NCBI GenBank assembly: GCA_965220745.1 | Contig: CBDCQT010000012.1 | Location: forward strand, 352,001 to 416,000 | Direction of reading: 5' to 3' | Origin: Alphaproteobacteria bacterium | Lineage (GTDB): Bacteria > Pseudomonadota > Alphaproteobacteria > UBA828 | Length of the DNA: 64,000 nucleotides | In this document: piece by piece, positions 1 to 64,000 of the stretch | Numbering within the stretch: position 1 is the stretch's first letter | Layout of the letters: each line of letters opens with the position of its first letter | The notes under the pieces: generated by a model | What the model was told of the DNA's origin: nothing | Database searches by the model: none | The model's input: the letters and a program-made list of their open reading frames with translations, nothing else | Made by a program: the position numbers and the translations under genes

Positions 1-2
1 CC

Positions 3-1133
3 TTCCGGCCGGCGCCCACGCCCGAGCATGCCCGCGCGGCGCTCGACGCGATCGAGGCGGCGGAGCGGCCGGTGTTCGTCGCCGGCGGCGGGGTTCGCGC
101 TTCGGGCGCGGCGGTGGAGCTGGTAGCGCTCGCTGAGCGCCTCGCCGTCCCGGTCGCGACCTCGCTCCACGGCAAGGACACCATTACAGGCGACCACCCG
201 CTCTCGGTGGGAGTCGTCGGGACCTACTCGCGCGAGACCGCCAACCGGGTCGTCGGCGAGGCCGACCTCGTCTGCTTCATAGGCTCCGAGACCGGCGGCA
301 TGACCACGCACTTCTGGCAGGTGCCGCCCATCGGCACTCCGGCGGTGCAGATCGACATCGAGCCCCAGTCGCTCGGCCGCAACTACCCGCTCAAGGCGGC
401 GGTCTGCGCCGATGCCAAGATGGCCCTCGACTGGATGCTGGATCATGCCGATCCCGGATCGGCCGAGCGTCGCACGGCGTGGGCCGCCCGCGCCTGCCAG
501 ATCGTGGCGGAGTGGCACGATCGTTACCGGCCGCTATTGGAATCGGACGCCGTGCCCATCAGGCCGGAACGAATCTGCCACGAGCTCACCCGGCACCTGC
601 CGGATGACGCCATCGTCATGGCCGACACGGGGCATTCGGGCATGTGGATGGGCGGGATGTACGACCTGCGCGCGCCCGCGCAGAGCTACATCCGGAGCGC
701 CGGCCATCTTGGCTGGGCATTTCCCGCCGGCCTGGGCGCGAAATGCGCCGCGCCGGAGCGCCCGGTCTTCGTCTTCACCGGCGACGCGGGCTTCTGGTAT
801 CACCTCACCGAGATCGAGACCGCCGTGCGCTGCGGCATCAACACCGTCACCCTGGTGAACAACAACAGCTCGGGCAATCAGGGCTCACCCGGTTTCGACC
901 GCGCCTACGGCGGGAAGCAATCGGAGCAGGGACGCGAGCTCTGGACCTACAACGAGGTCAACTTCGCCACCATCGCCGAGGCCATGGGGGCGCTGGGCTT
1001 GCGCGTCGAGAACCCCGCCGACATCTCCGGCGCGCTTGAAACCGCCTTCGCCGCCAAGCGGCCCGTGGTGATCGATGTGGTGAGCGATATCGAGGCCCAG
1101 GCGCCGCTCGCGGTGATCGGGGCTGACGAATGA
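3..1133 (+). CDS. Thiamine pyrophosphate-binding enzyme, acetolactate synthase-like (5' partial)
   Basis: Frame open from the window edge; central domain (PVFVAGGG, ADLVCFIG, QIDIEP) and TPP-binding motif GDAGF...NNSS. Confidence 0.85.
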   Translation, partial: FRPAPTPEHARAALDAIEAAERPVFVAGGGVRASGAAVELVALAERLAVPVATSLHGKDTITGDHPLSVGVVGTYSRETANRVVGEADLVCFIGSETGGMTTHFWQVPPIGTPAVQIDIEPQSLGRNYPLKAAVCADAKMALDWMLDHADPGSAERRTAWAARACQIVAEWHDRYRPLLESDAVPIRPERICHELTRHLPDDAIVMADTGHSGMWMGGMYDLRAPAQSYIRSAGHLGWAFPAGLGAKCAAPERPVFVFTGDAGFWYHLTEIETAVRCGINTVTLVNNNSSGNQGSPGFDRAYGGKQSEQGRELWTYNEVNFATIAEAMGALGLRVENPADISGALETAFAAKRPVVIDVVSDIEAQAPLAVIGADE

Positions 1134-1177
1134 AGCACGGGGCGGCGCGCCCTCTGGTTGCGCGCCGCCCGGCTTCA
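1131..1177. terminator. GC-rich stem-loop between convergent genes
   Basis: gggcggcgcgc (1140-1150) pairs with gcgcgccgccc (1160-1170); outer tgaagc/gcttca pair; lies between two convergent stops. Confidence 0.55.
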
Positions 1178-1188
1178 CATCGGAACGT

Positions 1189-2226
1189 TTACTTCTTCAG
1201 GCGGGTCCACATGGTGTCGTAGACCTCCTGGGTCGCCTGATCGCACACCGCGACGAACGTGCCGGCGGGCGCATCGGCAGGCGGAACGGACTCGGGCTGG
1301 CTGGCCAGTTCCGGATCGAGATGCGGAGTCACGCCCTCGACGCCCGCCGCATAGCGCGCGAAGTTGGTGACCGCGGCGATGTTCTCCGGCTCCAGCAGGA
1401 AGTCCATGAACTTGATCGCGCTGGCCCGGTTGGGCGCGTCCTTCAGCAGCACGACGTTGTCCATCCAGACGACGTAGCCCTGGCGCGGATAGGCGTATTC
1501 GATGTTGGCGCCTTCCGCCCGCGCCTTGGCGCCGAAGCCGTTCCAGATCATCCCCACGGCGGCATCGCCGGAGACCAGCACGTCCTTGGCGCCGTCGGAG
1601 TTGAAGGAAGCCCAGTGCGGCTTGGCCGCCTGCAGCAGCGCATCGAGCTGCTTGAGCTGCTCGCGGTCGTTCGAGCACTGCGGAATGCCGAGATGCAAGG
1701 CGGCCAGCAGCATGACCTCGCCCTGGGAATCGAGGACGTTGATCTTGCCCTTCAGCTCGTCCGGCGGGTCATAGACGATGCTCGTGTCGTTGATGTCGCC
1801 TTGATAGACGTCCCGGTTCACCGAGAAGCTGGTCGAACCCCACTGATAGGGGATCGAGTGCATCCGGCCCGGATCGAAGGGCACGTCCACCCACTGCGGC
1901 TCGATGTTGCCCCTGTTGGCAAGCTCGCCCTCGGCAATGGTGTCGAGCATGCCTTCGCCGATCATGATCTCGACCATGTAGTCGCCCGGCACCGCCACAT
2001 CGTAGGAGCCGAGCTTGCCGGCCTTGAGCGAGGCCAGCATCGCCTCGTTGGAATCGAAGGTGTCCATGGTCACTTCGATCCCGGTCTCGGCCGCGAACTT
2101 GTCGAGCAGCTCCTGCGGGATGTACTCGAACCAGTGGTAGATCGAGAGTTTCTCCTGAGCCTGTGCCGCGCCTGCGACAAAGGTCAGGGCTAACGCCGCT
2201 ATTCCGGCTTTGAGTAAGGTCCGCAT
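1189..2226 (-). CDS. potD: Polyamine (PotD/PotF-family) ABC substrate-binding protein
   Basis: Signal peptide ending AQA; YHWFEYIP, TFDSNE, SIPYQWG, WMDNVV motifs. Confidence 0.85.
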   Translation of the reverse strand: MRTLLKAGIAALALTFVAGAAQAQEKLSIYHWFEYIPQELLDKFAAETGIEVTMDTFDSNEAMLASLKAGKLGSYDVAVPGDYMVEIMIGEGMLDTIAEGELANRGNIEPQWVDVPFDPGRMHSIPYQWGSTSFSVNRDVYQGDINDTSIVYDPPDELKGKINVLDSQGEVMLLAALHLGIPQCSNDREQLKQLDALLQAAKPHWASFNSDGAKDVLVSGDAAVGMIWNGFGAKARAEGANIEYAYPRQGYVVWMDNVVLLKDAPNRASAIKFMDFLLEPENIAAVTNFARYAAGVEGVTPHLDPELASQPESVPPADAPAGTFVAVCDQATQEVYDTMWTRLKK

Positions 2227-2261
2227 GTCTCCCTCCTTGGTTGCGGTGTTTACGGTGAGGT

Positions 2262-3083
2262 TTACGCCTCCGCCTTCGTTCCAGGCCGCCCGTAACGGCT
2301 GATGAAATAGGACAGCGTGACGATCAGGATCGAGACGGAGAGCATGATGGTGCTGAGCGCCATGATGTCGGGTTTGATCCCCTGCTTCACGGCTCCGAAG
2401 ATCGCCGTGGGCAGGGTTTCGATCCCGGCGCCCTTGATGAAATTGGTGATGATGAAATCGTCCAGCGAGATGATGAATGCCAGCAGAAAGCCCGCGAGGA
2501 TTCCGGGCGCCATCAATGGCATGAGAACGCGCAGGAAGGCCTGGAACCGGCTCGCATACAAGTCCTGCGCAGCCTCCTCGTAACTGCCGTCGATCCCCTG
2601 CAGGCGGGCCGCAATCGGCAGGTAAGCAAAGGGAATACAGAAGACGATGTGCGCCACGAGGATCGAGAGATAGCCGAGCGTGAAGCCGATGGCGCTGAAG
2701 AACACCAGCGTCGCCACGGCGGTGACGATCTCCGGCACCATGATCGGCATGCTGATCAGCGCGAGGTTCAGCGCCTTCCCTTTGAAAGCCCCGCCCCGCA
2801 CCATGGCCACCGCAGCGGCCGTCGCGATGATGGTACTGGCGACGGCGGCTGAGAGCGCAATGGTGAGCGAGTTCCAGGCGGCGTCCTTGAACTTGGCCGA
2901 TTCCGGCCCGGTGAAGATTTCCATGTACCAGCGGAAGCTGAACCCGCCCCAGCGGGTGATGGAGAGCGAGTCGTTGAAGCTGTAGACCATCACCACCAGG
3001 AGCGGCGCGTAGAGCACCACCAGGCAGAGGATCGTGATCGGCAGGAAGCCGGGGTAGCGTTTGATGTTGATCCTTTGCCGCAT
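2262..3083 (-). CDS. potC: Polyamine ABC permease PotC-like
   Basis: [23 protein letters not shown] (EAA loop), SLDDFII; start placed at MRQRINIK. Confidence 0.85.
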
Positions 3084-3084
3084 C

Positions 3085-4011
3085 TCAGGCGGCCTGCGCG
3101 CTGCGCCGTGCCTGCCGGCGCGCATAGATGAAGAGCGCGATGAGCACGAGGGAGAGCAGGATCATCGACGCCGCAGCGCCGAAGGGCCAGTTGCCGGCGT
3201 TGCCCTTGAACTGCTCTTCGATCAGCGAGCCGATCAGGAAGTTCTTGGCGCCGCCCAGCAGGTCCGGCGCGAGGAAGGCGCCGAGGCTCGGCACGAAGAC
3301 CAGGATGCAGCCGGCCACGATGCCGGGCCACACGATGGGCAAGATGACCTTGTACAGGATCGTCCAGCGATTCGCGTAGAGGTCGGCCGCCGCTTCGGAC
3401 AGCGCAAAGTCGTAGCGCTCCACCGAGGCATAGATCGGCAGCACCATGAAGGGCAGGTACGAGTAGAACAGCCCGAGCTGCACCGCGAAGTCGGTGTTGA
3501 TGAGCGCGATGGGCTCGCTGATGACGCCCAGGCCCATCAGGGCTTCGTTGAGCGGCCCGTTGTCCCGGATCAGGAACTTCATCGAGACCGTGCGGATCAG
3601 CAGGTTCACCCAATAGGGCACCGTCACCAGGAAGAGCCACATCGAGCGCGTCGCGGGCGAGCGCGTCGCGATGAAGTAGGCGGTGGGGAAGCCGATGATG
3701 AGGCAGAGCAGCGTCGCGACGGCCGCCTGGATGATCGAGCGCACGAAGATGACGATGTAGGTCCACTCTATCTGCGGCGGCTCGTCGCCGAAGAGGCCAC
3801 GGTCGAAGATGAACTGGTCGTAAGCCGCGAGCGAGAACTCCCAGATTACCCCGCCCCGGAACTCCTTCGTCAGGAAGGAGTAGGCCAGCATCATCAGCAC
3901 CGGCGCCACCAGGAAGAAGCCGATGATCACCCAGGTCGGAATCAGCAAGGGGGTGCGCACCGGCGCGAAGGTGCGGGAGACCGCGCGCGTGCTGGCGAGC
4001 TCGCCGGCCAT
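3085..4011 (-). CDS. potB: Polyamine ABC permease PotB-like
   Basis: [25 protein letters not shown] motifs. Confidence 0.85.
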
Positions 4012-5099
4012 CAGTCCACCAGGAGCCTGGCGCCGCCGGGCGCGATGGCGAGACCCACGCGATCGCCGTTGCGGAAGGACGTCGTGTCGCTGCCGACGTT
4101 CTGCGCGCGCACCAGGACATCCGGTCCCTCATCCAGCCGGACGCCGTACTGGATGTCGGTGCCAAGGTAGACGATCTGGTCCACCACGCCGGTGAGGCCG
4201 GCGCTGCTCTCCGCCTCGGGCACGAGCGAGAGGCGCTCCGGGCGGATCAGCACGTGCGCGGCCGCGCCGTCCTGCGGCGGTGTGCCGGCGGCCTCGCAGG
4301 GAAACACCGCGCCGTTGGGCAGGCGGCTATGCCAGGCGCCGTCCGGCCCTCGCTGCACGGTCACGTCGAGGACGTTGGTCTCGCCGATGAAGTCGGCCAC
4401 GAAGCGGTCGTTAGGCGCCTCGTAGATTTCGTGTGGCGTCCCCACCTGCCGGATCTCGCCCGCCGACATCACGGCGATCCGGTCCGACATCGTCAGCGCC
4501 TCCTCCTGGTCGTGGGTGACGAAGACGAAGGTGATGCCGGTTTCCTCCTGAATCTGCTTCAGCTCGATCCGCATCGCCTGGCGGAGTTTGAGGTCGAGCG
4601 CGGACAGCGGCTCGTCGAGCAGGAGCACCTTGGGCCGGGGCGCCATGGCGCGGGCGAGCGCGACCCGCTGCTGCTGCCCGCCGGAGAGCTGCGCTGGCCG
4701 CCGCGCCGCGAGGTCGCCGAGCTTCACCAGGTCCAGAATGCGGCCGGTCTGGTCCTCGATATCGGCCTTGCTCCAGCCGAGGCGGCGCATTCCGAAGGCC
4801 ACGTTCTCCGCCACCGTCATGTGCGGGAAGAGCGCGTAGTGCTGGAAGACCGTGTTGATCGGGCGCCGGTTGGGCGGCAGCGTCCCGATGTCCTCGCCGT
4901 AGAGCAGGATTTCGCCTTCGGTGATTTCCTCGAAGCCCGCGATCAGGCGGAGCAGGGTGGTCTTGCCGCAGCCGGACGGCCCGAGCAGGGTGAAGAACTC
5001 GTTGTCCCGGATCGTCAGCGACACGCCGGCGAGCGCCGTCACCGCGCCGAAGCGCTTGACGGCGTTGCGCACGTCGATGGCGATGTCTTGCTCGGACAA
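4011..5099 (-). CDS. potA: Polyamine ABC ATP-binding protein PotA-like
   Basis: Walker A GPSGCGKT, LSGGQQQR, LLLDEP, TOBE-like C-terminus. Confidence 0.9.
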   Translation of the reverse strand: MSEQDIAIDVRNAVKRFGAVTALAGVSLTIRDNEFFTLLGPSGCGKTTLLRLIAGFEEITEGEILLYGEDIGTLPPNRRPINTVFQHYALFPHMTVAENVAFGMRRLGWSKADIEDQTGRILDLVKLGDLAARRPAQLSGGQQQRVALARAMAPRPKVLLLDEPLSALDLKLRQAMRIELKQIQEETGITFVFVTHDQEEALTMSDRIAVMSAGEIRQVGTPHEIYEAPNDRFVADFIGETNVLDVTVQRGPDGAWHSRLPNGAVFPCEAAGTPPQDGAAAHVLIRPERLSLVPEAESSAGLTGVVDQIVYLGTDIQYGVRLDEGPDVLVRAQNVGSDTTSFRNGDRVGLAIAPGGARLLVD

Positions 5100-5129
5100 C
5101 GGCGCCTCCCTTCGCCTGTCAATCCGCGC

Positions 5130-6068
5130 CTAGTGGAGAGGGATGTTCGGCCCGGTCAGGGTCTTGAGCGCGTAGTCGGGCTCGTCGACTCTGGAGAAGC
5201 CGACCCTGGCCAACCACTCGTCCGTGGAAAGCCCGAGGATCTCCGTTTCCGACGTCAGGTTGGTGAACGCGCCGGAGGGCAGCGTCACGTAGGGGGCGCA
5301 AGCGAGCGCACAGCCCACGTGATTCTTCGGAACGTGGGACGCCTTCCAGCCGATGTAGATCTTCTTGTAGCGCGCGCCCTGATTCTCGCCGCAGAGATAT
5401 GCCGCATAGGCGATCCTGTTGAGCCTGTTGTCGAGCCTGGTTCTCACCGATTCTTCCTCGTCTCCCGCGAGGTGCATAATTCCCGTGTCTTCCATGAACA
5501 GGCACGCGTGATTGTCGCGATCTTCCGCGATCGCAAAGCCGAGCGCGCACCAGATCCACATGTTGCCGTCCGAGACCATGCTCGTGCGGTACTTTTCCGC
5601 ACAGACGACCATGGCCCCTTCCTGCGGCGGGAAATGCCGCGCGTCGGCGACGCCGAAGAGTTGCCGGGTCGCGTCGCGCAGCGGAATCAGGGAGTAAATC
5701 GGAATGTTCTCGATGCGGCCTACGGGATACGTCTTGCCGATGCGGGAATCGATCGCCAGGTCGTAACCCCAAATCGCCCCGTTGACGCCGCTGAACGACG
5801 ACGCCTGCAGCATATTAACCTGGCCGATATAGGAATCGTTACATTCCGCGCGGTCGTAGGACACGATCTCGGCCATGCCCTGGTCCAGGTCCTCCTCGAA
5901 CGGAAAACCGGGAAACTGTTCCAGGTTTACCGCGCCTGTGGAAAGCAGGATGGTCGAGATGTAGGACCCCGGTTGACCCGTGGCCGTCGGCTCCTGATAT
6001 CCCCCGCAGCTGCCCGCCGTCGTGTTGCGACAGTTCCGAACGATCTCTTCTATACGAGCGTCAGCCAT
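5130..6068 (-). CDS. hdcA: Pyruvoyl-dependent histidine decarboxylase proenzyme homologue
   Basis: IVSYDRAE, YIGQVNM..ASSFSG (Ser90-Ser91 autocleavage site), CAEK and FMEDTG match my recollection of Lactobacillus/Clostridium HdcA motifs. Confidence 0.8.
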   Translation of the reverse strand: MADARIEEIVRNCRNTTAGSCGGYQEPTATGQPGSYISTILLSTGAVNLEQFPGFPFEEDLDQGMAEIVSYDRAECNDSYIGQVNMLQASSFSGVNGAIWGYDLAIDSRIGKTYPVGRIENIPIYSLIPLRDATRQLFGVADARHFPPQEGAMVVCAEKYRTSMVSDGNMWIWCALGFAIAEDRDNHACLFMEDTGIMHLAGDEEESVRTRLDNRLNRIAYAAYLCGENQGARYKKIYIGWKASHVPKNHVGCALACAPYVTLPSGAFTNLTSETEILGLSTDEWLARVGFSRVDEPDYALKTLTGPNIPLH

Positions 6069-6080
6069 CGCGTCGTTCCT

Positions 6081-6842
6081 TCAGGCCGTGAATCCGAGCC
6101 GCCTGCCGAGATCGGCAGCGGCCTCGGCCAGTTTCTGCTTGATGCGGGTGGGCTCCATGGGGCGGAAGCGGTCCGCGAGCCCGGTGATGCCGACCGAATA
6201 GAGGACGTAGCCGCCGTTTACGCGGATCGGATGGCCGTAGCTCAGCACGCCGGCATCGAGCTCGTTGTCGCAGACCGCCACGCCGTCCGCACGGATCTGC
6301 GCGAGCTCGTCGAGGATGTCGGTTTCCTCGACCTTGGTCTTGTCCGTGAAGCGCGTGCGCGGGCGCGACAGGTAGCGGGCGACGAAGGCCTCGTCCTGAA
6401 ACGCGAGGAGCGCCTTGCCGCTGGCCGCCGCGTGCAAGGGCAGTTGGCGCCCCGGCTGCACGAAGGCGCGGTCCGAGCCCGAGGGCTGCTCCATCAGCAC
6501 GGATTCCGCGAAGTCGCCGTTCAGCCGGGCCAGATGGGCGGTCTCGCCGAACTCCGCCACGAGATCGTCGAGGACCGACTTGGCGAGGCCCGCATAGCCA
6601 GCGCGGTCCATGGTCGTGTGCAGCAGGGTCTGCAGGCGCGGCCCGGTCACGTAGCTCTTGGTGCCGGGCGCGCTGCGGAGCAGGTCGAGGTCGGCGAGGC
6701 CGCGGATCAGGCGATGCGCCGTCCCCGGCTGCAGGTCCATCTCCCGCGCGATGTCGGTGAGCGTCAGGCCGGTCTTGGCCCGCGCAACCGTCTCGAGGAC
6801 CCGGATGTACCGGCCGAGCGGCTTGTCGTTGCTATCGCTCAT
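6081..6842 (-). CDS. IclR-family transcriptional regulator
   Basis: HTH LTLTDIAREMDLQPGTAHRLI; PLHAAASGKALLAF effector domain. Confidence 0.9.
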   Translation of the reverse strand: MSDSNDKPLGRYIRVLETVARAKTGLTLTDIAREMDLQPGTAHRLIRGLADLDLLRSAPGTKSYVTGPRLQTLLHTTMDRAGYAGLAKSVLDDLVAEFGETAHLARLNGDFAESVLMEQPSGSDRAFVQPGRQLPLHAAASGKALLAFQDEAFVARYLSRPRTRFTDKTKVEETDILDELAQIRADGVAVCDNELDAGVLSYGHPIRVNGGYVLYSVGITGLADRFRPMEPTRIKQKLAEAAADLGRRLGFTA

Positions 6843-6862
6843 CGCTCGGGTCGCCGGGTTCG

Positions 6863-9184
6863 TTACGACGCATCGCGCTGCTGCAACGCCGTCACCACGC
6901 GCTCCGGCGTGATCGGCATCTCGAACACGCGCACGCCGATGGCGTCGGCGACCGCGTTCGCGATGGCGGGTGCAACGGCGGTCATGGCCGGCTCGCCGAT
7001 ACCCTTGGCGCCGAAGGGCCCGACGCCGCTGCGCGATTCGAGGATGATGCACTCGACGTTCGGCATGTCCATCGCCGTCGGCATCAGGTATTCGCTGAAC
7101 GACGGCGTGACCAGCCGGCCCTCCTCGTAGAGCATCTCCTCGCTGAGAGCGTAGCCCTGTCCGTTCTGAGCGCCGCCCTGGATCTGGCCTTCGACCGCCG
7201 CCGGGTTGATGCACTGGCCAACGTCGTGGGCGGCGACGCTCTTCAGCACCTCGACCTCGCCGGTCTCCACATCGACCGAGACCTCGACCGCGTGGGCGCC
7301 GTAGGCATAGTCCGGGTGGGCCTGGCCCTGCCCGGTCTCGGGATCGAGAAAGTCGCCGAAGGGCGCGCGGAAGATCGCAAGCTCCGAGCGGTGGATGCCC
7401 TCGGCCGCGCAGGTGCGCACCAGATCGACCAGCGGCATGCGCTGCTCCGGCTTGTCGATGACGAAGACCTCGTTGAAGGCCATGTCGATCTCGTCCGGCG
7501 CGACGCCGAATTCTTGGGCCGCGCGTTCGGCGAGGCGGGCGCGCAGACCCTCGGCCGCCTGCTTGGCGGCATTGCCGGTCATGTAGAGCGCGCGCGTCGC
7601 CGTGGTGGTGCCGGCGAGCGGGGTGACGGCGGAATCGCTGTTGTAGATGACGACGTTGTCGAGGGTGACGCCCAGCACCTCCACCGCGATCTGGCCGAGC
7701 GCGGAGATCTGCCCGGCGCCGATGTCGGTGACGCCGGAGCGCACCACCACGGTGCCGTCCATCTCAACGCCAACCCAGGCCTCCGAGGTGTCGTGCAGGA
7801 AGGTGAGGCGGCCATAGCTCTGCTGGTAGCAGGCGAGGCCGCGGCCGATCCGGATCGGCCCGTCGGAGGCAGTGGGCTCGCCCAGCCCGGCCCAGGCCTT
7901 CTCCGCGCACTGCTCGGTCCAGATCGCGCTCGGCGGCACGAAGCCCGTGGACATGGGCTCGCCGGTCTTCAGGAAGTTCCGGCGCCGGAGCTCCAGGCGG
8001 TCGATGCCGAGCGTGTTGGCGATCTCGTCCATCTGCTGCTCGTAGGCTGCGCAGGCCTGCAGCGCGCCGAAGCCCCGGAAGGCGCTGGTGTACATGTTGT
8101 TGGTCGCCACGGCCTTGGCGAAGACATTGAGGTTGTCCACCCGGTAGGGGCCGGGCGCCGCCACCAGCGCGTAGAGGATGACGTAGGGGCTCAGGAACAC
8201 GTAGGCCCCGGCGTCAGCGATCATCTGCACGTCGAGGGCCGTGATCTTGCCGTCGTTCGTCACGCCGGTGCGGTAGGTCAGGATGAAGGGGTGGCGCTTG
8301 CCGTGGCCCACGAACGAATCCTCGCGCGAGTATTCCAGCCGCACCGGCCGCCCGGTCTGCTTGGCGAGCAGCGCGAGATAGACCTCGACGGTCAGGTCCT
8401 CCTTGCCGCCGAAGCCGCCGCCCACCAGTGCGCCGCGCACGCGGACCTTGTTGTGGGGCACACCGAGGGCATCGGCGATGGGCCGGAAGTGCTCGATCAC
8501 CTGGGTCGAGACCCGGATGTTGACCACGTCGTTCTCGTCAACCCAGGCGAGGCCCACCTCCGGCTCCAGGAAGGCGTGCTCCTGGAAGGGCGTCCTGTAG
8601 GTGTTCTCGACGATCAGGTCGGCCTCGGCGAAGCCCGCCTCGGCATCGCCCTTCTTGATCTTGCGCTCGGCGACGATGTTGTCGCTGCCATAGACCAGCG
8701 GCGCGCCTGGCTTCAGCGCTTCCAGGGTGTCGTAGACGCCGGGGATCGGCTCCAGCGCAAACTCGATGAGCTCCGCCGCGTGGTCGGCGATGTCGCGGGT
8801 CTCCGCCGCGATCAGCGCCAGCGGCTCACCGAAGTAGCGCACCCGGTCCTTCACCAGAATCGGCTGGTCGGTGTCCAGCCGCTTCTGGCCGGTCTGGCCG
8901 GGGATGTCGGTGGCCGCCGTGCGGTCGGCGAGGTCGTCGGCGGTGAGCACGCAGGCGACGCCCCGGAGCGCCCGTGCCTTCGACACATCGAGTCGGACAA
9001 GCCGGGCGCTCGCGATGTCGGCGCGGAGCACCCGCATGTGCAGCATGTTCGGCATCACGTAATCGCCGGCGTAGGGCGTGCGGCCCGTGACCTTGCCCGG
9101 CGCATCGGTGCGGGTCAGCGGCTTGCCGACCTGCCGAAACTGGACGTTGGCCAATGTCCCCGGATCCATGTCGGTGTGGGTCAT
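6863..9184 (-). CDS. Xanthine dehydrogenase-family molybdopterin-binding subunit
   Basis: GGGFGGK, AFRGFG, DIGAG, GAKGIGEP (catalytic Glu). Confidence 0.9.
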   Translation of the reverse strand: MTHTDMDPGTLANVQFRQVGKPLTRTDAPGKVTGRTPYAGDYVMPNMLHMRVLRADIASARLVRLDVSKARALRGVACVLTADDLADRTAATDIPGQTGQKRLDTDQPILVKDRVRYFGEPLALIAAETRDIADHAAELIEFALEPIPGVYDTLEALKPGAPLVYGSDNIVAERKIKKGDAEAGFAEADLIVENTYRTPFQEHAFLEPEVGLAWVDENDVVNIRVSTQVIEHFRPIADALGVPHNKVRVRGALVGGGFGGKEDLTVEVYLALLAKQTGRPVRLEYSREDSFVGHGKRHPFILTYRTGVTNDGKITALDVQMIADAGAYVFLSPYVILYALVAAPGPYRVDNLNVFAKAVATNNMYTSAFRGFGALQACAAYEQQMDEIANTLGIDRLELRRRNFLKTGEPMSTGFVPPSAIWTEQCAEKAWAGLGEPTASDGPIRIGRGLACYQQSYGRLTFLHDTSEAWVGVEMDGTVVVRSGVTDIGAGQISALGQIAVEVLGVTLDNVVIYNSDSAVTPLAGTTTATRALYMTGNAAKQAAEGLRARLAERAAQEFGVAPDEIDMAFNEVFVIDKPEQRMPLVDLVRTCAAEGIHRSELAIFRAPFGDFLDPETGQGQAHPDYAYGAHAVEVSVDVETGEVEVLKSVAAHDVGQCINPAAVEGQIQGGAQNGQGYALSEEMLYEEGRLVTPSFSEYLMPTAMDMPNVECIILESRSGVGPFGAKGIGEPAMTAVAPAIANAVADAIGVRVFEMPITPERVVTALQQRDAS

Positions 9185-9678
9185 GGTGCACCTCCCTCGG
9201 CGCGCATGTCGTCGGCCGCGTCGGCGATCGCCTCGAAGATCTTGGTGTAGCCGGTGCAGCGGCAGAGATTACCGCTCAGCCCTAGGCGAATGTCCTCCTC
9301 GCTCGGCTCCGGGTGCTCGTCGATGATCGCCTTGGCCGCGATGATGATGCCGGGAATGCAGTAGCCGCATTGCGCGGCGCCGCCGTCGGCGAACGCCTTC
9401 TGCAGCGGATGCGGCGAGTCCAAATCACCGAGGCCGGAGACCGTGGTGATCTCCTTGTCGGCCGCCATCCAGGCCAGCGTCAGGCAGCTGTCCACGGCCA
9501 TGCCGTCGAGCAGCACGGCGCAGGCGCCGCAGTCGCCCTTCTCGCAGCCGCACTTTACCTCCATGTGGCCGAGGTGCCGCAGCGCTTCGAGAAGCGTGCG
9601 ATGGGCGGGGAAGCGCCCTTCCTCCTCGCGGCCGTTGATGCGGAGCGTGATGGTCCTTGTCTCAGGCATGAGTGTCAC
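9181..9678 (-). CDS. XDH-family 2x[2Fe-2S] subunit
   Basis: GCEKGDCGAC, QCGYC, NLCRCTGY; start may be the ATG at 9669. Confidence 0.92.
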   Translation of the reverse strand: MTLMPETRTITLRINGREEEGRFPAHRTLLEALRHLGHMEVKCGCEKGDCGACAVLLDGMAVDSCLTLAWMAADKEITTVSGLGDLDSPHPLQKAFADGGAAQCGYCIPGIIIAAKAIIDEHPEPSEEDIRLGLSGNLCRCTGYTKIFEAIADAADDMRAEGGAP

Positions 9679-9682
9679 TCCC

Positions 9683-10549
9683 TCAGGCCAGCCGATCCCA
9701 CGCCTGGGAAACCAGGCGCCGGGTGAGGGCTTCGACCGTGTGGCGGCGGTAGCCAGCGGAGGCCCGGATGTCGTCGATGGGGGTGCAGGTGTCCGCCGCC
9801 GCCTCCGCCGCCGCGTCGATGAGCGCTGGCGTCAGCGTCTGGCCTTCCAGCACCGCCTCCGCCTCTTTGACGCGGCGCACGACGGGCGCGACGGAGGCGA
9901 GCGCGATCCGCGCCCTGGTGCAGGTGCCGTCCGATACCGACAGCGCCACCGCCACGCCGGTGACGGTGATGGCATCGCCCTTGCGCCGCGCGAGCTTGTA
10001 GAAGGTGTTCGCCGAGTTCTCCGGCAGCCGCGGCCATGAAATCCGGGTGATCAGCTCGTCCGGCCGGCGCGCGTCCTGCTTGTAGCCGAGGTAGTAGTCG
10101 TCCAGCGCCAGTGTCCGCGTGCCCGACGTGCTCGCCAGCGTCAGCTCGGCATCGAGCACGAGTAGCGGCGGCACCAGGTCCGCTGCGGGCGAGCCGCTCG
10201 CGATGTTGCCGGCGACCGTGCCGGTGTTGCGCACCATCAGGCCGCCGAAGAGGCGCGCGGCCTCGATCAGCGACGGTGCCTCCCTTGCGATCTCGGGCGA
10301 GCGCAGCAGGTCGCTCACCGTGGTGCGGCCGCCGATGGAGATGCGCTCCGGCCCGAACGCCATGCCGAGCAGCTCGTCGACCTCGCCGAGGCCCACCATC
10401 CGGTCCGGCCGCTCGCGCTTCGCGCGAATGTCGACGATCAGGTTCGTGCCGCCCGCGATGGGGAGCACGGTCTCGCCGCCGCCGTTCGCGAGCGCCGTGA
10501 GGGCGCCGTCCAGGGTCGTGGGAATGTCCAGTTCGAAGGGCGCGTACAT
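9683..10549 (-). CDS. XDH-family FAD-binding subunit
   Basis: AGGTNL, VRNTGTVAGN, PIDDIRASAGYR. Confidence 0.9.
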   Translation of the reverse strand: MYAPFELDIPTTLDGALTALANGGGETVLPIAGGTNLIVDIRAKRERPDRMVGLGEVDELLGMAFGPERISIGGRTTVSDLLRSPEIAREAPSLIEAARLFGGLMVRNTGTVAGNIASGSPAADLVPPLLVLDAELTLASTSGTRTLALDDYYLGYKQDARRPDELITRISWPRLPENSANTFYKLARRKGDAITVTGVAVALSVSDGTCTRARIALASVAPVVRRVKEAEAVLEGQTLTPALIDAAAEAAADTCTPIDDIRASAGYRRHTVEALTRRLVSQAWDRLA

Positions 10550-10574
10550 CGCTACGTCTCCCGATTCAGCCGCG

Positions 10575-11357
10575 CTACACGTCCCAGCCGCCATCGACCG
10601 TGATGGCTTGGCCGGTGATCTGGCGGCTGTCCTCGCTCGCCATGAACAGCACGGCGTTGGCCACGTCCTGGCAGGTGGTCACGCGCTTCAGGCACATCTC
10701 CTGCACGTATTCGTCGTACACCTCGTCGATGGTCCAGCCGCGCACGCGGGCTTTCTCCTCGCAGAGCTTCTGCATGCGCGGGGTCTCGACGATGCCGGGG
10801 CAGACCGCGTTGACGTTGACGTTGTACTTGCCGACCTCCAGCGCGACCGTGCGCGTGATCCCGCGCACCGCCCATTTGGAGGCGCTGTAGGCTGTGCGCA
10901 TGGCGTAGCCGCGCAGGCCCGAGGTGCCGCCGATGTTGACGATCTTGCCGCTCTTCTGCGCGATCATGGTCGGCACCACGTGCTTGATGGGCAGGAAGGT
11001 GCCGATCTCGTTGGCCCTGATGACGTAGTCGAAGTCGGCCACGTCGATGTCCTGCACCGGCGTCTCGATGGGCCCGGTGACGCCCGCGATGTTGACCAGG
11101 ATGTCGATGCGCCCGCCGAAGGCTTCGAGGGCCTTGTCGACCACCGCCTTGACCTCGGCATCTTCGGTCACGTCGCAGGCCACGACGTGGGCCTGCCGCC
11201 CCAGCGCGCGCACGTCCGCAGCGACCTGTTCGAGCGGCTGGGTGTCGCGGGCGGTCAGCACGACATCGGCGCCCTCGCGCGCGAGTGTCGTCGTGATGGC
11301 CGCGCCCATGCCCTTCGCGGCGCCGGTGACGATCGCCTTCTTGCCATCCACTTTCAC
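10575..11357 (-). CDS. SDR family oxidoreductase
   Basis: TGAAKGMG, NIAG, YSASK. Confidence 0.92.
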   Translation of the reverse strand: MKVDGKKAIVTGAAKGMGAAITTTLAREGADVVLTARDTQPLEQVAADVRALGRQAHVVACDVTEDAEVKAVVDKALEAFGGRIDILVNIAGVTGPIETPVQDIDVADFDYVIRANEIGTFLPIKHVVPTMIAQKSGKIVNIGGTSGLRGYAMRTAYSASKWAVRGITRTVALEVGKYNVNVNAVCPGIVETPRMQKLCEEKARVRGWTIDEVYDEYVQEMCLKRVTTCQDVANAVLFMASEDSRQITGQAITVDGGWDV

Positions 11358-11382
11358 TGCACTGTTCTCCTGCTTGCGTCGC

Positions 11383-12978
11383 TCATTGGCCTTTCGTCTC
11401 GGGTTGCCCGTAACCGCCGCCGCCGCAGCTCTCGACGATCACCACGTCGTCCCTGTCGAGGCGGAGGTTCGCCTTGCCCGGCATGTCCTCCCGACTGCCG
11501 TCCGCATGCGCGATGGTGACGCGGAAGGGGGCTCCGTCCTCGCCGCCCTGCAGGCCGTAAGGCGGCACCACGCGGCGCTCGAACATCGAGGTCACCGACA
11601 TGTCGTCGGTGAGCACCCGGTATTCGCGATGCAGACCCTCGCCGCCCTGCTGCCGGCCAGCGCCGCCCGAGCCCTGGCGCAGGCGCTGGCTCTCAATGCG
11701 GATGGGGAACTCGGCCTCCACCACCTCGGCCGGGGTGTTCATCACGTTGGACATGTGCACGCGCACCACCGGGGCGCCGTCGCGGTCGTGCCGCGCGCCT
11801 TCGCCGCCGCCGTGGACCTCATAGAGCGTGGTCCAGGCGCCGTCGGCCCGCCTGCCGCCGAACAGCACCAGGCCCGACGTGGTCGGCCCGCCGGCCGAGA
11901 TGCGCTCGGGACCCACGGCTTCGAAGGCCTTGAACACGGCATCCGCGATCCGCTGCGAGGTCTCGTGGTTGCCGCCCACCACGGGGCTCTCCCGGCCGGG
12001 GTCGAGCAGGGAGCCGGGGCGGGTCACGATCTCCAGCGGCCGGTAGCAACCGCCGCTCGGCTGGATGTCGGAGCCAAAGAGCGTCTTCACCACGTAGAAG
12101 ACCGAGGCCGCGGCGATGAAGGGCGTGGTGTTCACCGGCCCCCGCGCCGCGTCTTCGGTCCCGGAGAAGTCAAAGCGGGCGCCGTCGCCTTCGATGGTGA
12201 CGCGCACGCGAACGGCAACCGGCCCGCCGCCGCCGGCATCGTCATCGAGCCAGTCCGCGCCTTCGTAGGTGCCGTCGGGAATGGCCGCGAGCGCCGCCCG
12301 CATCTGCGCCTCGGCCCGGTCGTGAATCGCGGCGATGGCGGCCAGCACCGTCTCCCGCCCGTGCTCGGCGCAGATGTGCTGCACCCGCTCGTCTGCTGCC
12401 CGGCTGGCGGCGACCTGAGCCAGGATGTCGCCCTCGCGCTCGTCGGCGCCCCGCACGTTGGCGCAGATCATGTCCAGCTTCTCGCGGTCCGGCCCGGCGA
12501 CGGTGAAGAGTCGGAAAGGCGGGATGCGCAGCCCCTCCTGCCAGGCGTCGGTGGCGCCGGCGACGTAGCTGCCGGGCACCGCGCCGCCGATATCCGCCCA
12601 ATGGGCGAGGCTCGCCGCGAACGCGACGATAGAGCCATCCACGAAGATCGGCCGGATCGCCTTCACGTCGGGCAGGTGGTTGCCGCCCACCTCGGGCAGG
12701 TTGAGGAACCAGACATCGCCGGGCTCCAGCCTCTCCCTGGGCACCCGCTTCAAAAACTCGCGCACGGTAAAGCTCATCACCCCCATGTGCATGGGGATGT
12801 CGCGGCCCTGGGCGATGAGGTGGCCGTCGGCATCGGTCAGCGCGGACGAGAGATCGCCGGCCTCGCGCAGCAGCGGCGAACGGGCCGAGCGCATGACCAC
12901 GAGCGACATCTCCTCCGCCGTCGCCGACAGCGCGTGGCGGATGACTTCGAGTGTGACCGGATCCACGGCGCCGCTCAT
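11383..12978 (-). CDS. Hydantoinase B/oxoprolinase family protein
   Basis: DPVTLEV, GGNHLPD, AHWADIGG, EGLRIPP, GGGGYG. Confidence 0.9.
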   Translation of the reverse strand: MSGAVDPVTLEVIRHALSATAEEMSLVVMRSARSPLLREAGDLSSALTDADGHLIAQGRDIPMHMGVMSFTVREFLKRVPRERLEPGDVWFLNLPEVGGNHLPDVKAIRPIFVDGSIVAFAASLAHWADIGGAVPGSYVAGATDAWQEGLRIPPFRLFTVAGPDREKLDMICANVRGADEREGDILAQVAASRAADERVQHICAEHGRETVLAAIAAIHDRAEAQMRAALAAIPDGTYEGADWLDDDAGGGGPVAVRVRVTIEGDGARFDFSGTEDAARGPVNTTPFIAAASVFYVVKTLFGSDIQPSGGCYRPLEIVTRPGSLLDPGRESPVVGGNHETSQRIADAVFKAFEAVGPERISAGGPTTSGLVLFGGRRADGAWTTLYEVHGGGEGARHDRDGAPVVRVHMSNVMNTPAEVVEAEFPIRIESQRLRQGSGGAGRQQGGEGLHREYRVLTDDMSVTSMFERRVVPPYGLQGGEDGAPFRVTIAHADGSREDMPGKANLRLDRDDVVIVESCGGGGYGQPETKGQ

Positions 12979-14990
12979 AGGCCGGCTCCGGTGGCGATGT
13001 GGAGATGGCCCGCGTCGTCAGCGGTAAGCGTTGCGCCCGGCGGCACGACCACGGTCGACCACGCATCGTCGACGATGACTGGCCCCTCCAGCGAACTGTC
13101 CGGGCTCAGGCCCGCGCGGTCGTAGCGCGGCGTCGGCACCGGCTCGCCGGACTCGAACGTCGCCGGCAGCGTCTTGATGGGCGAGAGCGCTTCGTTGGTC
13201 TTGGCGGCGGGAGAATGGACCGCGCCATTGCTGGGCGCCGAGACTCGCATCCTAATCGAGACCAGCTCCCACGGCTCCTCGGTGGCGAAGCCGTAGAGCG
13301 CCCGGTGGCGCTCCATGAAGGCGCGGCCCAGCTCCAGCGGGTCGTCGAGCGCGGCGTCCGCGATCTCGATGGCGTAGCTCTGGCCGCTGTAGCGGACCGA
13401 CGCGACCTCCTCCACCGCAAGTGCCGCGTCCTCATGACCGGCCGCGGCGAGCGGCGCGGCGAGGGTCGCGCGGAGCTCCCGCCGCACGCCGTCCACGCGC
13501 GCCTGATCCCACGAGTCGGCGGCCATGCGGAGCGTGCGCTGCTGCGCGTAGCTCATCTCCGCGCCGACACAGCCCAGCGCCGAGAACATGCTGGAATGCG
13601 CCGGCACCACCACCTTGTCGATGGAGAAGGCGCGGGCCAGCGCCACGGCGTGCATGGGGCCCGCGCCGCCGAAGGCGAGCAGCGTGCAACTGCGCCCGTC
13701 GACGCCGCGCTCCACGGTCACTCGGCGCAGCGCCCGCAGCATCGCCGCGTTCGCGACCCTGACGACGCCCAGAGCCGCAGCCTCGGGCGTCATGTCCATG
13801 GCGGCGCTGAGCGGCGCGATCACGTCGTGGGCCGCGCGCGCATCCAGGTGCACGTCGCCGCCCAGCACACGGTCCGTGGCCATGTATCCCAGCAGCAGGT
13901 TGGCGTCGGTCACGGTCGGCCGGTCGCCGCCCTTAGCGTAGCAGGCCGGCCCTGGCACGGCGCCGGCGCTCTCCGGCCCCACCATCAGCGAGCCGTGATC
14001 GAGCCGCGCGATGGAGCCGCCGCCGGCCCCGATGGACTCGACGGCCACCATGGGCTGCCGCAGGGGCCGCCCGCCGAGGGAGCGGTCGCTCGCGATCTGC
14101 GCCGCGCCGTCGAGGATCAGGCAGACATCGGTGGTGGTGCCGCCCATGTCGAAGCTGATGGCACGCTCGATTCCGAGCGCGCGGGCCATGCGGCCCGCCG
14201 CGGCAACGCCGGCGGCGGGGCCCGAGGCGGCGAGACCGAGCGGCAGGTCGCGCAGCGCCGCAGGCGAGGCCATGCCGCCGGCGGAGTGGAAGAGGTGCAG
14301 CCGGGAGGCCTCCGGTTTCGCCGCTTCCAGGTCGTCCATGTACGCGGCTGCCAGGGGCATGACGCCGGCGCTCAGTGCCGTGGTCGCCGTCCGCTCGTAC
14401 TCGCGGGCCTCGGGATTGACCCGGTGCGAGAGCGCGACGAAGGGGAAGCGCGCGCGCAGCCGCTCGCCCAGGGCCTCCTCGTGGGCGGGGTTGGCGTAGG
14501 AATGCAGCAGCGAAACGGCGACCGCCTCGGCATCGCTCGCAGCGACGCGTCCGATCGCGTCCGCCACTGAGTCCGGGTCCAGCGCGGTCATGACCCGGCC
14601 GTCGTGGTCGAGCCGCTCGGTCACCTCGAAGCGGCGTTCGGCCGGCACTTGGGGTGTGAGCTTCGGCGGCAGGTCTAGCCGGTAGAGGTGGCGCCGGTTC
14701 TGGCGCCCGATGGCGAGCGTGTCCGAGAACCCATGCGTGGCGATCAGCGCGACCCTGGCGTGGTCGCCCTGGATGATGGCGTTGGTGACGATGGTGGTGC
14801 CGTGGATCAGGTCGTCCACGTCCGCCCATTGGAGATCGACCGCGCCGAGCGCCGCCACCAGGCCCGCGATGCGGTCGTCGGTGCGGGAGGGGACCTTCGC
14901 GGCTCTCACCTCGCCGCGCGCCCGGTGATGGGCGATCACGTCGGTGAACGTGCCGCCGACATCGATACCGACTTGCCATCCCTTCGGCAC
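12975..14990 (-). CDS. Hydantoinase A/oxoprolinase family protein (ATP-binding)
   Basis: GIDVGGTFTD, HGTT, SGPAAG, DMGGTTTD, GAGGGS; GTG start at 14990 inferred. Confidence 0.9.
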   Translation of the reverse strand: MPKGWQVGIDVGGTFTDVIAHHRARGEVRAAKVPSRTDDRIAGLVAALGAVDLQWADVDDLIHGTTIVTNAIIQGDHARVALIATHGFSDTLAIGRQNRRHLYRLDLPPKLTPQVPAERRFEVTERLDHDGRVMTALDPDSVADAIGRVAASDAEAVAVSLLHSYANPAHEEALGERLRARFPFVALSHRVNPEAREYERTATTALSAGVMPLAAAYMDDLEAAKPEASRLHLFHSAGGMASPAALRDLPLGLAASGPAAGVAAAGRMARALGIERAISFDMGGTTTDVCLILDGAAQIASDRSLGGRPLRQPMVAVESIGAGGGSIARLDHGSLMVGPESAGAVPGPACYAKGGDRPTVTDANLLLGYMATDRVLGGDVHLDARAAHDVIAPLSAAMDMTPEAAALGVVRVANAAMLRALRRVTVERGVDGRSCTLLAFGGAGPMHAVALARAFSIDKVVVPAHSSMFSALGCVGAEMSYAQQRTLRMAADSWDQARVDGVRRELRATLAAPLAAAGHEDAALAVEEVASVRYSGQSYAIEIADAALDDPLELGRAFMERHRALYGFATEEPWELVSIRMRVSAPSNGAVHSPAAKTNEALSPIKTLPATFESGEPVPTPRYDRAGLSPDSSLEGPVIVDDAWSTVVVPPGATLTADDAGHLHIATGAGL

Positions 14991-15055
14991 GGCGCCGCCT
15001 CCGGATGCCGGGTCGCCGGGCGGCCTTTCTTTGCGGACCGTTACGGCAACCGGAA

Positions 15056-15091
15056 TTATCGAATATCGAAAGTTATTTCGATATTCGATAA
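15056..15091. promoter_or_regulatory. Perfect 16-bp inverted repeat, probable operator
   Basis: ttatcgaatatcgaaa-gtta-tttcgatattcgataa; AT-rich; about 65 bp upstream of the operon's first gene. Confidence 0.7.
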
Positions 15092-15167
15092 AGATGCGCC
15101 GTCTCCCGGCGTCCGTCAACAGGAAATTTCGACAGTGCTGTGGGGTGGCCGGTGACGAGGTGACCCC

Positions 15168-15439
15168 CTAGCCCGCCTTTCTCACCAAGGTCATGGTCTG
15201 CGCGGCGCCGTCCAGCCGACAGGGTAGGAGAGGCGCGCAGCGCGATGCGGGGACATCGGGCAAACGCCTCGACGCACACTGTCGGCTGGAGAGCGCCGCC
15301 CTTCGGGTCGCGCCTAGGCGCCCGCCCGCGGCGTCGTGGGCCTCAACCGTATTCCCTGATACGCTTTTCGGCCCGCTCCTGGCGGATCGAACGTCTGGGC
15401 GCGACGCAGGCTGTGACATTGGTGAGAAATCCGGGCTAG
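15168..15439. mobile_element. MITE-like element with 26-bp terminal inverted repeats
   Basis: ctagcccgcctttctcaccaaggtca (15168-15193) vs tgacattggtgagaaatccgggctag (15414-15439): 23/26 complementary; no transposase inside. Confidence 0.65.
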
Positions 15440-15616
15440 AGCGTGTCTGTCTTTGACAGACGCGCGACAGGCCGCGACTGCGGCCCGCCGATAATGCGGC
15501 GCGCCCGCGCAGGCGCCGGCCGGTCGCGCCGGAAGGCGCGCGGAATCGCAGGACGGCCGGCTGCCGTGATCGATAAAGAAGCCGGAGCGTTTCCGTGCAA
15601 AACGGAAACGCTCTAG
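15436..15616. repeat. CTAGAGCG...CGCTCTAG-bounded intergenic element with terminal hairpins (RIME/IS630-MITE-like)
   Basis: Ends ctagagcg / cgctctag; hairpin gcgtgtctgtc..gacagacgcgc; 12-bp stem gagcgtttccgt (15585-15596) / acggaaacgctc (15602-15613). Confidence 0.5.
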
Positions 15617-15621
15617 CGGAG

Positions 15622-16854
15622 CTAAGACGCTCCTTGTCCAGGCTCCGTCGCGTTGACGAGCGCGGCCATGTTTCCATACGGGTGGCGGTTCTCGTACATC
15701 TGCTGATGCGCCTCGCCGATTTCGTCGAACGAGAAGGTGTGAGACAGGCAGGGATCGACCTTCCGGTCCATGATCATCCGGTTTACGGCCGCGGCCTGCT
15801 CGTCGTTCGACAGGTGGCTGCCCTGAAACCGCTTCTGCCGCATCCAGTGGTAGCGAAGGTCGAGTGTCGCGGTGTACCCGGTCGTTCCGGCGCAAATGAC
15901 GATCATGCCGCCTGTCGCGCACAGGAATCCCGAGGTTGGCAGCGTCGCCTCGCCGGGGTGCTCAAAGACGATGCGGGGGCTCGCCTTCTCTCCAGCCGCT
16001 TCCCAGAAGGCCTTGCCGAACGCCCGGGCGCCCTTGAACCACTGCCCCCAATCCTCGCTGCTCGTGTCAGGCATCGGACCCCAGTGGTCGAAATCGTTCC
16101 GGTTAATCACGCCGACGGCGCCGTGGTCGAGACAGAACTGCCGTTTCTCTCCATCGGACACGACTGCCACCGGTTTGCCGCCGTTTGCCGTCACGATCTG
16201 GAGCGCCAGCGCGCCGAGCCCGCCGGCGGCGCCCCACACCAAAACGTAGTCGCCCTCTTCGACGACGTTCGGCGACCAACCCATGAGCATTCGGTACGCA
16301 GTCGACGCACAGAGCAGGTAGCAGCCGGCGGCCTCCCACGAGAGATGCTTGGGCTTCGGCTGACACTGGTGAGATTGGGCCCGGGCAAACTGGCAGTAGC
16401 TGCCGTAATTGGTCTGGTAGCCCCAGATGCGCGTGCTTTCGGCGAGCATGGGGTCGCGTCCGGACAGCACCCACGGGTCGTCCGGCTCCCACCAACCGCT
16501 ATGGACGACGACTTCATCACCGGGGCGGACGTTTGTCACCTGATCGCCGACTGCGAACACGATGCCCGAGCAGTCGCTGCCGCCCGCATGAAAGTCCTCC
16601 GGCTCTCCCTTCCTCTGCCGGTCGGCGATGACATCGACGGGCGTGCCGAGGGCCGCCCAGACATTGTTGTAGTTGATTCCGGTTGCCATGACGTAGACGA
16701 GCACGTCGAGCGGACCGATTTCGGGGGTGTCGATGACTTCCCGCTGCCAAGCGTCCCTGGGTTCGCCGAAACGATCCTGGCGCACGAGGAACGCATGCAT
16801 CTTTTCCGGCACCTCACCCAGCGGCGGGCGATCGCCGAGATCATATAACTCCAT
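15622..16854 (-). CDS. ccr: Crotonyl-CoA carboxylase/reductase family
   Basis: [54 protein letters not shown]. Confidence 0.85.
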
Positions 16855-17078
16855 TTGCTTCCTCCCCTCACGCTCCGCGATCCACATTGGGGACGAAGCC
16901 GCAGGCACTAGGTCTTCACGCGATAACCCGCTATCAGCAGCGCGTGAGTGCTTAAGCTATTTCGATATCTCACTAATTGTCGAGTAAATCTGCTGCCATG
17001 CTCTCCCCAGAATTCGAGTCATCGCCGAAACCCTGCCGTCTCACACCATCGGCTTCGCCGATGCGGTCCCCGACTCCG

Positions 17079-17771
17079 CTACGCCGGTGTACCGGTCTGT
17101 GGGATCGGCAGTCCGAACAGGAAACGCCGGCTGCCCGCCAGCTCGCGGCGGCGCTTCAGGTCCATGGTGCAGTCCTCGGCGGCGTCCAGGGCGCGCACGG
17201 CGCTCTCGTAGAGCGGCAGCGCTGCGGCGACGGCGACGGAAGGCCGGATGCGCTCCACGGTGAAGTCCAGCTTCTCGCGCGCCTGCGCGATGGTGTAGCG
17301 GCCGTCCCGCACCCAATCGACGGTGATCCAGTCCAGGGTCTCCAGGAAGGAGAGCGAATCCGCCGCCTGCACGAAGTCGGCCTCCCAGCCGCCGCCGATC
17401 TCGTGCCGCAGGATGAGCCGGCGTACGCGCCGGATGAACGCCTCGTCCGGCGCCGGCGTGCGGCTGCGCAGCCATTCCTCCACGATGTTCGCAGACCGGG
17501 TGGAGTGCGCGAAGAGATAGTCGGGATCGTCGAAGCCGTTGGTCGGCGTGCTGGACGGCCCGCCGGGGAAGAATCGCTCGGCGTCATGCGTCAGCGCCGC
17601 GAACCTGAGCTCGGGCGAGGCCTCGGGGCAGATCTTGACGGTCCACACGCGTGTCGCGATCAGGTGCTCCAGTTGGTAGAAGCCGTCCAGCCATTCCATC
17701 GCGTCGTCTTCCAGCCGCGAGAGACCGGCGTTGGCATAGCGCCCGCGGGCGGGATACTCCATGTCGGTCAC
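17079..17771 (-). CDS. HD-superfamily metal-dependent hydrolase (DUF4202-like)
   Basis: H...LTHDAER...AHS...RHE...ADSLSF pattern; overlaps the coxL-like stop. Confidence 0.6.
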   Translation of the reverse strand: MTDMEYPARGRYANAGLSRLEDDAMEWLDGFYQLEHLIATRVWTVKICPEASPELRFAALTHDAERFFPGGPSSTPTNGFDDPDYLFAHSTRSANIVEEWLRSRTPAPDEAFIRRVRRLILRHEIGGGWEADFVQAADSLSFLETLDWITVDWVRDGRYTIAQAREKLDFTVERIRPSVAVAAALPLYESAVRALDAAEDCTMDLKRRRELAGSRRFLFGLPIPQTGTPA

Positions 17772-20143
17772 CTCATCGTGGCATCGGAGCCGCGCGCGTC
17801 CCGTGCTTCCGACAGCGCTTGCCAGACACGCTCCGGCGTGAGCGGCAGGGTCGAAATCTCCACGCCATGGTCCGCCAGCGCATCGCAGACGGCGTTGGTG
17901 ACGGCCGCCGCCGGCGGGATCGTGCCGACCTCGCCGACGCCGCGCACGCCGAAGGGCGTGACCGAGGAAGGGACCTCGGTGTGCAGCAGGTCGATGGGCG
18001 GCACATCCATGATGGTAGGCGCGAAGTAGTCCAGCATGCTGCCGCTCACGAGCTGGCCCGTGCTCGCGTCGTAGCGAAGCTCCTCCGCCAGCGCCGCGCC
18101 GAGCCCCTGCACCAGACCGCCCCGCACCTGGCCGTCGACGAGTGGTGGATTGACCACGACGCCGCAGTCGTGCGCCATCACGAAGCGCTCCACGTCGAAC
18201 TCGCCGCTCTCGTCATCGACCGAGACGACGGCAGCGGCGGTGCCGAACGAGAACGACGCGTGCGAGGGCTCGAAGTGAGCGGTCGCCTCCAGGCCCGGCT
18301 TCTCGTCCTCCGGAATCCCCTGCCCGATGATGGCGCGGGTGAAGATGTCGGCGAGCGGCACGGTACGGCCGGGCTCGTCCGCCACACGCACCACGCGCCC
18401 GCGCACCTCCAGCGCGTCCAGTGTCGATTGCAGCACCATGGCCGCGATGCGAAGCGTCTTGTCGCGTAGCGCGTTGGCGGCCTCGCGGATGGCGCCGGCG
18501 GCGGCGATCAGGGTGCGGGAGGCGAAGGCGCCCGTGTTCAGAGGCGATGCCCCGCTGTCGCCTGCATGGACCGTGATGGCCTCGTAGTCGATGCCGAAGA
18601 CCTCGGCGCAAACTTGCGCGAACGCCGTCTCGCTGCCTTGCCCGAAGGTTGAGACGCCAGTGTAGAGGTCGATGCCGCCGGAGCGGTTGGCGCGCAGGAC
18701 GACGCTCTCGTGGGCGCCGAAGCGGGAGCCGCGCCCCGCGAGGAAGCGCGCACTGGCGTAGCCCGTGCGCTCGACGAAGGAGGCGAAGCCGATGCCCGTC
18801 AGCCGCGCGTCGTCGCGGCACTCCCGGCCTTCGGCGCGATGGGCGTCGTAGTCCACGGCGTCGGCGGCCAGCTGCAGGGTCCGCAAGTAATCGCCGTTGT
18901 CGTAGACCGCGCGGCTCGGCGTGGTCCAGGGCAGGTCTTCCGGCCGCAGCATGTTCGTTCGCCGCAGCTCCAGCGGGTCAATATCGAGACGCCGCGCCAG
19001 CCGGTCGATCAGGACCTCCAGGGCGAAGTTCACTTCCGGCTGACCGTAGCCGCGATAGGCCCCGATCGGCGTCTTGTTGGTGAGCGCGACGCGACGCTCC
19101 ACCGCCGCATCGGCCACCCTGTAGGGGCCGGTGAAGACCACGCTGGAAAGCTGCGCCGAGCCGTAGGTGGAGTTCCAGGCGCCGAGGTCGGTGGTGTACT
19201 GGTTGGTGATTGCGACGATGCCCCCGTCCGCCTCGGCGCCGATGCGGACGTCGTGCACGGCCTCCCTTGCGTGAGTGCTGGCGCGGAAGAATTCCAGGCG
19301 GTCCTCGATCCACTTGACCGGGCGCCGCAGCGCCATGGCGTGCAGCACCGCCAGCACGTCCTCGGGATAGAGCCCGAGCTTCATGCCGAAGCCGCCGCCG
19401 ACATCGGAGGCGATAACGCGAATGTAGCCCTCGTCGAGCGGCAGGCACTCCGCCAGCTGCTGCCGAATCAGGTGCGGCGTCTGGGTGGAAGCGTAGACTT
19501 CGAGCACGCGCGCGCCGGCGCGCCAGTGGGCGACGATGCCGCGCCCCTCCATCGGCAGCGCGCTCACCCGGTTCACATGGAAGCGCCCCTCGACGACGGC
19601 CGGGGCCTCGGCCATGCGGCTCTCGGGATCGCCGGCGCGATCCACGTTGCTGGTCAGCAGGTTGGACGGCAGCGTCTCGGGATGCAGCACCGGCGCGTCG
19701 TCGGCGAGTGCACCGAGCGTGTCGGTCACGTGCGGCAGCGGCTCGTAGTCGATGTCGATCAGCTCCAGCGCGTCCTCGGCGATGGCGCGGCTGGTCGCGA
19801 CCACGCTCACCACGGGCTGGCCCTCGTGGATCGCCTCTTCGCCGGCCAGCGCGTAGTAGGGCAGCAGCGGCGCGCCGGGCACGGGCCGCAGCACCGTGAG
19901 CGGCTCGCTCGCGGCCCGCACGTCGCCGCCGATCAGGATGTGCCGGACGCCGGCAAGCGCGCGGGCTTGCGCCACGTCGATCGCGCCGATGGCGGCGCGG
20001 GGGAAGGGGCAGCGGCCCACCGCCATCTCCAGCTGATGGGCCAGCTGCACATCGTCGGTGAAGAGGCCGTCGCCGCGCAGCAGGCGGTCGTCCTCCTTGC
20101 GGGGGAGCGCGGCGCCGATAAGGCTACGGCGGGGTACGCTCAC
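17768..20143 (-). CDS. Molybdenum hydroxylase large subunit (CoxL/XDH family; not form I CODH)
   Basis: RKEDDRLLRG, DVGGGFGMK, AYRGYGQPE, GVRGVGE; GTG start inferred. Confidence 0.9.
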   Translation of the reverse strand: MSVPRRSLIGAALPRKEDDRLLRGDGLFTDDVQLAHQLEMAVGRCPFPRAAIGAIDVAQARALAGVRHILIGGDVRAASEPLTVLRPVPGAPLLPYYALAGEEAIHEGQPVVSVVATSRAIAEDALELIDIDYEPLPHVTDTLGALADDAPVLHPETLPSNLLTSNVDRAGDPESRMAEAPAVVEGRFHVNRVSALPMEGRGIVAHWRAGARVLEVYASTQTPHLIRQQLAECLPLDEGYIRVIASDVGGGFGMKLGLYPEDVLAVLHAMALRRPVKWIEDRLEFFRASTHAREAVHDVRIGAEADGGIVAITNQYTTDLGAWNSTYGSAQLSSVVFTGPYRVADAAVERRVALTNKTPIGAYRGYGQPEVNFALEVLIDRLARRLDIDPLELRRTNMLRPEDLPWTTPSRAVYDNGDYLRTLQLAADAVDYDAHRAEGRECRDDARLTGIGFASFVERTGYASARFLAGRGSRFGAHESVVLRANRSGGIDLYTGVSTFGQGSETAFAQVCAEVFGIDYEAITVHAGDSGASPLNTGAFASRTLIAAAGAIREAANALRDKTLRIAAMVLQSTLDALEVRGRVVRVADEPGRTVPLADIFTRAIIGQGIPEDEKPGLEATAHFEPSHASFSFGTAAAVVSVDDESGEFDVERFVMAHDCGVVVNPPLVDGQVRGGLVQGLGAALAEELRYDASTGQLVSGSMLDYFAPTIMDVPPIDLLHTEVPSSVTPFGVRGVGEVGTIPPAAAVTNAVCDALADHGVEISTLPLTPERVWQALSEARDARGSDATMR

Positions 20144-20631
20144 GGTGAGGTCTCGGACTCGTCCACGCCCAGGTACGCCTCCACCGCGCGCAGGATGTTC
20201 TCGTAGCCGGTACAACGACAGAGCACGCCGACAAGCTCTTCGCGGATCTCCGCGCGGGAGAGCGTGCGCCCGCTGGCCTTCAGGCTCTCCGCCAGCATCA
20301 GGAAGCCCGGCGTGCAGTAGCCGCACTGCAGCGCGTGATGCCGCTTGAAGGCCTCCTGCGCGGCGTTCAGGCGGTCGCCCTCGGCCAGGGCTTCGACCGT
20401 TGTTACCTCCGCGCCGTCCAGCTGCACGGCGAGCATGAGGCAGGACTTGATGGCGGCGCCGTTCACCAGGATCGTGCACATGCCGCAGACGCCTTGCTCG
20501 CAGCCGACGTGGGTGCCGGTCCAGCCCAGGCGATGACGCAAAAAGTCGGCCGCGTGCATGCGAACCGGCACCTCCGCCGACACCGCCTCGCCGTTCAGAC
20601 GGAAGGCGATGGCGCGCTCAGTGCCGCTCAA
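20140..20631 (-). CDS. Molybdenum hydroxylase 2x[2Fe-2S] small subunit
   Basis: GCEQGVCGMC, QCGYCTPG, LCRCTGY; TTG start overlapping the upstream stop. Confidence 0.9.
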   Translation of the reverse strand: MSGTERAIAFRLNGEAVSAEVPVRMHAADFLRHRLGWTGTHVGCEQGVCGMCTILVNGAAIKSCLMLAVQLDGAEVTTVEALAEGDRLNAAQEAFKRHHALQCGYCTPGFLMLAESLKASGRTLSRAEIREELVGVLCRCTGYENILRAVEAYLGVDESETSP

Positions 20632-21125
20632 CGGCTGCCCCCTCGGGCTGAGGCCCCCGCGCAAGGCTCGCCTGCAGCCGCAAGCGCTTGCTCCAGGTTG
20701 GAGGCGAATTCGGCGGTCACCTTCGCGGCGTGCTTGTTGATCACCGCGCTGCCGACGGTGCCGAGCACGCCGGCGAGCGCAACTTCGCCCTCCACCGCGA
20801 TGCAGGTCTCGCCGCCTGCCTCCGTGAGCGTGACCGCGTTCTGCGCCCTGAAGTTGCCGACCGCGCCGCGCACCGCCTTGCCGGTGGCGGTGAACGCGAT
20901 GCGCGCCCCGGCAACGCGTTCGGTGATGCGGACCTTGGCCTGGAAGGTGGTCGACATGGGTCCGAGTTTCTGGGTCGCGCGGACGGTGTAGCTGTCGTCC
21001 TCGCCCGCGAGCGGCTCGACCTCTTCGACGCCGGGCATGCACCGCGCGACCTCAAGCGGCCGCTCGAAGAAGCGCCAGACCTCCTCGCCGCTCGCCCGGA
21101 TGCGAAACTCGTGGCGATACTTCAT
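20628..21125 (-). CDS. coxG: CoxG/SRPBCC-family accessory protein
   Basis: VWRFF..VARCMPG; position among Mo-hydroxylase subunits. Confidence 0.75.
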   Translation of the reverse strand: MKYRHEFRIRASGEEVWRFFERPLEVARCMPGVEEVEPLAGEDDSYTVRATQKLGPMSTTFQAKVRITERVAGARIAFTATGKAVRGAVGNFRAQNAVTLTEAGGETCIAVEGEVALAGVLGTVGSAVINKHAAKVTAEFASNLEQALAAAGEPCAGASARGGSR

Positions 21126-21994
21126 CGCGCGGACGCCAGTGCCGAAGCGCGCAGGTCGCGCAGTACCCGCGCGATGTAGATCGGCACCAGGTGGGCGCGG
21201 TATTCGGCCGAGCCCCGGATATCGTCGGGTGGGTCGATGGCGTCGCGCGCGGCCTCGCCTGCTGCCGCGATGTCGGCATCGTCGAGACGGCTTCCTTCCA
21301 GCAGCGCCAGGCTTGCCTCGGCCAGAACCGGCGTGTCGTTGACCCCTCCGAGCCCGATGCGAAGCCCGCGCCAGCGGCCGTCGTCAGCGACCCGCCCGGT
21401 CGCCGCCACCGAGAGCACGCAGAAATCGTTGTGCCGGCGGCAGCACTCGCGAAAGGCGAAGTGCGGCGGATGCGGGGGAACGCGAACCTCAGTCAGCACC
21501 TCGTCGGGCGCGAGAGTGGCGGCGTAGGCGCCTTCGTAGAGGCCTTCCATCGCGATGGTGCGCGCGCCGGATGGCCCGAGCACGTGGACCGTAGCGCCGA
21601 GGACCAGGCAGCTCAGGGGCATTTCGCCGGTCGGATCGCCCTGCACCAGGCTGCCGCCGATGGTGCCGCGGTTGCGTACCTGGCGGTCGCCGACGAAGGC
21701 CACCATCGCCTTGAGCAGGGGCAGCCGCTCCGCGACGAGGGGCGAGAATTCGAGCGTGCTGTAGCGGACCAGAGCGCCGATCCTCGTCTCGTCCCCCTCG
21801 ACCGTCATCTGGGCGAGGTCGGTGAGCCCGTTGATGTCGACCACCGCGTCCGGACGCCAGAGCCGCATGTTCATCATCGGCATCAGGCTTTGGCCGCCGG
21901 CCAGAATGCGGGCGTCGCCGTCGTAGTCCTGGAGGTGGCGCACCGCTTCGGCGATGTCGCCCGGCCGGTGGTAGGCGAAGTCGGCGCTCTTCAC
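21122..21994 (-). CDS. Molybdenum hydroxylase FAD-binding medium subunit
   Basis: FAYHRP, LAGGQSLMP, VRNRGTIGGS, DIRGSAEYR. Confidence 0.9.
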   Translation of the reverse strand: MKSADFAYHRPGDIAEAVRHLQDYDGDARILAGGQSLMPMMNMRLWRPDAVVDINGLTDLAQMTVEGDETRIGALVRYSTLEFSPLVAERLPLLKAMVAFVGDRQVRNRGTIGGSLVQGDPTGEMPLSCLVLGATVHVLGPSGARTIAMEGLYEGAYAATLAPDEVLTEVRVPPHPPHFAFRECCRRHNDFCVLSVAATGRVADDGRWRGLRIGLGGVNDTPVLAEASLALLEGSRLDDADIAAAGEAARDAIDPPDDIRGSAEYRAHLVPIYIARVLRDLRASALASAR

Positions 21995-23088
21995 CGGTCT
22001 CGGTGTCCGGGGCTCGCCGTCGCTACCCGGCCGCCCGAGAGCCTGGCGAGCACGTGCCCGACCGCGCTCCTGCTCTCGGAGACCAGACCCGCGCTCTCCC
22101 GCTGGCTCCACACCGTCTCGGGGCGGACCTGGAGGACCCGCACCGCGCCGTCCGCGCCGATGGCCCATTCGATGTCCTGCGCCGCGCCACGGTGTGTCTC
22201 GATCCGCTTGGCGAGCGTCGCCAGCGCGAGCGCCTCGTCGTCGTCGATGCAGGCCGTGTGCCCCCGCTCGGCCGCGATCGGCAACAATCTCACCGCGCCT
22301 GCAGCGGGATCGAAGCGATATTCCTCCGTTTGCAGCACGATCTCCCGCCTGACGATCTCCAGCGTCACCTTGTCGACGGTGAAGCGGCTCGGGGTTACGT
22401 CGCCCTTGACCACGCCTTCGCCGAGGCCCCAGCAGGCCTCCATGACGATCTTGGAGCGATCGCCGTTGAGCGGGTCGAGGGTGAACATGACGCCGGCGGC
22501 ATGCGCCTCCACCATCTGCTGGACGCCGACGCAGATACCGTCGCCGCCCGCGGCCGCCGCGTCGTCGCCGCCCGCGCGGTAGGAGAGGGCCGTGTCGCCG
22601 AACATGCTGGCCCAGCACGCTCGGACATGCCGCAGCACGGCATCGGCGCCCGCGATCCAGAGATAGGTGTCGTACTGGCCGGCGAAGCTCGCATCGGCGA
22701 GGTCCTCGGCCTCGCCGCTGGAGCGCACGGCCACCGGCACGCCTGGCCGGCCCGTCCTTTCTTCCAGGATCGCGTAGTTGCGCCGGATTGCCGTCTCCAG
22801 CTTATCCGGCATCGGGGAGGCGCCGATGGCCTCCACCAGCCGCGCCCGCGCCTCACCGATCTCCGCGAGGGCCGCGCGGCGAGCGGCCTCCCTCACGAAC
22901 GCGGCCTTATCGGCGAGGCCCGCGTGAGCCATGAAGACGCGATAGGCCGTTGTGGTCACGCCGAAGCCGGGCGGGACCGCGAAGCCGGCCGCCGTCATCG
23001 CGGCGAGGCTCGCGAACTTGCCGCCGAGCAGCGGGTTTCCCGGCGCGCCCTCCTGATCCAGCCACAGAATGTGGGGATCGTCGGTCAC
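21991..23088 (-). CDS. Stand-alone PEP/pyruvate-binding (ATP-grasp) subunit, CreI/phenylphosphate synthase PpsB-like
   Basis: GGKFASL, VAVRSS..EDL..ASFAGQYDT, WGLGEGVV, DIEWA, QVRPET; ends without His-swivel or pyruvate domains. Confidence 0.85.
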   Translation of the reverse strand: MTDDPHILWLDQEGAPGNPLLGGKFASLAAMTAAGFAVPPGFGVTTTAYRVFMAHAGLADKAAFVREAARRAALAEIGEARARLVEAIGASPMPDKLETAIRRNYAILEERTGRPGVPVAVRSSGEAEDLADASFAGQYDTYLWIAGADAVLRHVRACWASMFGDTALSYRAGGDDAAAAGGDGICVGVQQMVEAHAAGVMFTLDPLNGDRSKIVMEACWGLGEGVVKGDVTPSRFTVDKVTLEIVRREIVLQTEEYRFDPAAGAVRLLPIAAERGHTACIDDDEALALATLAKRIETHRGAAQDIEWAIGADGAVRVLQVRPETVWSQRESAGLVSESRSAVGHVLARLSGGRVATASPGHRDR

Positions 23089-24974
23089 GGCGCGGTGCGC
23101 TCCAGAACCGTCACCGTGCCCTCGTTGCCGTCGACCTCCACCTGATCGCCGGTCTGGATCGTCGCCGTGGCAAAGCCCACGCCGACCACCGCCGGCAGCC
23201 CGTACTCGCGCGAGATGATCGCGGTGTGGGCCATCATGCCGCCCACGTCGGAGACCGCCGCGCCGATACGGCCGAAGACGGTCGCCCAGCTCGGCGCCGT
23301 GATCCGGCAGACCAGGATCTCGCCCTCATCGACGCTGTAGAGGTCTTCGGTGCGGGTAATCACGCGGGCCGGCCCGGTCACCTTGCCGGCGGACGCGGGC
23401 ACGCCGCGCAGGACATCGCCGGCGGCGGCGGGATCGACGCCGAGCCACTCCTCGATCGTCTTCTCCGTAATTCCCCAGAGCATGATGGTGATGGGCTCGG
23501 TCACGACCGACGGCGGGGTTCCCAGCGCCGGCGGCGGCGTCCACTTGCAGAGCGAATCCCGGATGCGCCGCCGCCGCTGGACGATGGGCCGCCAGTAGAC
23601 CTCGCCGCGCGGCGGCGAGCCCGTGGCCCAGCCGATCAGCAGGTCGTAGAGCGCGTCGTAGACCTCGTGGCGATGCAGGTAGAAGAGGTCCTCGCGGTCA
23701 TCGAGGAAGTCGTGCGCCACGAAGACATCCGCAAGTTCCCGCACCTTCGACCAGAAGATCGTGTGGTGCCAGTGCTCGACGTAGAAGTTGTGGTCCTCGA
23801 CGTAGGGGAAGACCTTGCAGGTGAGCGCGAGCAGGCCGTCGAAGGCCTCGCGGTCCTGATCGGTGGGCAGGAGCGCGCGGTATTCCGCCGTCACCCGCTG
23901 CCGCTCCGCCAGCAGCTTCTCCAGCGGGCGGCGGATGTCCTCGCCCCGCTGCAACGCCTCGACATAGCCGCGCAGCGCGATGAAGGGAAGCCGCAGGTCG
24001 TCGATCCAGACCGGGTCGGAATGGTCGTAGCCGACGCCCGTGGAGAAGTGGAACCACGGCTCCTTCGCCGCCTCGAAGGCTTGCAACCATTCGGCCCCGC
24101 CGTCTGCCTCCGCCATGGCCGCCAGCAGCGCGTCCGGGTCGTCGTGTTGCAGGACGATGCCGGCGAGGTTCCGCTCGACCGCCAGCTCGGCCAGCTCGCG
24201 GACCTTGTCGTCGGGCCGCAGCAGCAGGTTGTCGATGCCGCAGACGATCTGCGTCAGCGTCCGGTCGGTGATTCCCGGAAACGCCTGCTGGCAGAATTCG
24301 CGGAAGGTCAGGTAGGCGCCGTAGCCCAGGTTCAGCATCTCGAAATGGTAGGAGCCCATTTCGAGCATGTTCTCGATCAGCCGGTTGTAGGCGCTGAGCA
24401 GGTCGTGGGAGGAGTAGACGCCGCGGTGGCCGAAGACGTTCTCCTCCGGCTCCAGCTCCGGCAGCGGGCGGAACTCGATCTCGTTCAGGCGGGCGATGCA
24501 GTCCTTCGCCTTCTCAGCCCAGTTGCCGTAGATCTCGTCCCAGTTCTCGAAGTAGTGGCCGGCGCGGCGGGTGAAGTGCTCGTTGCGCGCGGCGATCTGC
24601 TCGGGATCGGTGACGCTGTTGGGGCTGACGTAGATGTAGCCGTTGACCAGCCGCTGATCGATGCCCATGGCGACCGGAATCGGCCAGACCCGGCTCGCCA
24701 TCTGGCTGGCGGCCACCCACCAGTTCTCGGTCATGATGGTGTCGAAGGGATAGAGCGGCTCCGGGTTGTGCATCCCGTCGAAGAACCAGAACTTTCCCTC
24801 CTCCATCGCGCGACGCTCGTCGCTGATCAGGCAGTAGTAGGGATAAAGCTCTTCCCAGCCCTCCGCGCCGTCGGGCGTGGGCAGCTCGAACGGGCTCGGG
24901 AAGCCCCGGTTGGGGGCGGGCGTGGCCGCCGCGGCCGCCTGTCCCGTCCCGCCGCTCTCGGGTGATTCAGTCAT
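23085..24974 (-). CDS. PEP-utilising phosphohistidine subunit, CreH/phenylphosphate synthase PpsA-like
   Basis: C-terminal swivel domain GGMMAHTAIISREYGLPAVVG; large N-terminal acceptor domain (GAEGWEELYPYY, KFWFFD). Confidence 0.8.
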   Translation of the reverse strand: MTESPESGGTGQAAAAATPAPNRGFPSPFELPTPDGAEGWEELYPYYCLISDERRAMEEGKFWFFDGMHNPEPLYPFDTIMTENWWVAASQMASRVWPIPVAMGIDQRLVNGYIYVSPNSVTDPEQIAARNEHFTRRAGHYFENWDEIYGNWAEKAKDCIARLNEIEFRPLPELEPEENVFGHRGVYSSHDLLSAYNRLIENMLEMGSYHFEMLNLGYGAYLTFREFCQQAFPGITDRTLTQIVCGIDNLLLRPDDKVRELAELAVERNLAGIVLQHDDPDALLAAMAEADGGAEWLQAFEAAKEPWFHFSTGVGYDHSDPVWIDDLRLPFIALRGYVEALQRGEDIRRPLEKLLAERQRVTAEYRALLPTDQDREAFDGLLALTCKVFPYVEDHNFYVEHWHHTIFWSKVRELADVFVAHDFLDDREDLFYLHRHEVYDALYDLLIGWATGSPPRGEVYWRPIVQRRRRIRDSLCKWTPPPALGTPPSVVTEPITIMLWGITEKTIEEWLGVDPAAAGDVLRGVPASAGKVTGPARVITRTEDLYSVDEGEILVCRITAPSWATVFGRIGAAVSDVGGMMAHTAIISREYGLPAVVGVGFATATIQTGDQVEVDGNEGTVTVLERTAP

Positions 24975-25065
24975 GCGTGGCACCTCGCGTCCTGCCGCCC
25001 GGCATCATGCCACGCGTGCGCCCAATGGTTCACGGCCATAGGGCGAGGCGGATCGAGCGGGGGCG

Positions 25066-25995
25066 CTACTCGGCGGCGGCCGCGGCCTCCTGCGGCTCCC
25101 ACTCGGGGATGCGGCCGTCGTAGTAGGGCATCTGCTCGACCCGCGGTGTCCATGAGCCGTCGTCGATGCACTGGCGCACGTGTTGCGCGATCTCGTCCAT
25201 GGTCGCGAACCAGACGCCGCCCTTCTCCTGCAACGCCTCGATCCACGCGGCCACGCGGCGCATCCGCGCGAGCCGGCCCGAGACGAAGGGGTGCCAGACG
25301 GTGATCAGCATGCCGCCGTTCTCGTACATCGCCTCGAACTCGGAATCGAAGACCCGCATGGCCTCGTCCGGCGACTTGATGGTCATGGTGTAGTGGAAGT
25401 CGAGGCTGTGCATGTAGTGCGGCCAGTCGTCCATGCCCCAGTGGGAGGGCAGGCAGATGACCTCGCCCTTGGGCGTGTTCAACACGTAGGGCACGTCGTC
25501 GCCCATCAGGCTCGCGTCGTAGAGCATGCCACGCTCAGCCAGCAGCGTCGGCGAGTGCTTGGACGCATTGTAGAGCGGCGCGCGCCAGCCGCGCGGCGCC
25601 TGGCCGGTCATGCGCTTGATCACGTCGATCTGCCGGTCCAGCCAGTACTCCTGGCGATCGCGGGATTCGTCGTTGGGGTTCTCGTGGAGGTAGCCGTGGG
25701 CCGCGATCTCGTGCCCGCCCTCCAGGATCGCATCCACGAGATGCGGATAACGCTCCATACACCAAGCCGGATAGAAGAAGGTCTGCTTGATGCCGTAGTG
25801 GGCGTAGACCTTCAGGATCCGCGGGATCGCCACCTCGTCGTACTTCAGGAACGAGTTGGCCGAGAGCATGTTCTCGGCCTTGTCGGGGAAATCGAGGTGC
25901 AGGATGCTGTCGGTGTCGATGTCGAAGGTGATGGCCACGGCGCAACGCGCGCCGTCCGGCCACGGCACCGGGTTCTCGATCAGCTTGAGCGTCAT
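25066..25995 (-). CDS. Polysaccharide deacetylase (CE4; PuuE/HpPgdA-like) amidohydrolase
   Basis: WPDGARCAVAITFDID, HEIAAHGYLHE, GWRAP, YDASLM, WHPFVSG. Confidence 0.85.
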   Translation of the reverse strand: MTLKLIENPVPWPDGARCAVAITFDIDTDSILHLDFPDKAENMLSANSFLKYDEVAIPRILKVYAHYGIKQTFFYPAWCMERYPHLVDAILEGGHEIAAHGYLHENPNDESRDRQEYWLDRQIDVIKRMTGQAPRGWRAPLYNASKHSPTLLAERGMLYDASLMGDDVPYVLNTPKGEVICLPSHWGMDDWPHYMHSLDFHYTMTIKSPDEAMRVFDSEFEAMYENGGMLITVWHPFVSGRLARMRRVAAWIEALQEKGGVWFATMDEIAQHVRQCIDDGSWTPRVEQMPYYDGRIPEWEPQEAAAAAE

Positions 25996-26185
25996 CGCTT
26001 CCCTCCTCGCGGCAACCGCCGCAGCGGACCTTACACGCGGCGCGAAACCAAGCCAAGAATACGAAATTCGTGGATTCACAGGCTCGCATTGACGGTTTTC
26101 CAGGCCATAGCTAGACTGCCGTGAGGATTTCGGTGGACTTGGACCTTCTGGGAGCCGGAATCCGCTGACCGCACGAGAGGTTGGC

Positions 26186-26839
26186 ATGAGCGCCTCGAAA
26201 CCATCCTCGCAGGCGAAGGGGAACAGCCGTGAGCCTCGGCTTCGTGCGCTGGCGGAGGGCGAGCCCGCGCCGGTCATGGGGCTGCGCCAGGTCGGGATGG
26301 CGGACCTGCAGGGCGATGCGGTCGCCCCTGCCTCGATCCCCCATATCGAGGGGCTCAACCGGGAGATCGTCGCCCTGCTGCAGGAGGACGGCCGGGTGCC
26401 CTTCTCCAGCATCGCGCGCACGCTGGGCGTCTCGGAAGGGACCGTGCGCTCCCGTGTCGGCCAGATGCACAAGGCCAACCTGATCCACTTCATCACGGTG
26501 GTGAACCCGCTGGCGCTGGGCTACACGGCCTGGTCGATGCTCGGCATCAAGGTCGCCCGCGGCGCCAGCGCCCATGAGGTGGCATCCCACTTCCGCGATC
26601 GGCCGGAGGTCGTCTACGTCATGCGTGTCGCCGCGCGCTACGACCTGCTGGCCGAGGTGGTGTGCGGCTCGCCCGACGAGCTGCGCGAATTCCTCGATGA
26701 CCATTGCTACGGCTCGGACGACATCGCCCAGGTCGAGCCGATGATGGGGCTGGGCCTCTACAAGAGCCTGTTCAAGTGGGACAAGCCGCTCGGCGCCGGC
26801 GATGGCCGCGGCAAGGCGGCCGGGCGCAGCAGCCGGTAG
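26186..26839 (+). CDS. Lrp/AsnC family regulator
   Basis: LQEDGRVPFSSIARTLGVSEGTVRSR HTH; RAM domain; start uncertain. Confidence 0.88.
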   Translation: MSASKPSSQAKGNSREPRLRALAEGEPAPVMGLRQVGMADLQGDAVAPASIPHIEGLNREIVALLQEDGRVPFSSIARTLGVSEGTVRSRVGQMHKANLIHFITVVNPLALGYTAWSMLGIKVARGASAHEVASHFRDRPEVVYVMRVAARYDLLAEVVCGSPDELREFLDDHCYGSDDIAQVEPMMGLGLYKSLFKWDKPLGAGDGRGKAAGRSSR

Positions 26840-26875
26840 CGGCCAACGAACAAGAAGAAGGGGAGACGAACCGCC

Positions 26876-28111
26876 GTGAGCAAGCGCCGCATCATGCCCG
26901 CCGGACACTGGGACTGGAGCATGCCGGTCACGCTCTCCCAGGGCTGGCGGCTGGGCGACCTGGTCGTGGTCGGCGGCCAGATCTCGGCGGACGCAAAGGG
27001 CCGCACGGTCGGTGGCGACATCGAGACCCAGACCCGCAACATCATGGAGTTCATCGGCCGCGTGTTGCACGAGTCGGGCGCCGACTTCGGCGATGTGGTG
27101 AAGCAGAACGTCTACTACGTGGTCGATGACGAGAGCCCGCCGGCGGACGAGATCGTGCGGCGCATCGACGCGGTGCAGGCCGAGTATTTCGCGGCGCCGG
27201 GCCCGGTCACGACCGAGACGCCGGTCTCGGGCCTCGCCTACGAGGGGCTGCTGCTGGAGATCGACGCCTTTGCCGTGGTGGGCGGGGACAAGCGCCCGCT
27301 CACGCCCGAGGGCCACTGGTCGCGCGGCAACGGCATCGCCTGCGTCCAGGGCTGGCAGGCGGGCGACTGGGTCTTCGTCGGCGGCCAGCGCTCGCTCAAC
27401 GGGGACGGCTCGCTCAGGGATGCCGGCGACATCGCAGCCCAGACCCGCAATTGCTTCAACGGCATGGCGGGCGTCCTCGCCGAGGCCGGCGCCTCCATGA
27501 ACGACCTCTTGCGCCTCAACACCTACTACCGGCAAGAGACCACCGGCGACGACGTGACCGCGTTCTGGGAGGCGCTGACCCGGGTGCGCATGGAGCACCT
27601 ACCCAATCCGGGGCCCGCCGGCACGGGGCTCAGGGTCAAGGATTTCTCCCATCCGGGCGAGCTGATTCAGATCGAGGGCGTCGCCCATCTCGGCCGGGAG
27701 CGCCGGCGCATCATGCCGGCGGGCCACTGGGACTGGAGCATGCCGGTGCCGTTCTCCCAGGGCTGGCGGGTCGGCAACGTCGTGTTCGCGGGCGGCCAGA
27801 TCTCGGCGGACCAGAAGGGGCGGACGGTCGGCCCCGGCGACATCGCCCGGCAGACCGAGAACGTGTTCGAGAGCCTGATCGCGGTGCTCGAGGAGGCCGG
27901 TGCCGAGATGAGCGATGTGGTCAAGCTCAATACCTATTACCAGTACGACGACGGCGGCGCTTCGCCCACCGCGTACTGGGAGAAGATGACCGAGGTGCGG
28001 CGGCGCTACTTCCCACCGCTCGGGCCGGCGGCGACCGCGGTCCGCGTGGACGGCTACGCCTTCGAGGACCTGCTGATCGAGATCGAGGCGATTGCCGTGG
28101 TGGACGAATGA
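26876..28111 (+). CDS. Rid (YjgF/YER057c/UK114) family protein with three tandem domains
   Basis: Three repeats of P.GHW...QGW..G..V..GGQ...GDI..QT.N...(E/Q)I(D/E); DNA-level repeat at about 26885 and 27704. Confidence 0.85.
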   Translation: MSKRRIMPAGHWDWSMPVTLSQGWRLGDLVVVGGQISADAKGRTVGGDIETQTRNIMEFIGRVLHESGADFGDVVKQNVYYVVDDESPPADEIVRRIDAVQAEYFAAPGPVTTETPVSGLAYEGLLLEIDAFAVVGGDKRPLTPEGHWSRGNGIACVQGWQAGDWVFVGGQRSLNGDGSLRDAGDIAAQTRNCFNGMAGVLAEAGASMNDLLRLNTYYRQETTGDDVTAFWEALTRVRMEHLPNPGPAGTGLRVKDFSHPGELIQIEGVAHLGRERRRIMPAGHWDWSMPVPFSQGWRVGNVVFAGGQISADQKGRTVGPGDIARQTENVFESLIAVLEEAGAEMSDVVKLNTYYQYDDGGASPTAYWEKMTEVRRRYFPPLGPAATAVRVDGYAFEDLLIEIEAIAVVDE

Positions 28112-28160
28112 TGCGGACGGGTCCTTCCGCCTACAACCGCCGGCCTCCGGGGTGACATGA

Positions 28161-29042
28161 ATGGCCCAGGGACAAGCCGGGGGCACGCCGCCGTCCGATG
28201 CAGATTCGCATCCGGGCGACGCCGCACCCGCGCCGGTCTTCAGGCCGCCCCGCCAACCCTTCCTGGAGGTGCTCGGCTCGCTCACCCAGCGCCGCACTGT
28301 CGTGCTGGGTGTCGCGGGCGTCATCATCTTCTTCGCCGTCTGGGAGGTCGCCCACTACACCACGCCGGAGGAGAAGCAGCGCTTCCTGCCTGCCGTCGAG
28401 CAGGTGGTGGCCGAGATCGCCTATCTCTTCGCCGAGAAGAACTTCATCGCCGATGTCGGCACCAGCCTCTACCGCATCTATGCGAGCTTCTTCGTCGCCA
28501 GCCTGATCGCGGTACCGCTCGGCGTCTTCATGGGCTGCTTCGTCAAGGCGCGCGCGCTCATCAGCCCCACCACCGGGGGCTGGCGCTATCTGCCGGCGGC
28601 CTCCTTCGCGCCGCTCCTGCTGGTGTGGTTCGGGCCCACCGACTTCGCCAAGATGGCGCTGCTCTTCCTCGGCTGCTTCTTCTTTCTCGTCGCCCTGATC
28701 CTCGACAACACGCTCGCGGTCCAGCGCGAGCTGATCGAATCCGGCCTCACCATGGGGGCCAAGCGGCGGCAGGTGGTGGGCATCACCTTCCGCGCCGCGG
28801 CGCCCGCCATCCTCGATTCCATGCGCAACATGATCGCGGTCGCCTGGACCTACCTGGTGATCGCCGAGATCATCGTGGCGACCGACGGCATCGGCGCGGT
28901 GATGATGCGGGCCGTGCGCTTCCTCCACGTCGACATCATGATGGGCGGTATCCTCACCATCGGCGTGCTCGGCGTGCTGACCGACATCACGTTCCGCATC
29001 GCCAGCCGCATTCTCTTCCCGTACCTCCGGGTCAGGCGCTAG
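28161..29042 (+). CDS. NitT/TauT family ABC permease
   Basis: SLYRI, WFG, ELIESGLTMGA, AWTYLVIAE. Confidence 0.88.
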   Translation: MAQGQAGGTPPSDADSHPGDAAPAPVFRPPRQPFLEVLGSLTQRRTVVLGVAGVIIFFAVWEVAHYTTPEEKQRFLPAVEQVVAEIAYLFAEKNFIADVGTSLYRIYASFFVASLIAVPLGVFMGCFVKARALISPTTGGWRYLPAASFAPLLLVWFGPTDFAKMALLFLGCFFFLVALILDNTLAVQRELIESGLTMGAKRRQVVGITFRAAAPAILDSMRNMIAVAWTYLVIAEIIVATDGIGAVMMRAVRFLHVDIMMGGILTIGVLGVLTDITFRIASRILFPYLRVRR

Positions 29043-29053
29043 GAGGCGGCGGG

Positions 29054-29899
29054 ATGGCGGTCTTCGGCTTGGGGAGAACGGCGGCGGCGCAGGCGGGAGC
29101 GAATGCCCCGGTGCCGGGCACGCCCCCACTGCGCGCCAACCGGGTCACCAAGAGCTACCTCAAGGGCAGCGTGATCGCCCTCGACGATGTTTCCTTCGAT
29201 GTCCATGCCAATCAGGTCACGGCGATGATCGGCCCGTCGGGCTGCGGCAAGACGACGATGCTCAGGCTGATGGCGGGGCTCGAATACCCCTCGCGCGGGG
29301 ACGTGACCATGTTCGGTCAGCCGATCATGGGGCCGGGACCGGAGCGCGGCATGGTGTTCCAGGCTTACACCTCCTTCCCCTGGCTCACCACGCGGGCCAA
29401 CATCGAGTATGGGCTGAAGCTCCAGGGGCTCTCGAAGGCGGAGCGGCGCGAACGCGCCGAGCACTTCCTCGAGCTGGTGCATCTGGAAGGGTTCGCCAAT
29501 GCCTATCCGGCCGAGCTTTCCGGCGGCATGAAGCAGCGCGTCTCCATCGCGCGCACGCTGGCGCAAAATCCGGCGCTGCTGCTGCTGGACGAGCCCTTCG
29601 GTGCGCTCGACGCCCAGGTCACCTGGGAAATGGAGGAGATGATCATCGAGATCATCGAGCGCGAGAACAAGACCGTGGTGGTGGTCACCCACGACATCCA
29701 GGAGGCGATCTACCTCGCCGACCGGATCATCTTCTACACACGGCAACCGGGGCGGATCAAAGCCGACCTCCCGATGGCGTTCAAGGAAGGCCGCCGCTTT
29801 CAGAAGAAGGAGGAGATGCTCGTGCATCCGGGCTACGTGGACATGGAGCGGCAGCTTTACGCGATGATGCGCGAGGAGATACGGGGACGGGTCAGCTAG
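29054..29899 (+). CDS. NitT/TauT family ABC ATP-binding protein
   Basis: GPSGCGKT, LSGGMKQR, LLLDEPFGALD. Confidence 0.9.
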   Translation: MAVFGLGRTAAAQAGANAPVPGTPPLRANRVTKSYLKGSVIALDDVSFDVHANQVTAMIGPSGCGKTTMLRLMAGLEYPSRGDVTMFGQPIMGPGPERGMVFQAYTSFPWLTTRANIEYGLKLQGLSKAERRERAEHFLELVHLEGFANAYPAELSGGMKQRVSIARTLAQNPALLLLDEPFGALDAQVTWEMEEMIIEIIERENKTVVVVTHDIQEAIYLADRIIFYTRQPGRIKADLPMAFKEGRRFQKKEEMLVHPGYVDMERQLYAMMREEIRGRVS

Positions 29900-29942
29900 G
29901 GCCCGCCTCGACGGTCAACCGCAAGGAAAGGGAGAAACCAAC

Positions 29943-30983
29943 ATGCTGTGGCGAACATCCATCATGACACTGGCGGCCGGCGCACTTGCGCTCGGCATCG
30001 TCGGTGCCGCGAGCGCGAAGGACACCGTCCGGGTCGCGCACTTCAGCTGGCCGGGCTACGGCTTCCTCCATATCGCCAAGGCGAAGGGAATGCTGCCCGA
30101 GAACGTGGACCTCGAGATTTCGATCATCGAGGACCCGGTGCAAAGCATGGGCCTGCTCGCGAGCGGCCAGCTCGACATCGTGACCAGCACCATCGAGTTC
30201 GGCCCGATTGCGCTGGCCGAGGACATGCCGGTGAAGCTGCTCGGCCTCACCAATCTCGGCAACGGCTCGGACCGCATCATCGTTGGCCCGAACATCAAGT
30301 CGCCCGAAGACCTGAAGGGGAAGCAGGTCGGCGTGATCGAGGGCGGGCTGTCGCAGATCTACATGGCGATCTGGCTGGAGCAGCAGGGCATCAAGTGGGA
30401 CGAGGTGGAGATGGTGAACCTCTTCCCGGATGCCGCCGCCTCCGCGATGATCGCCGGCCAGCTCGATGCTGCCGAGCTCTGGGACCCCTACGGCCCGCAG
30501 GTGCTGGAAGAGCTCGCAGGCTCGCGCGAGATGAGCCATTCCGGCGAGGAATACTGGCTCAAGGAAGGCCTGATCGCCGACGCGATCTTCGTCTCCGACG
30601 CGTTCATCGCGGAGAACCGCGACCTGCTGGTGGCGCTGATCAAGTCCCGCTACGAGGCGGTCGAGTGGTGGCGCCAGAACCCCACCGAGGGCAACGAAAT
30701 GATCGCCGGGATCCTGCAGTGGGGCGTGCCGGACGTGGAGCCGATCCTCGGCGGCGTGAACAACCCCGACGACGGCACACTCTACATGTATAGTCTGGAG
30801 GAATCGGCGCAGTTCTGCGGCGTTGCCGAGGGCGAGCCGCCCTTCGGCCAGCGCAATGGCCAGCTGACCGACCACTGGGAGCTCACCAACAAGTGGTGGT
30901 TGACCTTTGGCCTGATGACCGAGACGGTCGCTCCGGCGGAGGGGATCGATTGCTCGATCCTCAAGGACGCGCTCGGCGGGTAA
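29943..30983 (+). CDS. NitT/TauT (SsuA/THI5-like) substrate-binding protein
   Basis: Signal peptide; WPGY, DLKGKQV, WDP. Confidence 0.85.
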   Translation: MLWRTSIMTLAAGALALGIVGAASAKDTVRVAHFSWPGYGFLHIAKAKGMLPENVDLEISIIEDPVQSMGLLASGQLDIVTSTIEFGPIALAEDMPVKLLGLTNLGNGSDRIIVGPNIKSPEDLKGKQVGVIEGGLSQIYMAIWLEQQGIKWDEVEMVNLFPDAAASAMIAGQLDAAELWDPYGPQVLEELAGSREMSHSGEEYWLKEGLIADAIFVSDAFIAENRDLLVALIKSRYEAVEWWRQNPTEGNEMIAGILQWGVPDVEPILGGVNNPDDGTLYMYSLEESAQFCGVAEGEPPFGQRNGQLTDHWELTNKWWLTFGLMTETVAPAEGIDCSILKDALGG

Positions 30984-30993
30984 GGTTGGGATG

Positions 30994-31020
30994 CGGGCGG
31001 CGCCGCAGGCGCGCCGCCCG
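30994..31020 (+). other. Intra-operon stem-loop after the SBP gene
   Basis: cgggcggcgc / gcgccgcccg 10-bp stem; no U tract. Confidence 0.4.
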
Positions 31021-31052
31021 TATCGCCCGGTACGGACCAGGGAGACGATCGA

Positions 31053-32573
31053 ATGGCGCTGCTTGAGATGCACGAATGGTACGACCTCGCGCGGGATACC
31101 AACTGGACTCCCGGCTACGTCGCCGAGGAGGAGATCTTCCCGCCCGAACTCAGCGATCCCTTTGGGATTTCGGTCGAGCAGTGGGAGACCTTCGACGAGC
31201 CCTACAAGGTCTGCTACCGGGACTACGTCGAGACCCAGCGCGACAAGGACATCGGCGCCTATTCAGTGAAGTCGGCGCTGGCGCGCGCGGACTTCTTCAA
31301 GAAGGCCACACCGCACTGGAAGGCGCTGCTCGCGCTGCACTTCAGCCCGATCGGCTTTGCCGAGTTCCACTCGGCGTCGGCCTTTGCGCGCATGACCCGG
31401 TTCAGCCGTGCGCCGGGGATGCGCAACATGGCGACCTTCGGCACGCTGGACGAAATGCGCCACGGCCAGATCCAGATGTATTTCGCCTACGAGTTCATCA
31501 AGCAGGACCGCGTCTTCGACTGGGCGCACAAGTCGTCCAAGACCGAGAACTGGATCATCATCAGCCTGCGTCACGCGCTGGACGACATCGAGCACACGCG
31601 CGACGCGATCAGCGCTGCGATCATGACCAACTTTGCCTTCGAGCAGGGCTTCACCAACCTGCAGTTCATCGGCCTCTCGGCGGATGCGGCAAAAGCCGGC
31701 GATCACACCTTCGCCACCATGCTGCAGAGCATTCAGACCGATGAGGCGCGGCATGCGCAGATCGGCACGCCGCTCATCAGCATCATGATCGAGAACGGGC
31801 GCAAGGCGGAGGCGCAGCGGCTGGTCGATATCGGCTTCTGGCGCATCTGGAAGCAGTTCTCCGCGCTCAGCGGCATCTCCATGGACTACTACACGCCGCT
31901 GGAGTTCCGCGAGCACTCGCTCAAGGAGTTCATGCACGAGTGGGTGGTCGATCAGTTCGCCCGCAACATGAAGGCGATCGGTCTCGATCTGCCCTGGTAC
32001 TGGGACTACTTCCTCCACGATATCGAGACCTTCCACCACTCGCAGCAGATCGGCGTCTACGTCTACCGCGCGACCGAATGGTGGCGACCGATCGCCTGCG
32101 TCTCGCCGGCCGAACGCGACTGGCTGGAGGAGAAGTATCCGGGCTGGAACGACACCTACGGCAAGTGCTGGGACGTGGTGATCGACAATATCCGGGGCGG
32201 CCGCTTCGAGAAGACGGTGCCCGAGGTGCCGCCGCTGATCTGCAACATGTGCGGGCTGGAGGTGACCGGAATGGGCGGCGCAGGCCGCCAGGTGAACGGA
32301 CGGCGTTGGAACGCCACGGATTTCCACCTCGACCACGCGGGCCGGCGCTATCACTTCTGTTCCGAGCCCTGCAAATGGGTCTTCGAGCTTGAGCCTACCC
32401 GCTATCAGGGCCACCGCAGCATCATCGACCGCGTGTTGGACGGCACCGTGCCGCCGGGCCCCGATGCCTTCTACGAGTACATGGGCCAGAGCTTCGAGGA
32501 ACGCGGCGTCTGCGGCTACGACTATCAGTGGGTCGACGGCTACGACCTGCCGCGCGCCGCGGCGGCCGAGTAG
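31053..32573 (+). CDS. tmoA: Soluble diiron monooxygenase alpha subunit (toluene/alkene group) with YHS domain
   Basis: E104, E134, H137, E197, E231, H234 (DEMRH, DEARH), T201/N202; YHFCSEPC. Confidence 0.9.
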   Translation: MALLEMHEWYDLARDTNWTPGYVAEEEIFPPELSDPFGISVEQWETFDEPYKVCYRDYVETQRDKDIGAYSVKSALARADFFKKATPHWKALLALHFSPIGFAEFHSASAFARMTRFSRAPGMRNMATFGTLDEMRHGQIQMYFAYEFIKQDRVFDWAHKSSKTENWIIISLRHALDDIEHTRDAISAAIMTNFAFEQGFTNLQFIGLSADAAKAGDHTFATMLQSIQTDEARHAQIGTPLISIMIENGRKAEAQRLVDIGFWRIWKQFSALSGISMDYYTPLEFREHSLKEFMHEWVVDQFARNMKAIGLDLPWYWDYFLHDIETFHHSQQIGVYVYRATEWWRPIACVSPAERDWLEEKYPGWNDTYGKCWDVVIDNIRGGRFEKTVPEVPPLICNMCGLEVTGMGGAGRQVNGRRWNATDFHLDHAGRRYHFCSEPCKWVFELEPTRYQGHRSIIDRVLDGTVPPGPDAFYEYMGQSFEERGVCGYDYQWVDGYDLPRAAAAE

Positions 32574-32582
32574 GCGCGTATC

Positions 32583-32843
32583 ATGGCCGACATCCCGCTC
32601 GCCGTGCTGCTCGAGGGCGACTACGGCTACAAGGTGCAGGTGTTCGACACCGGCGACACCATGGCGGTGCTGGCGGAGAAGGTGGCCGACCAGGTCGCGG
32701 GCGTCCTGGTGGCGCCGTTCCCGCCCGAGGCGGTTCTCAGGGTCCGCGTGCAGGGCAGCGCAGACCCGCTGCCCGACGAGCTGACCATCGCCGACGCCGG
32801 CTTCGTCGAGATGGAGTCCGTGGAAATCTACCGCGCCGGCTGA
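32583..32843 (+). CDS. tmoB: Diiron monooxygenase gamma subunit (TmoB-like)
   Basis: IPL...EGDY..V.DT.DTM; 86 aa directly after alpha. Confidence 0.8.
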   Translation: MADIPLAVLLEGDYGYKVQVFDTGDTMAVLAEKVADQVAGVLVAPFPPEAVLRVRVQGSADPLPDELTIADAGFVEMESVEIYRAG

Positions 32844-32874
32844 ACCAGCCGCTGCGGGCAAGGAGAAGACGAGC

Positions 32875-33168
32875 ATGACGACGGCAGACGACGCCGGCAA
32901 TCTCGTGGGCCCCGTGATGCGCGCGGGCGACATCGCCGACGCGGTGCTCGAAGCGATCCAGGAGGACAACGAGGGGCGCGAGGTCATCACCGAGGCTCAC
33001 GCGTCCTACATCCGAATCAAGGTCGCGGACGAGTGCTTCGTGCGCTTCGAGACGGTGGGCGACGTGCTCGGCCGCACCGTCACCCGCGGCGACATCGAGG
33101 CGAACATGCCGAGCTTCGCAGGGTTCATCCGCACCGAGCCGGACGGCATCCGGTTCGTCGCGCGCTAG
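32875..33168 (+). CDS. tmoD: Monooxygenase effector protein (TmoD/MmoB/DmpM)
   Basis: VGPVMRAGD.ADAV..AI..DN, YIRI, NMPSFAG.I. Confidence 0.88.
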   Translation: MTTADDAGNLVGPVMRAGDIADAVLEAIQEDNEGREVITEAHASYIRIKVADECFVRFETVGDVLGRTVTRGDIEANMPSFAGFIRTEPDGIRFVAR

Positions 33169-33179
33169 GAGGCTGTACC

Positions 33180-34169
33180 GTGACGGTCGAAGTCAAAGGC
33201 ATGAAGACGTGGAGCGGCCTCGCCAAGAAGAGGCGGCGGCCCAGCGAGTACGAAGTCGTCACCACCAACCTGCAGACCCGCACGCGGCACCCGGACCAGG
33301 CCTACGAGCTCTCGCCGGCGCCGGACCTGGGGATGAACCAGTTCTACAAGCAGAACGTCTCCGAGAGCCCGCTGCAGCATCCGGACTGGGAGGGTTTTCG
33401 GGACCCGGACGAGATGATCTATCGCGTCTACACGCGGATTCAGGACCAGCAGGAGCAGTACGTCGACGGCCTGCTCGACGAGCACAACGAGATCGGCCAC
33501 GACGCGACGCTCAGCGACGCGTGGCTCGACGCGCTGGAGCGGCTCTACACGCCCCGGCGCTTCCTTCAGATGGCGCTCCAAATGGGCGCGGCCTACCTGG
33601 TGCAAATTGCGCCGGCGAGCACGATTACCGCCTGCGCCGGGTTCCAGGACGGCGACGAGTTCCGCTGGCTCTCCCGCTGTGCCTACCGGGCGCGCGAGCT
33701 TCAGCGCGCGCACCCTTCGCGCGGCTTCGGCCAGACCGAGCGCCGCACCTGGGAGGAAGAGCCTGCGTGGCAGGGCTTCCGCGAGCTGCTGGAGAAGACG
33801 CTTGCCACCTACGACTGGGGCGAGCACTTCGTCGCGCTCAACCTGGTAGCGAAGCCGGCGGCGGACGAGGCGCACCGGCAGCTCGGCCGCATCGGGCGCC
33901 GCTTCGACGACGGGCTGCTCGGGCTGCTCGCCGACAACCAGATGCGGGACAGCGAGCGCTCACGGCGCTGGAGCGCGGCGCTCGTCGCCTTCTCGCTGGA
34001 GAACGAGGCGAACGCCGCCGTCCTCAACGGCTGGATCGAGAAGTGGATGCCGCTCGCGCGCCAGGCGGTCACGGCCTACTGCGGCGCCCTGCCCGAGCAG
34101 GACGACGCGACGGACGCGGCGCTTGCCGCAGTCGAGGCCTTCCACCGGAGCTTGGGACTCGACGCCTGA
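33180..34169 (+). CDS. tmoE: Diiron monooxygenase beta subunit (TmoE-like)
   Basis: KTWS.L..RRRPSEYEVVT, DW..FRDPD, YDWGE..VALNLVAKP; aggag RBS before GTG. Confidence 0.88.
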   Translation: MTVEVKGMKTWSGLAKKRRRPSEYEVVTTNLQTRTRHPDQAYELSPAPDLGMNQFYKQNVSESPLQHPDWEGFRDPDEMIYRVYTRIQDQQEQYVDGLLDEHNEIGHDATLSDAWLDALERLYTPRRFLQMALQMGAAYLVQIAPASTITACAGFQDGDEFRWLSRCAYRARELQRAHPSRGFGQTERRTWEEEPAWQGFRELLEKTLATYDWGEHFVALNLVAKPAADEAHRQLGRIGRRFDDGLLGLLADNQMRDSERSRRWSAALVAFSLENEANAAVLNGWIEKWMPLARQAVTAYCGALPEQDDATDAALAAVEAFHRSLGLDA

Positions 34170-34181
34170 GCCTCTACGCCC

Positions 34182-34886
34182 TCACCACGGGATGATGGTG
34201 CGCTCCGGCGCGTGCCAGAAGGCGGGCTGCGCGCCGGGCTCGACAGGCTCGACCTGATCGATTCGCTCGATCAGGGCGGCGGCGGCGTCCTCCGGCGGGC
34301 GCGCTTCCTGGCGCTCGTCGTCGAAGGTCATGGCGGTCGCCACCATGCCGGGGTGCAGGACCACCGCAGCGATGCCGCGCTGCGCGAGATCATGGGCGAG
34401 GTTGACCGCCACCATGTTGGCCGCGCACTTGGAGATGCGGTAGCCGTAGAGCCCGCCCGACTTATTGTCGCCGAGCGAGCCGATCCGGCTGGTGATGAAG
34501 GCGACCGTTGATCCGGGTTTCAGCTGGCCCAGCAGGGCTTCGGTCACGCGAAGGGGCCCGAGCGTGTTGACCTCGATTTGTCGGCGGATGGCATCGTAGT
34601 CGAGCGCGCCCAACGCGTCGCGCACCGCGATCCCGGCGTTGTTGATGAGCACGTCGATGGTGGTGTCCGTGCCGGCGAGCCTCCCCACGAGGGCCTGCAC
34701 CGCCTCGTCAGAGGTCACGTCCACGTCGGGCTCGACCCGGATGCCGAGCGCCCGTAGCGCGTCCGAGTCATCCAGGCAGGCCGCGATCACGGTGTCGCCG
34801 CGCGCGCGGTAAGCGCGGCAGAGCGCGTTGCCGATGCCGCGATCGGCGCCCGTGACCAGGACGACGCTCACGGCGCGGCCCGCCAC
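34182..34886 (-). CDS. SDR family oxidoreductase (CsgA-like)
   Basis: TGADRGIG, NNAG, YRISK, HPGMV; start may be 34871. Confidence 0.88.
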   Translation of the reverse strand: MAGRAVSVVLVTGADRGIGNALCRAYRARGDTVIAACLDDSDALRALGIRVEPDVDVTSDEAVQALVGRLAGTDTTIDVLINNAGIAVRDALGALDYDAIRRQIEVNTLGPLRVTEALLGQLKPGSTVAFITSRIGSLGDNKSGGLYGYRISKCAANMVAVNLAHDLAQRGIAAVVLHPGMVATAMTFDDERQEARPPEDAAAALIERIDQVEPVEPGAQPAFWHAPERTIIPW

Positions 34887-34901
34887 CCCGGCCGACGCCG
34901 C

Positions 34902-36917
34902 TTAGGCGACGCGGAGCGTGGGCTGCTCGTTGCGCGCCTGCCCCGGCACCTCCCAGTGGGCCGCGGTGCGGCGCCGCAGCATGTCGCGGAACTGCCGGGT
35001 GGTGTTGGGCAGAAGCTCGCCCGTGCCCCAGTCCACGATCACGCCGTACTGTCGGATCAGGTCGAGCGCGTCGAGCTCCTTGCTGCGGTACTTGGCCGCG
35101 ATGTCTTCCGCATCCACGTCGAGCCAGGCGTGGCGTTGCGCTCGGATGCGCTCGCGCTCGGCCGCGGTCGCTGCCTCGTCCACCTCGTATTCGGCGAGGT
35201 CGGCATCGATCTCGCGGACCACGACGCCGTAATCCTTCTTCGCCCGCTCGATGGAGACGTAGCCGTCGGCCACGTCCTCGCACACGGTTGCGGGATCGCG
35301 CGTGAGGGGGTCGCCGAGGCCGCCGCCGCCGGCGGACGGCCGGGTCACGGTATCGCCGGCCTCCACCGGCACGCCGGAGAAGATCGAGCCCAGGTAACGC
35401 TCGCCCTGCGTGCCGGGATTGACCCAGACGCCGTGCGGAATCGAAGGCAGCCCGCCCCAGAGGCCCCAGGTCACCGAGCGCTCGCGGTCGCAGCAGTAGG
35501 AGACCACCGAGCGCTCCGCCTTGGTGAGGATCGCGCCCTTCTCGACGCCGAGGCCGCCGCGCGAGTTGCCCGGCCCGCCGGAATCGACGATGAGCTCGTG
35601 GCCGGTGGTCAGCACCGGGGCGAGCCGCTCCTGCCCCTCGAAGGGCTGGGTGCCGAGCTGGACGCCGAAGACCGGCCCGGTGGCGCCCCAGCCGTCGCGG
35701 CCGTTGCGCGCGCCCCAGCCGCCCACCATCCAGTCGTACCACATGAAGTAGGGGCGGTCCTCCTTGCGGCCGTCGCGCCCGCCGATCAGCAGGTATTCGA
35801 GGTTGAAGGTGCAGGCCATGGCGCGCTCGGGCAGGATTTCGGCCCAAAGCTCGAACACCGAGTTCATGATCTTCTCGAAGGGGCCCGAGCAGAAGCCGGC
35901 AACCGGCGTCGGCCAGTCCGCGTTGACCACGGTGCCCTTCGGTCCGAGGTCCACGGTGACCACCCGGTAGAAGCCGGAGTTCAGCGGGATGTCGGGCGAT
36001 TGCATCTTGGTGCCGGCGACGATGGCCGCGAACGCGCCGCCGTAGCAGCAGTTGAGGAAGGTCGAGATCGTCTTCGGGTGCGAGCCGGAGAGGTCGTAGT
36101 GCACGCTGTCGCCGTCGATGGTCATCTTGATGCGGATCGGGATCAGCCCCTCGCCGGCGACCGGGTCCACGTCGATGTAGTCCTCGGTCTCCCACACGCC
36201 GTCGGGCAGCCTGGCGATGCGCTGGCGGGTCAGCGTCTCGACGTAGTCCTGCACTTCGGCGAAGGAGGTCTGGATCACGTCGACGCCGTACTTGTCACAG
36301 AGCCGGCCGACCTCCCGCTCGGCGACGTTGCAGGCCTCCGCCTGGGCCTGGAGGTCGCCGATGATGTCGGCGGGCGCGCGGGTGTTGTTGGCGATCAGCT
36401 CGGCCACGTCGGAGAGGTATTCGCCCTTGCTGTAGACCCGGACCGGCGTGATGCGCAGCCCCTCGGCCATGTGGTCGAGCGCGCTCACGTTGAAGGAGCC
36501 CGGCACCGCGCCGCCGACATCGGCCCAATGCCCGTTGGCCTGGGAGAAGCCCAGGTGGATGCCCTTGTAGAAGATGGGGCGGACGATGCGCGTGTCGTTG
36601 AAGTGGGTGCCGCCCTGGTAGACATCGTTGACGACGAAGGTATCGCCGGGGTGGATGTCATCGCCGAACTTGTTGATGACGGCCTGGGCGGTGTAGTGCA
36701 GCGTGCCCACGTGGGCGGCGATGTCGCCCGAGCCCTGCATGATGGTGTTGCCTTCGGTGTCGCAGATCGCCGAGGAAAAATCCCGGGACCAGATCACGAA
36801 GGAGTAGCAGGTGCGGAAGATCTGCTCCGCCATCTGGTCGACGATGTTGACGTAGGCGTTCTTGAGCACCTCGAAGGTCACGGGGTCGAGCGTGTAGCCT
36901 TCTCCGTTCTTGCTCAT
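34902..36917 (-). CDS. Hydantoinase B/oxoprolinase family protein (long C-terminus)
   Basis: DPVTFEV, GGTHFND, GHWADVGG, GGGGLGDP, YVSIERAKKDYGVV. Confidence 0.9.
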   Translation of the reverse strand: MSKNGEGYTLDPVTFEVLKNAYVNIVDQMAEQIFRTCYSFVIWSRDFSSAICDTEGNTIMQGSGDIAAHVGTLHYTAQAVINKFGDDIHPGDTFVVNDVYQGGTHFNDTRIVRPIFYKGIHLGFSQANGHWADVGGAVPGSFNVSALDHMAEGLRITPVRVYSKGEYLSDVAELIANNTRAPADIIGDLQAQAEACNVAEREVGRLCDKYGVDVIQTSFAEVQDYVETLTRQRIARLPDGVWETEDYIDVDPVAGEGLIPIRIKMTIDGDSVHYDLSGSHPKTISTFLNCCYGGAFAAIVAGTKMQSPDIPLNSGFYRVVTVDLGPKGTVVNADWPTPVAGFCSGPFEKIMNSVFELWAEILPERAMACTFNLEYLLIGGRDGRKEDRPYFMWYDWMVGGWGARNGRDGWGATGPVFGVQLGTQPFEGQERLAPVLTTGHELIVDSGGPGNSRGGLGVEKGAILTKAERSVVSYCCDRERSVTWGLWGGLPSIPHGVWVNPGTQGERYLGSIFSGVPVEAGDTVTRPSAGGGGLGDPLTRDPATVCEDVADGYVSIERAKKDYGVVVREIDADLAEYEVDEAATAAERERIRAQRHAWLDVDAEDIAAKYRSKELDALDLIRQYGVIVDWGTGELLPNTTRQFRDMLRRRTAAHWEVPGQARNEQPTLRVA

Positions 36918-36939
36918 TGTCTCTTCCTCGCTCTCTGCG

Positions 36940-38994
36940 TCAGCCTTCGGCCTGCGGGATGTGCATGACGATGGTGTGCCAGGGGTCGACCTCGGCCTTG
37001 AGGCCGGGCGGCACCAGCACCGTTGAATCGAGCTGCTCGATGATTGCCGGCCCTTCGACCACCGCGCCGGCATGCAGGGCGTCGCGGTCGTAGATGGGCG
37101 TCATGATCGGATCGGGCGCCTCGTCGAAGACCACCAGCCGCTCGGTCTCGGGCTCCGGCGCCGAGCGGTCCATCTCTTCCCTGGCGAACTCGGCCTTCTG
37201 CGAGAGCCCGGTGGCGGTGACGGTGAGGCGGTAAATCTCGACCGGCGCGTCGGGCCTGGAATAGTTGTGCTCGCGGCCGTGCTCCTCGTGGAACTGGGCG
37301 ATCGCCGCATCCAGCGAGCCGGCAGTCGCGTCCACCTTGATCGACATGGAGCGCCACTGGCCGAGATAACGCATGTCGACGAAGCGCTCGAACTGCATGC
37401 GGTCTTCGGTCACGCCCTCGTGCAGCAGCCGCTCGCGGCCTTCGTCTTCCAGCGTGCTGAAGGTCTGCTCGATCTCCTCGACCTTCGCCTCGTCGGTGGA
37501 GCGCAGATACATCTGCGACATGTCGTGCTTGATATCCACCAGCAGGCAGCCGAGGGCGGACGTGACGCCGGGGTTCGGCGGCACCAGCACGGTCGGGATC
37601 GAGAGGTCGCGGGCGAGCGCCACGCCGTGCAGCGGCCCGGCGCCGCCGAAGACGGTGAGCGCGAAGTCGCGCGGGTCGTAGCCCCGCCGGATCGAGACCA
37701 GGCGCACGGCGTCCGCCATGTTGGCGTTCGCCACCTGGAGGATGGAGACCGCAGCCTCCTGCACCGTGAGCCCGAGCGGGTCGGCGATGCGGCGCTTGAT
37801 CGCCTCCTCGGCGAGCGAGCGGTCCAACGTGACCGCACCGCCCGCGAGCCGGTCGCTGATGCGGCCGAGAACGATGTTGGCATCGGAGTTGGTGGGTTCC
37901 ACGCCGCCCCGGCCGTAGCAGGCGGGTCCGGGCGACGAGCCCGCCGACTGCGGCCCGTTGCGGAGCGAATTGGCCTCGTCGATCCAGGCGAGCGAGCCGC
38001 CGCCCGCGCCGATGGTCAGCACCTCGATGCTGGGGAAGCAGATCGGGTAGCCGTACTGCACGTACCAGTCGGTGGTGACGCGGAGGTTGCCCCGGTCGCA
38101 GAGCGAGACGTCGGTGCTGGTGCCGCCCATGTCGAGGCTGATGGAGTTCTCGTAGCCCGCGAGCTGGGCGACGAAGCGGCTCGCGATGGCGCCCGCCGCG
38201 ATGCCCGAGGCGGCGAGCCGGGCCGCGAATTTCGATGCCGTGCTCTCGGTCATCACGCCGCCGCCGGAGTGCAGCAGCAGGATGTCCTCCTCGTAGCCGC
38301 CTTCGCGGAGCCGCGTAGCGAGCCGGCCCACGTAATCGCCGGCAACGGGGGCAAGCACCGCGTTGGCCACGGTCGTGGAGAAGCGCTCGTGCTCGAAGAT
38401 CTCGGGCATGATCTCGCTGGAGAGCGAGATGGACGCGCCGGGCACTTCCTCCTCGAGGATGTCGCGCATGCGGCGCTCGTTCTCGGGGTTGGCGAAGGCG
38501 TTGGCGAAGCAGACCGCGATGGTCGTAACCCCGCGCTTGTTGATGATGCGCGCAGCCTCGCGCGCCTCGGCCTCGTTCACTGGCTCGATGATCGTGCCGC
38601 TGTAATCGATGCGCTCGCTGACCACCAGGCGGTTGCGGCGCTGGATGTAGGGCGGCGCCATCTCCTTGTAGGTGTCCCACAGGTCGTCGCGGGTGCCGCG
38701 CCGGATCTCGATCACGTCGCGGAAGCCCTTGGTGGTGACCATGATCGCGGGCGGGAAGTTGCGCGTGATCAACGCGTTGGTGGCGAGCGTGGTGCCGTGG
38801 GCGAAGAGCACCATGTCCTGGAGGTCCACCCCGCCGGCCTTGATGCCCTCTAGCACGCCGTCGATCGGATCCGGCGTCGTCGGGGTCTTGGCGACGCGCA
38901 TCTGGCCGCTCGCTTCGTCCAGGACGCACACGTCGGTGAAGGTGCCACCGACATCGCACGCGACGCGAACGGCCGCCCTCGAAACGTCATTCAT
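36940..38994 (-). CDS. Hydantoinase A/oxoprolinase family protein
   Basis: DVGGTFTD, HGTT.ATN, DMGGTSTD, GAGGGS, GPACY. Confidence 0.92.
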   Translation of the reverse strand: MNDVSRAAVRVACDVGGTFTDVCVLDEASGQMRVAKTPTTPDPIDGVLEGIKAGGVDLQDMVLFAHGTTLATNALITRNFPPAIMVTTKGFRDVIEIRRGTRDDLWDTYKEMAPPYIQRRNRLVVSERIDYSGTIIEPVNEAEAREAARIINKRGVTTIAVCFANAFANPENERRMRDILEEEVPGASISLSSEIMPEIFEHERFSTTVANAVLAPVAGDYVGRLATRLREGGYEEDILLLHSGGGVMTESTASKFAARLAASGIAAGAIASRFVAQLAGYENSISLDMGGTSTDVSLCDRGNLRVTTDWYVQYGYPICFPSIEVLTIGAGGGSLAWIDEANSLRNGPQSAGSSPGPACYGRGGVEPTNSDANIVLGRISDRLAGGAVTLDRSLAEEAIKRRIADPLGLTVQEAAVSILQVANANMADAVRLVSIRRGYDPRDFALTVFGGAGPLHGVALARDLSIPTVLVPPNPGVTSALGCLLVDIKHDMSQMYLRSTDEAKVEEIEQTFSTLEDEGRERLLHEGVTEDRMQFERFVDMRYLGQWRSMSIKVDATAGSLDAAIAQFHEEHGREHNYSRPDAPVEIYRLTVTATGLSQKAEFAREEMDRSAPEPETERLVVFDEAPDPIMTPIYDRDALHAGAVVEGPAIIEQLDSTVLVPPGLKAEVDPWHTIVMHIPQAEG

Positions 38995-39100
38995 TCCTAA
39001 CGGTCCTCTCCCTTATGTCCCTGCAACCGAAGGCTGCCGCCGCGCGCGGCGGCACAGCTTATGCGGAAGGCGCCCCGAGACCTAGAGCGAGAAAATCGCC

Positions 39101-39979
39101 CTAACACTTGAGGATGCGGCGGGCATTCTTGCCGGCGATGGCGGGGCGGAGCGCGGTCCACGCGTTGAACAGCGCCTCGTGAGCCTGCCAGGTTTCGTGG
39201 CTCAGGATGCGGACAATCACCAGGTCGCCGATGCGGGTGACGCCGGCCTCGGTGCCGTCCACGCCCGAGATCGCCTCGTGCACGTCGTCCTCGACATCCG
39301 GTGGCAGGTCCGGCGCGTAGCCGAACGCCATTGCCATGTGCAGCCGGCCGAGCCAGAGCCGCTGCAGCGCGGCGATGGTCTCGGGCGTGGTCGCCACCAG
39401 GCGGTCGAGGGCGACCAGGCGGCCGCCGATGACGATGCGGAACTCCGAGACCAGATGGTGGAAGCGGAAGACCTCGCCGTCGCCGTAGTGCACGCGGCCG
39501 GCCGAGACCATGTCGGTGGCGAAGAGCCGGGACGAGGGCTCCAGCGCGATCCGGTTGAGCCGGTGCACCCGGCTGCGGGCGAAGGGAATCGCCTCGTCCG
39601 GGCAGAACTCCAGCAGCGCGTCCGCGCCCACGTGGAGGTCCACGATCTCGCGCGAGACGGCGCCGTCCGGGCACTTGTAGAACTTGCTCGACGCGGTGGT
39701 GGTGAAGAGGGCGCGGGTGCCGGGCTCCAGCACGCCGTGGAAGTGCGAGACGTCGCCCTCGACGAAGCCGCCGCCGCTGTTCACCAGCAGCATGAACGGC
39801 TGGTCGTCGTGGTCCTGGTAGTGGTAGCCCTGCCACTGGAACGGGATGCGCCAGCAGAGCGGGTCGATTTCCGTGCGGCCGAGCCTGCTCGACGCGCGGA
39901 CGTTCATCAGCGCGTACTTACCGACGATCCATTCGGGATCAGGCTGTACCGGCGCGCTGCTCGGCTCCGTCATGCCCAT
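39101..39979 (-). CDS. ureD: Urease accessory protein UreD/UreH
   Basis: [32 protein letters not shown]...GE.F. Confidence 0.85.
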
Positions 39980-40589
39980 CCATCAGGAGAACGTCGCGCT
40001 CGATCCAGGCGATCACTTCGGCAAGGCCATCGCCGGCGCGCAGGTTGGTGAAGAGGAAGGGCCGCGTGCCCCGCATCTTCCTGGAATCCCGCTCCATCAC
40101 GCCCAAGTCGGCGCCCACCATCGGTGCGAGGTCGATCTTGTTGATGACCAGCAGCGGCGACTTGGTGATGCCGGGCCCGCCCTTGCGCGGGATCTTGTCG
40201 CCCTCGGCCACGTCGATCACGTAGATGTAGCTGTCCACCAGCTCGGGGCTGAAGGTCGCCGCGAGGTTGTCGCCGCCGCTCTCGACGAAGACGATGTCGA
40301 GGTCGGGATGCAGCGCCGCCATCTCCTCGATGGCATGCGCGTTCATCGAGACGTCCTCGCGGATGGCGGTGTGCGGGCAACCGCCGGTCTCGACGCCGGC
40401 CACGCGCTCGGGCGCGATGGCGCCCGACTTGATGACGAATTCGGCGTCTTCCTTGGTGTAGATGTCGTTGGTGATGGCGGCCAGCGAGTGGTCCGGCCCC
40501 ATGCTGCGGCAGAGCGACACCAGCAGCGCCGTCTTGCCCGACCCCACCGGCCCGCCGATGCCGATCCTGACCGGCTTGCGCATCCGCAA
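39939..40589 (-). CDS. ureG: Urease accessory GTPase UreG
   Basis: [33 protein letters not shown]. Confidence 0.96.
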
Positions 40590-40658
40590 GTCTCCCCGTT
40601 TTCCTGCGTCTAACGTCGCGTTTCCGAAACGAAAGAGCAGAGTGCTCCCGTCCCCGTC

Positions 40659-40750
40659 TCGTCATGGCCGGGCTTGACCCGGCCATCCACTCGCGCATCC
40701 CGGTCTTGCTTGGACCGACTGGATGCCCGGATCAAGTCCGGGCATGACGA
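40659..40750. repeat. Inverted pair of REP-type palindromic units
   Basis: tcgtcatggccgggcttgacccggccatcca (40659-40689) and near reverse complement tggatgcccggatcaagtccgggcatgacga (40720-40750). Confidence 0.8.
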
Positions 40751-40800
40751 CAGGAGGTCGATGGCACCCGTGCGCATTTTCAAGACACGACGCCAGACTA

Positions 40801-41511
40801 TCACGACATGCAAAGCCGCGTGTGCAGGCGCTCGTGCCGCATGCTGGCGACATCGAGGCCGGCGGTGGCGCTCCCGAGAGCGTCCAGCTCCATGGCGCAG
40901 GCGTCCTCGGTGCCTTGGGTCAGCAGCGGCCAGGCCTCCTTCACGATGCGCTGGCTCTCGATCTGGCCGAGCGGGATCAGCCGCGCGCCGACGCTGACGA
41001 GGTTGGAGAGCGCCGCGTGAAGGAAGGCGAGCACCGCGTCCGCCGTGCCGATGCCTTGCGCCTCCGCCGCCGCGCCGAAGATCACCGCCTGATGGCCCTC
41101 GCAGCGCCCGTCGCGCACAGCCTCTGCAAAGGGCGCGAGGGGCTCGCCCGAGAAGACGTCGCGGTAGGCGCCGAGCAGCGCGCGGCCGGTCTTGAACGAG
41201 GCCTCGCGCGCTTCCCGACTGAGCTTGAGCGCGCCCACGATGCGGTCGAGGTCCACCAGCCCGTCGAGATCGCCTGCGGCGGCGCGGCGGTGGGCGTGGG
41301 CGACTGCGGCGCCATCGGTGGGCGCGGCGGCGTAGCGGAGCCAGTCCCGGCAGGCTCCCTCGAAGCTTGCGGCGTCGTCCAGCGCGCCCGAGTCGATCCA
41401 GGTCTCAAAGCCGTAGGAATGGTTGAACGCGCCGGTCGGGAACGAGGCGTTCGCCACCTGCAGCAGGTAGAGGAGCCGGTCCGGCGCGTCAGTGGTCATG
41501 GTGATGGCCAT
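40801..41511 (-). CDS. ureF: Urease accessory protein UreF
   Basis: FPTGAFNHSYGFE, RLIPLGQ, HERLHTRLCMS; start may be 41499. Confidence 0.92.
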   Translation of the reverse strand: MAITMTTDAPDRLLYLLQVANASFPTGAFNHSYGFETWIDSGALDDAASFEGACRDWLRYAAAPTDGAAVAHAHRRAAAGDLDGLVDLDRIVGALKLSREAREASFKTGRALLGAYRDVFSGEPLAPFAEAVRDGRCEGHQAVIFGAAAEAQGIGTADAVLAFLHAALSNLVSVGARLIPLGQIESQRIVKEAWPLLTQGTEDACAMELDALGSATAGLDVASMRHERLHTRLCMS

Positions 41512-41971
41512 GGTGATCGTGGTGATGGTGGGCGCCGTGGGCGCCGTATCGGCGGCCGACGAAGGGGATCGTGCGTTCCTCGTAGGCGATGCCGAGGCGC
41601 ATGAGCAGGTCGGCCACCATGGGATCGGCCGGGGTCAGCATCCCCTCGTCGGTGAAGCGGACGGGCCGGTGCAGGTTGCCGAGCTGATAGCCGGCGACGC
41701 CCCAGGTGTAGGCATCGTCCGGGCTGACGACGTAGAGCGCCTCCGGCGCGGCGCGCGCCACGACCGCCGTGGTGCCCTCCAGCGCCAGCACGTCGCCGTC
41801 GTTGATCTCGGTGCCGCGCGGGAGCGAGATGCGCACGTCGCGCCCGCCCTCGGAGCGCCCGACGAGATGGGCGCTGGCGCGTTCCTCCGAGTTGAGCAGG
41901 ACCGGGTCCTCGCTCTCGATCTTCTCGCGCAAGGTTTCGACCGTGCCGAGGACCGCGGTGACGACCGCCAT
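41489..41971 (-). CDS. ureE: Urease accessory Ni chaperone UreE
   Basis: DGDVL, YQLGNLH, His-rich tail HGAHHHHDHHGHHHDH. Confidence 0.9.
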   Translation of the reverse strand: MAVVTAVLGTVETLREKIESEDPVLLNSEERASAHLVGRSEGGRDVRISLPRGTEINDGDVLALEGTTAVVARAAPEALYVVSPDDAYTWGVAGYQLGNLHRPVRFTDEGMLTPADPMVADLLMRLGIAYEERTIPFVGRRYGAHGAHHHHDHHGHHHDH

Positions 41972-41995
41972 GCGTGCCGTCGCCTCTGCCGCCCC

Positions 41996-43702
41996 TTAGC
42001 GGAAGTAGAAGAGCTGGGTCAGCGGCAGGGTCTTGGCCGGCTTCACCGTGATGCGCTCGCCATCGACGTAGACGTTGTAGGTCTCGGGGTCGATCTCGAT
42101 ATCGGGCAGCGCGTCGTTGTGGATCATGTCGCGCTTGGAGATGGTGCGGCAGCGCTTCACCGGCACCAGCGTCTGGGTCTCGATCCGGTCCGCAAGGCCG
42201 TTGTCGAGCGCCGCCTTGGTGACGAAGGAATAGCTCGTCCGCTTCGGGTTGACGCCGAGGGAGCCGTACTGCGGGCGGTACTTGAGCGGCTGGCCGGTCA
42301 TCAGCGAGCCCGCCGGGTCGCCCATCACCGCGTGCGAGATGAAGCCGCCCTTCAGCGTCACCTCGGGCTTGGCGATGAAGAACTCGGGCCGCCAGAACAC
42401 CAGGTCCGCCAGCTTGCCGGGCGTGATCGAGCCCACGTAGGAATCGACGCCGAAGCAGATCGACGGGTTGATCGTCACCTTGGCCAGATAGCGCTTGATC
42501 CTGAAGTTGTCGTTGTCCGAGCCGTCCTCCGAGAGCCGCCCGAAGCGCACCTTGTTCACCGCCGCGAGCTGGAAGGAGCGCTGCGCGCTCTCCGCCGCGC
42601 GGCCCACGCCCTGGCTGTCGGAGCCGATCATGCTGATCGCGCCCATGTCGTGCAGCACGTCCTCGGCCCGCATGGTCTCCGCCCTGGCCCGGCCCTGAAT
42701 GAAGGCGATGTCCGTCGGCACGCTCTTGTTCAGGTTGTGGCAGGTGATCAACATGTCGATCTCTTCGTCGTACGTGTTGATCGAGAACGGGTTGGTCGGG
42801 TTGGTCGAGCTTGGCAAGAGGTTGGGCTCGCCGCAGACCCGCATCATGTCCGGCGCGTTGCCGCCTCCCGCGCCCTCGCAGTGGTAGATGTGCATGACGC
42901 GGCCGTTGATGGCGGCGATGGTGTCCTCGTAGTAGCCGGTCTCGTTCAGCGTGTCGGCGTGAATCTGGACCTGGAAGTCGTACTCGTCCGCAAGCTCCAT
43001 GGTGGTCTCGATGGCGGCGGGCGATGACGACCAGTCCTCGTGAATCTTGAGCCCCGTGGCGCCGGCCAGGATCTGCTCCACCAGCGAGCCCGGCGTCGCC
43101 GCGTTGCCCTTGCCGAAGTTGCCGAAGTTCAGCGGGATGTCCGCCATCGCCTCCAGCATGCGCTGGATGTTGAACACGCCGGGGCACTCGATGCCCACCG
43201 TCTTCGGCCCCGAGCCGCCGCCGATCACCGTGGTGAAGCCCGCGTTCTGATACTCGTAAAGCTGCTGCACGGAATCGAAGTGGGGGTGGATGTCGACGAA
43301 GCCCGGCGTGCAGATCATCCCCTCCACCGAGAGGATGTCGGTGTTGGGCGAGACGATCAGCCCCGGCGTGATGTTCATGGTGTCCGGGTTGCCGGACTTG
43401 CCGACGCCGACGATCTCGCCGTCCAGCACGCCGATGTCGCCCTTCACGACGCCGAGGATGGGGTCGATGATCACCGCGTTGGTGATCACCATGTCGAGCC
43501 CGCCGTCGCTCTGCTTCCACTTCGACGCCTGGCCCATGCCGTCGCGGATGGTCTTGCCGCCGCCGAAGACGAGCTCGTCGCCGTAGGTGGTGTAGTCGTG
43601 CTCGATCTCGGCCACGAGGCCGGTGTCGGCGAGGTGAATCTTGTCTCCGGTGGTCGGCCCGTACTGCGCGGCGTAGTCCGGGCGGGCGATCTTCATGCTC
43701 AT
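41996..43702 (-). CDS. ureC: Urease alpha subunit, divergent substrate pocket
   Basis: YGPTTGD, FGGGKTIRDGMGQ, DIHPH, GLKIHEDW, HADTLNE, HCEGAGGG, SDSQ. Confidence 0.92.
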   Translation of the reverse strand: MSMKIARPDYAAQYGPTTGDKIHLADTGLVAEIEHDYTTYGDELVFGGGKTIRDGMGQASKWKQSDGGLDMVITNAVIIDPILGVVKGDIGVLDGEIVGVGKSGNPDTMNITPGLIVSPNTDILSVEGMICTPGFVDIHPHFDSVQQLYEYQNAGFTTVIGGGSGPKTVGIECPGVFNIQRMLEAMADIPLNFGNFGKGNAATPGSLVEQILAGATGLKIHEDWSSSPAAIETTMELADEYDFQVQIHADTLNETGYYEDTIAAINGRVMHIYHCEGAGGGNAPDMMRVCGEPNLLPSSTNPTNPFSINTYDEEIDMLITCHNLNKSVPTDIAFIQGRARAETMRAEDVLHDMGAISMIGSDSQGVGRAAESAQRSFQLAAVNKVRFGRLSEDGSDNDNFRIKRYLAKVTINPSICFGVDSYVGSITPGKLADLVFWRPEFFIAKPEVTLKGGFISHAVMGDPAGSLMTGQPLKYRPQYGSLGVNPKRTSYSFVTKAALDNGLADRIETQTLVPVKRCRTISKRDMIHNDALPDIEIDPETYNVYVDGERITVKPAKTLPLTQLFYFR

Positions 43703-43725
43703 GCTCTGGCTCCCTGCTCCTGACC

Positions 43726-44235
43726 TCAGTCGCCGTCTTTGCCGCCGCCGAACTTCTCGTCCGGCGGGGTCTGGACCGGATAGCGCTCGCCCTCGAAGCA
43801 GTAGCCCTCGGCCCTGAGGCGGCGCATGGTCTGCTCCTTGATGATGCCGGAGCGGACCGAGCCGTTGGTCATGTTGTTCATGCCGTAGGCGACCTGGCGG
43901 CCGACGTAGCCGGTGATCTGCACCTTGCGGCTCTGGCCGGGCTCGAAGCGCACCGCGCTGCCGGATGGCACGTCGAGGCGCATGCCGAACGCCGCCTCAC
44001 GGTCGAAGGCCATCGCCCTGTTGCACTCGGCGAGGTGGTAGTGGGCGCCGATCTGGATCGGCCGGTCGCCGGTGTTGACCATGACGATCTCGATCGCGGG
44101 GCGATCGGCATTGATCTCGATGTCGCCGTCGGCGAAGTCGATGGCGCCGCACTTCTCCGGCTCGCCCACCTCGAACGCCTCGTCCGGCACGATCGATTCC
44201 GGCAGCGGCGGCGGGCTCCATTTTCTCTTAGCCAT
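43726..44235 (-). CDS. ureB: Urease beta subunit with N- and C-terminal extensions
   Basis: NTGDRPIQIGAHYH, GMRLDVPSGSAVRFEPG. Confidence 0.92.
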   Translation of the reverse strand: MAKRKWSPPPLPESIVPDEAFEVGEPEKCGAIDFADGDIEINADRPAIEIVMVNTGDRPIQIGAHYHLAECNRAMAFDREAAFGMRLDVPSGSAVRFEPGQSRKVQITGYVGRQVAYGMNNMTNGSVRSGIIKEQTMRRLRAEGYCFEGERYPVQTPPDEKFGGGKDGD

Positions 44236-44260
44236 GGCTGTTCTCCACGCTTGGCCCGCG

Positions 44261-44572
44261 CTACTCGCGGATCGGGTTCATCACCGTGACGAGCTTGGTC
44301 CCGTCGGGGAACATGGCTTCGACCTGGACGATCTTCATCATCTCGGGCACGCCCGTCATCACGTCGTCCCGCTTCAGGATGGTGGCGCCGTACTCCATCA
44401 TGTCGGTCAGCATGGGGATGCTGCCCTCGCGCGCGCGCTCGAGAATCTCGTCGCAGATCAGCGCAATCGCCTCGGGGTAGTTCAGCTTGACGCCGCGATC
44501 GAGGCGCCGCCGGGCCATCTCTGCCGCGGCCCAAATCTGTATCCGTTCTTCTTCCCTAACAGTGAGATGCAT
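44261..44572 (-). CDS. ureA: Urease gamma subunit
   Basis: MHLT.RE, KLNYPEAIALI, VEAMFPDGTKLVTV.NPI. Confidence 0.93.
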   Translation of the reverse strand: MHLTVREEERIQIWAAAEMARRRLDRGVKLNYPEAIALICDEILERAREGSIPMLTDMMEYGATILKRDDVMTGVPEMMKIVQVEAMFPDGTKLVTVMNPIRE

Positions 44573-44844
44573 AAGCCCCCACTCCCTTTCGCTCGCGCCA
44601 CGCTTGAGGACCAGGCGAGCGCCCGGCCCTTGGTGATCGACGGCCCGATGGGCAGCCGCCGAGAGGGTATACCGCGAGGCGTACGAAGGGAAAGCGTGTC
44701 GCAGGAGAGCCGGCCCACACGCTGCCGAATGGCGAGCGGCGCGCGCTTGGCGTAGATTTATGCGTGGAGGATCGTTCGCGGCGGACCGGCTTCGGGGCCG
44801 CCCGCCCGCGCAGTAAGTAACCAGTGAAACGGAGTCACGCTTCC

Positions 44845-46134
44845 ATGACAGACGGTTCAACCGGCAACGGTGCCAAAGGCCCGCGCGTGGTCGTCGTCGG
44901 CGGATCGATGGGCGGCCTGCTCGCCGGTAGCATGCTCTACCGCGCCGGCTGCGACGTAACGGTGCACGAGCGCATCGGCACCGAGCTCGCCGAGCGGGGC
45001 GTCGGCATCGCGACCCACCCGGAGCTTCACGCCGCGCTCGAGAGCCTGGGGCTTTCCATCGACGGGGCGTACGGCGCGCGGCTCGAGGAGCGCATCACCC
45101 TCGGCACCGACGGCAGCATTCTCGCGCGCTATCACTGTCCCCAGATACAGGCATCCTGGGGGCACCTCTACGGCCTGCTGCGCAGCAACTTTCCCGACGA
45201 ACGCTACATCGGCGGCGCCAACTTCACAGGCTTCGAGCCCCACGGCGAAGGCGTGCTCGCGCACTTCGAGGACGGCACCAGCATCGAGGCCGATCTTCTG
45301 ATCGGCGCCGATGGCGTGCGCTCCACCGTGCGTCCCCAGCTCTGGCCGGATGCGGTGCCGCAGTACGCAGGCTATGTGGCCTGGCGCGGCATCGTCGATG
45401 AGGACCAGCTCTCGGCGGAATGGCGCGACATGCTGATGGCGCACTTCATCGTCTACCTGCCGCCAGGCGAGCATGTGGTCGCCTACCCGGTGGCGGGCGC
45501 GGACGGCGAGCTCAGCCCCGGCAAGCGCCGCTTCAACATCGTCTGGTACACGCTGACCACGGCCGAGAAGCTGCGGCAGATGCAGACCGACGCCACCGGC
45601 CACCATCACGAGGCGGGGATCGCGCCGCACCTCATCCTCCCGTCGTTCGTCGATGAGGTCCATCAAGCGGCGGCCGAGCGCCTGCCGCCCTGCCTCGCCG
45701 AGCCGATGACCCTCGCGCAAGGGCTATTCTTCCAGACCATCGTGGACCTGGAGGTGCCCCGGATGGTGCAGGGGCGCGTGGCCATGCTGGGCGACTCGGC
45801 GTTCTCCGCCAGGCCGCACACCGGCATGGGCGTGGTCAAGGCGACCGGCGATGCGAACTCTCTCGCCCGGGCCATCGAGGGCCATCCCGGCGATCTCGCG
45901 GGCGCGCTCTCGGCCTACGACGAGGAGCGGACCCTCTATGGCCGCTCCCTGGTCCGCTTCGGCCGCCGCCTGGGCACCCATATCGAGACCCCGGAGCGGA
46001 GCGCCGAGGACTGCGCCTTCGGCGACTACCTGCGCGAGCCCTTGACGGTGATCCAGGCCATCTCGATCCCGCCGCCCTGCTCACCGCTCGCGGCGTTCAG
46101 GGACGACCCGGAGATCGCCTGCGGGCAGCGTTAG
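44845..46134 (+). CDS. FAD-dependent monooxygenase (2,6-dihydroxypyridine hydroxylase-like)
   Basis: GGSMGG, GADGVRS, YAGYVAWRG, LGDSAF.ARPHTGMGV.KA. Confidence 0.85.
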   Translation: MTDGSTGNGAKGPRVVVVGGSMGGLLAGSMLYRAGCDVTVHERIGTELAERGVGIATHPELHAALESLGLSIDGAYGARLEERITLGTDGSILARYHCPQIQASWGHLYGLLRSNFPDERYIGGANFTGFEPHGEGVLAHFEDGTSIEADLLIGADGVRSTVRPQLWPDAVPQYAGYVAWRGIVDEDQLSAEWRDMLMAHFIVYLPPGEHVVAYPVAGADGELSPGKRRFNIVWYTLTTAEKLRQMQTDATGHHHEAGIAPHLILPSFVDEVHQAAAERLPPCLAEPMTLAQGLFFQTIVDLEVPRMVQGRVAMLGDSAFSARPHTGMGVVKATGDANSLARAIEGHPGDLAGALSAYDEERTLYGRSLVRFGRRLGTHIETPERSAEDCAFGDYLREPLTVIQAISIPPPCSPLAAFRDDPEIACGQR

Positions 46135-46146
46135 CCCGGTGCGGGC

Positions 46147-47595
46147 TCAGCCGGCCGGGCGCTCCACGGCGCGGAAGGGGTGGCGGGCCCGCAGCGTGTT
46201 CACCGCGTCGAAGATGGCCGGGAAGGTCGGCCGCTCCACGTAGGCGCCGTCGCCCTGGTCGGCGCGAATCTCCGAGCCGTCCCAGACATGCCGGCCCCGG
46301 CTCACGGTGGCGCGCGCGACGCCGGTCACCGTCATCCCCTCGTAGATGTTGAAGTCGTTGTTCTGGAGGTGGGTCTTGGCCGAGATCGTGCGCGTGGCCT
46401 TGGGGTCCCAGACCACGATATCCGCGTCCGCACCCACCTTGATCGCCCCCTTGCGCGGATAGATGTTGAAGATCTTCGCGGCGTTGGTGGACGTGATCGC
46501 GACGTACTCGTTGGCCGTGATCCGGCCAGTCTCGACACCCTGGTCCCAGAGCACCGACATGCGGTCCTCGATGCCGCTGGTGCCGTTCGGAATCTTCGAG
46601 AAATCGTCCTTGCCCATCTCCTTCTGCCAGTTGCAGTAGGCGCAGTGATCGGTCCCGGTGGTCTGCAGGTTGCCGGATTGCAGGCCGCGCCAGAGGTCCT
46701 CCTGATGGTCCTTGGGTCGGAACGGCGGGCTCATCACGAAGCCGCGGGCGACCTCCGGGTTGGGGTCGTAGTAGACGCTCTCGTCGATTACCAGGTGCTG
46801 CGCCAGGCACTCGCCGTAGACGCGCTGCCCCTCCAGCCTGGCGCGGGTGATCGCCTCCAGCGACTCCCGGCAGGTCACGTGGACGATGTAGATCGGCGCC
46901 TTGAGCAGCTGGGCGATGCGGATCGCACGGTTGGTGGCCTCGCCCTCGACCTCCGGCGGGCGCGACTGCGGGTGGCCTTCCGGCCCGGTGATGCCGGCCT
47001 TGAGCAGCTCCTGCTGCATCATCCAGACCAGGTGGCCGTCCTCGCAGTGGACGGTGCAGAGCGCGCCGAGATCCCGCGCCCGCGCGAAGCTGTTCATCAT
47101 CTTCTCGGCGTCGAGCATGACCTCGCCCTTGTAGGCCATGAAGTGCTTGAAGCTGTTGACGCCGTGATCGCGGGTCAGCGTCTCCATGTCCTCGTGAATT
47201 TCGTCGTTCCAGTTGGTGATGGCGACGTGGAAGGAATAGTCCGACGGCGCCTTCGCCGCGCGCTGCTGCCAGATCCGATAGGCATCCATCGGCCGCTGGT
47301 CCGGCGCCGGAATCACGAAGTCGATGATCATGGTGGTCCCGCCCGAGAGGCCGGCGGCGGGGCCGGTATAGAAGTCGTCGCCGGTCACGGTATCCATGAA
47401 CGGCGTTTCCATATGGGTGTGGGGGTCGATGCCGCCCGGCATGACCAGCGCGTCTCCGGCATCCACCGTCGTCGTGCCCGCGGGCACGTCGAGCCCGGTG
47501 CCGATTTCCTGAATCTTGCCGTCCGCGCAATAGATGTCGGCGACGTAGCGCTCGTCTGCGGTCACCACCGTGCCACCCTTGATCAGCGTCGACAT
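46147..47595 (-). CDS. hydA: Dihydropyrimidinase / D-hydantoinase
   Basis: GGIDPHTH, SFKHFMAYK, VHCEDG, SRPPEVEGEA, MSPP, TDHC, IPNG. Confidence 0.93.
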   Translation of the reverse strand: MSTLIKGGTVVTADERYVADIYCADGKIQEIGTGLDVPAGTTTVDAGDALVMPGGIDPHTHMETPFMDTVTGDDFYTGPAAGLSGGTTMIIDFVIPAPDQRPMDAYRIWQQRAAKAPSDYSFHVAITNWNDEIHEDMETLTRDHGVNSFKHFMAYKGEVMLDAEKMMNSFARARDLGALCTVHCEDGHLVWMMQQELLKAGITGPEGHPQSRPPEVEGEATNRAIRIAQLLKAPIYIVHVTCRESLEAITRARLEGQRVYGECLAQHLVIDESVYYDPNPEVARGFVMSPPFRPKDHQEDLWRGLQSGNLQTTGTDHCAYCNWQKEMGKDDFSKIPNGTSGIEDRMSVLWDQGVETGRITANEYVAITSTNAAKIFNIYPRKGAIKVGADADIVVWDPKATRTISAKTHLQNNDFNIYEGMTVTGVARATVSRGRHVWDGSEIRADQGDGAYVERPTFPAIFDAVNTLRARHPFRAVERPAG

Positions 47596-47744
47596 GGCTG
47601 CCTCCCTTCCCGGCGCGGTCGATGCCGGCGTCACGGCGCCTCCCTGGCAGGCCGGGCCGGACCGTTGCCGCGCGATATCCGCTGCCCCACACTACCCTAT
47701 CTGTGGCACACAGTTGCGATCTTCGCCGAAGGGGAGGGCCGAGG

Positions 47745-48197
47745 ATGGAGAAGAGCTGCGAGCGGGAGGTGCGGGAGTTTCATGCCTTCCTGCGGGACTG
47801 GCTGGCCGGCGCCGTGCCGCGCACGGCCGAAACGTTCGTCCGGTTCTCCGGCGTGATGGGCGAGGGGCTCGAGGTCATCGGCCCGCGCGGTGGGGTGACC
47901 GGGCGGGAGGCGCTGGTAAGCGAGTTCGAGGGGCTGCACGGCGAACTCGCAGGCGATGCGGACGCGTTCGAGATCTGGATCGAGAGTTTCCGCTGCCGCT
48001 GGGCCGTGGGCGATCATGCGCTGGTGACCTACGAGGAATGGCACCGGCGGCAAGGCGCGGAATCGGCGCGCCTCTCGACGGCGCTCTTCCGCCGAGCCGA
48101 GGTGACGCCCTGCGGCGTGGCTTGGTTGCACGTTCACGAGACCTGGCTGCCCGGCCGCGCGCCCGAGGGCGGCGAGCGCTTCCCCGAATCCGCCTGA
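47745..48197 (+). CDS. DUF4440/SnoaL-like small protein
   Basis: H..L.DW, YEEW...RLSTALF, WLHVHETW; gagg RBS. Confidence 0.7.
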   Translation: MEKSCEREVREFHAFLRDWLAGAVPRTAETFVRFSGVMGEGLEVIGPRGGVTGREALVSEFEGLHGELAGDADAFEIWIESFRCRWAVGDHALVTYEEWHRRQGAESARLSTALFRRAEVTPCGVAWLHVHETWLPGRAPEGGERFPESA

Positions 48198-48223
48198 GCA
48201 GGCCGGAGCGAACGCGGCGTCCC

Positions 48224-49354
48224 ATGACCGGACCCATGACCATCGAGCCTTCGACCCCTGCGCCGCCGCCCCCAGCCATGCCCCTCGACGCGGTCCACAC
48301 CCGCGAGCGCCAGTTCACGCGCATCTTTACGACGATGTACGGCCAGAAACACCGCGCCCGAACCCGGCTGCCGGTCAAGACGCAAGCGGTGCGGATGCAC
48401 GAGGCCGGCGGGCCGGAGGTACTGCAGGTCGAGGACCTCTGGGTGCCGGACCCCGGCGCCACCGAGGTGCGCGTCGCGCAGAAGGCGATCGGCCTCAACT
48501 TCCTCGACACCTATCAGCGGCGCGGCACCTTCCCCTCGCCGGGGCTGCCCTGGGTCATCGGCTTCGAGGGCGCGGGCGTCGTCGAGGCCGTCGGCGGCGC
48601 GGTGACGGCCTTCAAGGAAGGCGACCGCGTCGCCTACGCGAGCGCGCCGCCCGGCGCCTATGCGGGGCTTCGCACCATTGCGGCGGACGCGCTGGTCAAA
48701 CTGCCCGACGCCATCGGCTTTGAGCAGGCCGCCGCCGCCACGCTCAAGGGCATGACGGCGGAATACCTGGTCAACAAGAGCGGCGCGGTGCAGCCGGGCG
48801 ATGCCGTGCTGGTCCATGCGGCGGCGGGCGGCACCGGCCTGCTGCTCTGCCAGTGGCTCGCGCATGCGGGTGCCACCGTCATCGGCTGCGCCGGTGGCGA
48901 CGAGAAGCGCGGTCTCGCCGAGGCCCACGGCTGCAGCCACGCGATCGACTACCGGCGGGAGGACGTTGCCGCCCGCGTCGCCGAACTCACCGGCGGCGAA
49001 GGGCTTGCCGTGGTCTACGATTCCGTTGGTCGGGACACGGCCGAAGCCTCCGTCGCCTGCCTTCGCGAGGGCGGCACGCTGGTGCTCTACGGCAGCTCGT
49101 CTGGCGCTCCGCCGCAGAGCGCGCTTGCCGCCGCATCGGCGAAGTCCTTGCAAGTCGTGCGCCCCGGTCTCTTCCAGGAGAACGACACGCCGGCGGCGCT
49201 GCAGGCACGCGCCGGTGCGCTCTTTGAGGTGCTGGAGAGCGGCGCGGTCGCCCCCCGGATCGACCGGCGCTATGCGCTGGCCGATGCGGCAGACGCCCAT
49301 CGCGACCTCGAAGTGCGGCGCACCACCGGCCAGAGCGTGCTGATCCCCGCGTAG
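48224..49354 (+). CDS. qor: NADPH:quinone oxidoreductase (zeta-crystallin/Qor family)
   Basis: GGPEVL, IGLNFLD, HAAAGGTG, VYDSVG, TTGQSVL; start uncertain. Confidence 0.85.
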   Translation: MTGPMTIEPSTPAPPPPAMPLDAVHTRERQFTRIFTTMYGQKHRARTRLPVKTQAVRMHEAGGPEVLQVEDLWVPDPGATEVRVAQKAIGLNFLDTYQRRGTFPSPGLPWVIGFEGAGVVEAVGGAVTAFKEGDRVAYASAPPGAYAGLRTIAADALVKLPDAIGFEQAAAATLKGMTAEYLVNKSGAVQPGDAVLVHAAAGGTGLLLCQWLAHAGATVIGCAGGDEKRGLAEAHGCSHAIDYRREDVAARVAELTGGEGLAVVYDSVGRDTAEASVACLREGGTLVLYGSSSGAPPQSALAAASAKSLQVVRPGLFQENDTPAALQARAGALFEVLESGAVAPRIDRRYALADAADAHRDLEVRRTTGQSVLIPA

Positions 49355-49444
49355 CTCCCGGTGCTTCCGGCGCGTTGAGAGTGCCGGGGATATGCACTAT
49401 CAGGGGGCCGCACTCACACCACCCTGCGGGCACGGGAGTCTTTC

Positions 49445-50203
49445 ATGAGCAAGCCGACAGTCATGATCACGGGCGCCGGAATCGGCATCGGCCACGCCAC
49501 CGCCTTGGCCTTCGGCCGGGCCGGCTATCACGTCTACGTCACCGACGTGCTCGACGAGGAAGGGCAGGGAACCGTTGCCGCGATCGAGGCGGAAGGCGGC
49601 AACGCGAGCTTCAGCCACGTCGACGTGACCGACAGCGCCAACGTGAACGACGCGGTTGCGGCCGCCGAAGCCGCCACCGGCCCGCTGGACGCCGCCATCG
49701 CCAACGCCGGTATCGCCCACAAGGTGCCGCTCACTGAGATGTCGGACGAGAAGTGGGACCACACCCTCGATGTCGACCTCTCGGGCGTGTTCCGCTTGTT
49801 GCGCGCTGCGGCGCCGGGAATGCGCGAGGCGAAGCGGGGTGCGATGGTCGCCGTCTCCTCGGTCATGGGCACGACCTGGGGCTGGCACGACCACGTGCAG
49901 TACAACGCGGCCAAGTCCGGCGTGGTCGGGCTGGTGCGCGGCATGGCCTGCGACCTGGGCGGCGACGGCATCCGCGTCAACGGCATCGCTCCCGGCTTCA
50001 TCAAGACCGCACAGGCGCTCTCGACCGTGCACTCGCTCGGGATGGCAGGGCTGGAGGCGGCCGCCGAGTACATTCCCCTCGGCCGCTACGGCGAGGCCGA
50101 CGACATCGCCGACGTGATCCTCTTCCTCTGCTCCGACGGCGCGCGCTACGTGAGCGGCCAGACCATCATCGTCGATGGTGGGGTGACCGTGGGGCGGTAT
50201 TAG
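49445..50203 (+). CDS. SDR family oxidoreductase (FabG-like)
   Basis: TGAGIGIG, NAG, YNAAK. Confidence 0.92.
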   Translation: MSKPTVMITGAGIGIGHATALAFGRAGYHVYVTDVLDEEGQGTVAAIEAEGGNASFSHVDVTDSANVNDAVAAAEAATGPLDAAIANAGIAHKVPLTEMSDEKWDHTLDVDLSGVFRLLRAAAPGMREAKRGAMVAVSSVMGTTWGWHDHVQYNAAKSGVVGLVRGMACDLGGDGIRVNGIAPGFIKTAQALSTVHSLGMAGLEAAAEYIPLGRYGEADDIADVILFLCSDGARYVSGQTIIVDGGVTVGRY

Positions 50204-51132
50204 AGCGGAGCGGCGTTGATGGTGGGGCCGTGGGGCCGCGTCACACTTGCTGGGATGGGCTTGTTCTGAAAATGCTTGGCCATACTAACTAAACAATAGC
50301 GACGTTCGCCGATATTTTCTTCCTCGCACAAGTTAAATTTTGGTGCCAAAATATACTCCTTTGGCAAGTAGTCAACAGGATTGGTAAAACGACTACCGGC
50401 TTGCCTGAGCCACGAATCAAACCATATGTACCATGCCAGCAACGAATGGGATCCTAAATTATAAATCTCCGCAGGTTCGGGCAGCTACTTGAATAGATCG
50501 TCTCCGTAGCGAGCAACCAAGCTCTGATGAAATGGACTATTCGGATGCCCTAGCTTACTTATCTCAAGATAACTACCGGACCTAGCAACTATACCGTCCA
50601 ACGCGATTATGAAATCAGGACGTTCAGACCAAGGAATATTTTCAAGAGATGCAATAAGATTATCCTTCATAGTTTTCGGCCGCGATGATTCGAAGGACCA
50701 GACAACAAGCAGGGAATCTCTGAGGCTCTGGAATTCTTTTGTTTCACAGAATTTGCGTGTCATGCGCTTGAATCGCTGCCTTACTGACTGAATCAGTTAA
50801 ATTCGCCGCATCCAACTTAGTCTTTACTTCGATCAGTGCATAAACGGCTTCAGCTGGCCATAATTTATTTCTGTTGTTTCCGTAAAGTGGTGCGTTGTTT
50901 TTCTTATCGACTACTACGAGGTCAGCTTGGTTAGAAACATGCCATCGTGAGAGACAACAAATCCACTACTGACTCCAAAACGTTCTGGCAAATGACTTAG
51001 AAGAAAATTCTCGACTAAGTCTTGTCGATTCTCGCCGGTAGAAAGCCTGTGCTGAGAAAAATCACGGCGGAGCGCTGTTGATTGCCGGGAAATTTCGTTA
51101 GCTACATCTTCCATATATTCGACTAATTTCAT
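50200..51132 (-). pseudogene. Disrupted DUF6602-like PD-(D/E)xK protein in a low-GC segment
   Basis: GENRQD.VENFL..HLPERFGVSSGFVV / SNQADLVVVD...AVYALIEVKT join only across frameshifts near 50935 and 50778; in-frame TAG at 50485-50487. Confidence 0.6.
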
Positions 51133-51473
51133 AAGTTCACCATTCCCGTCTCGCATCGAAGAATTAACTCTTTCCACATTTGTGTTCTCCCAAAATGACA
51201 ACTTATGATAGTAATTAAGTAAGTTCCAACGTCGTTCGGGTGATGTTTCAAAGGCCGAGAAGCTCGATCCATCTTGTGGCAACAATAGGAAGAGTTCGTC
51301 GTGAAGGAAGGTAGTGAGTTCAATAAAGTAGATGTATACAGATACCATTGTGGTCGAATCAAAGACGGGGCCCCGAAGAGGCCCGGCACCCTTCGGTCGA
51401 AGCCCCAAGGGGAGTTGACTGTGACATAACTCCGAATAGGAGAAGGGTCAAGAGGAGCGGGACGGAGTGTCGC

Positions 51474-52532
51474 TAGAGCATTTTTCGACCTTATAGAATC
51501 TTTAGAATTTTCAATTGCTTGTAGATGTGATTCAAGATGCAGGCTGGTGAAGGAGGCCAGCCTGCATGACGCGACCTCTTTCGAATGATCTACGTCGTCG
51601 GGTGGTGACGGCGGTGGTCGATGGCGGCATGTCCCGGCGGAGCGCGGCGAGACGCTTCGGCATCGCGCCGTCGACGGCGATCAAGTGGGTCAGCGCCTGG
51701 CGCCGCACGGGCAGCTGGCGGCCGAGAGCGCAGGGCGGCGACAGACGCTCGCAGCGGATCGAGGCACGGGCCGAGGTGGTGCTTGCGCTCCTGGACGAGA
51801 CCCCGGACATGACCTTGGCGGAGATCGCCGCCCACCTGGAGGACGAGCACGGCCTGCGGGTCTCCCAGAGCGCGGTGTGGCGCTTCTTTCACCGCCGCGG
51901 CATCACCTTCAAAAAAAACCGCGCACGCCAGCGAGCAGCAACGCGCTGACGTGCTCAGGCGCAGGCGCGCCTGGGTCGAAGCCCAGCCCGATCTCGACCC
52001 TGAGAAGCTCGTCTTCGTCGATGAAACAGGCGCGTCCACCAAGATGGCGAGACGCTCGGGCCGGGCTCCGCGCGGACAGAGGTGCCGCGCCCCTGTGCCC
52101 CATGGCCACTGGAAGACCACAACCTTCGTCGGTGCCCTCAGGCTGAGCGGGATGACCGCTCCCATGGTGCTCGACGGCGCCATGCATGGCGCCGCCTTCC
52201 TCGCCTACGTAGACCAAGTGCTGGTGCCCACGCTCAAGCCCGGCGACATCGTGGTGATGGACAACCTTGCCTGCCACCGCAGCAGCGCTGTCCGCGACGC
52301 CATTCACCAGGCCGGGGCCGAGCTCCACTTCCTGCCGCCCTACAGCCCCGACCTCAACCCGATCGAGATGGCCTTCTCCAAGTTCAAGGCCTACCTCAAG
52401 CGACGCGCCGCCCGCACCGTCCCGGAACTCTGGGACGCCATCGGCGAAGCCACAGACAACTTCACACCCGCCGAATGCCAAAACTACTTCGCTGCTGCAG
52501 GATATGACCGCGTATGATCGGAACCTGCTCTA
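51474..52532 (+). mobile_element. IS630 family insertion sequence
   Basis: TA at both ends; TIRs tagagcatttttcgacc / gatcggaacctgctcta. Confidence 0.85.
51566..52517 (+). CDS. IS630 transposase (two ORFs joined by -1 frameshift)
   Basis: [15 protein letters not shown]; A8 run at 51911-51918; DDE motifs [19 protein letters not shown]. Confidence 0.9.
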
Positions 52533-52602
52533 GCACATGATCAGTCCAGTTTAGGTAGCACGTGAGTTGTCCGGTTAGGTGTCTCCGCGAGGAGTTGCCT
52601 GG

Positions 52603-53787
52603 ATGAACCGGACGATGTGGCTACAGGAGCGCAGGATGGAGAAGCTTTGCGATGTGCTGGGACGCTTCGAGGCGAAGCGTTTGTCGGCGCTGGATGCGGC
52701 GGAGCTGCTGGGGATGTCGGAGCGCAGCTTCCGGCGCTGCCGGCGGCGCTACGAAGCGGAAGGTCTGGACGGCCTGTTCGACCGCCGGCTCGGCAAGGCG
52801 TCGTCGCGCCGGGTCTGTGTGGATCGGATCGAGTGGGTGCTGGAGCAGTACCGCACCCGCCATGTCGGCTGGACGGTCAAGCATTTCCACGACCATCTGC
52901 GCGCGCATCACGGCTTTCACTTGAGCTACAGCTGGACCAAGACGGTGTTGCAGCGTGCGGGGCTGGTGACCCGGGCGGCACGCCGCGGGGCGCATCGCCG
53001 GCGGCGGCCGCGCAAGCCGTACCGCGGCATGATGCTGCATCAGGACGGCTCGCGTCACGCGTGGCTGGCCGGCCGGGCGCCGCTCGATCTGATCGTCACC
53101 CCGGACGACGCCACCTCGGAGATCTACTCGGCCTTCCTGGTCGAGGAGGAAGGCACGGCCTCGACCTTCCGGGCGCTCAAGCAGGTGTTCACCGAGCACG
53201 GCCTGCCCGGCGCGCTGTACACCGACCGCGGCAGCCACTACTTCCACACCCCCGAGGCCGGCGGCAAGGTCGACAAGGGCCGGCACACCCAGGTCGGGCG
53301 CGCCCTGCACCAGCTCGGCATCGAGCACATCGCCGCCTACTCCCCCGAGGCGAGGGGTCGCTCGGAGCGCGCCTTCGGCACCCTCCAGGACCGCCTGGTC
53401 AAGGAGCTGGCGCTGGCCGGCATCGACACCGTCGAGGCTGCCAACCGCTTCATCGAAGAGCGCTACCTGCCCGACCACAACCGCCGCTTCGCGATCCCGC
53501 CCGAGCTCGACGAGACCGCCTTCGTGCCGCTGGTCCGGCCCGACCAGATCGACGACATCCTCTGCCTGCATGCTGAGCGCGTGGTCGCCCGCGACAACAC
53601 CGTGCGCTACGCCAGGCGGGTCTTGCAGCTCCCCGCCGGCCCCGATCGCCCGCACTACGTCAAGGCGAAGGTCCGGGTGCACGAGTATCCCGACGGCACG
53701 CTCGCCGTCTTCCACGGACCCAGGTGCCCGGCCCGCTACCACGCCGATGGCGAACCGTTCGTAACTCCAAACCGGAAGGCCGCGTGA
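52603..53787 (+). CDS. ISNCY/IS1202-type DDE transposase
   Basis: HQDGS, DDAT, YTDRGS, SPEARGRSERAFGTLQDRL. Confidence 0.9.
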   Translation: MNRTMWLQERRMEKLCDVLGRFEAKRLSALDAAELLGMSERSFRRCRRRYEAEGLDGLFDRRLGKASSRRVCVDRIEWVLEQYRTRHVGWTVKHFHDHLRAHHGFHLSYSWTKTVLQRAGLVTRAARRGAHRRRRPRKPYRGMMLHQDGSRHAWLAGRAPLDLIVTPDDATSEIYSAFLVEEEGTASTFRALKQVFTEHGLPGALYTDRGSHYFHTPEAGGKVDKGRHTQVGRALHQLGIEHIAAYSPEARGRSERAFGTLQDRLVKELALAGIDTVEAANRFIEERYLPDHNRRFAIPPELDETAFVPLVRPDQIDDILCLHAERVVARDNTVRYARRVLQLPAGPDRPHYVKAKVRVHEYPDGTLAVFHGPRCPARYHADGEPFVTPNRKAA

Positions 53788-53956
53788 GACGCTTCGACGC
53801 GACCCGCCCGCAGCCTGTGGATAAGTGGACAGCCGCTTGGCGCCTGACCACTTCCCCACAGGCCCAACAACCACAACAGAAGCGGCCAATCGATGTACTA
53901 CGAAAACCGGACAAATCTACTTGCTAGCGACAGTTCTGTGCAGCGGCGCAGCGCAC

Positions 53957-54658
53957 TCAAGCGCCGCCTGAGCGGTGCCAGGCGGCGAGGGAGGCGAGAC
54001 CGGTGAAGGTGATGTCAGGTTCCACATCGACCGGCGGTGTCGCACCGCCGGGGCGACCAGCGCGGCGGTCGATCCAGCAGGTGGAAAAGCCCGCGTTGCG
54101 GCCGGGCTGCACGTCGTGGAACAGGCTCTGGGCCACGTGGAGCACCTCGCCGGGCGCGATCCCTTCGTCCGCGAGCAGCGCCTTGGCACGCTCGAAGTGC
54201 GCGGGCGCGGGCTTGTAGCTCCCGACATCCTCGGCTGTGATGACAGCGTGGAAGGGATCACCCAGGCGCCGGGCGCTCACGGCAAAGGACGCGCGGTCCA
54301 CGTTCGAGAGCACCATCAGCAAGCCGTGCTCGCGCAGGTAGGCGAGGGCCTCGACCGAATCCGGGAAGGGCGGCCAGTCGGCGATCGAGGCACCGAAGGC
54401 GGCGGCCTGCTCGTCCGCCGCAGCCTGGCCGAAGTCGGCCGCGATCGCCTTGCAGGCGCGACTCAACACCTCGGGGTAGCGCATGGCCGGGTTCTGCTCC
54501 TGGATCGTGTGCTCGTGCCGGGCGAAGGCGGCGAGCAGTGCCTCGTCGTCGCCGTCGATTCCAGCGAGCGTGCGGAGTGCCCGGAGCATGCCCTGCTCCC
54601 AGTCGATCAGGGTGCCGTAGCAATCGAAGGTGAAGGCGCGGAAGGCGCTCGGCGTCAT
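53957..54658 (-). CDS. HAD-superfamily haloacid dehalogenase-like hydrolase
   Basis: FDCYGTLIDWE, LSN, YKP, HVAQSLFHD. Confidence 0.9.
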   Translation of the reverse strand: MTPSAFRAFTFDCYGTLIDWEQGMLRALRTLAGIDGDDEALLAAFARHEHTIQEQNPAMRYPEVLSRACKAIAADFGQAAADEQAAAFGASIADWPPFPDSVEALAYLREHGLLMVLSNVDRASFAVSARRLGDPFHAVITAEDVGSYKPAPAHFERAKALLADEGIAPGEVLHVAQSLFHDVQPGRNAGFSTCWIDRRAGRPGGATPPVDVEPDITFTGLASLAAWHRSGGA

Positions 54659-54730
54659 CGTTTCCTCTTGCCGTGATGGGTGCGGTCGAGGCGTGGGACG
54701 GGCAGGCCCCAGCCGGTCGGGCCGGAGAGA

Positions 54731-55666
54731 TTAATCGTTCAGCGCGAAGGCGGCACGCAAGATGTTTCCAAAGCCCGAGTTTCCTGCGGCATCGACTCCC
54801 GCGCTGGCCGTGGCCGGATACGGGCCGCCAAGATGTTTCGCGAAGAAGGCCAGCATACGCGCCTGCGAGTCCCGCCGCGCCCGGGAGTTTCCTTGTACTG
54901 TATGGAAGCGGCCGTTCATGCCCTCCACGTAGTAGGGCCCCTGCATGGGCAGGTCGAAGGAATGGTGTGCGTCGGGATAGACCTCCAACTCCATGTCGGG
55001 CGCCGCTATCTCGGCAAGCGAGTGCATGGCGATACACCGCGACACGGACGTCCAGTCGTCTTTCTCGCCGATCAGTACGAGGAAGGGGCGCGCCAGCTCG
55101 AAGGCCCTGGCGCCCTCGCACCAGGGATAATAGGCGACGAGCGCCGCGTAGGACCCTTGCCCCTCTCTGGTGCGAGAATCGACGGTCGATCCCAGCGCCA
55201 GCCGCAGCGCGGTGCCGCCACCCAGCGAAAGACCCACAAAGCCGATCCGCTCATCGTCCACGAAGGGCAGAGAGGCCAGGTGATCGAAGGCGGCATGGGC
55301 GTCGCTGACCTGCACGGGGTAGTACTTTCCGCCGGTCTGGCAGCCGTCGGTAATGCGCCGTGCTCCGAAACTGTCGACGATGAGTGTGACGTAGCCGTAG
55401 TCGTTCAGCAGAGCGGCATGGCCGTTCAAGCCACGCCAGACCGTCTGATGTGACGTGTTTCTCTCGGTCCCGCTGCAGCCGTGCATCAGGACGACGGCAG
55501 GGAAGGGGCCCTCGCCCTCCGGCTTGGCGAGCCAGGATGTGAACGTCGCCTCTCCCGTGTCGGTGACGAGCGAGGTCATCGTTCCGGACGTCTGACACGC
55601 CGCGAGGCCCAGCACCAGAGCCACAGCCAAGGTGCCTAGCAAGCCGAGTCTCTTGGTGACGCTCAT
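54731..55666 (-). CDS. Dienelactone hydrolase family lipoprotein
   Basis: LAAC lipobox; HGCSG, GLSLGG, GEKDDW, HHSFD. Confidence 0.82.
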   Translation of the reverse strand: MSVTKRLGLLGTLAVALVLGLAACQTSGTMTSLVTDTGEATFTSWLAKPEGEGPFPAVVLMHGCSGTERNTSHQTVWRGLNGHAALLNDYGYVTLIVDSFGARRITDGCQTGGKYYPVQVSDAHAAFDHLASLPFVDDERIGFVGLSLGGGTALRLALGSTVDSRTREGQGSYAALVAYYPWCEGARAFELARPFLVLIGEKDDWTSVSRCIAMHSLAEIAAPDMELEVYPDAHHSFDLPMQGPYYVEGMNGRFHTVQGNSRARRDSQARMLAFFAKHLGGPYPATASAGVDAAGNSGFGNILRAAFALND

Positions 55667-55791
55667 CGGTGTGCCTCTGCTCAAGCCTCTTAATGGTGCC
55701 GCCGCCGACTGCTTCGGCATTCAATACTGATATATCGTTGTCACTCAGACCGCTTGACGGCTCCGTCAAAGGGCGCTGCAATAGGTGGGGG

Positions 55792-55824
55792 AAAGAAGGG
55801 GAGTGCGCATTGCACGCACTCCCC
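55792..55824 (-). terminator. Rho-independent terminator of nrdJ
   Basis: ggggagtgcg/cgcactcccc stem followed by TTCTTT on the minus strand, about 40 bp past the stop. Confidence 0.75.
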
Positions 55825-55862
55825 AGTGCCAGTGGTTCATGACCGCGGGAGATGGACGGTCG

Positions 55863-58800
55863 TCAGGAACAACCACTGGTAGCGCCACAAGTCACACACT
55901 TCATGCAGGTCCCGTTACGGACCAGCGTGAAATTTCCGCAATCGCCGCAGGCCTCGCCCTCGTAACCCTTGCCACGTGCTTGGGTTTGGGGCGCGCGGCC
56001 GCCCGTCGCCGCACCGCTCGCCGCAGGCTCGCTTCGCCGCTCGTGCCGGGGCCGCACCGCTGCAACCTCGGCGTCGTGCGCCGTGCCCGCGCGGCGGGCG
56101 GTTGCCCGGCCGGCCTCGTCGTCGCCCGCGCCGCCGGCACCGCCGTTGAGCACCAGCAGGTTGGAGCGCACGTAGCCGGCGCTCACCGGGTCGTCAGTGC
56201 CGCCGTTCGCACCGGCACGCCCGCCTCTGTCAGGCAGCATGGGTGCGCGCACGGTCTGCTCCTCGCCGCCGCCGATGGTATCCGGCAGCAGGTCCTCGGC
56301 CTCGGCATGGGCGAGGTCGCTGCGCCCGAGATAGGAGATGGCGAGCTCGCGGAAGATGTAGTCGAGGATCGACGTGCTCATCTTGATGGCGTCGTTGTTG
56401 ACCACCATCCCCGCCGGCTCGAACCGGGTGAAGGTGAAGGCATCGACGTACTCGTCCAGCGGCACGCCGTATTGCAGGCCGATGGAAATCGAGATCGCGA
56501 AGTTGTTCATCAGACTGCGGAAGGACGCGCCCTCCTTGTGCATGTCGATGAAGATCTCGCCGAGCCCACCGTCCTCGAACTCGCCGGTCCTGAGGTAGAC
56601 CTTGTGCCCGCCAACGATGGCCTTCTGGGTGTAGCCGCGCCGTCGATGGGGCAGGCGCCGCCGGTCGCCCTCGCGGATGACCTGCTTGACGATGCGTTCG
56701 GCCACGGCGAGCGGGTCAGGTCGGCTGGCCACGGCCGGCGGCGCGTCGGCTGTCTCTTCCTCCGCCGCCTCGTCGAGCCCATCGCCGAGCGCGAGCGCGG
56801 TCAAGGGCTGGGAGAGCTTGGAGCCGTCGCGGTAAAGCGCGTTGGCCTTGAGGCCGAGGCGCCAGGAGAGCTCGTAGGCCCGGCGGCAATCCTCGACTGT
56901 GGCGTCCATCGGCAGGTTGATGGTCTTCGAGATCGCGCCCGAGATGAAGGGCTGGGCCGCCGCCATCATGCGCACGTGGCTCTCGGTCGAGAGGCAGCGG
57001 TTGGAGCCGGTGCGCCCGCAGGGGTTGGCACAGTCGAAGACCGGCAGGTGCTCGTCCTTGAGGTGCGGCGCGCCTTCCAGCGTCATTGCGCCGCAGCAGT
57101 AGAGCGTGGCCGCCTCGATCTCGCGCGCGCTGAAGCCGATGGCGCCGAGCAGGTCGAAGTCGGGCCGGTCGAGATCGTGGGCGTCGAGGCCGAGCGTGCC
57201 GGTGCAGAAGTCCTCGCCAAGCGTCCACTTATTGAACGCGAGGTTGAGGTCGAAGGCGGCATCGAGAGCGCCTTCGACCTGCGCGATGGCGGCCGGCGTG
57301 AAGCCCTTGCGCGCGAGCGCCGCGTGGTCGATTGCCGGCGCCCCTTTCAGGGTGCCGCTGCCGACGGCGTAGGCGACGATCGCGCGAATCTGCGGCGCCG
57401 TGTAGCCGAGGGTCTTCAGCGCCTTCGGCACCGTGCCGTTGATGATCTTGAAGTGCCCGCCGCCGGCGAGCTTCTTGAACTTGACCAGGGCGAAATCGGG
57501 CTCGATGCCGGTGGTGTCGCAGTCCATGACCAGCCCGATGGTGCCGGTGGGCGCGATCACCGTCGCCTGGGCGTTGCGATAGCCGTACTTCTCACCGAGC
57601 TTCACGGCCCGGTCCCAGGCACGCTTCGCGGCCTTGCCGAGCGCCTTGTCCGGCAGGTTGGCGTGATCAAGCGGCACCGGCTGGATATCGAGGTCTTCGA
57701 ATTTCCCCGTCTCGCCGCGGGCGGCGGCGCGGTGGTTGCGCATCACCCGAAGCATGGCGTCGCGGTTATCGTCGAACGCGGGGAAGGCGCCGCATTCGCC
57801 GGCCATCTCCGCCGAGGCCGCGTAGGAGGTGCCCGTCATGAGCGCGCTGATAGCGCCGCCAAGCGCCCGGCCCGCCTCGCTGTCGTAGGAGAGCCCGAGC
57901 GACATCAGGAGCCCGCCGAGATTGGCGAACCCCAGTCCCAGCGTGCGGTACCGGTAGGACCGGAGCGCGATCTCGCGCGAGGGAAACTGCGCCATCACCA
58001 CCGCGATTTCGAGAACGACGGTCCAGAGCTTGACCGCGTGCTCGAAGCCCTCGATGTCGAAGCTGCCGTCCTCGCGCCTGAAGGTGATCAGGTTGAGCGA
58101 GGCGAGGTTGCACGCGGTGTCATCGAGGAACATGTACTCGGAGCAGGGGTTGGACGCGTTGATCCGCCCCCCCGCCGGGCAGGTGTGCCAGGCGTTGATG
58201 GTGCTGTCGAACTGGATTCCGGGGTCGGCCGAGGCCCAGGCCGCCTCCGAAATCTGGTCCCAGAGCCCGCTCGCGTCGATGGTCTTCGCCACCTTGCCGT
58301 CGGTGCGGCGGATCAGATCCCAGGTGCCGCCGGCCTCCACCTGCTTCAGGAAGGCGTCGGTCACGCGGATCGAGTTGTTGGAGTTCTGGCCCGATACCGT
58401 GAGATAGGCCTCGGACTGCCAGTCGGTGTCGTAGATGCGGAAGTCGATCTCGGTGAAGCCCTGCTCGGCCCAGCGGATCGCGCGGTGGATGCAGGTCTCG
58501 GGCACCAGCGCCCTCCGCGCCTCGCGGACCGCGTCGCTGAGCGCCGGGTTGGACTTGGGCTCGAAGCGGTCGGCGCCGCTGCCCGCGTGGCAGGCATCGA
58601 CGATGGCGTTGAGGCGGGTGTGCAGGAGCCGCGATCCACTGACCAGCGCCGCGACCTTCTGCTCCTCCACCACCTTCCAGGAGACGAAGTCCTCGATGTC
58701 GGGGTGGTCGACATCGACGATGACCATCTTGGCGGCGCGCCGGGTGGTGCCGCCCGACTTGATGGCGCCGGCGGCGCGGTCGCCGATCTTGAGGAAGCTC

Positions 58801-59561
58801 ATCAGGCCGGAGGACTTGCCCCCGCCGGAGAGCGACTCGCCCTCGCCGCGCAGGTTGGAGAAGTTGGTGCCCGTGCCCGAGCCGTACTTGAAGAGCCGCG
58901 CCTCACGCACCCAGAGGTCCATGATCCCGCCCTCGTTGACGAGATCGTCCTGGATGCTCTGGATGAAGCAGGCGTGCGGCTGGGGGTGTTCGTAGGCCGA
59001 CTCGGCCTCCTTCAGATCGCCGCTCTCGTGATCGACGTAGTAGTGACCCTGGGCCGGGCCGTCGATGCCGTAGGCCCAGTTCAGGCCGGTGTTGAACCAC
59101 TGCGGCGAGTTCGGCGCGGCCACCTGGAGCGCCAGCATGGCCACGAGTTCGTCGTAGAAGGCGCGGGCGTCCGATTCGGCATCGAAATAGCCGGCCTTCC
59201 AGCCCCAGTAGGTCCACGTGCCGGCGAGGCGGTGGAACACCTCCCTGGCCGAGCGCTCGCCGCCGGTGGGGCGCTCGTCGTCGGCGCCGGCGCTCTCCGG
59301 GTCCGGCTCGCTCCGCCACAGCCACTCGGGTACGTCGGCCTCGGGTACGGGCTTGCGTCGAGCCGCGATGCCGGCCTTGCGGAAGTATTTCTGGGCGAGA
59401 ACGTCGCAGGCGACCTGCGACCAGCCGGCCGGGACCTCGACGTCCTGCTGCACGAACACCACCGAGCCGTCGGGATTGCGGATCTCGCACGAGGTCGTGC
59501 GGTACGCGACCTCCTCGCGCGGCGCTCCGTCGTCCGTCGTATAGTGGCGCTGGATGCGCAT
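55863..59561 (-). CDS. nrdJ: Class II (adenosylcobalamin-dependent) ribonucleotide reductase
   Basis: [32 protein letters not shown]-terminal CxxC..C..C.TSGCS. Confidence 0.96.
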
Positions 59562-59612
59562 AGACTACCCCCAAATGACCGGCCGAAACCGAAGAACAAC
59601 GCGGCCACCGCC

Positions 59613-59660
59613 TCAACGACATATAGCTCATCAAGGCGACAGTACCGCAACTTATGGTAT
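59613..59660. promoter_or_regulatory. Tandem NrdR boxes
   Basis: CGACATATAG (59617) and CAACTTATGG (59648) resemble CwAtATaTwG, 31 bp apart, upstream of nrdJ. Confidence 0.65.
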
Positions 59661-59757
59661 GAAATGCCAAGTGTCGTGGGTCTGTCAACAATAATTTTGT
59701 TACGACTGGCTGGGCCATTTTTCGCGCTCAGCGCTTCGAACTGCCGGTCGACGCGCC

Positions 59758-61029
59758 TCACGCTGACTCTCCAATTCGCAGGCTGACCTCGAAGCAGGCG
59801 CCGCCGCCTTCGCGCGCGAGGCAGCGCGCTTCGCCGCCGTGGCGGCGGGCTATCTGGCGCACCAGGCTGAGCCCGAGTCCGACACCCCGGTCGTCGTCCT
59901 CGTCCTCGCGCCGGCCCTCGCGGCGGTAGAAGGGCTCGAAGATGCGCTCGCGTTCGTCTTCCGGCACGCCCGGTCCGCGGTCGAGCACGCGCAGGATGGC
60001 GTGGCCGTCCCGCACCTCCAGCTCGACCAGAGCCGGGCTGCCGGGCGCATGATGCGCGGCATTCTCAAGCAGGTTGCGGATCAGGCGGGCGAGCAGCCGG
60101 CCTTCGCCCGCCACCGTCGCGGGCCCGCCGGCGAAGTCGGCCCCGGCCCGCGCCGCCTCCTCGGCGCAGAGCGCTTGGAGATCGAGTCGCTCCTGATGCG
60201 CGGGCCGCTCCAGGGTGCTGAGGCGGCTCGCCAGCAGGATCTCCTCGATCAGCTCGTCGAGGTCCTCGATGTCGCGCTCGATGCGCGCGCGAAGGGCAGG
60301 GTCGCCGTTCTCCGCCAGCAGCTCCACCGCCATGCGGATGCGGGCGAGGGGCGAGCGCAGCTCGTGGGAGGCGGCGGCGAGGGTATCGCGCTGGGCCTCG
60401 ACGAGGGCCTGGATTCGCTCTGCCGCGCTGTTGAAGCTGCGCGCCAGTGCCGCGATCTCGTCCTTGCCCTCGACATCGACCCGGGCGGCGAGGTCGCCCG
60501 CGCCCAGCGCCTCGACTCGGGCCTGGAGGCGCTCCAGCCGCCGTGCGAGGCGGCGAGCGAGCGGCCAGGCGCCGACGGCGACGGCGAACGCAAGGATGCC
60601 GAGGGCGGCGAGGAAGCCGATCGCCGGGGCGTGAAATACGTCGTCGCGCTTGGGGCGGACCTTGACGAGGCGGCCGTCCGGTAGCGGCAGAGTAAAGGCC
60701 TTGCCCTCCCGCTTGCGCGAGCCGGAAGGCCGTTCCTTTGGCGCTCGCAGGGGCCGGCCCAGGCTGCCGAGCAACTCCCCCTCCGGCCCGAAGACACTGA
60801 TGCGGGCATTGAAGTCTTTGCCCAGCCGGGCGAGGGCGGCATCGGTCTCGGCCCGAGTCGCGTCGGGCGGCGGCAGCAGCTCGACCAGGATCGCGCCGAC
60901 GCTCCGGCGAAATTCCGCGTCCGGGCGCTCCTCGTGGGTCAGCCACCAGCCGAGGACGGCGAGCGCGCCGAAGAGCACGATGATGCCGAGCAGCGTCAGA
61001 TAGACCTGGAGGAAGAGGCGCCGTCTCAA
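59758..61029 (-). CDS. Two-component sensor histidine kinase (HAMP)
   Basis: Two TM segments, SHELRSPL, NLLENA, DRGPG, GLGL. Confidence 0.92.
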   Translation of the reverse strand: MRRRLFLQVYLTLLGIIVLFGALAVLGWWLTHEERPDAEFRRSVGAILVELLPPPDATRAETDAALARLGKDFNARISVFGPEGELLGSLGRPLRAPKERPSGSRKREGKAFTLPLPDGRLVKVRPKRDDVFHAPAIGFLAALGILAFAVAVGAWPLARRLARRLERLQARVEALGAGDLAARVDVEGKDEIAALARSFNSAAERIQALVEAQRDTLAAASHELRSPLARIRMAVELLAENGDPALRARIERDIEDLDELIEEILLASRLSTLERPAHQERLDLQALCAEEAARAGADFAGGPATVAGEGRLLARLIRNLLENAAHHAPGSPALVELEVRDGHAILRVLDRGPGVPEDERERIFEPFYRREGRREDEDDDRGVGLGLSLVRQIARRHGGEARCLAREGGGACFEVSLRIGESA

Positions 61030-61745
61030 GCGTCGTCGTCCTGGCTGCGGGTGAAGAGGTAACCGGCGCCCCGCAGGGTGACGATGCGGCGCGGGTGCTT
61101 GGGGTCGTCCTCGATCGCCGCGCGGATGCGCGAGATATGGACATCGATGCTGCGGTCGAAGGCCTCGAGCGACTCGCCCCGCACCCGGTCCATGAGCTGC
61201 TCGCGGCTGAGCACGCGGCCGGCGCTCTCGGCCAGCGCGCAGAGCAGGTCGAACTGGTGACTGGTGAGCGGCCGTTCCTCGCCGTCGACCAGGACACGCC
61301 GCGCCGCGCGGTCGATGACGAGACGGCCGAAGCGCAGCGTCTCGCCCGACCCGGCCCGGCCGCTGGGGGTGCGGCGGCGCAGGATGGCGCGCAGGCGGGC
61401 CAGCAGCTCGCGCGGGTTGAAGGGCTTGGGCAGGTAGTCGTCGGCGCCGATCTCCAGGCCCACGATGCGGTCCGCCTCCTCGCCCCGCGCCGTCAGCATG
61501 AGGATCGGCACGTCGGAGCGGGCGCGGATCGCCCGGCAGATCTCCAGCCCGTCGCCATCGGGCAGCATCAGGTCGAGCACGACGGCGTCGTAGCCGCCCT
61601 GGAGGGCGGCCGCGAGGCCGGCCTCGGCACCCTCCCGATGATCGAGGGTCATGCCGGCGCGGCCGAGATAGGTGGCGACCATCTCGGCGAGCGCACGGTC
61701 GTCCTCGATCATCAGCAGGCGGGTGGAGGCGCCATGCCCCTTCAT
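61026..61745 (-). CDS. OmpR-family response regulator
   Basis: IEDD, LDLMLP, GADDYLPKPF, DRSIDVHISRIR. Confidence 0.94.
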   Translation of the reverse strand: MKGHGASTRLLMIEDDRALAEMVATYLGRAGMTLDHREGAEAGLAAALQGGYDAVVLDLMLPDGDGLEICRAIRARSDVPILMLTARGEEADRIVGLEIGADDYLPKPFNPRELLARLRAILRRRTPSGRAGSGETLRFGRLVIDRAARRVLVDGEERPLTSHQFDLLCALAESAGRVLSREQLMDRVRGESLEAFDRSIDVHISRIRAAIEDDPKHPRRIVTLRGAGYLFTRSQDDDA

Positions 61746-63325
61746 TGCCGTGCCGTCCCTTCTCCGTGCTCCTCGTACCCATCGGCGAACTGGAGTAGTC
61801 CGGCGAAGAGCGCCTGGTCGTTGACGATTCGGGGCACCTTGTTCTGCCCGCCGAGCTTGCCCCGGCCCTTCATCCACGCGGCGAACCCGCCGGCGGGAAG
61901 AAAGCGCACGCGCGGAGCGTCCATGCCGTAGCCGCCCGCGCGGTGGGTCTCGTAATCGTCGTTGAGGCGGCAGAGCGTCGAGTCGAGCACGGCGGCAAAG
62001 CGCGCCTGCTGCGCGGCGTCGAGGCCCGTTTCCGCGCGTTCTGCCCCCAACTCGACGATGTAGAGGTGCCCACCGCGCGCGCCCGTCTCCTCTGGAAACA
62101 GGCTTCCGGCCGCGAAATCGTTGACGGTCGCGCCGATCGCTCGTGCCGCCTCCGCCACGGCCTGTTCTACTTCGGCGCCGATCACGTGCTCACCGAAGGC
62201 GGAGAGCATGTAGCTCGTCCGTCCGGTGACGAGGACGCGCGGGGGATCGCGCTCGACCACGGTCACCGTGTCGCCGACCAGATAGCGCCAGAGGCCGGCG
62301 CAGGTGGTCACCGCCAGCGCATAGTTGACGCCGGGCTCCACGTCGCCGACCCAGCGGCAATCCGGCTGCGCGCTGTCGAGCTGATCGACGGGAATGAACT
62401 CGTAGAAGATACCGGCGTCGAGCCGCAGCCGGAGGCCCTCGCCGTCTCCGCCGTCGGCGATGGCGAAGAACCCCTCGCTCGCCGGATAGACTTCGCGTGT
62501 CTCCGCGCGGCTGCCTTCGAGCAATGCAGCGAAACGGTCGCGATAGGGGGTCCAGGCGACGCCGCCGTGCGACAGCAGTTCCAGCGCGGGATAGATGTCG
62601 GCGATCCGGCGTGCCACTCCACCCCGGCGGGAGCCGGCCAATTCGATCAGGCGCTCGAAGAAGATCAGCAGCCAGCTTGGCGTGCCGGCGACCGCGCTGA
62701 TCTCCGTATCCAGGGAGCGTTCGGCGAAGCGGCCGATCTTGGCCTGCCAGTCGTCGATGCCTTCGAGATCGCGCGGCGGGAAGTAGCGCAGCCGCGCCCA
62801 GCCGGGCATGGCGGACGCCTCGATCCCGCTGATGTCGCCGCTGAAGACGCCCGGTGCCTGGCGCACCAGGCCGGTCGAGCCGCCGAGCATGAAGACCCGC
62901 CCGGCAAGCACGCGGCTCTGGGGCCGGTTGGCGAGGTGGTGGGTCATCAAGTCGGCGCCCGCGCGCACGTTCGAGCGGTGCATCTCCCGGCTCACGGGAA
63001 TGTACTTCGTGGTGCCAGTCGCGGTGCCCGACGACACGGCGAACCAGGGAATGAGGCCGGGCCAGGTGCAATCGGTAAGGCGAGGGAAGGGCGCCTGCCA
63101 ATAGTCCTGCCAGAAGGCATCGTAGTCGCGGAGCGGCACGCGCGCGCGGTAGTCGTCGAGGGACCAGGCGGGCGAAAACCCGTGGTCCCGGCCGAACCTG
63201 GTGCGGCGGCCGCGGCGGATGAGGGACGCGAGCGTGCGGCGTTGTGTCTGCTGCGGCTCCATCGCCTCAAGCTGTCGCAGGCGCCGCCGGGCACAGAGCC
63301 GCAGCATCCAGGTCGCGTCGTACAT
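61742..63325 (-). CDS. GH3 family acyl-adenylate-forming (acyl-amido synthetase-like) protein
   Basis: SSGTATGTTKYIP, YPASEGFF, FYEFIP, GLWRYLVGD, GGQNKVPR. Confidence 0.88.
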   Translation of the reverse strand: MYDATWMLRLCARRRLRQLEAMEPQQTQRRTLASLIRRGRRTRFGRDHGFSPAWSLDDYRARVPLRDYDAFWQDYWQAPFPRLTDCTWPGLIPWFAVSSGTATGTTKYIPVSREMHRSNVRAGADLMTHHLANRPQSRVLAGRVFMLGGSTGLVRQAPGVFSGDISGIEASAMPGWARLRYFPPRDLEGIDDWQAKIGRFAERSLDTEISAVAGTPSWLLIFFERLIELAGSRRGGVARRIADIYPALELLSHGGVAWTPYRDRFAALLEGSRAETREVYPASEGFFAIADGGDGEGLRLRLDAGIFYEFIPVDQLDSAQPDCRWVGDVEPGVNYALAVTTCAGLWRYLVGDTVTVVERDPPRVLVTGRTSYMLSAFGEHVIGAEVEQAVAEAARAIGATVNDFAAGSLFPEETGARGGHLYIVELGAERAETGLDAAQQARFAAVLDSTLCRLNDDYETHRAGGYGMDAPRVRFLPAGGFAAWMKGRGKLGGQNKVPRIVNDQALFAGLLQFADGYEEHGEGTARQ

Positions 63326-63355
63326 GGTCCCGTTGCCGGCGCGTCCGCCACGTTG

Positions 63356-64000
63356 TCAGTTCGTCAGGGAGAGCACGTGCGGGAAGCTCGCGCGCACCGC
63401 GTCGAGCGTGAGCGGCACGCGCACGTAGTCGCCGCGGCGCCACAGCTCCCACTGATCCAGGATGGTCGTGCTGTTGAACCAGCCGTCCTGCCCGCCCAGC
63501 AACACGAAATAGTTCTCGTCCGGGTCCGTCATATCGGAGATATGCCGTGCGTTGGAGCCATAGTTGACGGTGTGACGCTCGGCGGTGGGATCGTGCGCGG
63601 TCTTCATCAGCGTGGCCGAGCTGCCTCCTACGCCGGCTTCGGCGAACTCGTAGCGGCCGCCGATGAGCGGGACGTAGGAGAGGGGATGCGCGAGGCTGAG
63701 GCGGTGCATTTCGCCCCAGTCTGCGAACGACTCCAGGCCATCGACAGCCGCTTCCAGCCCCGCACCAAGGGCCGCGCGCAGCGTCTTCTCATCGGCGGCG
63801 GCGATCTCCTCGCCCAGCAGCGCTGTGCGACGGTCGACCGAGGCGAATGCCTGCCCGTCGTCCTCTCCATAGAGCAGGGTGTAGAAGCGGCCGGTGAAGC
63901 CGTGGCGGAATTGCTCGAACGTCACCGCCCCGCGCGAGTCGGCCCGGTATTCCCCGTCCCAACTGCGCAGCCGTTCGATTGCCTTCTTGCCCTCGGCGTC
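63356..64000 (-). CDS. Penicillin acylase family (Ntn amidase), C-terminal part
   Basis: WDG, WGEMHRL..HPL, GS..RHI.D, GGQDG, DQ..LW..G.Y; frame continues past the window end. Confidence 0.8.
   Translation of the reverse strand, partial: DAEGKKAIERLRSWDGEYRADSRGAVTFEQFRHGFTGRFYTLLYGEDDGQAFASVDRRTALLGEEIAAADEKTLRAALGAGLEAAVDGLESFADWGEMHRLSLAHPLSYVPLIGGRYEFAEAGVGGSSATLMKTAHDPTAERHTVNYGSNARHISDMTDPDENYFVLLGGQDGWFNSTTILDQWELWRRGDYVRVPLTLDAVRASFPHVLSLTN

Follow-up and report, generated by a model that had tools for sequence, protein, structure and literature searches.

The window, a 64,000-nucleotide stretch of an alphaproteobacterial contig, carries on its minus strand a gene for a 312-residue proenzyme of the pyruvoyl-type histidine decarboxylase (HDC) family (5130..6068; ATG at 6068, TAG at 5130-5132). 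The HDC gene lies between genes for an IclR-family regulator (6081..6830, minus strand; HTH_IclR and IclR_C domains) and a PotA-like ABC ATPase (4011..5099, minus strand; ABC_tran and TOBE_2 domains, TIGR01187 at 382 bits against a cut-off of 355.6), separated from them by 12 and 30 nt, respectively. RBS-like sequences (AAGGAA and GGGAGG) precede the two starts at these junctions, and no terminator-like sites were found between the cluster genes. The ATPase belongs to an amine importer with the same four-gene architecture as the spermidine/putrescine importer PotABCD of Escherichia coli (1POT, 8Y5H), the other components being a PotB-like permease (3085..4011; BPD_transp_1, syntenic in all genus loci), a PotC-like permease (2262..3125; BPD_transp_1, also syntenic) and a PotD-like periplasmic amine-binding protein (1189..2226; best PDB match E. 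coli PotD, 197 bits), all on the minus strand. On the other side of the IclR gene, and again on the minus strand, Pfam searches identified a three-subunit molybdenum hydroxylase of the xanthine-oxidase family (6863..10594, comprising MoCo, 6863-9184; 2Fe-2S, 9181-9678; and FAD, 9683-10594), a short-chain dehydrogenase/reductase (SDR, 10575-11357) and the B (11383-12978) and A (12975-15119) subunits of an ATP-dependent hydantoinase/lactamase (Hyd). The island has two modules, HDC-PotABCD and HydAB-SDR-Mo-hydroxylase-IclR. RNA-library contigs of relatives (85-91% alike; Logan) cover the HDC gene and bridge both the IclR-HDC and the HDC-potA junctions, which is a weak hint that the cluster is expressed in relatives, given that RNA libraries can contain DNA and that these contigs do not show strand, level or transcript ends.

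The initial annotation, which left the strand unstated, had taken the gene for a pyruvoyl HDC homologue with four diagnostic motifs, set between an IclR gene and a PotABCD-like importer, and in all these respects it was borne out. In a profile search, the Pfam HDC family PF02329 matched with an E value of 4.2e-45 (154.6 bits, cut-off 25), aligning residues 20-292 with profile positions 19-292 of 294, and the alpha chain of PDB entries 1hq6/1pya matched with an E value of 6e-22. An AlphaFold model (pLDDT 91.8) compared with the PDB had 1pya_B as its best match (target-normalised TM 0.80, rmsd 2.6 A over 222 columns), followed by pyruvoyl arginine decarboxylases. The translation contains ASSFSG with Ser90-Ser91, SYDRAE (70-75), CAEK (156-159) and FMED (191-194), and the cleavage-site motif reads NMLQASSFSG, where the family pattern is NM..ASSF.G. 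The Ser90-Ser91 codons (5796..5801, minus strand) align to Ser81-Ser82 of the Lactobacillus 30a enzyme (1pya), and the protein probably cleaves itself at this predicted site; the resulting chains are predicted to be beta (residues 1-90) and alpha (residues 91-312), and Ser91 would become the pyruvoyl group.

Conservation extends to the substrate pocket. Pairwise alignment places Ile59, Tyr62, Asp63, Glu66, Ser81/Ser82, Phe83, Lys155, Phe195, Glu197 and Asp198 of Lactobacillus 30a HDC opposite I68, Y71, D72, E75, S90/S91, F92, K159, F191, E193 and D194, all identical. Across 32 aligned family members, I68, D72, E75, S91 and F92 are invariant, and S90, K159, E193 and D194 are kept in at least 90%. 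The active-site roles of the Lactobacillus residues reportedly come from the 1989 work of Gallagher and colleagues, and we take Asp63, the counterpart of D72, to bind the imidazole ring. The gene is under strong purifying selection (dN/dS of 0.03-0.17 against 11 genus orthologues), and premature stops are absent from all 17 genus copies (one in the window, 16 spread over 14 other genomes). We infer that L-histidine is the substrate and histamine the product.

Within the family, the protein stands apart from the characterised enzymes. It shares the Pfam family, predicted fold and Ser-Ser motif with HdcA of Lactobacillus 30a (1PYA, 1HQ6, 1IBT-1IBW) and the Firmicute enzymes, and matches Lactobacillus 30a HdcA at every mapped catalytic and histidine-binding residue, but its identity to characterised enzymes is only ~26-30%. 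It falls outside the canonical equivalog group, because its score against TIGR00541 (hisDCase_pyru, the HdcA equivalog model) is 150.4 bits, under the cut-off of 346.65. In the tree its subfamily forms a separate deep clade on a long stem (SH-aLRT 100, stem 0.71). Such a position could suit an enzyme that decarboxylates a different amino acid, basic or modified (for example, methyl-histidine), in a cluster that imports and oxidises the corresponding amine. Sister-group members adjoin genes for other amino-acid decarboxylases (a tyrosine decarboxylase-like gene and PvlArgDC), some histamine dehydrogenases accept other amines too, and three of the 12 ligand positions of E. coli PotD are changed in the PotD-like protein; all three would be compatible with a different substrate. 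We nevertheless regard a substrate other than histidine as rather unlikely, since all mapped histidine-pocket residues, Asp63 (D72) included, are identical to those of Lactobacillus 30a, and since the dehydrogenase linked to the cluster in relatives resembles solved histamine dehydrogenases far more than it does trimethylamine dehydrogenase, with the signature residues kept.

In 7 of the 15 genus loci the gene for this dehydrogenase (698-706 aa; for example, L032:7857-9977) comes immediately after potD in the same orientation. In another it stands between potD and HDC, which brings the linked total to 8/15; on a metagenome contig (L142) it also follows potD. It scores 893 and 882 bits against the histamine dehydrogenases 6de6 and 3k30, which presumably come from Rhizobium sp. 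4-9 and Nocardioides simplex, compared with 535 bits against trimethylamine dehydrogenase. It retains Gln65, Glu79, Trp267 and Asp358, signature residues of histamine dehydrogenases. As a close homologue of 6DE6 and 3K30, it is the proposed next step after HDC. The gene is not adjacent in the window's genome or in 5 of the 15 genus loci, where a convergent gene for a TPP enzyme follows potD, and one sub-lineage of the genus no longer has it in the cluster. The counterpart in the window's genome lies outside the window on another contig (G000:C11:472072-474165); it scores 885 bits against 6de6 and, differing in this from the solved enzymes, has Glu at the Gln65 position.

Importer and dehydrogenase also occur together elsewhere. 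Two other alphaproteobacterial genera have PotABCD-histamine dehydrogenase modules without HDC. In one genome (G149) the module also has an aldehyde dehydrogenase. In another (G140), 3 kb separate the dehydrogenase homologue from a PotABCD set downstream of it, and genes for an aldehyde dehydrogenase, an M20 hydrolase and an aspartase-like lyase accompany them; the G140 PotD is 72-73% identical to the PotD-like protein here. Counterparts of these G140 downstream enzymes in the window's genome are distant (35-46% identity) and scattered. The PotD-like protein falls below the cut-off of the PotD equivalog model (206 bits against 582) and keeps 9 of 12 aligned residues that contact the ligand in E. 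coli PotD; the changes are T35F, S83G and D168S, and the aromatic box is retained, as are most of the acidic residues of the ligand site. PotD-type proteins bind many amines. Because the importer recurrently pairs with histamine dehydrogenase, an amine ligand different from that of E. coli PotD is suggested, and, judging from these comparisons, the PotD-like protein probably binds histamine.

Pyruvoyl HDCs are known as the partners of histamine exporters in acid resistance and food spoilage, and histamine export with an antiporter is, to our knowledge, the sole experimentally established role of the family. An amino-acid permease stands beside HDC in 19 of 58 non-genus loci scanned. If the same role applied here, an unlinked antiporter would export histamine for acid resistance or proton-motive force. 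We judge this very improbable: amino-acid permease and antiporter families had no match among the window ORFs scanned, in agreement with the initial annotation; the neighbour is a binding-protein-dependent importer; the histamine-consuming dehydrogenase is linked in more than half of the genus loci; and the permease-linked clades are separate from the window HDC clade in the tree. Histamine might instead act as a signal or inducer, or supply a building block for biosynthesis, rather than being a catabolic intermediate, as could be imagined from other clades of the family that adjoin sensor kinases, Ser/Thr kinases or STAND-type regulators, and from the PLP-dependent HDCs that supply siderophore histamine in some proteobacteria. 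Such a function appears improbable at this locus, where the neighbours are an importer and, in relatives, a dehydrogenase, and where the scan of the cluster turned up no genes for kinases, acyltransferases or siderophore-type functions.

The differences from Firmicute hdcA loci are in partners as well as in sequence. There is no nearby HdcP antiporter, and no HdcB-like or HisRS gene was seen in the cluster, whose genes all fall in other families; the subfamily is linked to an ABC importer and histamine dehydrogenase instead. The view that characterised pyruvoyl HDCs come from Gram-positive fermenters, put forward as background to the earlier reading, needs qualifying, since homologues are known from surveys of Gram-negative phyla. 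Mou et al. 2021 (PMC8465708) predicted hdcA-antiporter clusters in Bacteroidota, Fusobacteriota, Actinobacteriota, Verrucomicrobiota and Proteobacteria, defined them by an adjacent amino-acid/amine antiporter and read them as histamine secretors. The present locus resembles those clusters in having an HDC outside Gram-positive fermenters and a patchy spread by horizontal transfer; unlike them, it has no antiporter, and its partners would import and consume the amine.

HDC is present in 15 of 20 other species of the genus and absent from the 28 other genomes of the order and from 400 sampled genomes of the class. This patchy distribution points to horizontal acquisition by the genus. Composition contributes little to that argument. 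GC content is lower in the HDC gene than in its neighbours (0.612 against 0.622-0.720; GC3 0.808 against 0.867-0.948), as had been noted by eye, but the GC3 value is ordinary: of 3075 heuristically called genome ORFs, 16% are at or below 0.808, which puts the gene at the 16th percentile, and four other window genes are as low. Composition by itself is therefore no sign of a recent transfer, and we discarded it as an argument for foreign origin; the case for acquisition comes from the distribution. One relative (P0023) has 68% identity to the protein. The nearest outgroup sequences (L140 and L141, 46-51% identity) have neither PotABCD nor a dehydrogenase beside HDC, so the context is untraceable beyond the genus.

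Inside the genus, HDC is next to the IclR gene in 14 of 15 loci and next to potA in 13, and all 17 copies lie in or beside one and the same gene island. HDC is positioned differently in one species (G026). In the only complete genome whose cluster lacks HDC (G036), the histamine dehydrogenase gene is also interrupted by an in-frame TAG, which favours the catabolic reading. The arrangement could be purely historical, with a horizontally transferred HDC bearing no functional tie to its neighbours: the island joins two modules that are found separately elsewhere, HDC has been placed differently in G026, and the dehydrogenase has gone from the cluster in one sub-lineage. We find this account quite improbable, given that every genus copy has stayed with the same cluster, that the genes share one strand with gaps of 12-30 nt and no terminator-like site found between them, and that HDC is strongly constrained. 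Moreover, where HDC has moved, in G026, it follows the histamine dehydrogenase ORF at a distance of 24 nt.

We consider it fairly probable that histamine is produced by HDC in the cytoplasm and enters a histamine-utilisation route. The enzyme would be a working, self-cleaving pyruvoyl decarboxylase in the cytoplasm, converting L-histidine to histamine. An ancestor of the genus would have gained its gene horizontally, with insertion at the head of a pre-existing PotABCD and histamine dehydrogenase module. The dehydrogenase would then receive histamine both taken up from the surroundings and formed from histidine within the cell, and would oxidise it to imidazole acetaldehyde for further breakdown. 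We infer that the importer's ligand is histamine and that flux runs in this direction. Urocanase (PF01175) had no match in the window's genome, which is 99.96% complete, in a search whose control gave matches in 6 of 14 reference genomes; because of this lack of urocanase, we propose that histidine use would bypass the usual Hut pathway. The same genome has one weak match to the aromatic ammonia-lyase family, because of which histidine may have some other fate.

The initial annotation had proposed that the enzyme was repurposed, either feeding an amine into catabolism or acting on another substrate. Context strongly favours the first branch, because the operon of relatives runs into a histamine dehydrogenase homologue, the importer-dehydrogenase pair occurs elsewhere without HDC, and the genome lacks urocanase; with the histidine-site residues kept, we found nothing that supports the second. 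HDC chemistry appears to have been recruited as a catabolic entry step in a bacterium without urocanase. If confirmed, this would be a second bacterial route of histidine use, and the importer would become a concrete candidate for histamine uptake of the ABC type. Genome surveys could then not take an hdcA homologue by itself as the mark of a histamine secretor. A search of a literature collection with few subscription journals found no description of a pyruvoyl HDC clustered with histamine-catabolic genes or an ABC importer. A functional parallel is the Pseudomonas hin system (PMC8231116), which comprises an APC-type transporter (HinA), an aminotransferase (HinC), an aldehyde dehydrogenase (HinD) and HinFGHL. 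In common with that system, histamine would be taken up and broken down as a nutrient under the control of a dedicated regulator. The hin system has an APC-type transporter and an aminotransferase and no decarboxylase; the locus here would instead rely on an ABC importer and a flavin/Fe-S dehydrogenase, with HDC as the way in for histidine.

The IclR regulator, named by the initial annotation as a neighbour of HDC, is next to it throughout most of the genus, but probably belongs to the upstream Hyd/Mo-hydroxylase module, because it accompanies that module in genomes without HDC: of 6 other alphaproteobacterial loci with the same six-gene module but neither HDC nor PotABCD, 4 have an IclR homologue (42-48% identity) alongside. 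For the same reason we rejected, as a default, its assignment as HDC's own regulator. The Hyd-SDR-Mo-hydroxylase-IclR module stands alone in other Alphaproteobacteria, and the six genes occur without the amine module in at least five other genomes, two of which have a Liv-type importer beside them. The closest NCBIfam models of the hydantoinase/lactamase subunits are caprolactamase alpha and beta (435 and 261 bits against cut-offs of 1000), and the best named relatives of the molybdenum hydroxylase subunits, which are conserved as a unit elsewhere, all score under their cut-offs.

A more far-reaching reading, which we hold to be doubtful, is that the whole 14-kb island constitutes a single, so far undescribed, Hut-independent pathway of histidine breakdown. 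HDC would decarboxylate histidine, and histamine, whether made in the cell or imported by PotABCD, would be oxidised by histamine dehydrogenase; the molybdenum hydroxylase would hydroxylate the imidazole product without oxygen, the SDR would process the product of that step, and the ATP-dependent hydantoinase/lactamase would open the ring, replacing the flavin monooxygenase route known from Pseudomonas. If true, this would be both the first catabolic role of a pyruvoyl HDC and a new fate of the imidazole ring. As a demonstrable part of a histamine route, the Hyd/Mo-hydroxylase module is unsupported, given its occurrence in at least five genomes without the amine module.

The HDC family as a whole is small, with 280 clusters at 50% identity, and most of its deep clades lie in non-canonical contexts, among kinases, transglutaminase-like genes and STAND-type regulators. 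The role characterised in Firmicutes may be one among several.

The HDC gene (window 5130-6068, minus strand; ATG at 6068, TAG at 5130-5132) is a single open reading frame of 312 amino acids, and its translation contains all of the motifs listed in the initial annotation: ASSFSG with Ser90-Ser91, SYDRAE at 70-75, CAEK at 156-159 and FMED at 191-194. An HMM search placed the protein in the pyruvoyl-type histidine decarboxylase family, as proposed there, matching PF02329 across the whole domain (E 4.2e-45; 154.6 bits versus a cut-off of 25), and HDC matched the solved Lactobacillus 30a enzyme on both chains (alpha, E 6e-22; beta, E 2e-3). An AlphaFold model made from an alignment of 32 sequences (pLDDT 91.8, pTM 0.91) had 1pya_B as its best PDB match (target-normalised TM 0.80, rmsd 2.6 Å), with pyruvoyl arginine decarboxylases next. 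By pairwise alignment, HDC is identical to the Lactobacillus enzyme at Ile59, Tyr62, Asp63, Glu66, Ser81, Ser82, Phe83, Lys155, Phe195, Glu197 and Asp198, residues to which Gallagher et al. 1989 are reported to assign catalytic or substrate-binding roles. Most of these positions are invariant or near-invariant across 32 diverse family members. The equivalog model TIGR00541 gave only 150 bits versus a cut-off of 346.65, so HDC is a family member and not a close copy of the characterized enzymes. On inspection, its translation has no signal-peptide-like N-terminus. Some family members in the 32-sequence alignment A1 (proteins P0051, P0100 and P0114) carry long N-terminal extensions resembling export signals, one with a twin-arginine-like RRGFLK motif, which suggests periplasmic or secreted forms.

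HDC is single-copy in the window's genome, has a dN/dS of 0.03-0.17 against 11 same-genus orthologues, and is free of internal stops in all 17 genus copies. The start codon has an RBS-like AAGGAA upstream, HDC is separated from its flanking genes by 12 and 30 nt, and a simple scan found no terminator-like sites in between. RNA-library contigs from three studies, which at 85-91% alike come from relatives, cover parts of HDC and span its boundaries with IclR (contig set X15, records 6 and 7) and with potA (X17, record 20); since RNA libraries can contain DNA, they give a weak hint of transcription. The impression that HDC is less GC-rich than its neighbours was correct (GC 0.612; GC3 0.808 versus 0.867-0.948 in 12 flanking genes), yet unremarkable: among 3075 ORFs called heuristically in the genome (mean 0.862, sd 0.057), 16% have GC3 at or below 0.808, and four more window genes are equally low.

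Searching 15 loci from 14 genomes of the genus by tblastn with the window proteins recovered the island in the order HydA-HydB-SDR-FAD-FeS-MoCo-IclR-HDC-PotA-B-C-D. HDC immediately follows IclR in 14 of the 15 loci and immediately precedes PotA in 13; one locus stops at a contig end just past HDC. The exception is genome G026, where IclR leads directly into potABCD, followed by a 706-aa gene and, 24 nt on, the HDC start. By sequence, the product of this gene is closely homologous to the histamine dehydrogenases of known structure (893 bits versus 6de6 and 882 versus 3k30, with 535 versus trimethylamine dehydrogenase), and it keeps Gln65, Glu79, Trp267 and Asp358, presumably the residues telling histamine dehydrogenase from trimethylamine dehydrogenase. 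The dehydrogenase gene lies directly 3' of potD on the same strand in seven further genus loci, and likewise on metagenome contig L142; these genes are 73-76% identical to the window genome's copy. Five genus loci, and the window alike, have a convergent TPP-enzyme gene after potD instead, one has neither gene there, and one is cut. The window's genome carries its dehydrogenase on another contig (G000:C11:472072-474165; 885 bits versus 6de6; Glu at position 65), as does its closest relative, G035. Mere adjacency of HDC to its neighbours would sit easily with these two unlinked dehydrogenases and poorly with the gene order kept across the genus, and we regard it as highly improbable. At G000:C12:194192-203865, ~150 kb upstream of the window, three further paralogues from the histamine/trimethylamine dehydrogenase family are clustered; they share 42-54% identity with the G026 enzyme.

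The importer genes would fit an amine substrate. PotA scores above the potA subfamily cut-off (382 versus 355.6 bits), and the binding protein resembles E. coli PotD (197 bits) yet falls far below the PotD equivalog cut-off. At twelve aligned positions that we assume to be the ligand residues of E. coli PotD, it keeps nine (W34, E36, Y37, Y85, E171, W229, W255, D257 and Y293) and differs at three (T35F, S83G and D168S), a pattern that would fit a cationic amine; histamine is proposed as the ligand because of the recurrent pairing with histamine dehydrogenase. The usual Hut pathway appears to be missing from the window's genome (99.96% complete), as a urocanase search that was positive in 6 of 14 control genomes found no match there, and the aromatic ammonia-lyase family gave only one weak match, in two pieces of ~104 bits.

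The initial annotation had inferred a repurposed enzyme, either feeding an amine into catabolism or acting on another substrate. We favour the first branch, which the linked dehydrogenase and importer and the missing urocanase make probable: the proenzyme would self-cleave at Ser90-Ser91, the pyruvoyl enzyme would decarboxylate cytoplasmic L-histidine, and histamine from inside, together with histamine imported by PotABCD, would be oxidized by histamine dehydrogenase and thereby used as a nutrient. Action on another amino acid, the second branch, is the main rival; HDC's distance from the characterized enzymes speaks for it and the shared active-site residues against it, and we consider it unlikely. 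One catalogue already records pyruvoyl HDC homologues with antiporters in six phyla, Proteobacteria and Bacteroidota included (PMC8465708), so the presence of such an enzyme in a Gram-negative bacterium has precedent. The known bacterial system for histamine catabolism, Pseudomonas hin, combines an APC-type transporter and an aminotransferase, without a decarboxylase (PMC8231116). Full-text literature searches covering a minority of subscription journals gave no account of a cluster in which a pyruvoyl HDC, an ABC amine importer and a histamine dehydrogenase come together. Read from sequence and context, the island would be a clear example, open to experimental test, of catabolism having recruited a decarboxylase whose usual role is in acid resistance.

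The HDC family is small: a search of 1.84 billion representatives gave 280 clusters (50% identity level) at E 1e-3 or better. Among the other 20 species in the window's genus, 15 carry HDC; none was found in 23 genomes from the family's nine remaining genera or in five from the order's other family, and PF02329 had no match in 400 further genomes chosen evenly from the class. The HDC tree (IQ-TREE quick search, LG+G4) had 101 rows, drawn from 110 sequences of which 109 passed a length filter, with the genus then thinned to 8 rows. One clade (SH-aLRT 100, stem 0.71) unites the genus with P0023 (68% identical) and a ~50%-identity group (P0031, P0034 and P0036), and a Firmicute/Fusobacteria/Bifidobacterium clade with the Lactobacillus-type sequence is separate (support 100, stem 0.72); owing to long branches, the deeper branching order is unsure. 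Acquisition by the genus ancestor followed by vertical inheritance would fit these sequence data. Among the five HDC-less genus genomes, three lack the whole island, one is just 62% complete, and G036 (100% complete) is the one complete genus genome with an HDC-less island (L127, G036:C2:2248000-2267999). There the adjacent histamine dehydrogenase gene carries an in-frame TAG and the PotA and PotB alignments are shortened; the island's amine half is possibly in decay in this genome. Genome G024 carries the whole island twice, HDC included (L027 on contig C7 and L031 on contig C2), with HDCs 88% and 86% identical to the window's.

Family-wide contexts were scanned in 58 loci (80 genome-collection loci, less 8 from the genus and 14 near-duplicates among the other 72), taking the nearest two ORFs to either side of HDC (197 ORFs in total). 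An amino-acid permease adjoins HDC in 19 of the 58 (Firmicutes, Fusobacteria, Bifidobacterium, Bacteroidota and others), which is the canonical antiporter arrangement. A canonical secretion role would suit those loci; in the genus, where the adjoining transporter is PotABCD, it is the least probable reading. HDC lies beside a divergent 950-1350 aa BTAD + AAA_16 (STAND-like) regulator in eight marine alphaproteobacterial loci (L044, L045, L047, L048, L057, L061, L071 and L073; HDC at about 10001-10850 in each) from Yoonia, Palleronia, Roseibium, Puniceibacterium and MAGs, whose HDCs form a distinct clade (SH-aLRT 100); a transglutaminase-like gene (PF20085) is directly upstream of HDC in seven, and none of the eight has an antiporter. 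A Ser/Thr protein kinase with TPR repeats adjoins HDC in four Acidobacteria loci (L042, L043, L074 and L078), and a histidine kinase follows it in five loci (L088, L107, L110, L111 and L113; HisKA_7TM type in three) from CPR bacteria and some Gammaproteobacteria. Another clade, comprising an Anaerolinea MAG and two metagenome contigs (L060:10001-16313, L146:225-2290 and L148:126-2150), has a distant PotD-like gene (27-29% identity) directly downstream of HDC; with the hybrid GAF histidine kinase that follows this gene in L060, this may be an amine-sensing arrangement. Kinase and regulator neighbours of these kinds would favour a signalling role; for the genus enzyme, set beside importer and dehydrogenase, we find a signalling or biosynthetic role improbable. 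The nearest outgroup has HDC beside phospholipase-B-like and tyrosine-decarboxylase-like genes in one member and beside a PvlArgDC gene in another. A tblastn search with the cluster proteins over 151 loci beyond the genus genome set (72 genome, 79 metagenome) found PotABCD plus dehydrogenase only in L142 and L143, both of the genus clade.

Beyond the genus, each half of the island is found without the other; the island is thus a juxtaposition of two modules, which within the genus are always together. Dehydrogenase homologues (E 1e-180 or better) were present in 41 of 400 other class genomes, and flanks were taken for 12. Genome G149 has the order RidA, aldehyde dehydrogenase, PotABCD, dehydrogenase, CN-hydrolase; genome G140 (L257, G140:C30:121000-139092) has flavin monooxygenase, aldehyde dehydrogenase, LysR, dehydrogenase, M20 hydrolase, aspartase-like lyase and PotABCD, its PotD being 72-73% identical to the window's. 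HDC is absent from both clusters. The G140 set resembles what we take to be the full route from histamine to aspartate and fumarate (the imidazole-acetate pathway) and is a candidate for a complete histamine-to-fumarate route. The six-gene Hyd-SDR-FAD-FeS-MoCo module was found in 12 of 400 sampled class genomes (HydB 66-78% identical). Five of nine loci fetched have close homologues (57-82% identity) of all six genes; the module is kept as a unit in L275, L276, L278, L279 and L282 of other Alphaproteobacteria. Two more loci have HydA-HydB-SDR, one contig-cut and the other followed by only distant Mo-hydroxylase homologues (30-40%), and the last two have HydA-HydB alone. An IclR homologue is beside the module in four loci, and two have a Liv-type ABC importer with it; PotABCD, the dehydrogenase and HDC are absent from all of these loci, and IclR therefore most likely belongs to the Hyd/Mo-hydroxylase half. 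The module's closest named relatives (caprolactamase, xanthine dehydrogenase) all fall far below their cut-offs. Homologues of the G140 downstream enzymes in the window's genome are only distant and scattered (35-46%), a gap that the Mo-hydroxylase, SDR and hydantoinase/lactamase could conceivably fill by acting on the imidazole product.

Elsewhere in the window, a second xanthine-oxidase-family molybdenum subunit (903 aa) and a CoxG-like gene (17768-21125, minus strand) lie just beyond a crotonyl-CoA-reductase-like gene (15622-16908). At 31053-37073, two soluble di-iron monooxygenase subunits (Phenol_Hydrox), followed by an SDR and another hydantoinase-B-family gene (723 aa), may form an acetone/alkene-type oxidation cluster. 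A urease cluster (UreD, UreG, UreF, UreE and the alpha subunit) occupies 39101-43702, and a DDE_3 transposase gene lies at 51951-52517.

Follow-up and report, generated by a model that had tools for sequence, protein, structure and literature searches.

The window, by which is meant the whole 64,000-nucleotide stretch of DNA that was analysed, carries a ureABCEFGD cluster on the minus strand at 39101-44572, in which the partner genes of ureC adjoin one another and are intact, as judged by full-length profile matches. This includes all four maturation genes, ureE, ureF, ureG and ureD, which the original prediction had also described as intact. The ATG of ureA is preceded by an RBS-like GGGAG. 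UreB, which scores 125.1 bits against TIGR00192 (cut-off 90.3), is extended at both its N- and C-termini past the domain of about 100 amino acids, and UreE ends in a His-rich C-terminal tail, HGAHHHHDHHGHHHDH. The spacer between ureF and ureG varies in near kin; blastn alignments to three related loci (L008, L012 and L027) break from around 40597-40611 to 40801-40805. The features of the locus are collected in Table 1.

Table 1. Features of the urease cluster and its flanks, in window coordinates
Feature	Position	Strand	Length	Remarks
HyuB	34902-37073			ATP-dependent hydantoinase/oxoprolinase family; downstream of ureD, with HyuA
HyuA	36940-38994			ATP-dependent hydantoinase/oxoprolinase family; directly downstream of ureD
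ureD	39101-39979	-	292 aa	PF01774, 144.5 bits
ureG	39939-40589	-	216 aa	TIGR00101, 334.9 bits (cut-off 204.2)
ureF-ureG spacer	40590-40800			two short GC-rich hairpin repeats
ureF	40801-41511	-	236 aa	PF01730, 141.9 bits
ureE	41489-41971	-	160 aa	PF05194 and PF02814
ureC, alpha subunit	41996-43702	-	568 aa	family B, short-loop type; TIGR01792, PDB, AF2, motifs
ureB, beta subunit	43726-44235	-	169 aa	PF00699, 128.2 bits over residues 30-125
ureA, gamma subunit	44261-44572	-	103 aa	PF00547, 131 bits; TIGR00193, 132.4 bits (cut-off 82.3)
Transporter junction	44587-44828			relatives L009 and L010 hold a family-B Urt-like ABC transporter of about 6.2 kb here
D-hydantoinase/dihydropyrimidinase	46147-47634			TIGR02033, 570.7 bits (cut-off 393)

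The ureC frame gives a stop-free translation, and its membership was framed by TIGR01792 and by PF00449 plus PF01979. In profile searches it scored 747.7 bits against TIGR01792, above the curated cut-off of 680, and 779.7 bits against NF009686 (cut-off 354); it did not reach the thresholds of three more narrowly defined equivalogs (706 against 1001, 700 against 907 and 684 against 1083). Ureases in the PDB were matched at E values of about 1e-187, the best sequence match being that of Yersinia enterocolitica (4z42, 6yl3; E 1.8e-187). The AF2 model has a mean pLDDT of 72.3 and a pTM of 0.82, and with it Foldseek returned ureases at all of ranks 1-39, with a TM score of 0.90 to 5a6t_C; as modelled, the window protein is a urease alpha fold. 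The three-subunit set and UreDEFG maturation are common to this cluster and the ureases of Klebsiella aerogenes and Sporosarcina pasteurii (2kau, 5a6t), and structural alignment to canonical ureases gives an identity of around 49-50%.

All six Ni ligands are present (H139, H141, K219, H248, H274 and D362), as are the catalytic and flap residues H221, D223, C321, H322 and R338, for which the set tested was His222, Asp224, Cys322, His323 and Arg339 in S. pasteurii numbering; canonical ureases have all of these in common with the window protein. N282 and N323 also stand at placed motif positions. The surrounding motifs read HFDSVQ, GGGSGPKTVGIECPG, GGGNAPD, EEIDMLITCHNL and SDSQGVGR, where the columns of 11 canonical UreC sequences read HFI[CSA]PQ, GGGTGPxxGTxATT[CV]TPG, GGGH[AS]PD, EHLDM[LM]MVCHHL and SDSQAMGR. 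The metal ligands, H221, C321, H322 and R338, and all five altered motifs thus agree fully with the first description. The substrate-contact loop is 3 amino acids longer in the 11 canonical sequences; in the window protein the loop that presents the Ala170 carbonyl is replaced by a hydrophobic T-V-G-I-E (the “ATT” loop becoming KTVGIEC), Ala366 by Gly and Met367 by Val (QAM to QGV), so that these canonical urea-contact elements are absent. The changes cluster in the flap and the substrate-contact loop and beside H221 and D223. According to a review, the urea nitrogens are contacted by the carbonyls of Ala170, Ala366 and Gly280 and by the flap residue His323 (PMC7433671), in support of the premise that the alanines and flap enclose the urea amino groups.

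From these sequence changes it is plausible that the enzyme hydrolyses a different, larger substrate than urea, a reading to which we give a probability of roughly 0.45. Alternatively, and nearly as likely, the protein could be a genuine urease (EC 3.5.1.5) isozyme in which the loop and flap alter Km, pH optimum, flap gating or inhibitor sensitivity, and which might well be kept beside a canonical urease for another regime, such as low urea, acid or different regulation. The retention of every residue needed for urea hydrolysis, both here and in the main clade described below, argues for the isozyme, as does the passing of the NCBI equivalog cut-off for urease alpha. Furthermore, the AF2 model is least confident (pLDDT below 50) precisely at the loop, the flap and residues 363-367, which also counts against an altered substrate. 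We know of no urease with an alternative substrate, and literature searches, which also took in atypical ureases, turned up no relevant paper; this again weighs against it.

The tree and motif census that had been proposed for UreC place the window protein in a distinct family, here called family B, of 93 sequences with 68-100% identity from Alpha-, Beta- and Gammaproteobacteria, Actinomycetota and Gemmatimonadota. Its motifs are near-invariant: the loop is retained in 81 of the 93, GGGNAPD in 77, the flap in 69, SDSQGVGR in 82 and HFDSVQ in 84. The six Ni ligands are kept in 93/93, R338 likewise in 93/93, H322 and D223 each in 86/93 and C321 in 77/93. In some sub-branches the flap Cys-His becomes Val-Phe (Phe in 6/93), and Asp223 is replaced by Asn in 7/93, in each case with all Ni ligands kept; the acid/lock triad of the urea type is therefore dispensable in part of the family, and the sub-branches without the flap His speak against a plain isozyme. 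Relative to the canonical flap EHLDMLMVCHHL, that of family B is EEIDMLITCHNL, GGGH becomes GGGN, and two further motifs differ, FAESRIR becoming FIQGRAR and HEDWGxTP becoming HEDWSSSP. In the tree, family B is nested in a superclade of short-loop sequences (SH-like 96) that is sister to the canonical ureases. Its stem measures 0.34 changes per column (SH-like 100) and is followed by short internal branches, a pattern of shift and then conservation.

There are 42 fixed differences between family B and canonical ureases, of which 24 fall in the active-site neighbourhood where 8.8 would be expected (hypergeometric p = 9e-8), this neighbourhood, made up of the flap and of positions adjoining active-site residues, being 119 of 568 positions defined from sequence and not from 3D coordinates. 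Seventeen fixed changes are unique to family B (Y151, V159, S225, M270, N282, S307, E314, I319, N323, T330, G337, M344, R345, V366, F377, N383 and I443), and nine of them lie inside the same neighbourhood (p 0.003). Given motifs this constant in 93 sequences and the enrichment near the active site, the differences are not due to chance. By its sequences, family B is a distinct conserved lineage and not a sequencing oddity or a one-off. In a tblastn search of plasmids, none of the 40 records listed has a family-B cluster; one further, unlisted record falls in the 60-80% identity band. The long stem, with B-unique fixed changes at substrate contacts, speaks against a plain isozyme.

Not all of the changes belong to family B. 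The original prediction of a paralogue with changes clustered at the pocket holds in so far as the clade is distinct and more than half of its fixed differences lie near the active site, but several of the changes are shared more widely. The motifs were rightly called altered relative to canonical ureases, yet the loop shortened by 3 amino acids (TVGI[DE]), D143 and G365 are common to families A, S62 and B; and the flap changes, although typical of most of family B, include two, CHNL and a non-His at 314, that the solved Yersinia urease 4z42 has in common with the window protein (elfdmimvchnl against eeidmlitchnl). Ureases of the Yersinia type likewise combine the gene order ureABCEFGD with a long UreB, as in the window cluster. 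These parallels favour the isozyme, and the Yersinia-like changes may affect how activity depends on pH and leave the substrate as it is. However, the same urease differs from family B in its long loop GGGIGPTDGTNGTTVTPG, GGGHAPD and SDSQAMGR, and in the tree a Yersinia-type representative, P0134 (HVHMISPQ, ELFDMIMVCHNL), lies in the canonical clade and not with family B, which counts against the isozyme; P0134 itself sits on a long branch (0.96) that makes its position in the tree uncertain. On this sampling, family B appears not to group with the acid-activated ureases of the Yersinia/Morganella type, subject to the uncertain position of P0134. The loop of Haloarcula UreC is even shorter than that of family B, and we take this protein to have urease activity, so that the shortened loop too is compatible with an isozyme; a literature search for Haloarcula urease activity found no source.

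Families A and S62 are uncharacterised short-loop ureases found in the present analysis. Like B, and within one superclade, they have the T-V-G-I-[DE] loop, HFD[SC]A[QG] and SDSQGMGR, the last with Gly in place of Ala366; unlike B, they have GGGHAPD, the canonical flap EHLDMxMxCHHL and FAESRIR, and retain Met367. On Aminobacter pMET1, family A stands behind an AmiC-like/ANTAR pair, with a fused ureAB. A metagenome scan found S62 in the context urtBCDE-amiE-mgsABC-like-gmaS-like-ureABC, and two 400-genome searches, at the level of class and of phylum, found no S62 members (best identities 66% and 65%). A search of all 70 family-B loci and of the window found no genes of the NMG pathway (AmiE and mgsA-, mgsC- and gmaS-like). 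As a separate observation, each of the 5 B-bearing genomes that were tested has a GS-III/GmaS-like gene above its cut-off; it lies away from the family-B locus and is at best weakly linked to it.

Co-residence bears on both readings. Of the 11 B-bearing genomes, 7 (G001-G004 and G780-G782) also have a canonical UreC (917-1029 bits); Hansschlegelia, Methylopila, Ancylobacter and Chelatococcus have canonical, A and B enzymes, and Chelatococcus has C as well. Methylopila capsulata DSM 6130, Hansschlegelia plantiphila VKM B-2347 and Chelatococcus reniformis are among the cultured strains and species that carry family B. An isozyme would mean 3-4 complete transporter-plus-hydrolase systems for one substrate in genomes of 4-7 Mb, and this in several genera. 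On the other hand, B is the sole UreC in 2 of the 11 (G778 and G779), which argues for an ordinary urease. The source genome contains no second, canonical urease of the kind that had been envisaged, nor indeed any long-loop UreC; its two further paralogues, A on contig C3 and C on contig C7, are both non-canonical, A being adjoined by ureF alone and C by ureD alone. A genome-wide search for ureG gave a single match above cut-off, that of the family-B cluster, and this also favours the isozyme.

Of the 48 family-B loci that span 15 kb or more, 34 have the gene of a Urt-like substrate-binding protein (SBP) near the cluster, 28 have that of a LuxR-type regulator and 14 have HupE/UreJ; no further catabolic enzyme conserved beside family B was found across the clade loci. 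The transporter and Ni permease are neighbours typical of ordinary ureases and to that extent fit an isozyme. The regulator, all 4 tested examples of which have an autoinducer-binding domain, is a LuxR solo and no known urease regulator, which does not fit it. In relatives the transporter has the five-gene architecture of UrtABCDE, with every component tested below curated cut-offs; the SBP scores 333-345 bits against TIGR03669 (cut-off 494.8) and 156-167 bits against TIGR03407, and its best PDB matches are urea-binding proteins (E 5.5e-37).

In P. marinus UrtA, the urea contacts include the positions of Ser122 and Tyr141 (PMC10392092). When 27 B-linked SBPs were aligned, Gly replaced Ser122 in 26 and His replaced Tyr141 in all 27, and this near-invariance is evidence against an isozyme. 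Compared with P. marinus UrtA (8hic), the B-linked SBP keeps Gln144, Glu146, Tyr190 and Phe192 and also carries W120Y and N246V. The latter two occur in a Haloarcula SBP of the archaeal urea type that adjoins a urease; therefore only S122G and Y141H are specific to B, the case for all four altered contacts as strong evidence against urea was rejected, and the resemblance at W120Y and N246V is itself a point for the isozyme. By blastn of L009 and L010 against the window, the transporter segment is absent from the window; the SBP genes of these two relatives lie at L009:6586 and L010:6583, another B-linked SBP gene being that at L055:7972-9246, and the closest SBP homologue in the source genome, on contig C10, has 51% identity. 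The window cluster has lost the transporter that is usual across family B, and a missing cognate transporter, together with the sole ureG, weakens the case for an altered substrate.

The flanks of the window cluster allow a further, improbable reading. In the source genome, as in its near kin, the enzyme could act in a hydantoin or cyclic-amide pathway, decarbamoylating the N-carbamoyl product of HyuA/HyuB or of the dihydropyrimidinase, whose gene lies beyond an FAD monooxygenase upstream of ureA. The position of these genes on both sides of the cluster suggests such a role, and homologues recur near ureC in several relatives, HyuA at L007-L010, L012, L031, L049 and L067 and dihydropyrimidinase at L008, L010, L058, L155 and L192. 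Yet the link is found mainly in close relatives (95-99% UreC identity), with a HyuA match in 9 of 70 family-B loci (L007-L076), and the clade-wide neighbour is instead a small-ligand Urt-like transporter. Further, the sole named matches of HyuA and HyuB are caprolactamase models, at 528.7 and 335.9 bits far below the cut-off of 1000, and the soluble di-iron monooxygenase and SDR that adjoin them suggest an unrelated pathway. The flanks as functional context (HyuA/B, the FAD monooxygenase, the dihydropyrimidinase and the di-iron monooxygenase) were rejected after a tblastn comparison of 80 loci found them in close relatives only, and this improbable pathway was accordingly demoted to a minor rival.

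It could also be proposed that family-B UreC is inactive, or serves mainly as a platform that keeps ureEFGD for paralogues A and C. The single ureG, the isolated ureF and ureD beside A and C, and the loss of the cognate transporter would all suit this proposal. The Ni ligands conserved throughout the family and motifs near-invariant across phyla indicate selection on catalysis, however, and all seven ure genes are intact; we consider it very improbable.

An altered substrate is favoured by the long stem, the changes at contact sites, the co-resident canonical ureases and the family's own transporter and regulator. UreABC would contain a dinickel centre with a carbamylated lysine, loaded by UreD, UreE, UreF and UreG, and the family-B enzyme would be a functional Ni-dependent amidohydrolase, urease-like in assembly and maturation, belonging to a separate conserved subfamily that has been re-specialised. 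Most likely it would hydrolyse the C-N bond of a small compound that resembles urea, either a short amide or an N-substituted urea; normal urease chemistry would be retained, and some urea activity is probably kept. In most members the dedicated Urt-like ABC transporter would bring the substrate in, and the cell would sense it by way of the LuxR-type regulator. It is tentatively suggested, at somewhat less than an even chance, that enzyme, transporter and LuxR solo form a previously unrecognised system for the uptake and hydrolysis of a urea analogue, with N-methylurea, or some other small N-substituted urea or amide, as candidates; this would be the first member of the urease family whose physiological substrate is not urea, and A, C and S62 would represent further specificities.

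Urease has been regarded as a family with a single substrate, and studies of oceans, soils, the rumen and symbionts rely on ureC as their marker of urea use. If family B and its short-loop kin use other small nitrogen compounds, surveys of ureC would over-count ureolysis, and some dissolved organic nitrogen compound would have a route as yet unassigned. “Urease” would then be a multi-substrate family of Ni-amidohydrolases collapsed by current annotation under one name, and family B would be a natural case of re-targeting of a dinickel site, useful to enzyme engineering and inhibitor design. If it is instead a plain urease, the Ala170 loop and Ala366/Met367, which were thought near-invariant, are still shown to be replaceable.

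The ureC frame of the window is open and its 568-residue translation contains H139, H141, K219, H221, H248, H274, C321, H322, R338 and D362; the nickel ligands and catalytic residues named in the original prediction were confirmed at their positions, and the maturation genes ureE, ureF, ureG and ureD, described there as intact, are all so on the reverse strand, as are ureA and ureB. The five motifs said to depart from the canonical form, here HFDSVQ, GGGSGPKTVGIECPG, GGGNAPD, EEIDMLITCHNL and SDSQGVGR, were compared with 11 fetched canonical UreC proteins (Nitrosopelagicus, Synechococcus, Paenibacillus, Methylovulum, a Neisseriaceae bacterium, four Hyphomicrobiales genomes and two cluster representatives). 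These have HFI[CSA]PQ, GGGTGPxxGTxATT[CV]TPG, GGGH[AS]PD, EHLDM[LM]MVCHHL and SDSQAMGR in the same columns, and a loop around Ala170 that is 3 aa longer, so that all five changes were borne out. The ureF-ureG spacer, where alignments to the related loci L008, L012 and L027 break, looks like an inserted REP-like element.

Coordinates of the ure cluster, of other features of the window and of related loci
Feature	Sequence	Position	Strand	Remarks
ureA	window	44261-44572	-	
ureB	window	43726-44235	-	
ureC	window	41996-43702	-	
ureE	window	41489-41971	-	His-rich C-terminal tail
ureF	window	40801-41511	-	
ureG	window	39939-40589	-	334.9 bits, cut-off 204.2
ureD	window	39101-39979	-	
ureF-ureG spacer	window	40590-40800		two short GC-rich hairpins, GCCCGGA...TCCGGGC and GGCCGGG...CCCGGCC
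RidA/L-PSP protein	window	26876-28111		411 aa, three domains; adjoins AsnC-type regulator and polysaccharide-deacetylase-family gene
Soluble di-iron monooxygenase alpha (YHS domain) and beta	window	31053-34169		with the adjoining row, possibly a ketone or lactam pathway
SDR and HyuB/HyuA-like genes	window	34182-38994		best named models for HyuA/HyuB, caprolactamase, score far below cut-off
DDE_3 transposase fragment (188 aa) and HTH-rich ORF (402 aa)	window	51951-53787		7 kb from ure cluster; together likely an IS element
Transporter junction	window	44587-44828		
Transporter segment	L009	2927-9118		
Transporter segment	L010	2924-9115		
Paralogue A (L102)	window genome, contig C3	124000-143900		amidohydrolase (481 aa), ureF, fused ureAB (231 aa), ureC (570 aa), amidohydrolase (408 aa)
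Paralogue C (L103)	window genome, contig C7	244000-263900		directly after ureD; two-component system downstream
Urease-alpha N-terminal-like matches	window genome, contig C12	704577-709373		two, weak (E 9e-6, 2.5e-4), each frame with TAA; adjoin UrtA-like SBP, 432.8 bits, below cut-off 492.75
Family A cluster	Aminobacter sp. NyZ550 pMET1 (L151)	722-20422		its annotation says only urease and urea transporter

The window UreC belongs to the urease family on all sequence and fold tests. It scores 747.7 bits with TIGR01792 (cut-off 680) and lies below the cut-offs of three narrower equivalog models; the PDB ureases all match it (E about 1e-183 to 1e-187), Yersinia enterocolitica 4z42 being the top match. 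An AlphaFold2 model built on an alignment of 23 sequences (mean pLDDT 72.3, pTM 0.82) superposes on the S. pasteurii urease alpha subunit with a TM score of 0.90. The model is uninformative on pocket shape, since its lowest confidence (pLDDT below 50 at residues 163-173, 278-281, 302-338 and 363-367) falls at exactly the pocket elements.

A word-indexed search returned proteins whose identity fell without a break from 99% to 68% and then stepped to 62%. The unbroken series, 93 sequences of which 4 were extracted from genomes, defines family B. The six nickel ligands, R338 and N323 are invariant (93/93), and HFDSVQ (84), SDSQGVGR (82), the loop motif (81), GGGNAPD (77) and the flap motif (69) are near-constant; judged by its sequence, the window UreC is a member of a conserved clade, not an oddity. 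The clade is rare: in an even same-class sample of 400 genomes only 2 gave a match at 75% identity or more, both of the window's own family. Scanning genomes turned up carriers such as Hansschlegelia, Methylopila, Hyphomicrobium, Ancylobacter, Chelatococcus, Camelimonas, Mesorhizobium, Pseudaminobacter, Roseovarius, Planktomarina, two Mycobacterium strains, Thermoleophilia and Burkholderiales/Aquabacterium MAGs; others are Pontibaca and a Gemmatimonadaceae MAG. In a FastTree phylogeny of 53 sequences (SH-like supports only, several long branches flagged), a short-loop superclade is sister to the canonical ureases (support 96). It holds family A (motif GGSLGPITVGID[SC]GG, canonical flap), one Mycobacterium sequence, the window genome's paralogue C, and a pair formed by family B and S62, the 62%-identity series of 25 sequences (motif GGGTGPKTVGIDAPG, canonical flap). 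The stem to family B is long (0.34 changes per column, support 100) and branches within it are short, so that both tree and motif census uphold a distinct, conserved group. A and S62 share the short loop T-V-G-I-[DE], D143 and the change of Ala366 to Gly, which therefore predate B; specific to B are GGGN, EEIDMLIT-CHN-L, FIQGRAR, Val for Met367, HEDWSSSP and several others.

Positions were compared between B (93), canonical (11), A (5) and S62 (25) sequences, a fixed difference being one residue in at least 85% of B and another in at least 85% of canonical proteins. There are 42 such positions, of which 24 lie in the active-site neighbourhood against 8.8 expected (p 9e-8), as do 9 of the 17 changes unique to B (p 0.003); the test is crude, the neighbourhood being defined on the sequence, without 3D distances, as 119 of 568 positions (14 catalytic or contact residues, each with 5 positions on either side, and in addition the flap and the Ala170 loop). 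Passages of PMC7433671 describe the Ni(2)-bound urea nitrogen as held by the carbonyls of Ala170 and Ala366, the distal nitrogen by Gly280 and Ala366, the Ni(2) water as touched by the Ala366 C-beta, and the flap as locked by Asp224, His323 and Arg339. The original prediction took all the changed motifs to be unusual; this holds for the B-specific GGGN and Val367 but not for CHNL or the missing His314, since the solved Yersinia urease also has a CHNL flap and Leu at 314; in its long loop, moreover, NGTT stands in place of ATT. In the Haloarcula hispanica enzyme, which we take to be active, the loop is 4 aa shorter than in canonical UreC, but ATT is retained. Flap features known from a proven urease, the full catalytic set and the equivalog score passed all argue for a urease isozyme with altered properties, a reading that we rank a close second. 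No member of A, S62, B or C with experimental characterisation came to light, and literature searches returned nothing on atypical or alternative-substrate ureases; a different substrate would thus be without precedent, again in favour of an isozyme.

Within sub-branches of B the flap His is replaced by Phe (6/93), Cys321 by Val (15/93) and Asp223 by Asn (7/93); the replacement of the flap His and Asp223 implies that the urea acid/lock triad is therefore unneeded in part of the family. The nickel ligands are retained in all of these variants, and an inactive or scaffold role is the least likely of the readings considered. P0068, P0069, P0071-P0073, P0078 and others have the flap E[AMQ]NDIIITVFNL, with Val-Phe for Cys-His; the two Val-Phe members checked, P0068 and P0086, have KLHEN or KIHEN in place of KIHED.

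Neighbours were surveyed by clustering the ORFs of 48 family-B loci, each 15 kb or longer. A Urt-like ABC transporter of five genes recurs (substrate-binding protein, SBP, in 34/48), as do a LuxR-family regulator (28/48; autoinducer-binding domain in all four tested) and HupE/UreJ (14/48). Actinobacterial members have an SSF or MFS transporter instead, and one such locus has a GAF-LuxR regulator and a CN-hydrolase. None of the Urt-like components tested reaches the curated cut-off for a urea transporter, bacterial or archaeal. In L009 and L010, loci of ~95% nucleotide identity to the window, ~6.2 kb carrying the transporter separate the FAD monooxygenase from ureA; by comparison with them this segment is missing from the window and L008, and the nearest SBP homologue elsewhere in the window genome is 51% identical. 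A urea-type neighbourhood with no extra catabolic genes is what an isozyme would be expected to have. The window's own flanks (HyuA/HyuB, SDR, di-iron and FAD monooxygenases, dihydropyrimidinase) recur in close relatives only, and a hydantoin or N-carbamoyl role, confined to this lineage, is improbable.

Passages of PMC10392092 list Trp120, Ser122, Tyr141, Gln144, Glu146, Tyr190, Asn246 and Ser274 as the urea contacts of P. marinus UrtA, with binding abolished by mutation of Ser122, Gln144, Tyr190, Asn246 or Trp120. At the first seven positions, 26 of 27 aligned B-linked SBPs have Tyr, Gly, His, Gln, Glu, Tyr and Val; the other, a second copy in locus L074, retains Ser at 122, and position 274 is variable among the 27. 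As a control, an archaeal-type, urease-adjacent urea SBP of Haloarcula also has Tyr120 and Val246, as well as Ala274; therefore the B-specific changes are limited to Ser122 to Gly and Tyr141 to His, and these two hint at a different ligand. Many UrtA-like SBPs of different types occur in B-bearing genomes. Four of these genomes (G001-G004) have 7-11 each, of several discrete types, one of which exceeds the cut-off of TIGR03407 even though Gln144 is replaced by Phe and Asn246 by Val.

Eleven B-bearing genomes were inspected for UreC copies. Seven (Hansschlegelia, Methylopila, Chelatococcus, Ancylobacter, Roseovarius, Mesorhizobium and Camelimonas) also have a canonical UreC (917-1029 bits); the first four have family A as well, and Chelatococcus a C-like copy. 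Two, the window's genome and Mycobacterium sp. 141, have B with short-loop paralogues only, and two, Rhodobacteraceae QY30 and a Thermoleophilia MAG, have B alone, as an isozyme would allow. The second canonical urease looked for in the window genome was not found, no long-loop UreC being present. Its paralogue A (GGSLGPITVGIDCGG, canonical flap) has no ureD, ureE or ureG beside it at L102, and its paralogue C (HVHWMSAE, GGTMGPLFAIDCGG, flap CHLL) no adjoining ureA or ureB at L103; the sole ureG found in an own-genome search is that of the window cluster.

Elsewhere, family A on pMET1 is preceded by an AmiC-like SBP-domain protein and an ANTAR regulator, in a cluster with its own SBP, urtBCDE, ureE, ureF, ureAB, ureC, ureG, ureD and hupE. 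On metagenome contigs L155, L156, L157, L158, L161 and L165 the S62 order is urtBCDE, aliphatic amidase (708.8 bits, cut-off 427), class-II amidotransferase-like, glutamate-synthase-like and type-III glutamine-synthetase-like (566, cut-off 469.6) genes, then ureABC, with no accessory ure genes directly downstream and, in L155, a dihydropyrimidinase after ureABC. We take the middle genes to resemble the N-methylglutamate pathway for methylamine; genes of these four S62 types were not found in the 70 family-B loci or the window. Such contexts point to small amides or amines for the relatives, but not for B itself, and the S62 and A islands may merely be collecting nitrogen-scavenging functions.

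Taken together, the physiological substrate of family B may be a urea analogue, probably with residual urease activity, a reading to which we give a probability of about 0.45. It is preferred because of the long stem followed by conservation, the B-unique changes at substrate contacts, the separate transporter with two altered contact residues, the unusual regulator, the occurrence alongside canonical and family-A systems in several genera, and the loss of the flap His in sub-branches. Such an analogue might, as a guess, be N-methylurea or some other small N-substituted urea or amide, which would suit the small pocket of Urt-like type and the hydrophobic substitutions. The observation itself is genuine and can be reproduced, and the function first proposed for it is reasonable but unproven; the outcome matters for the use of ureC as a marker.
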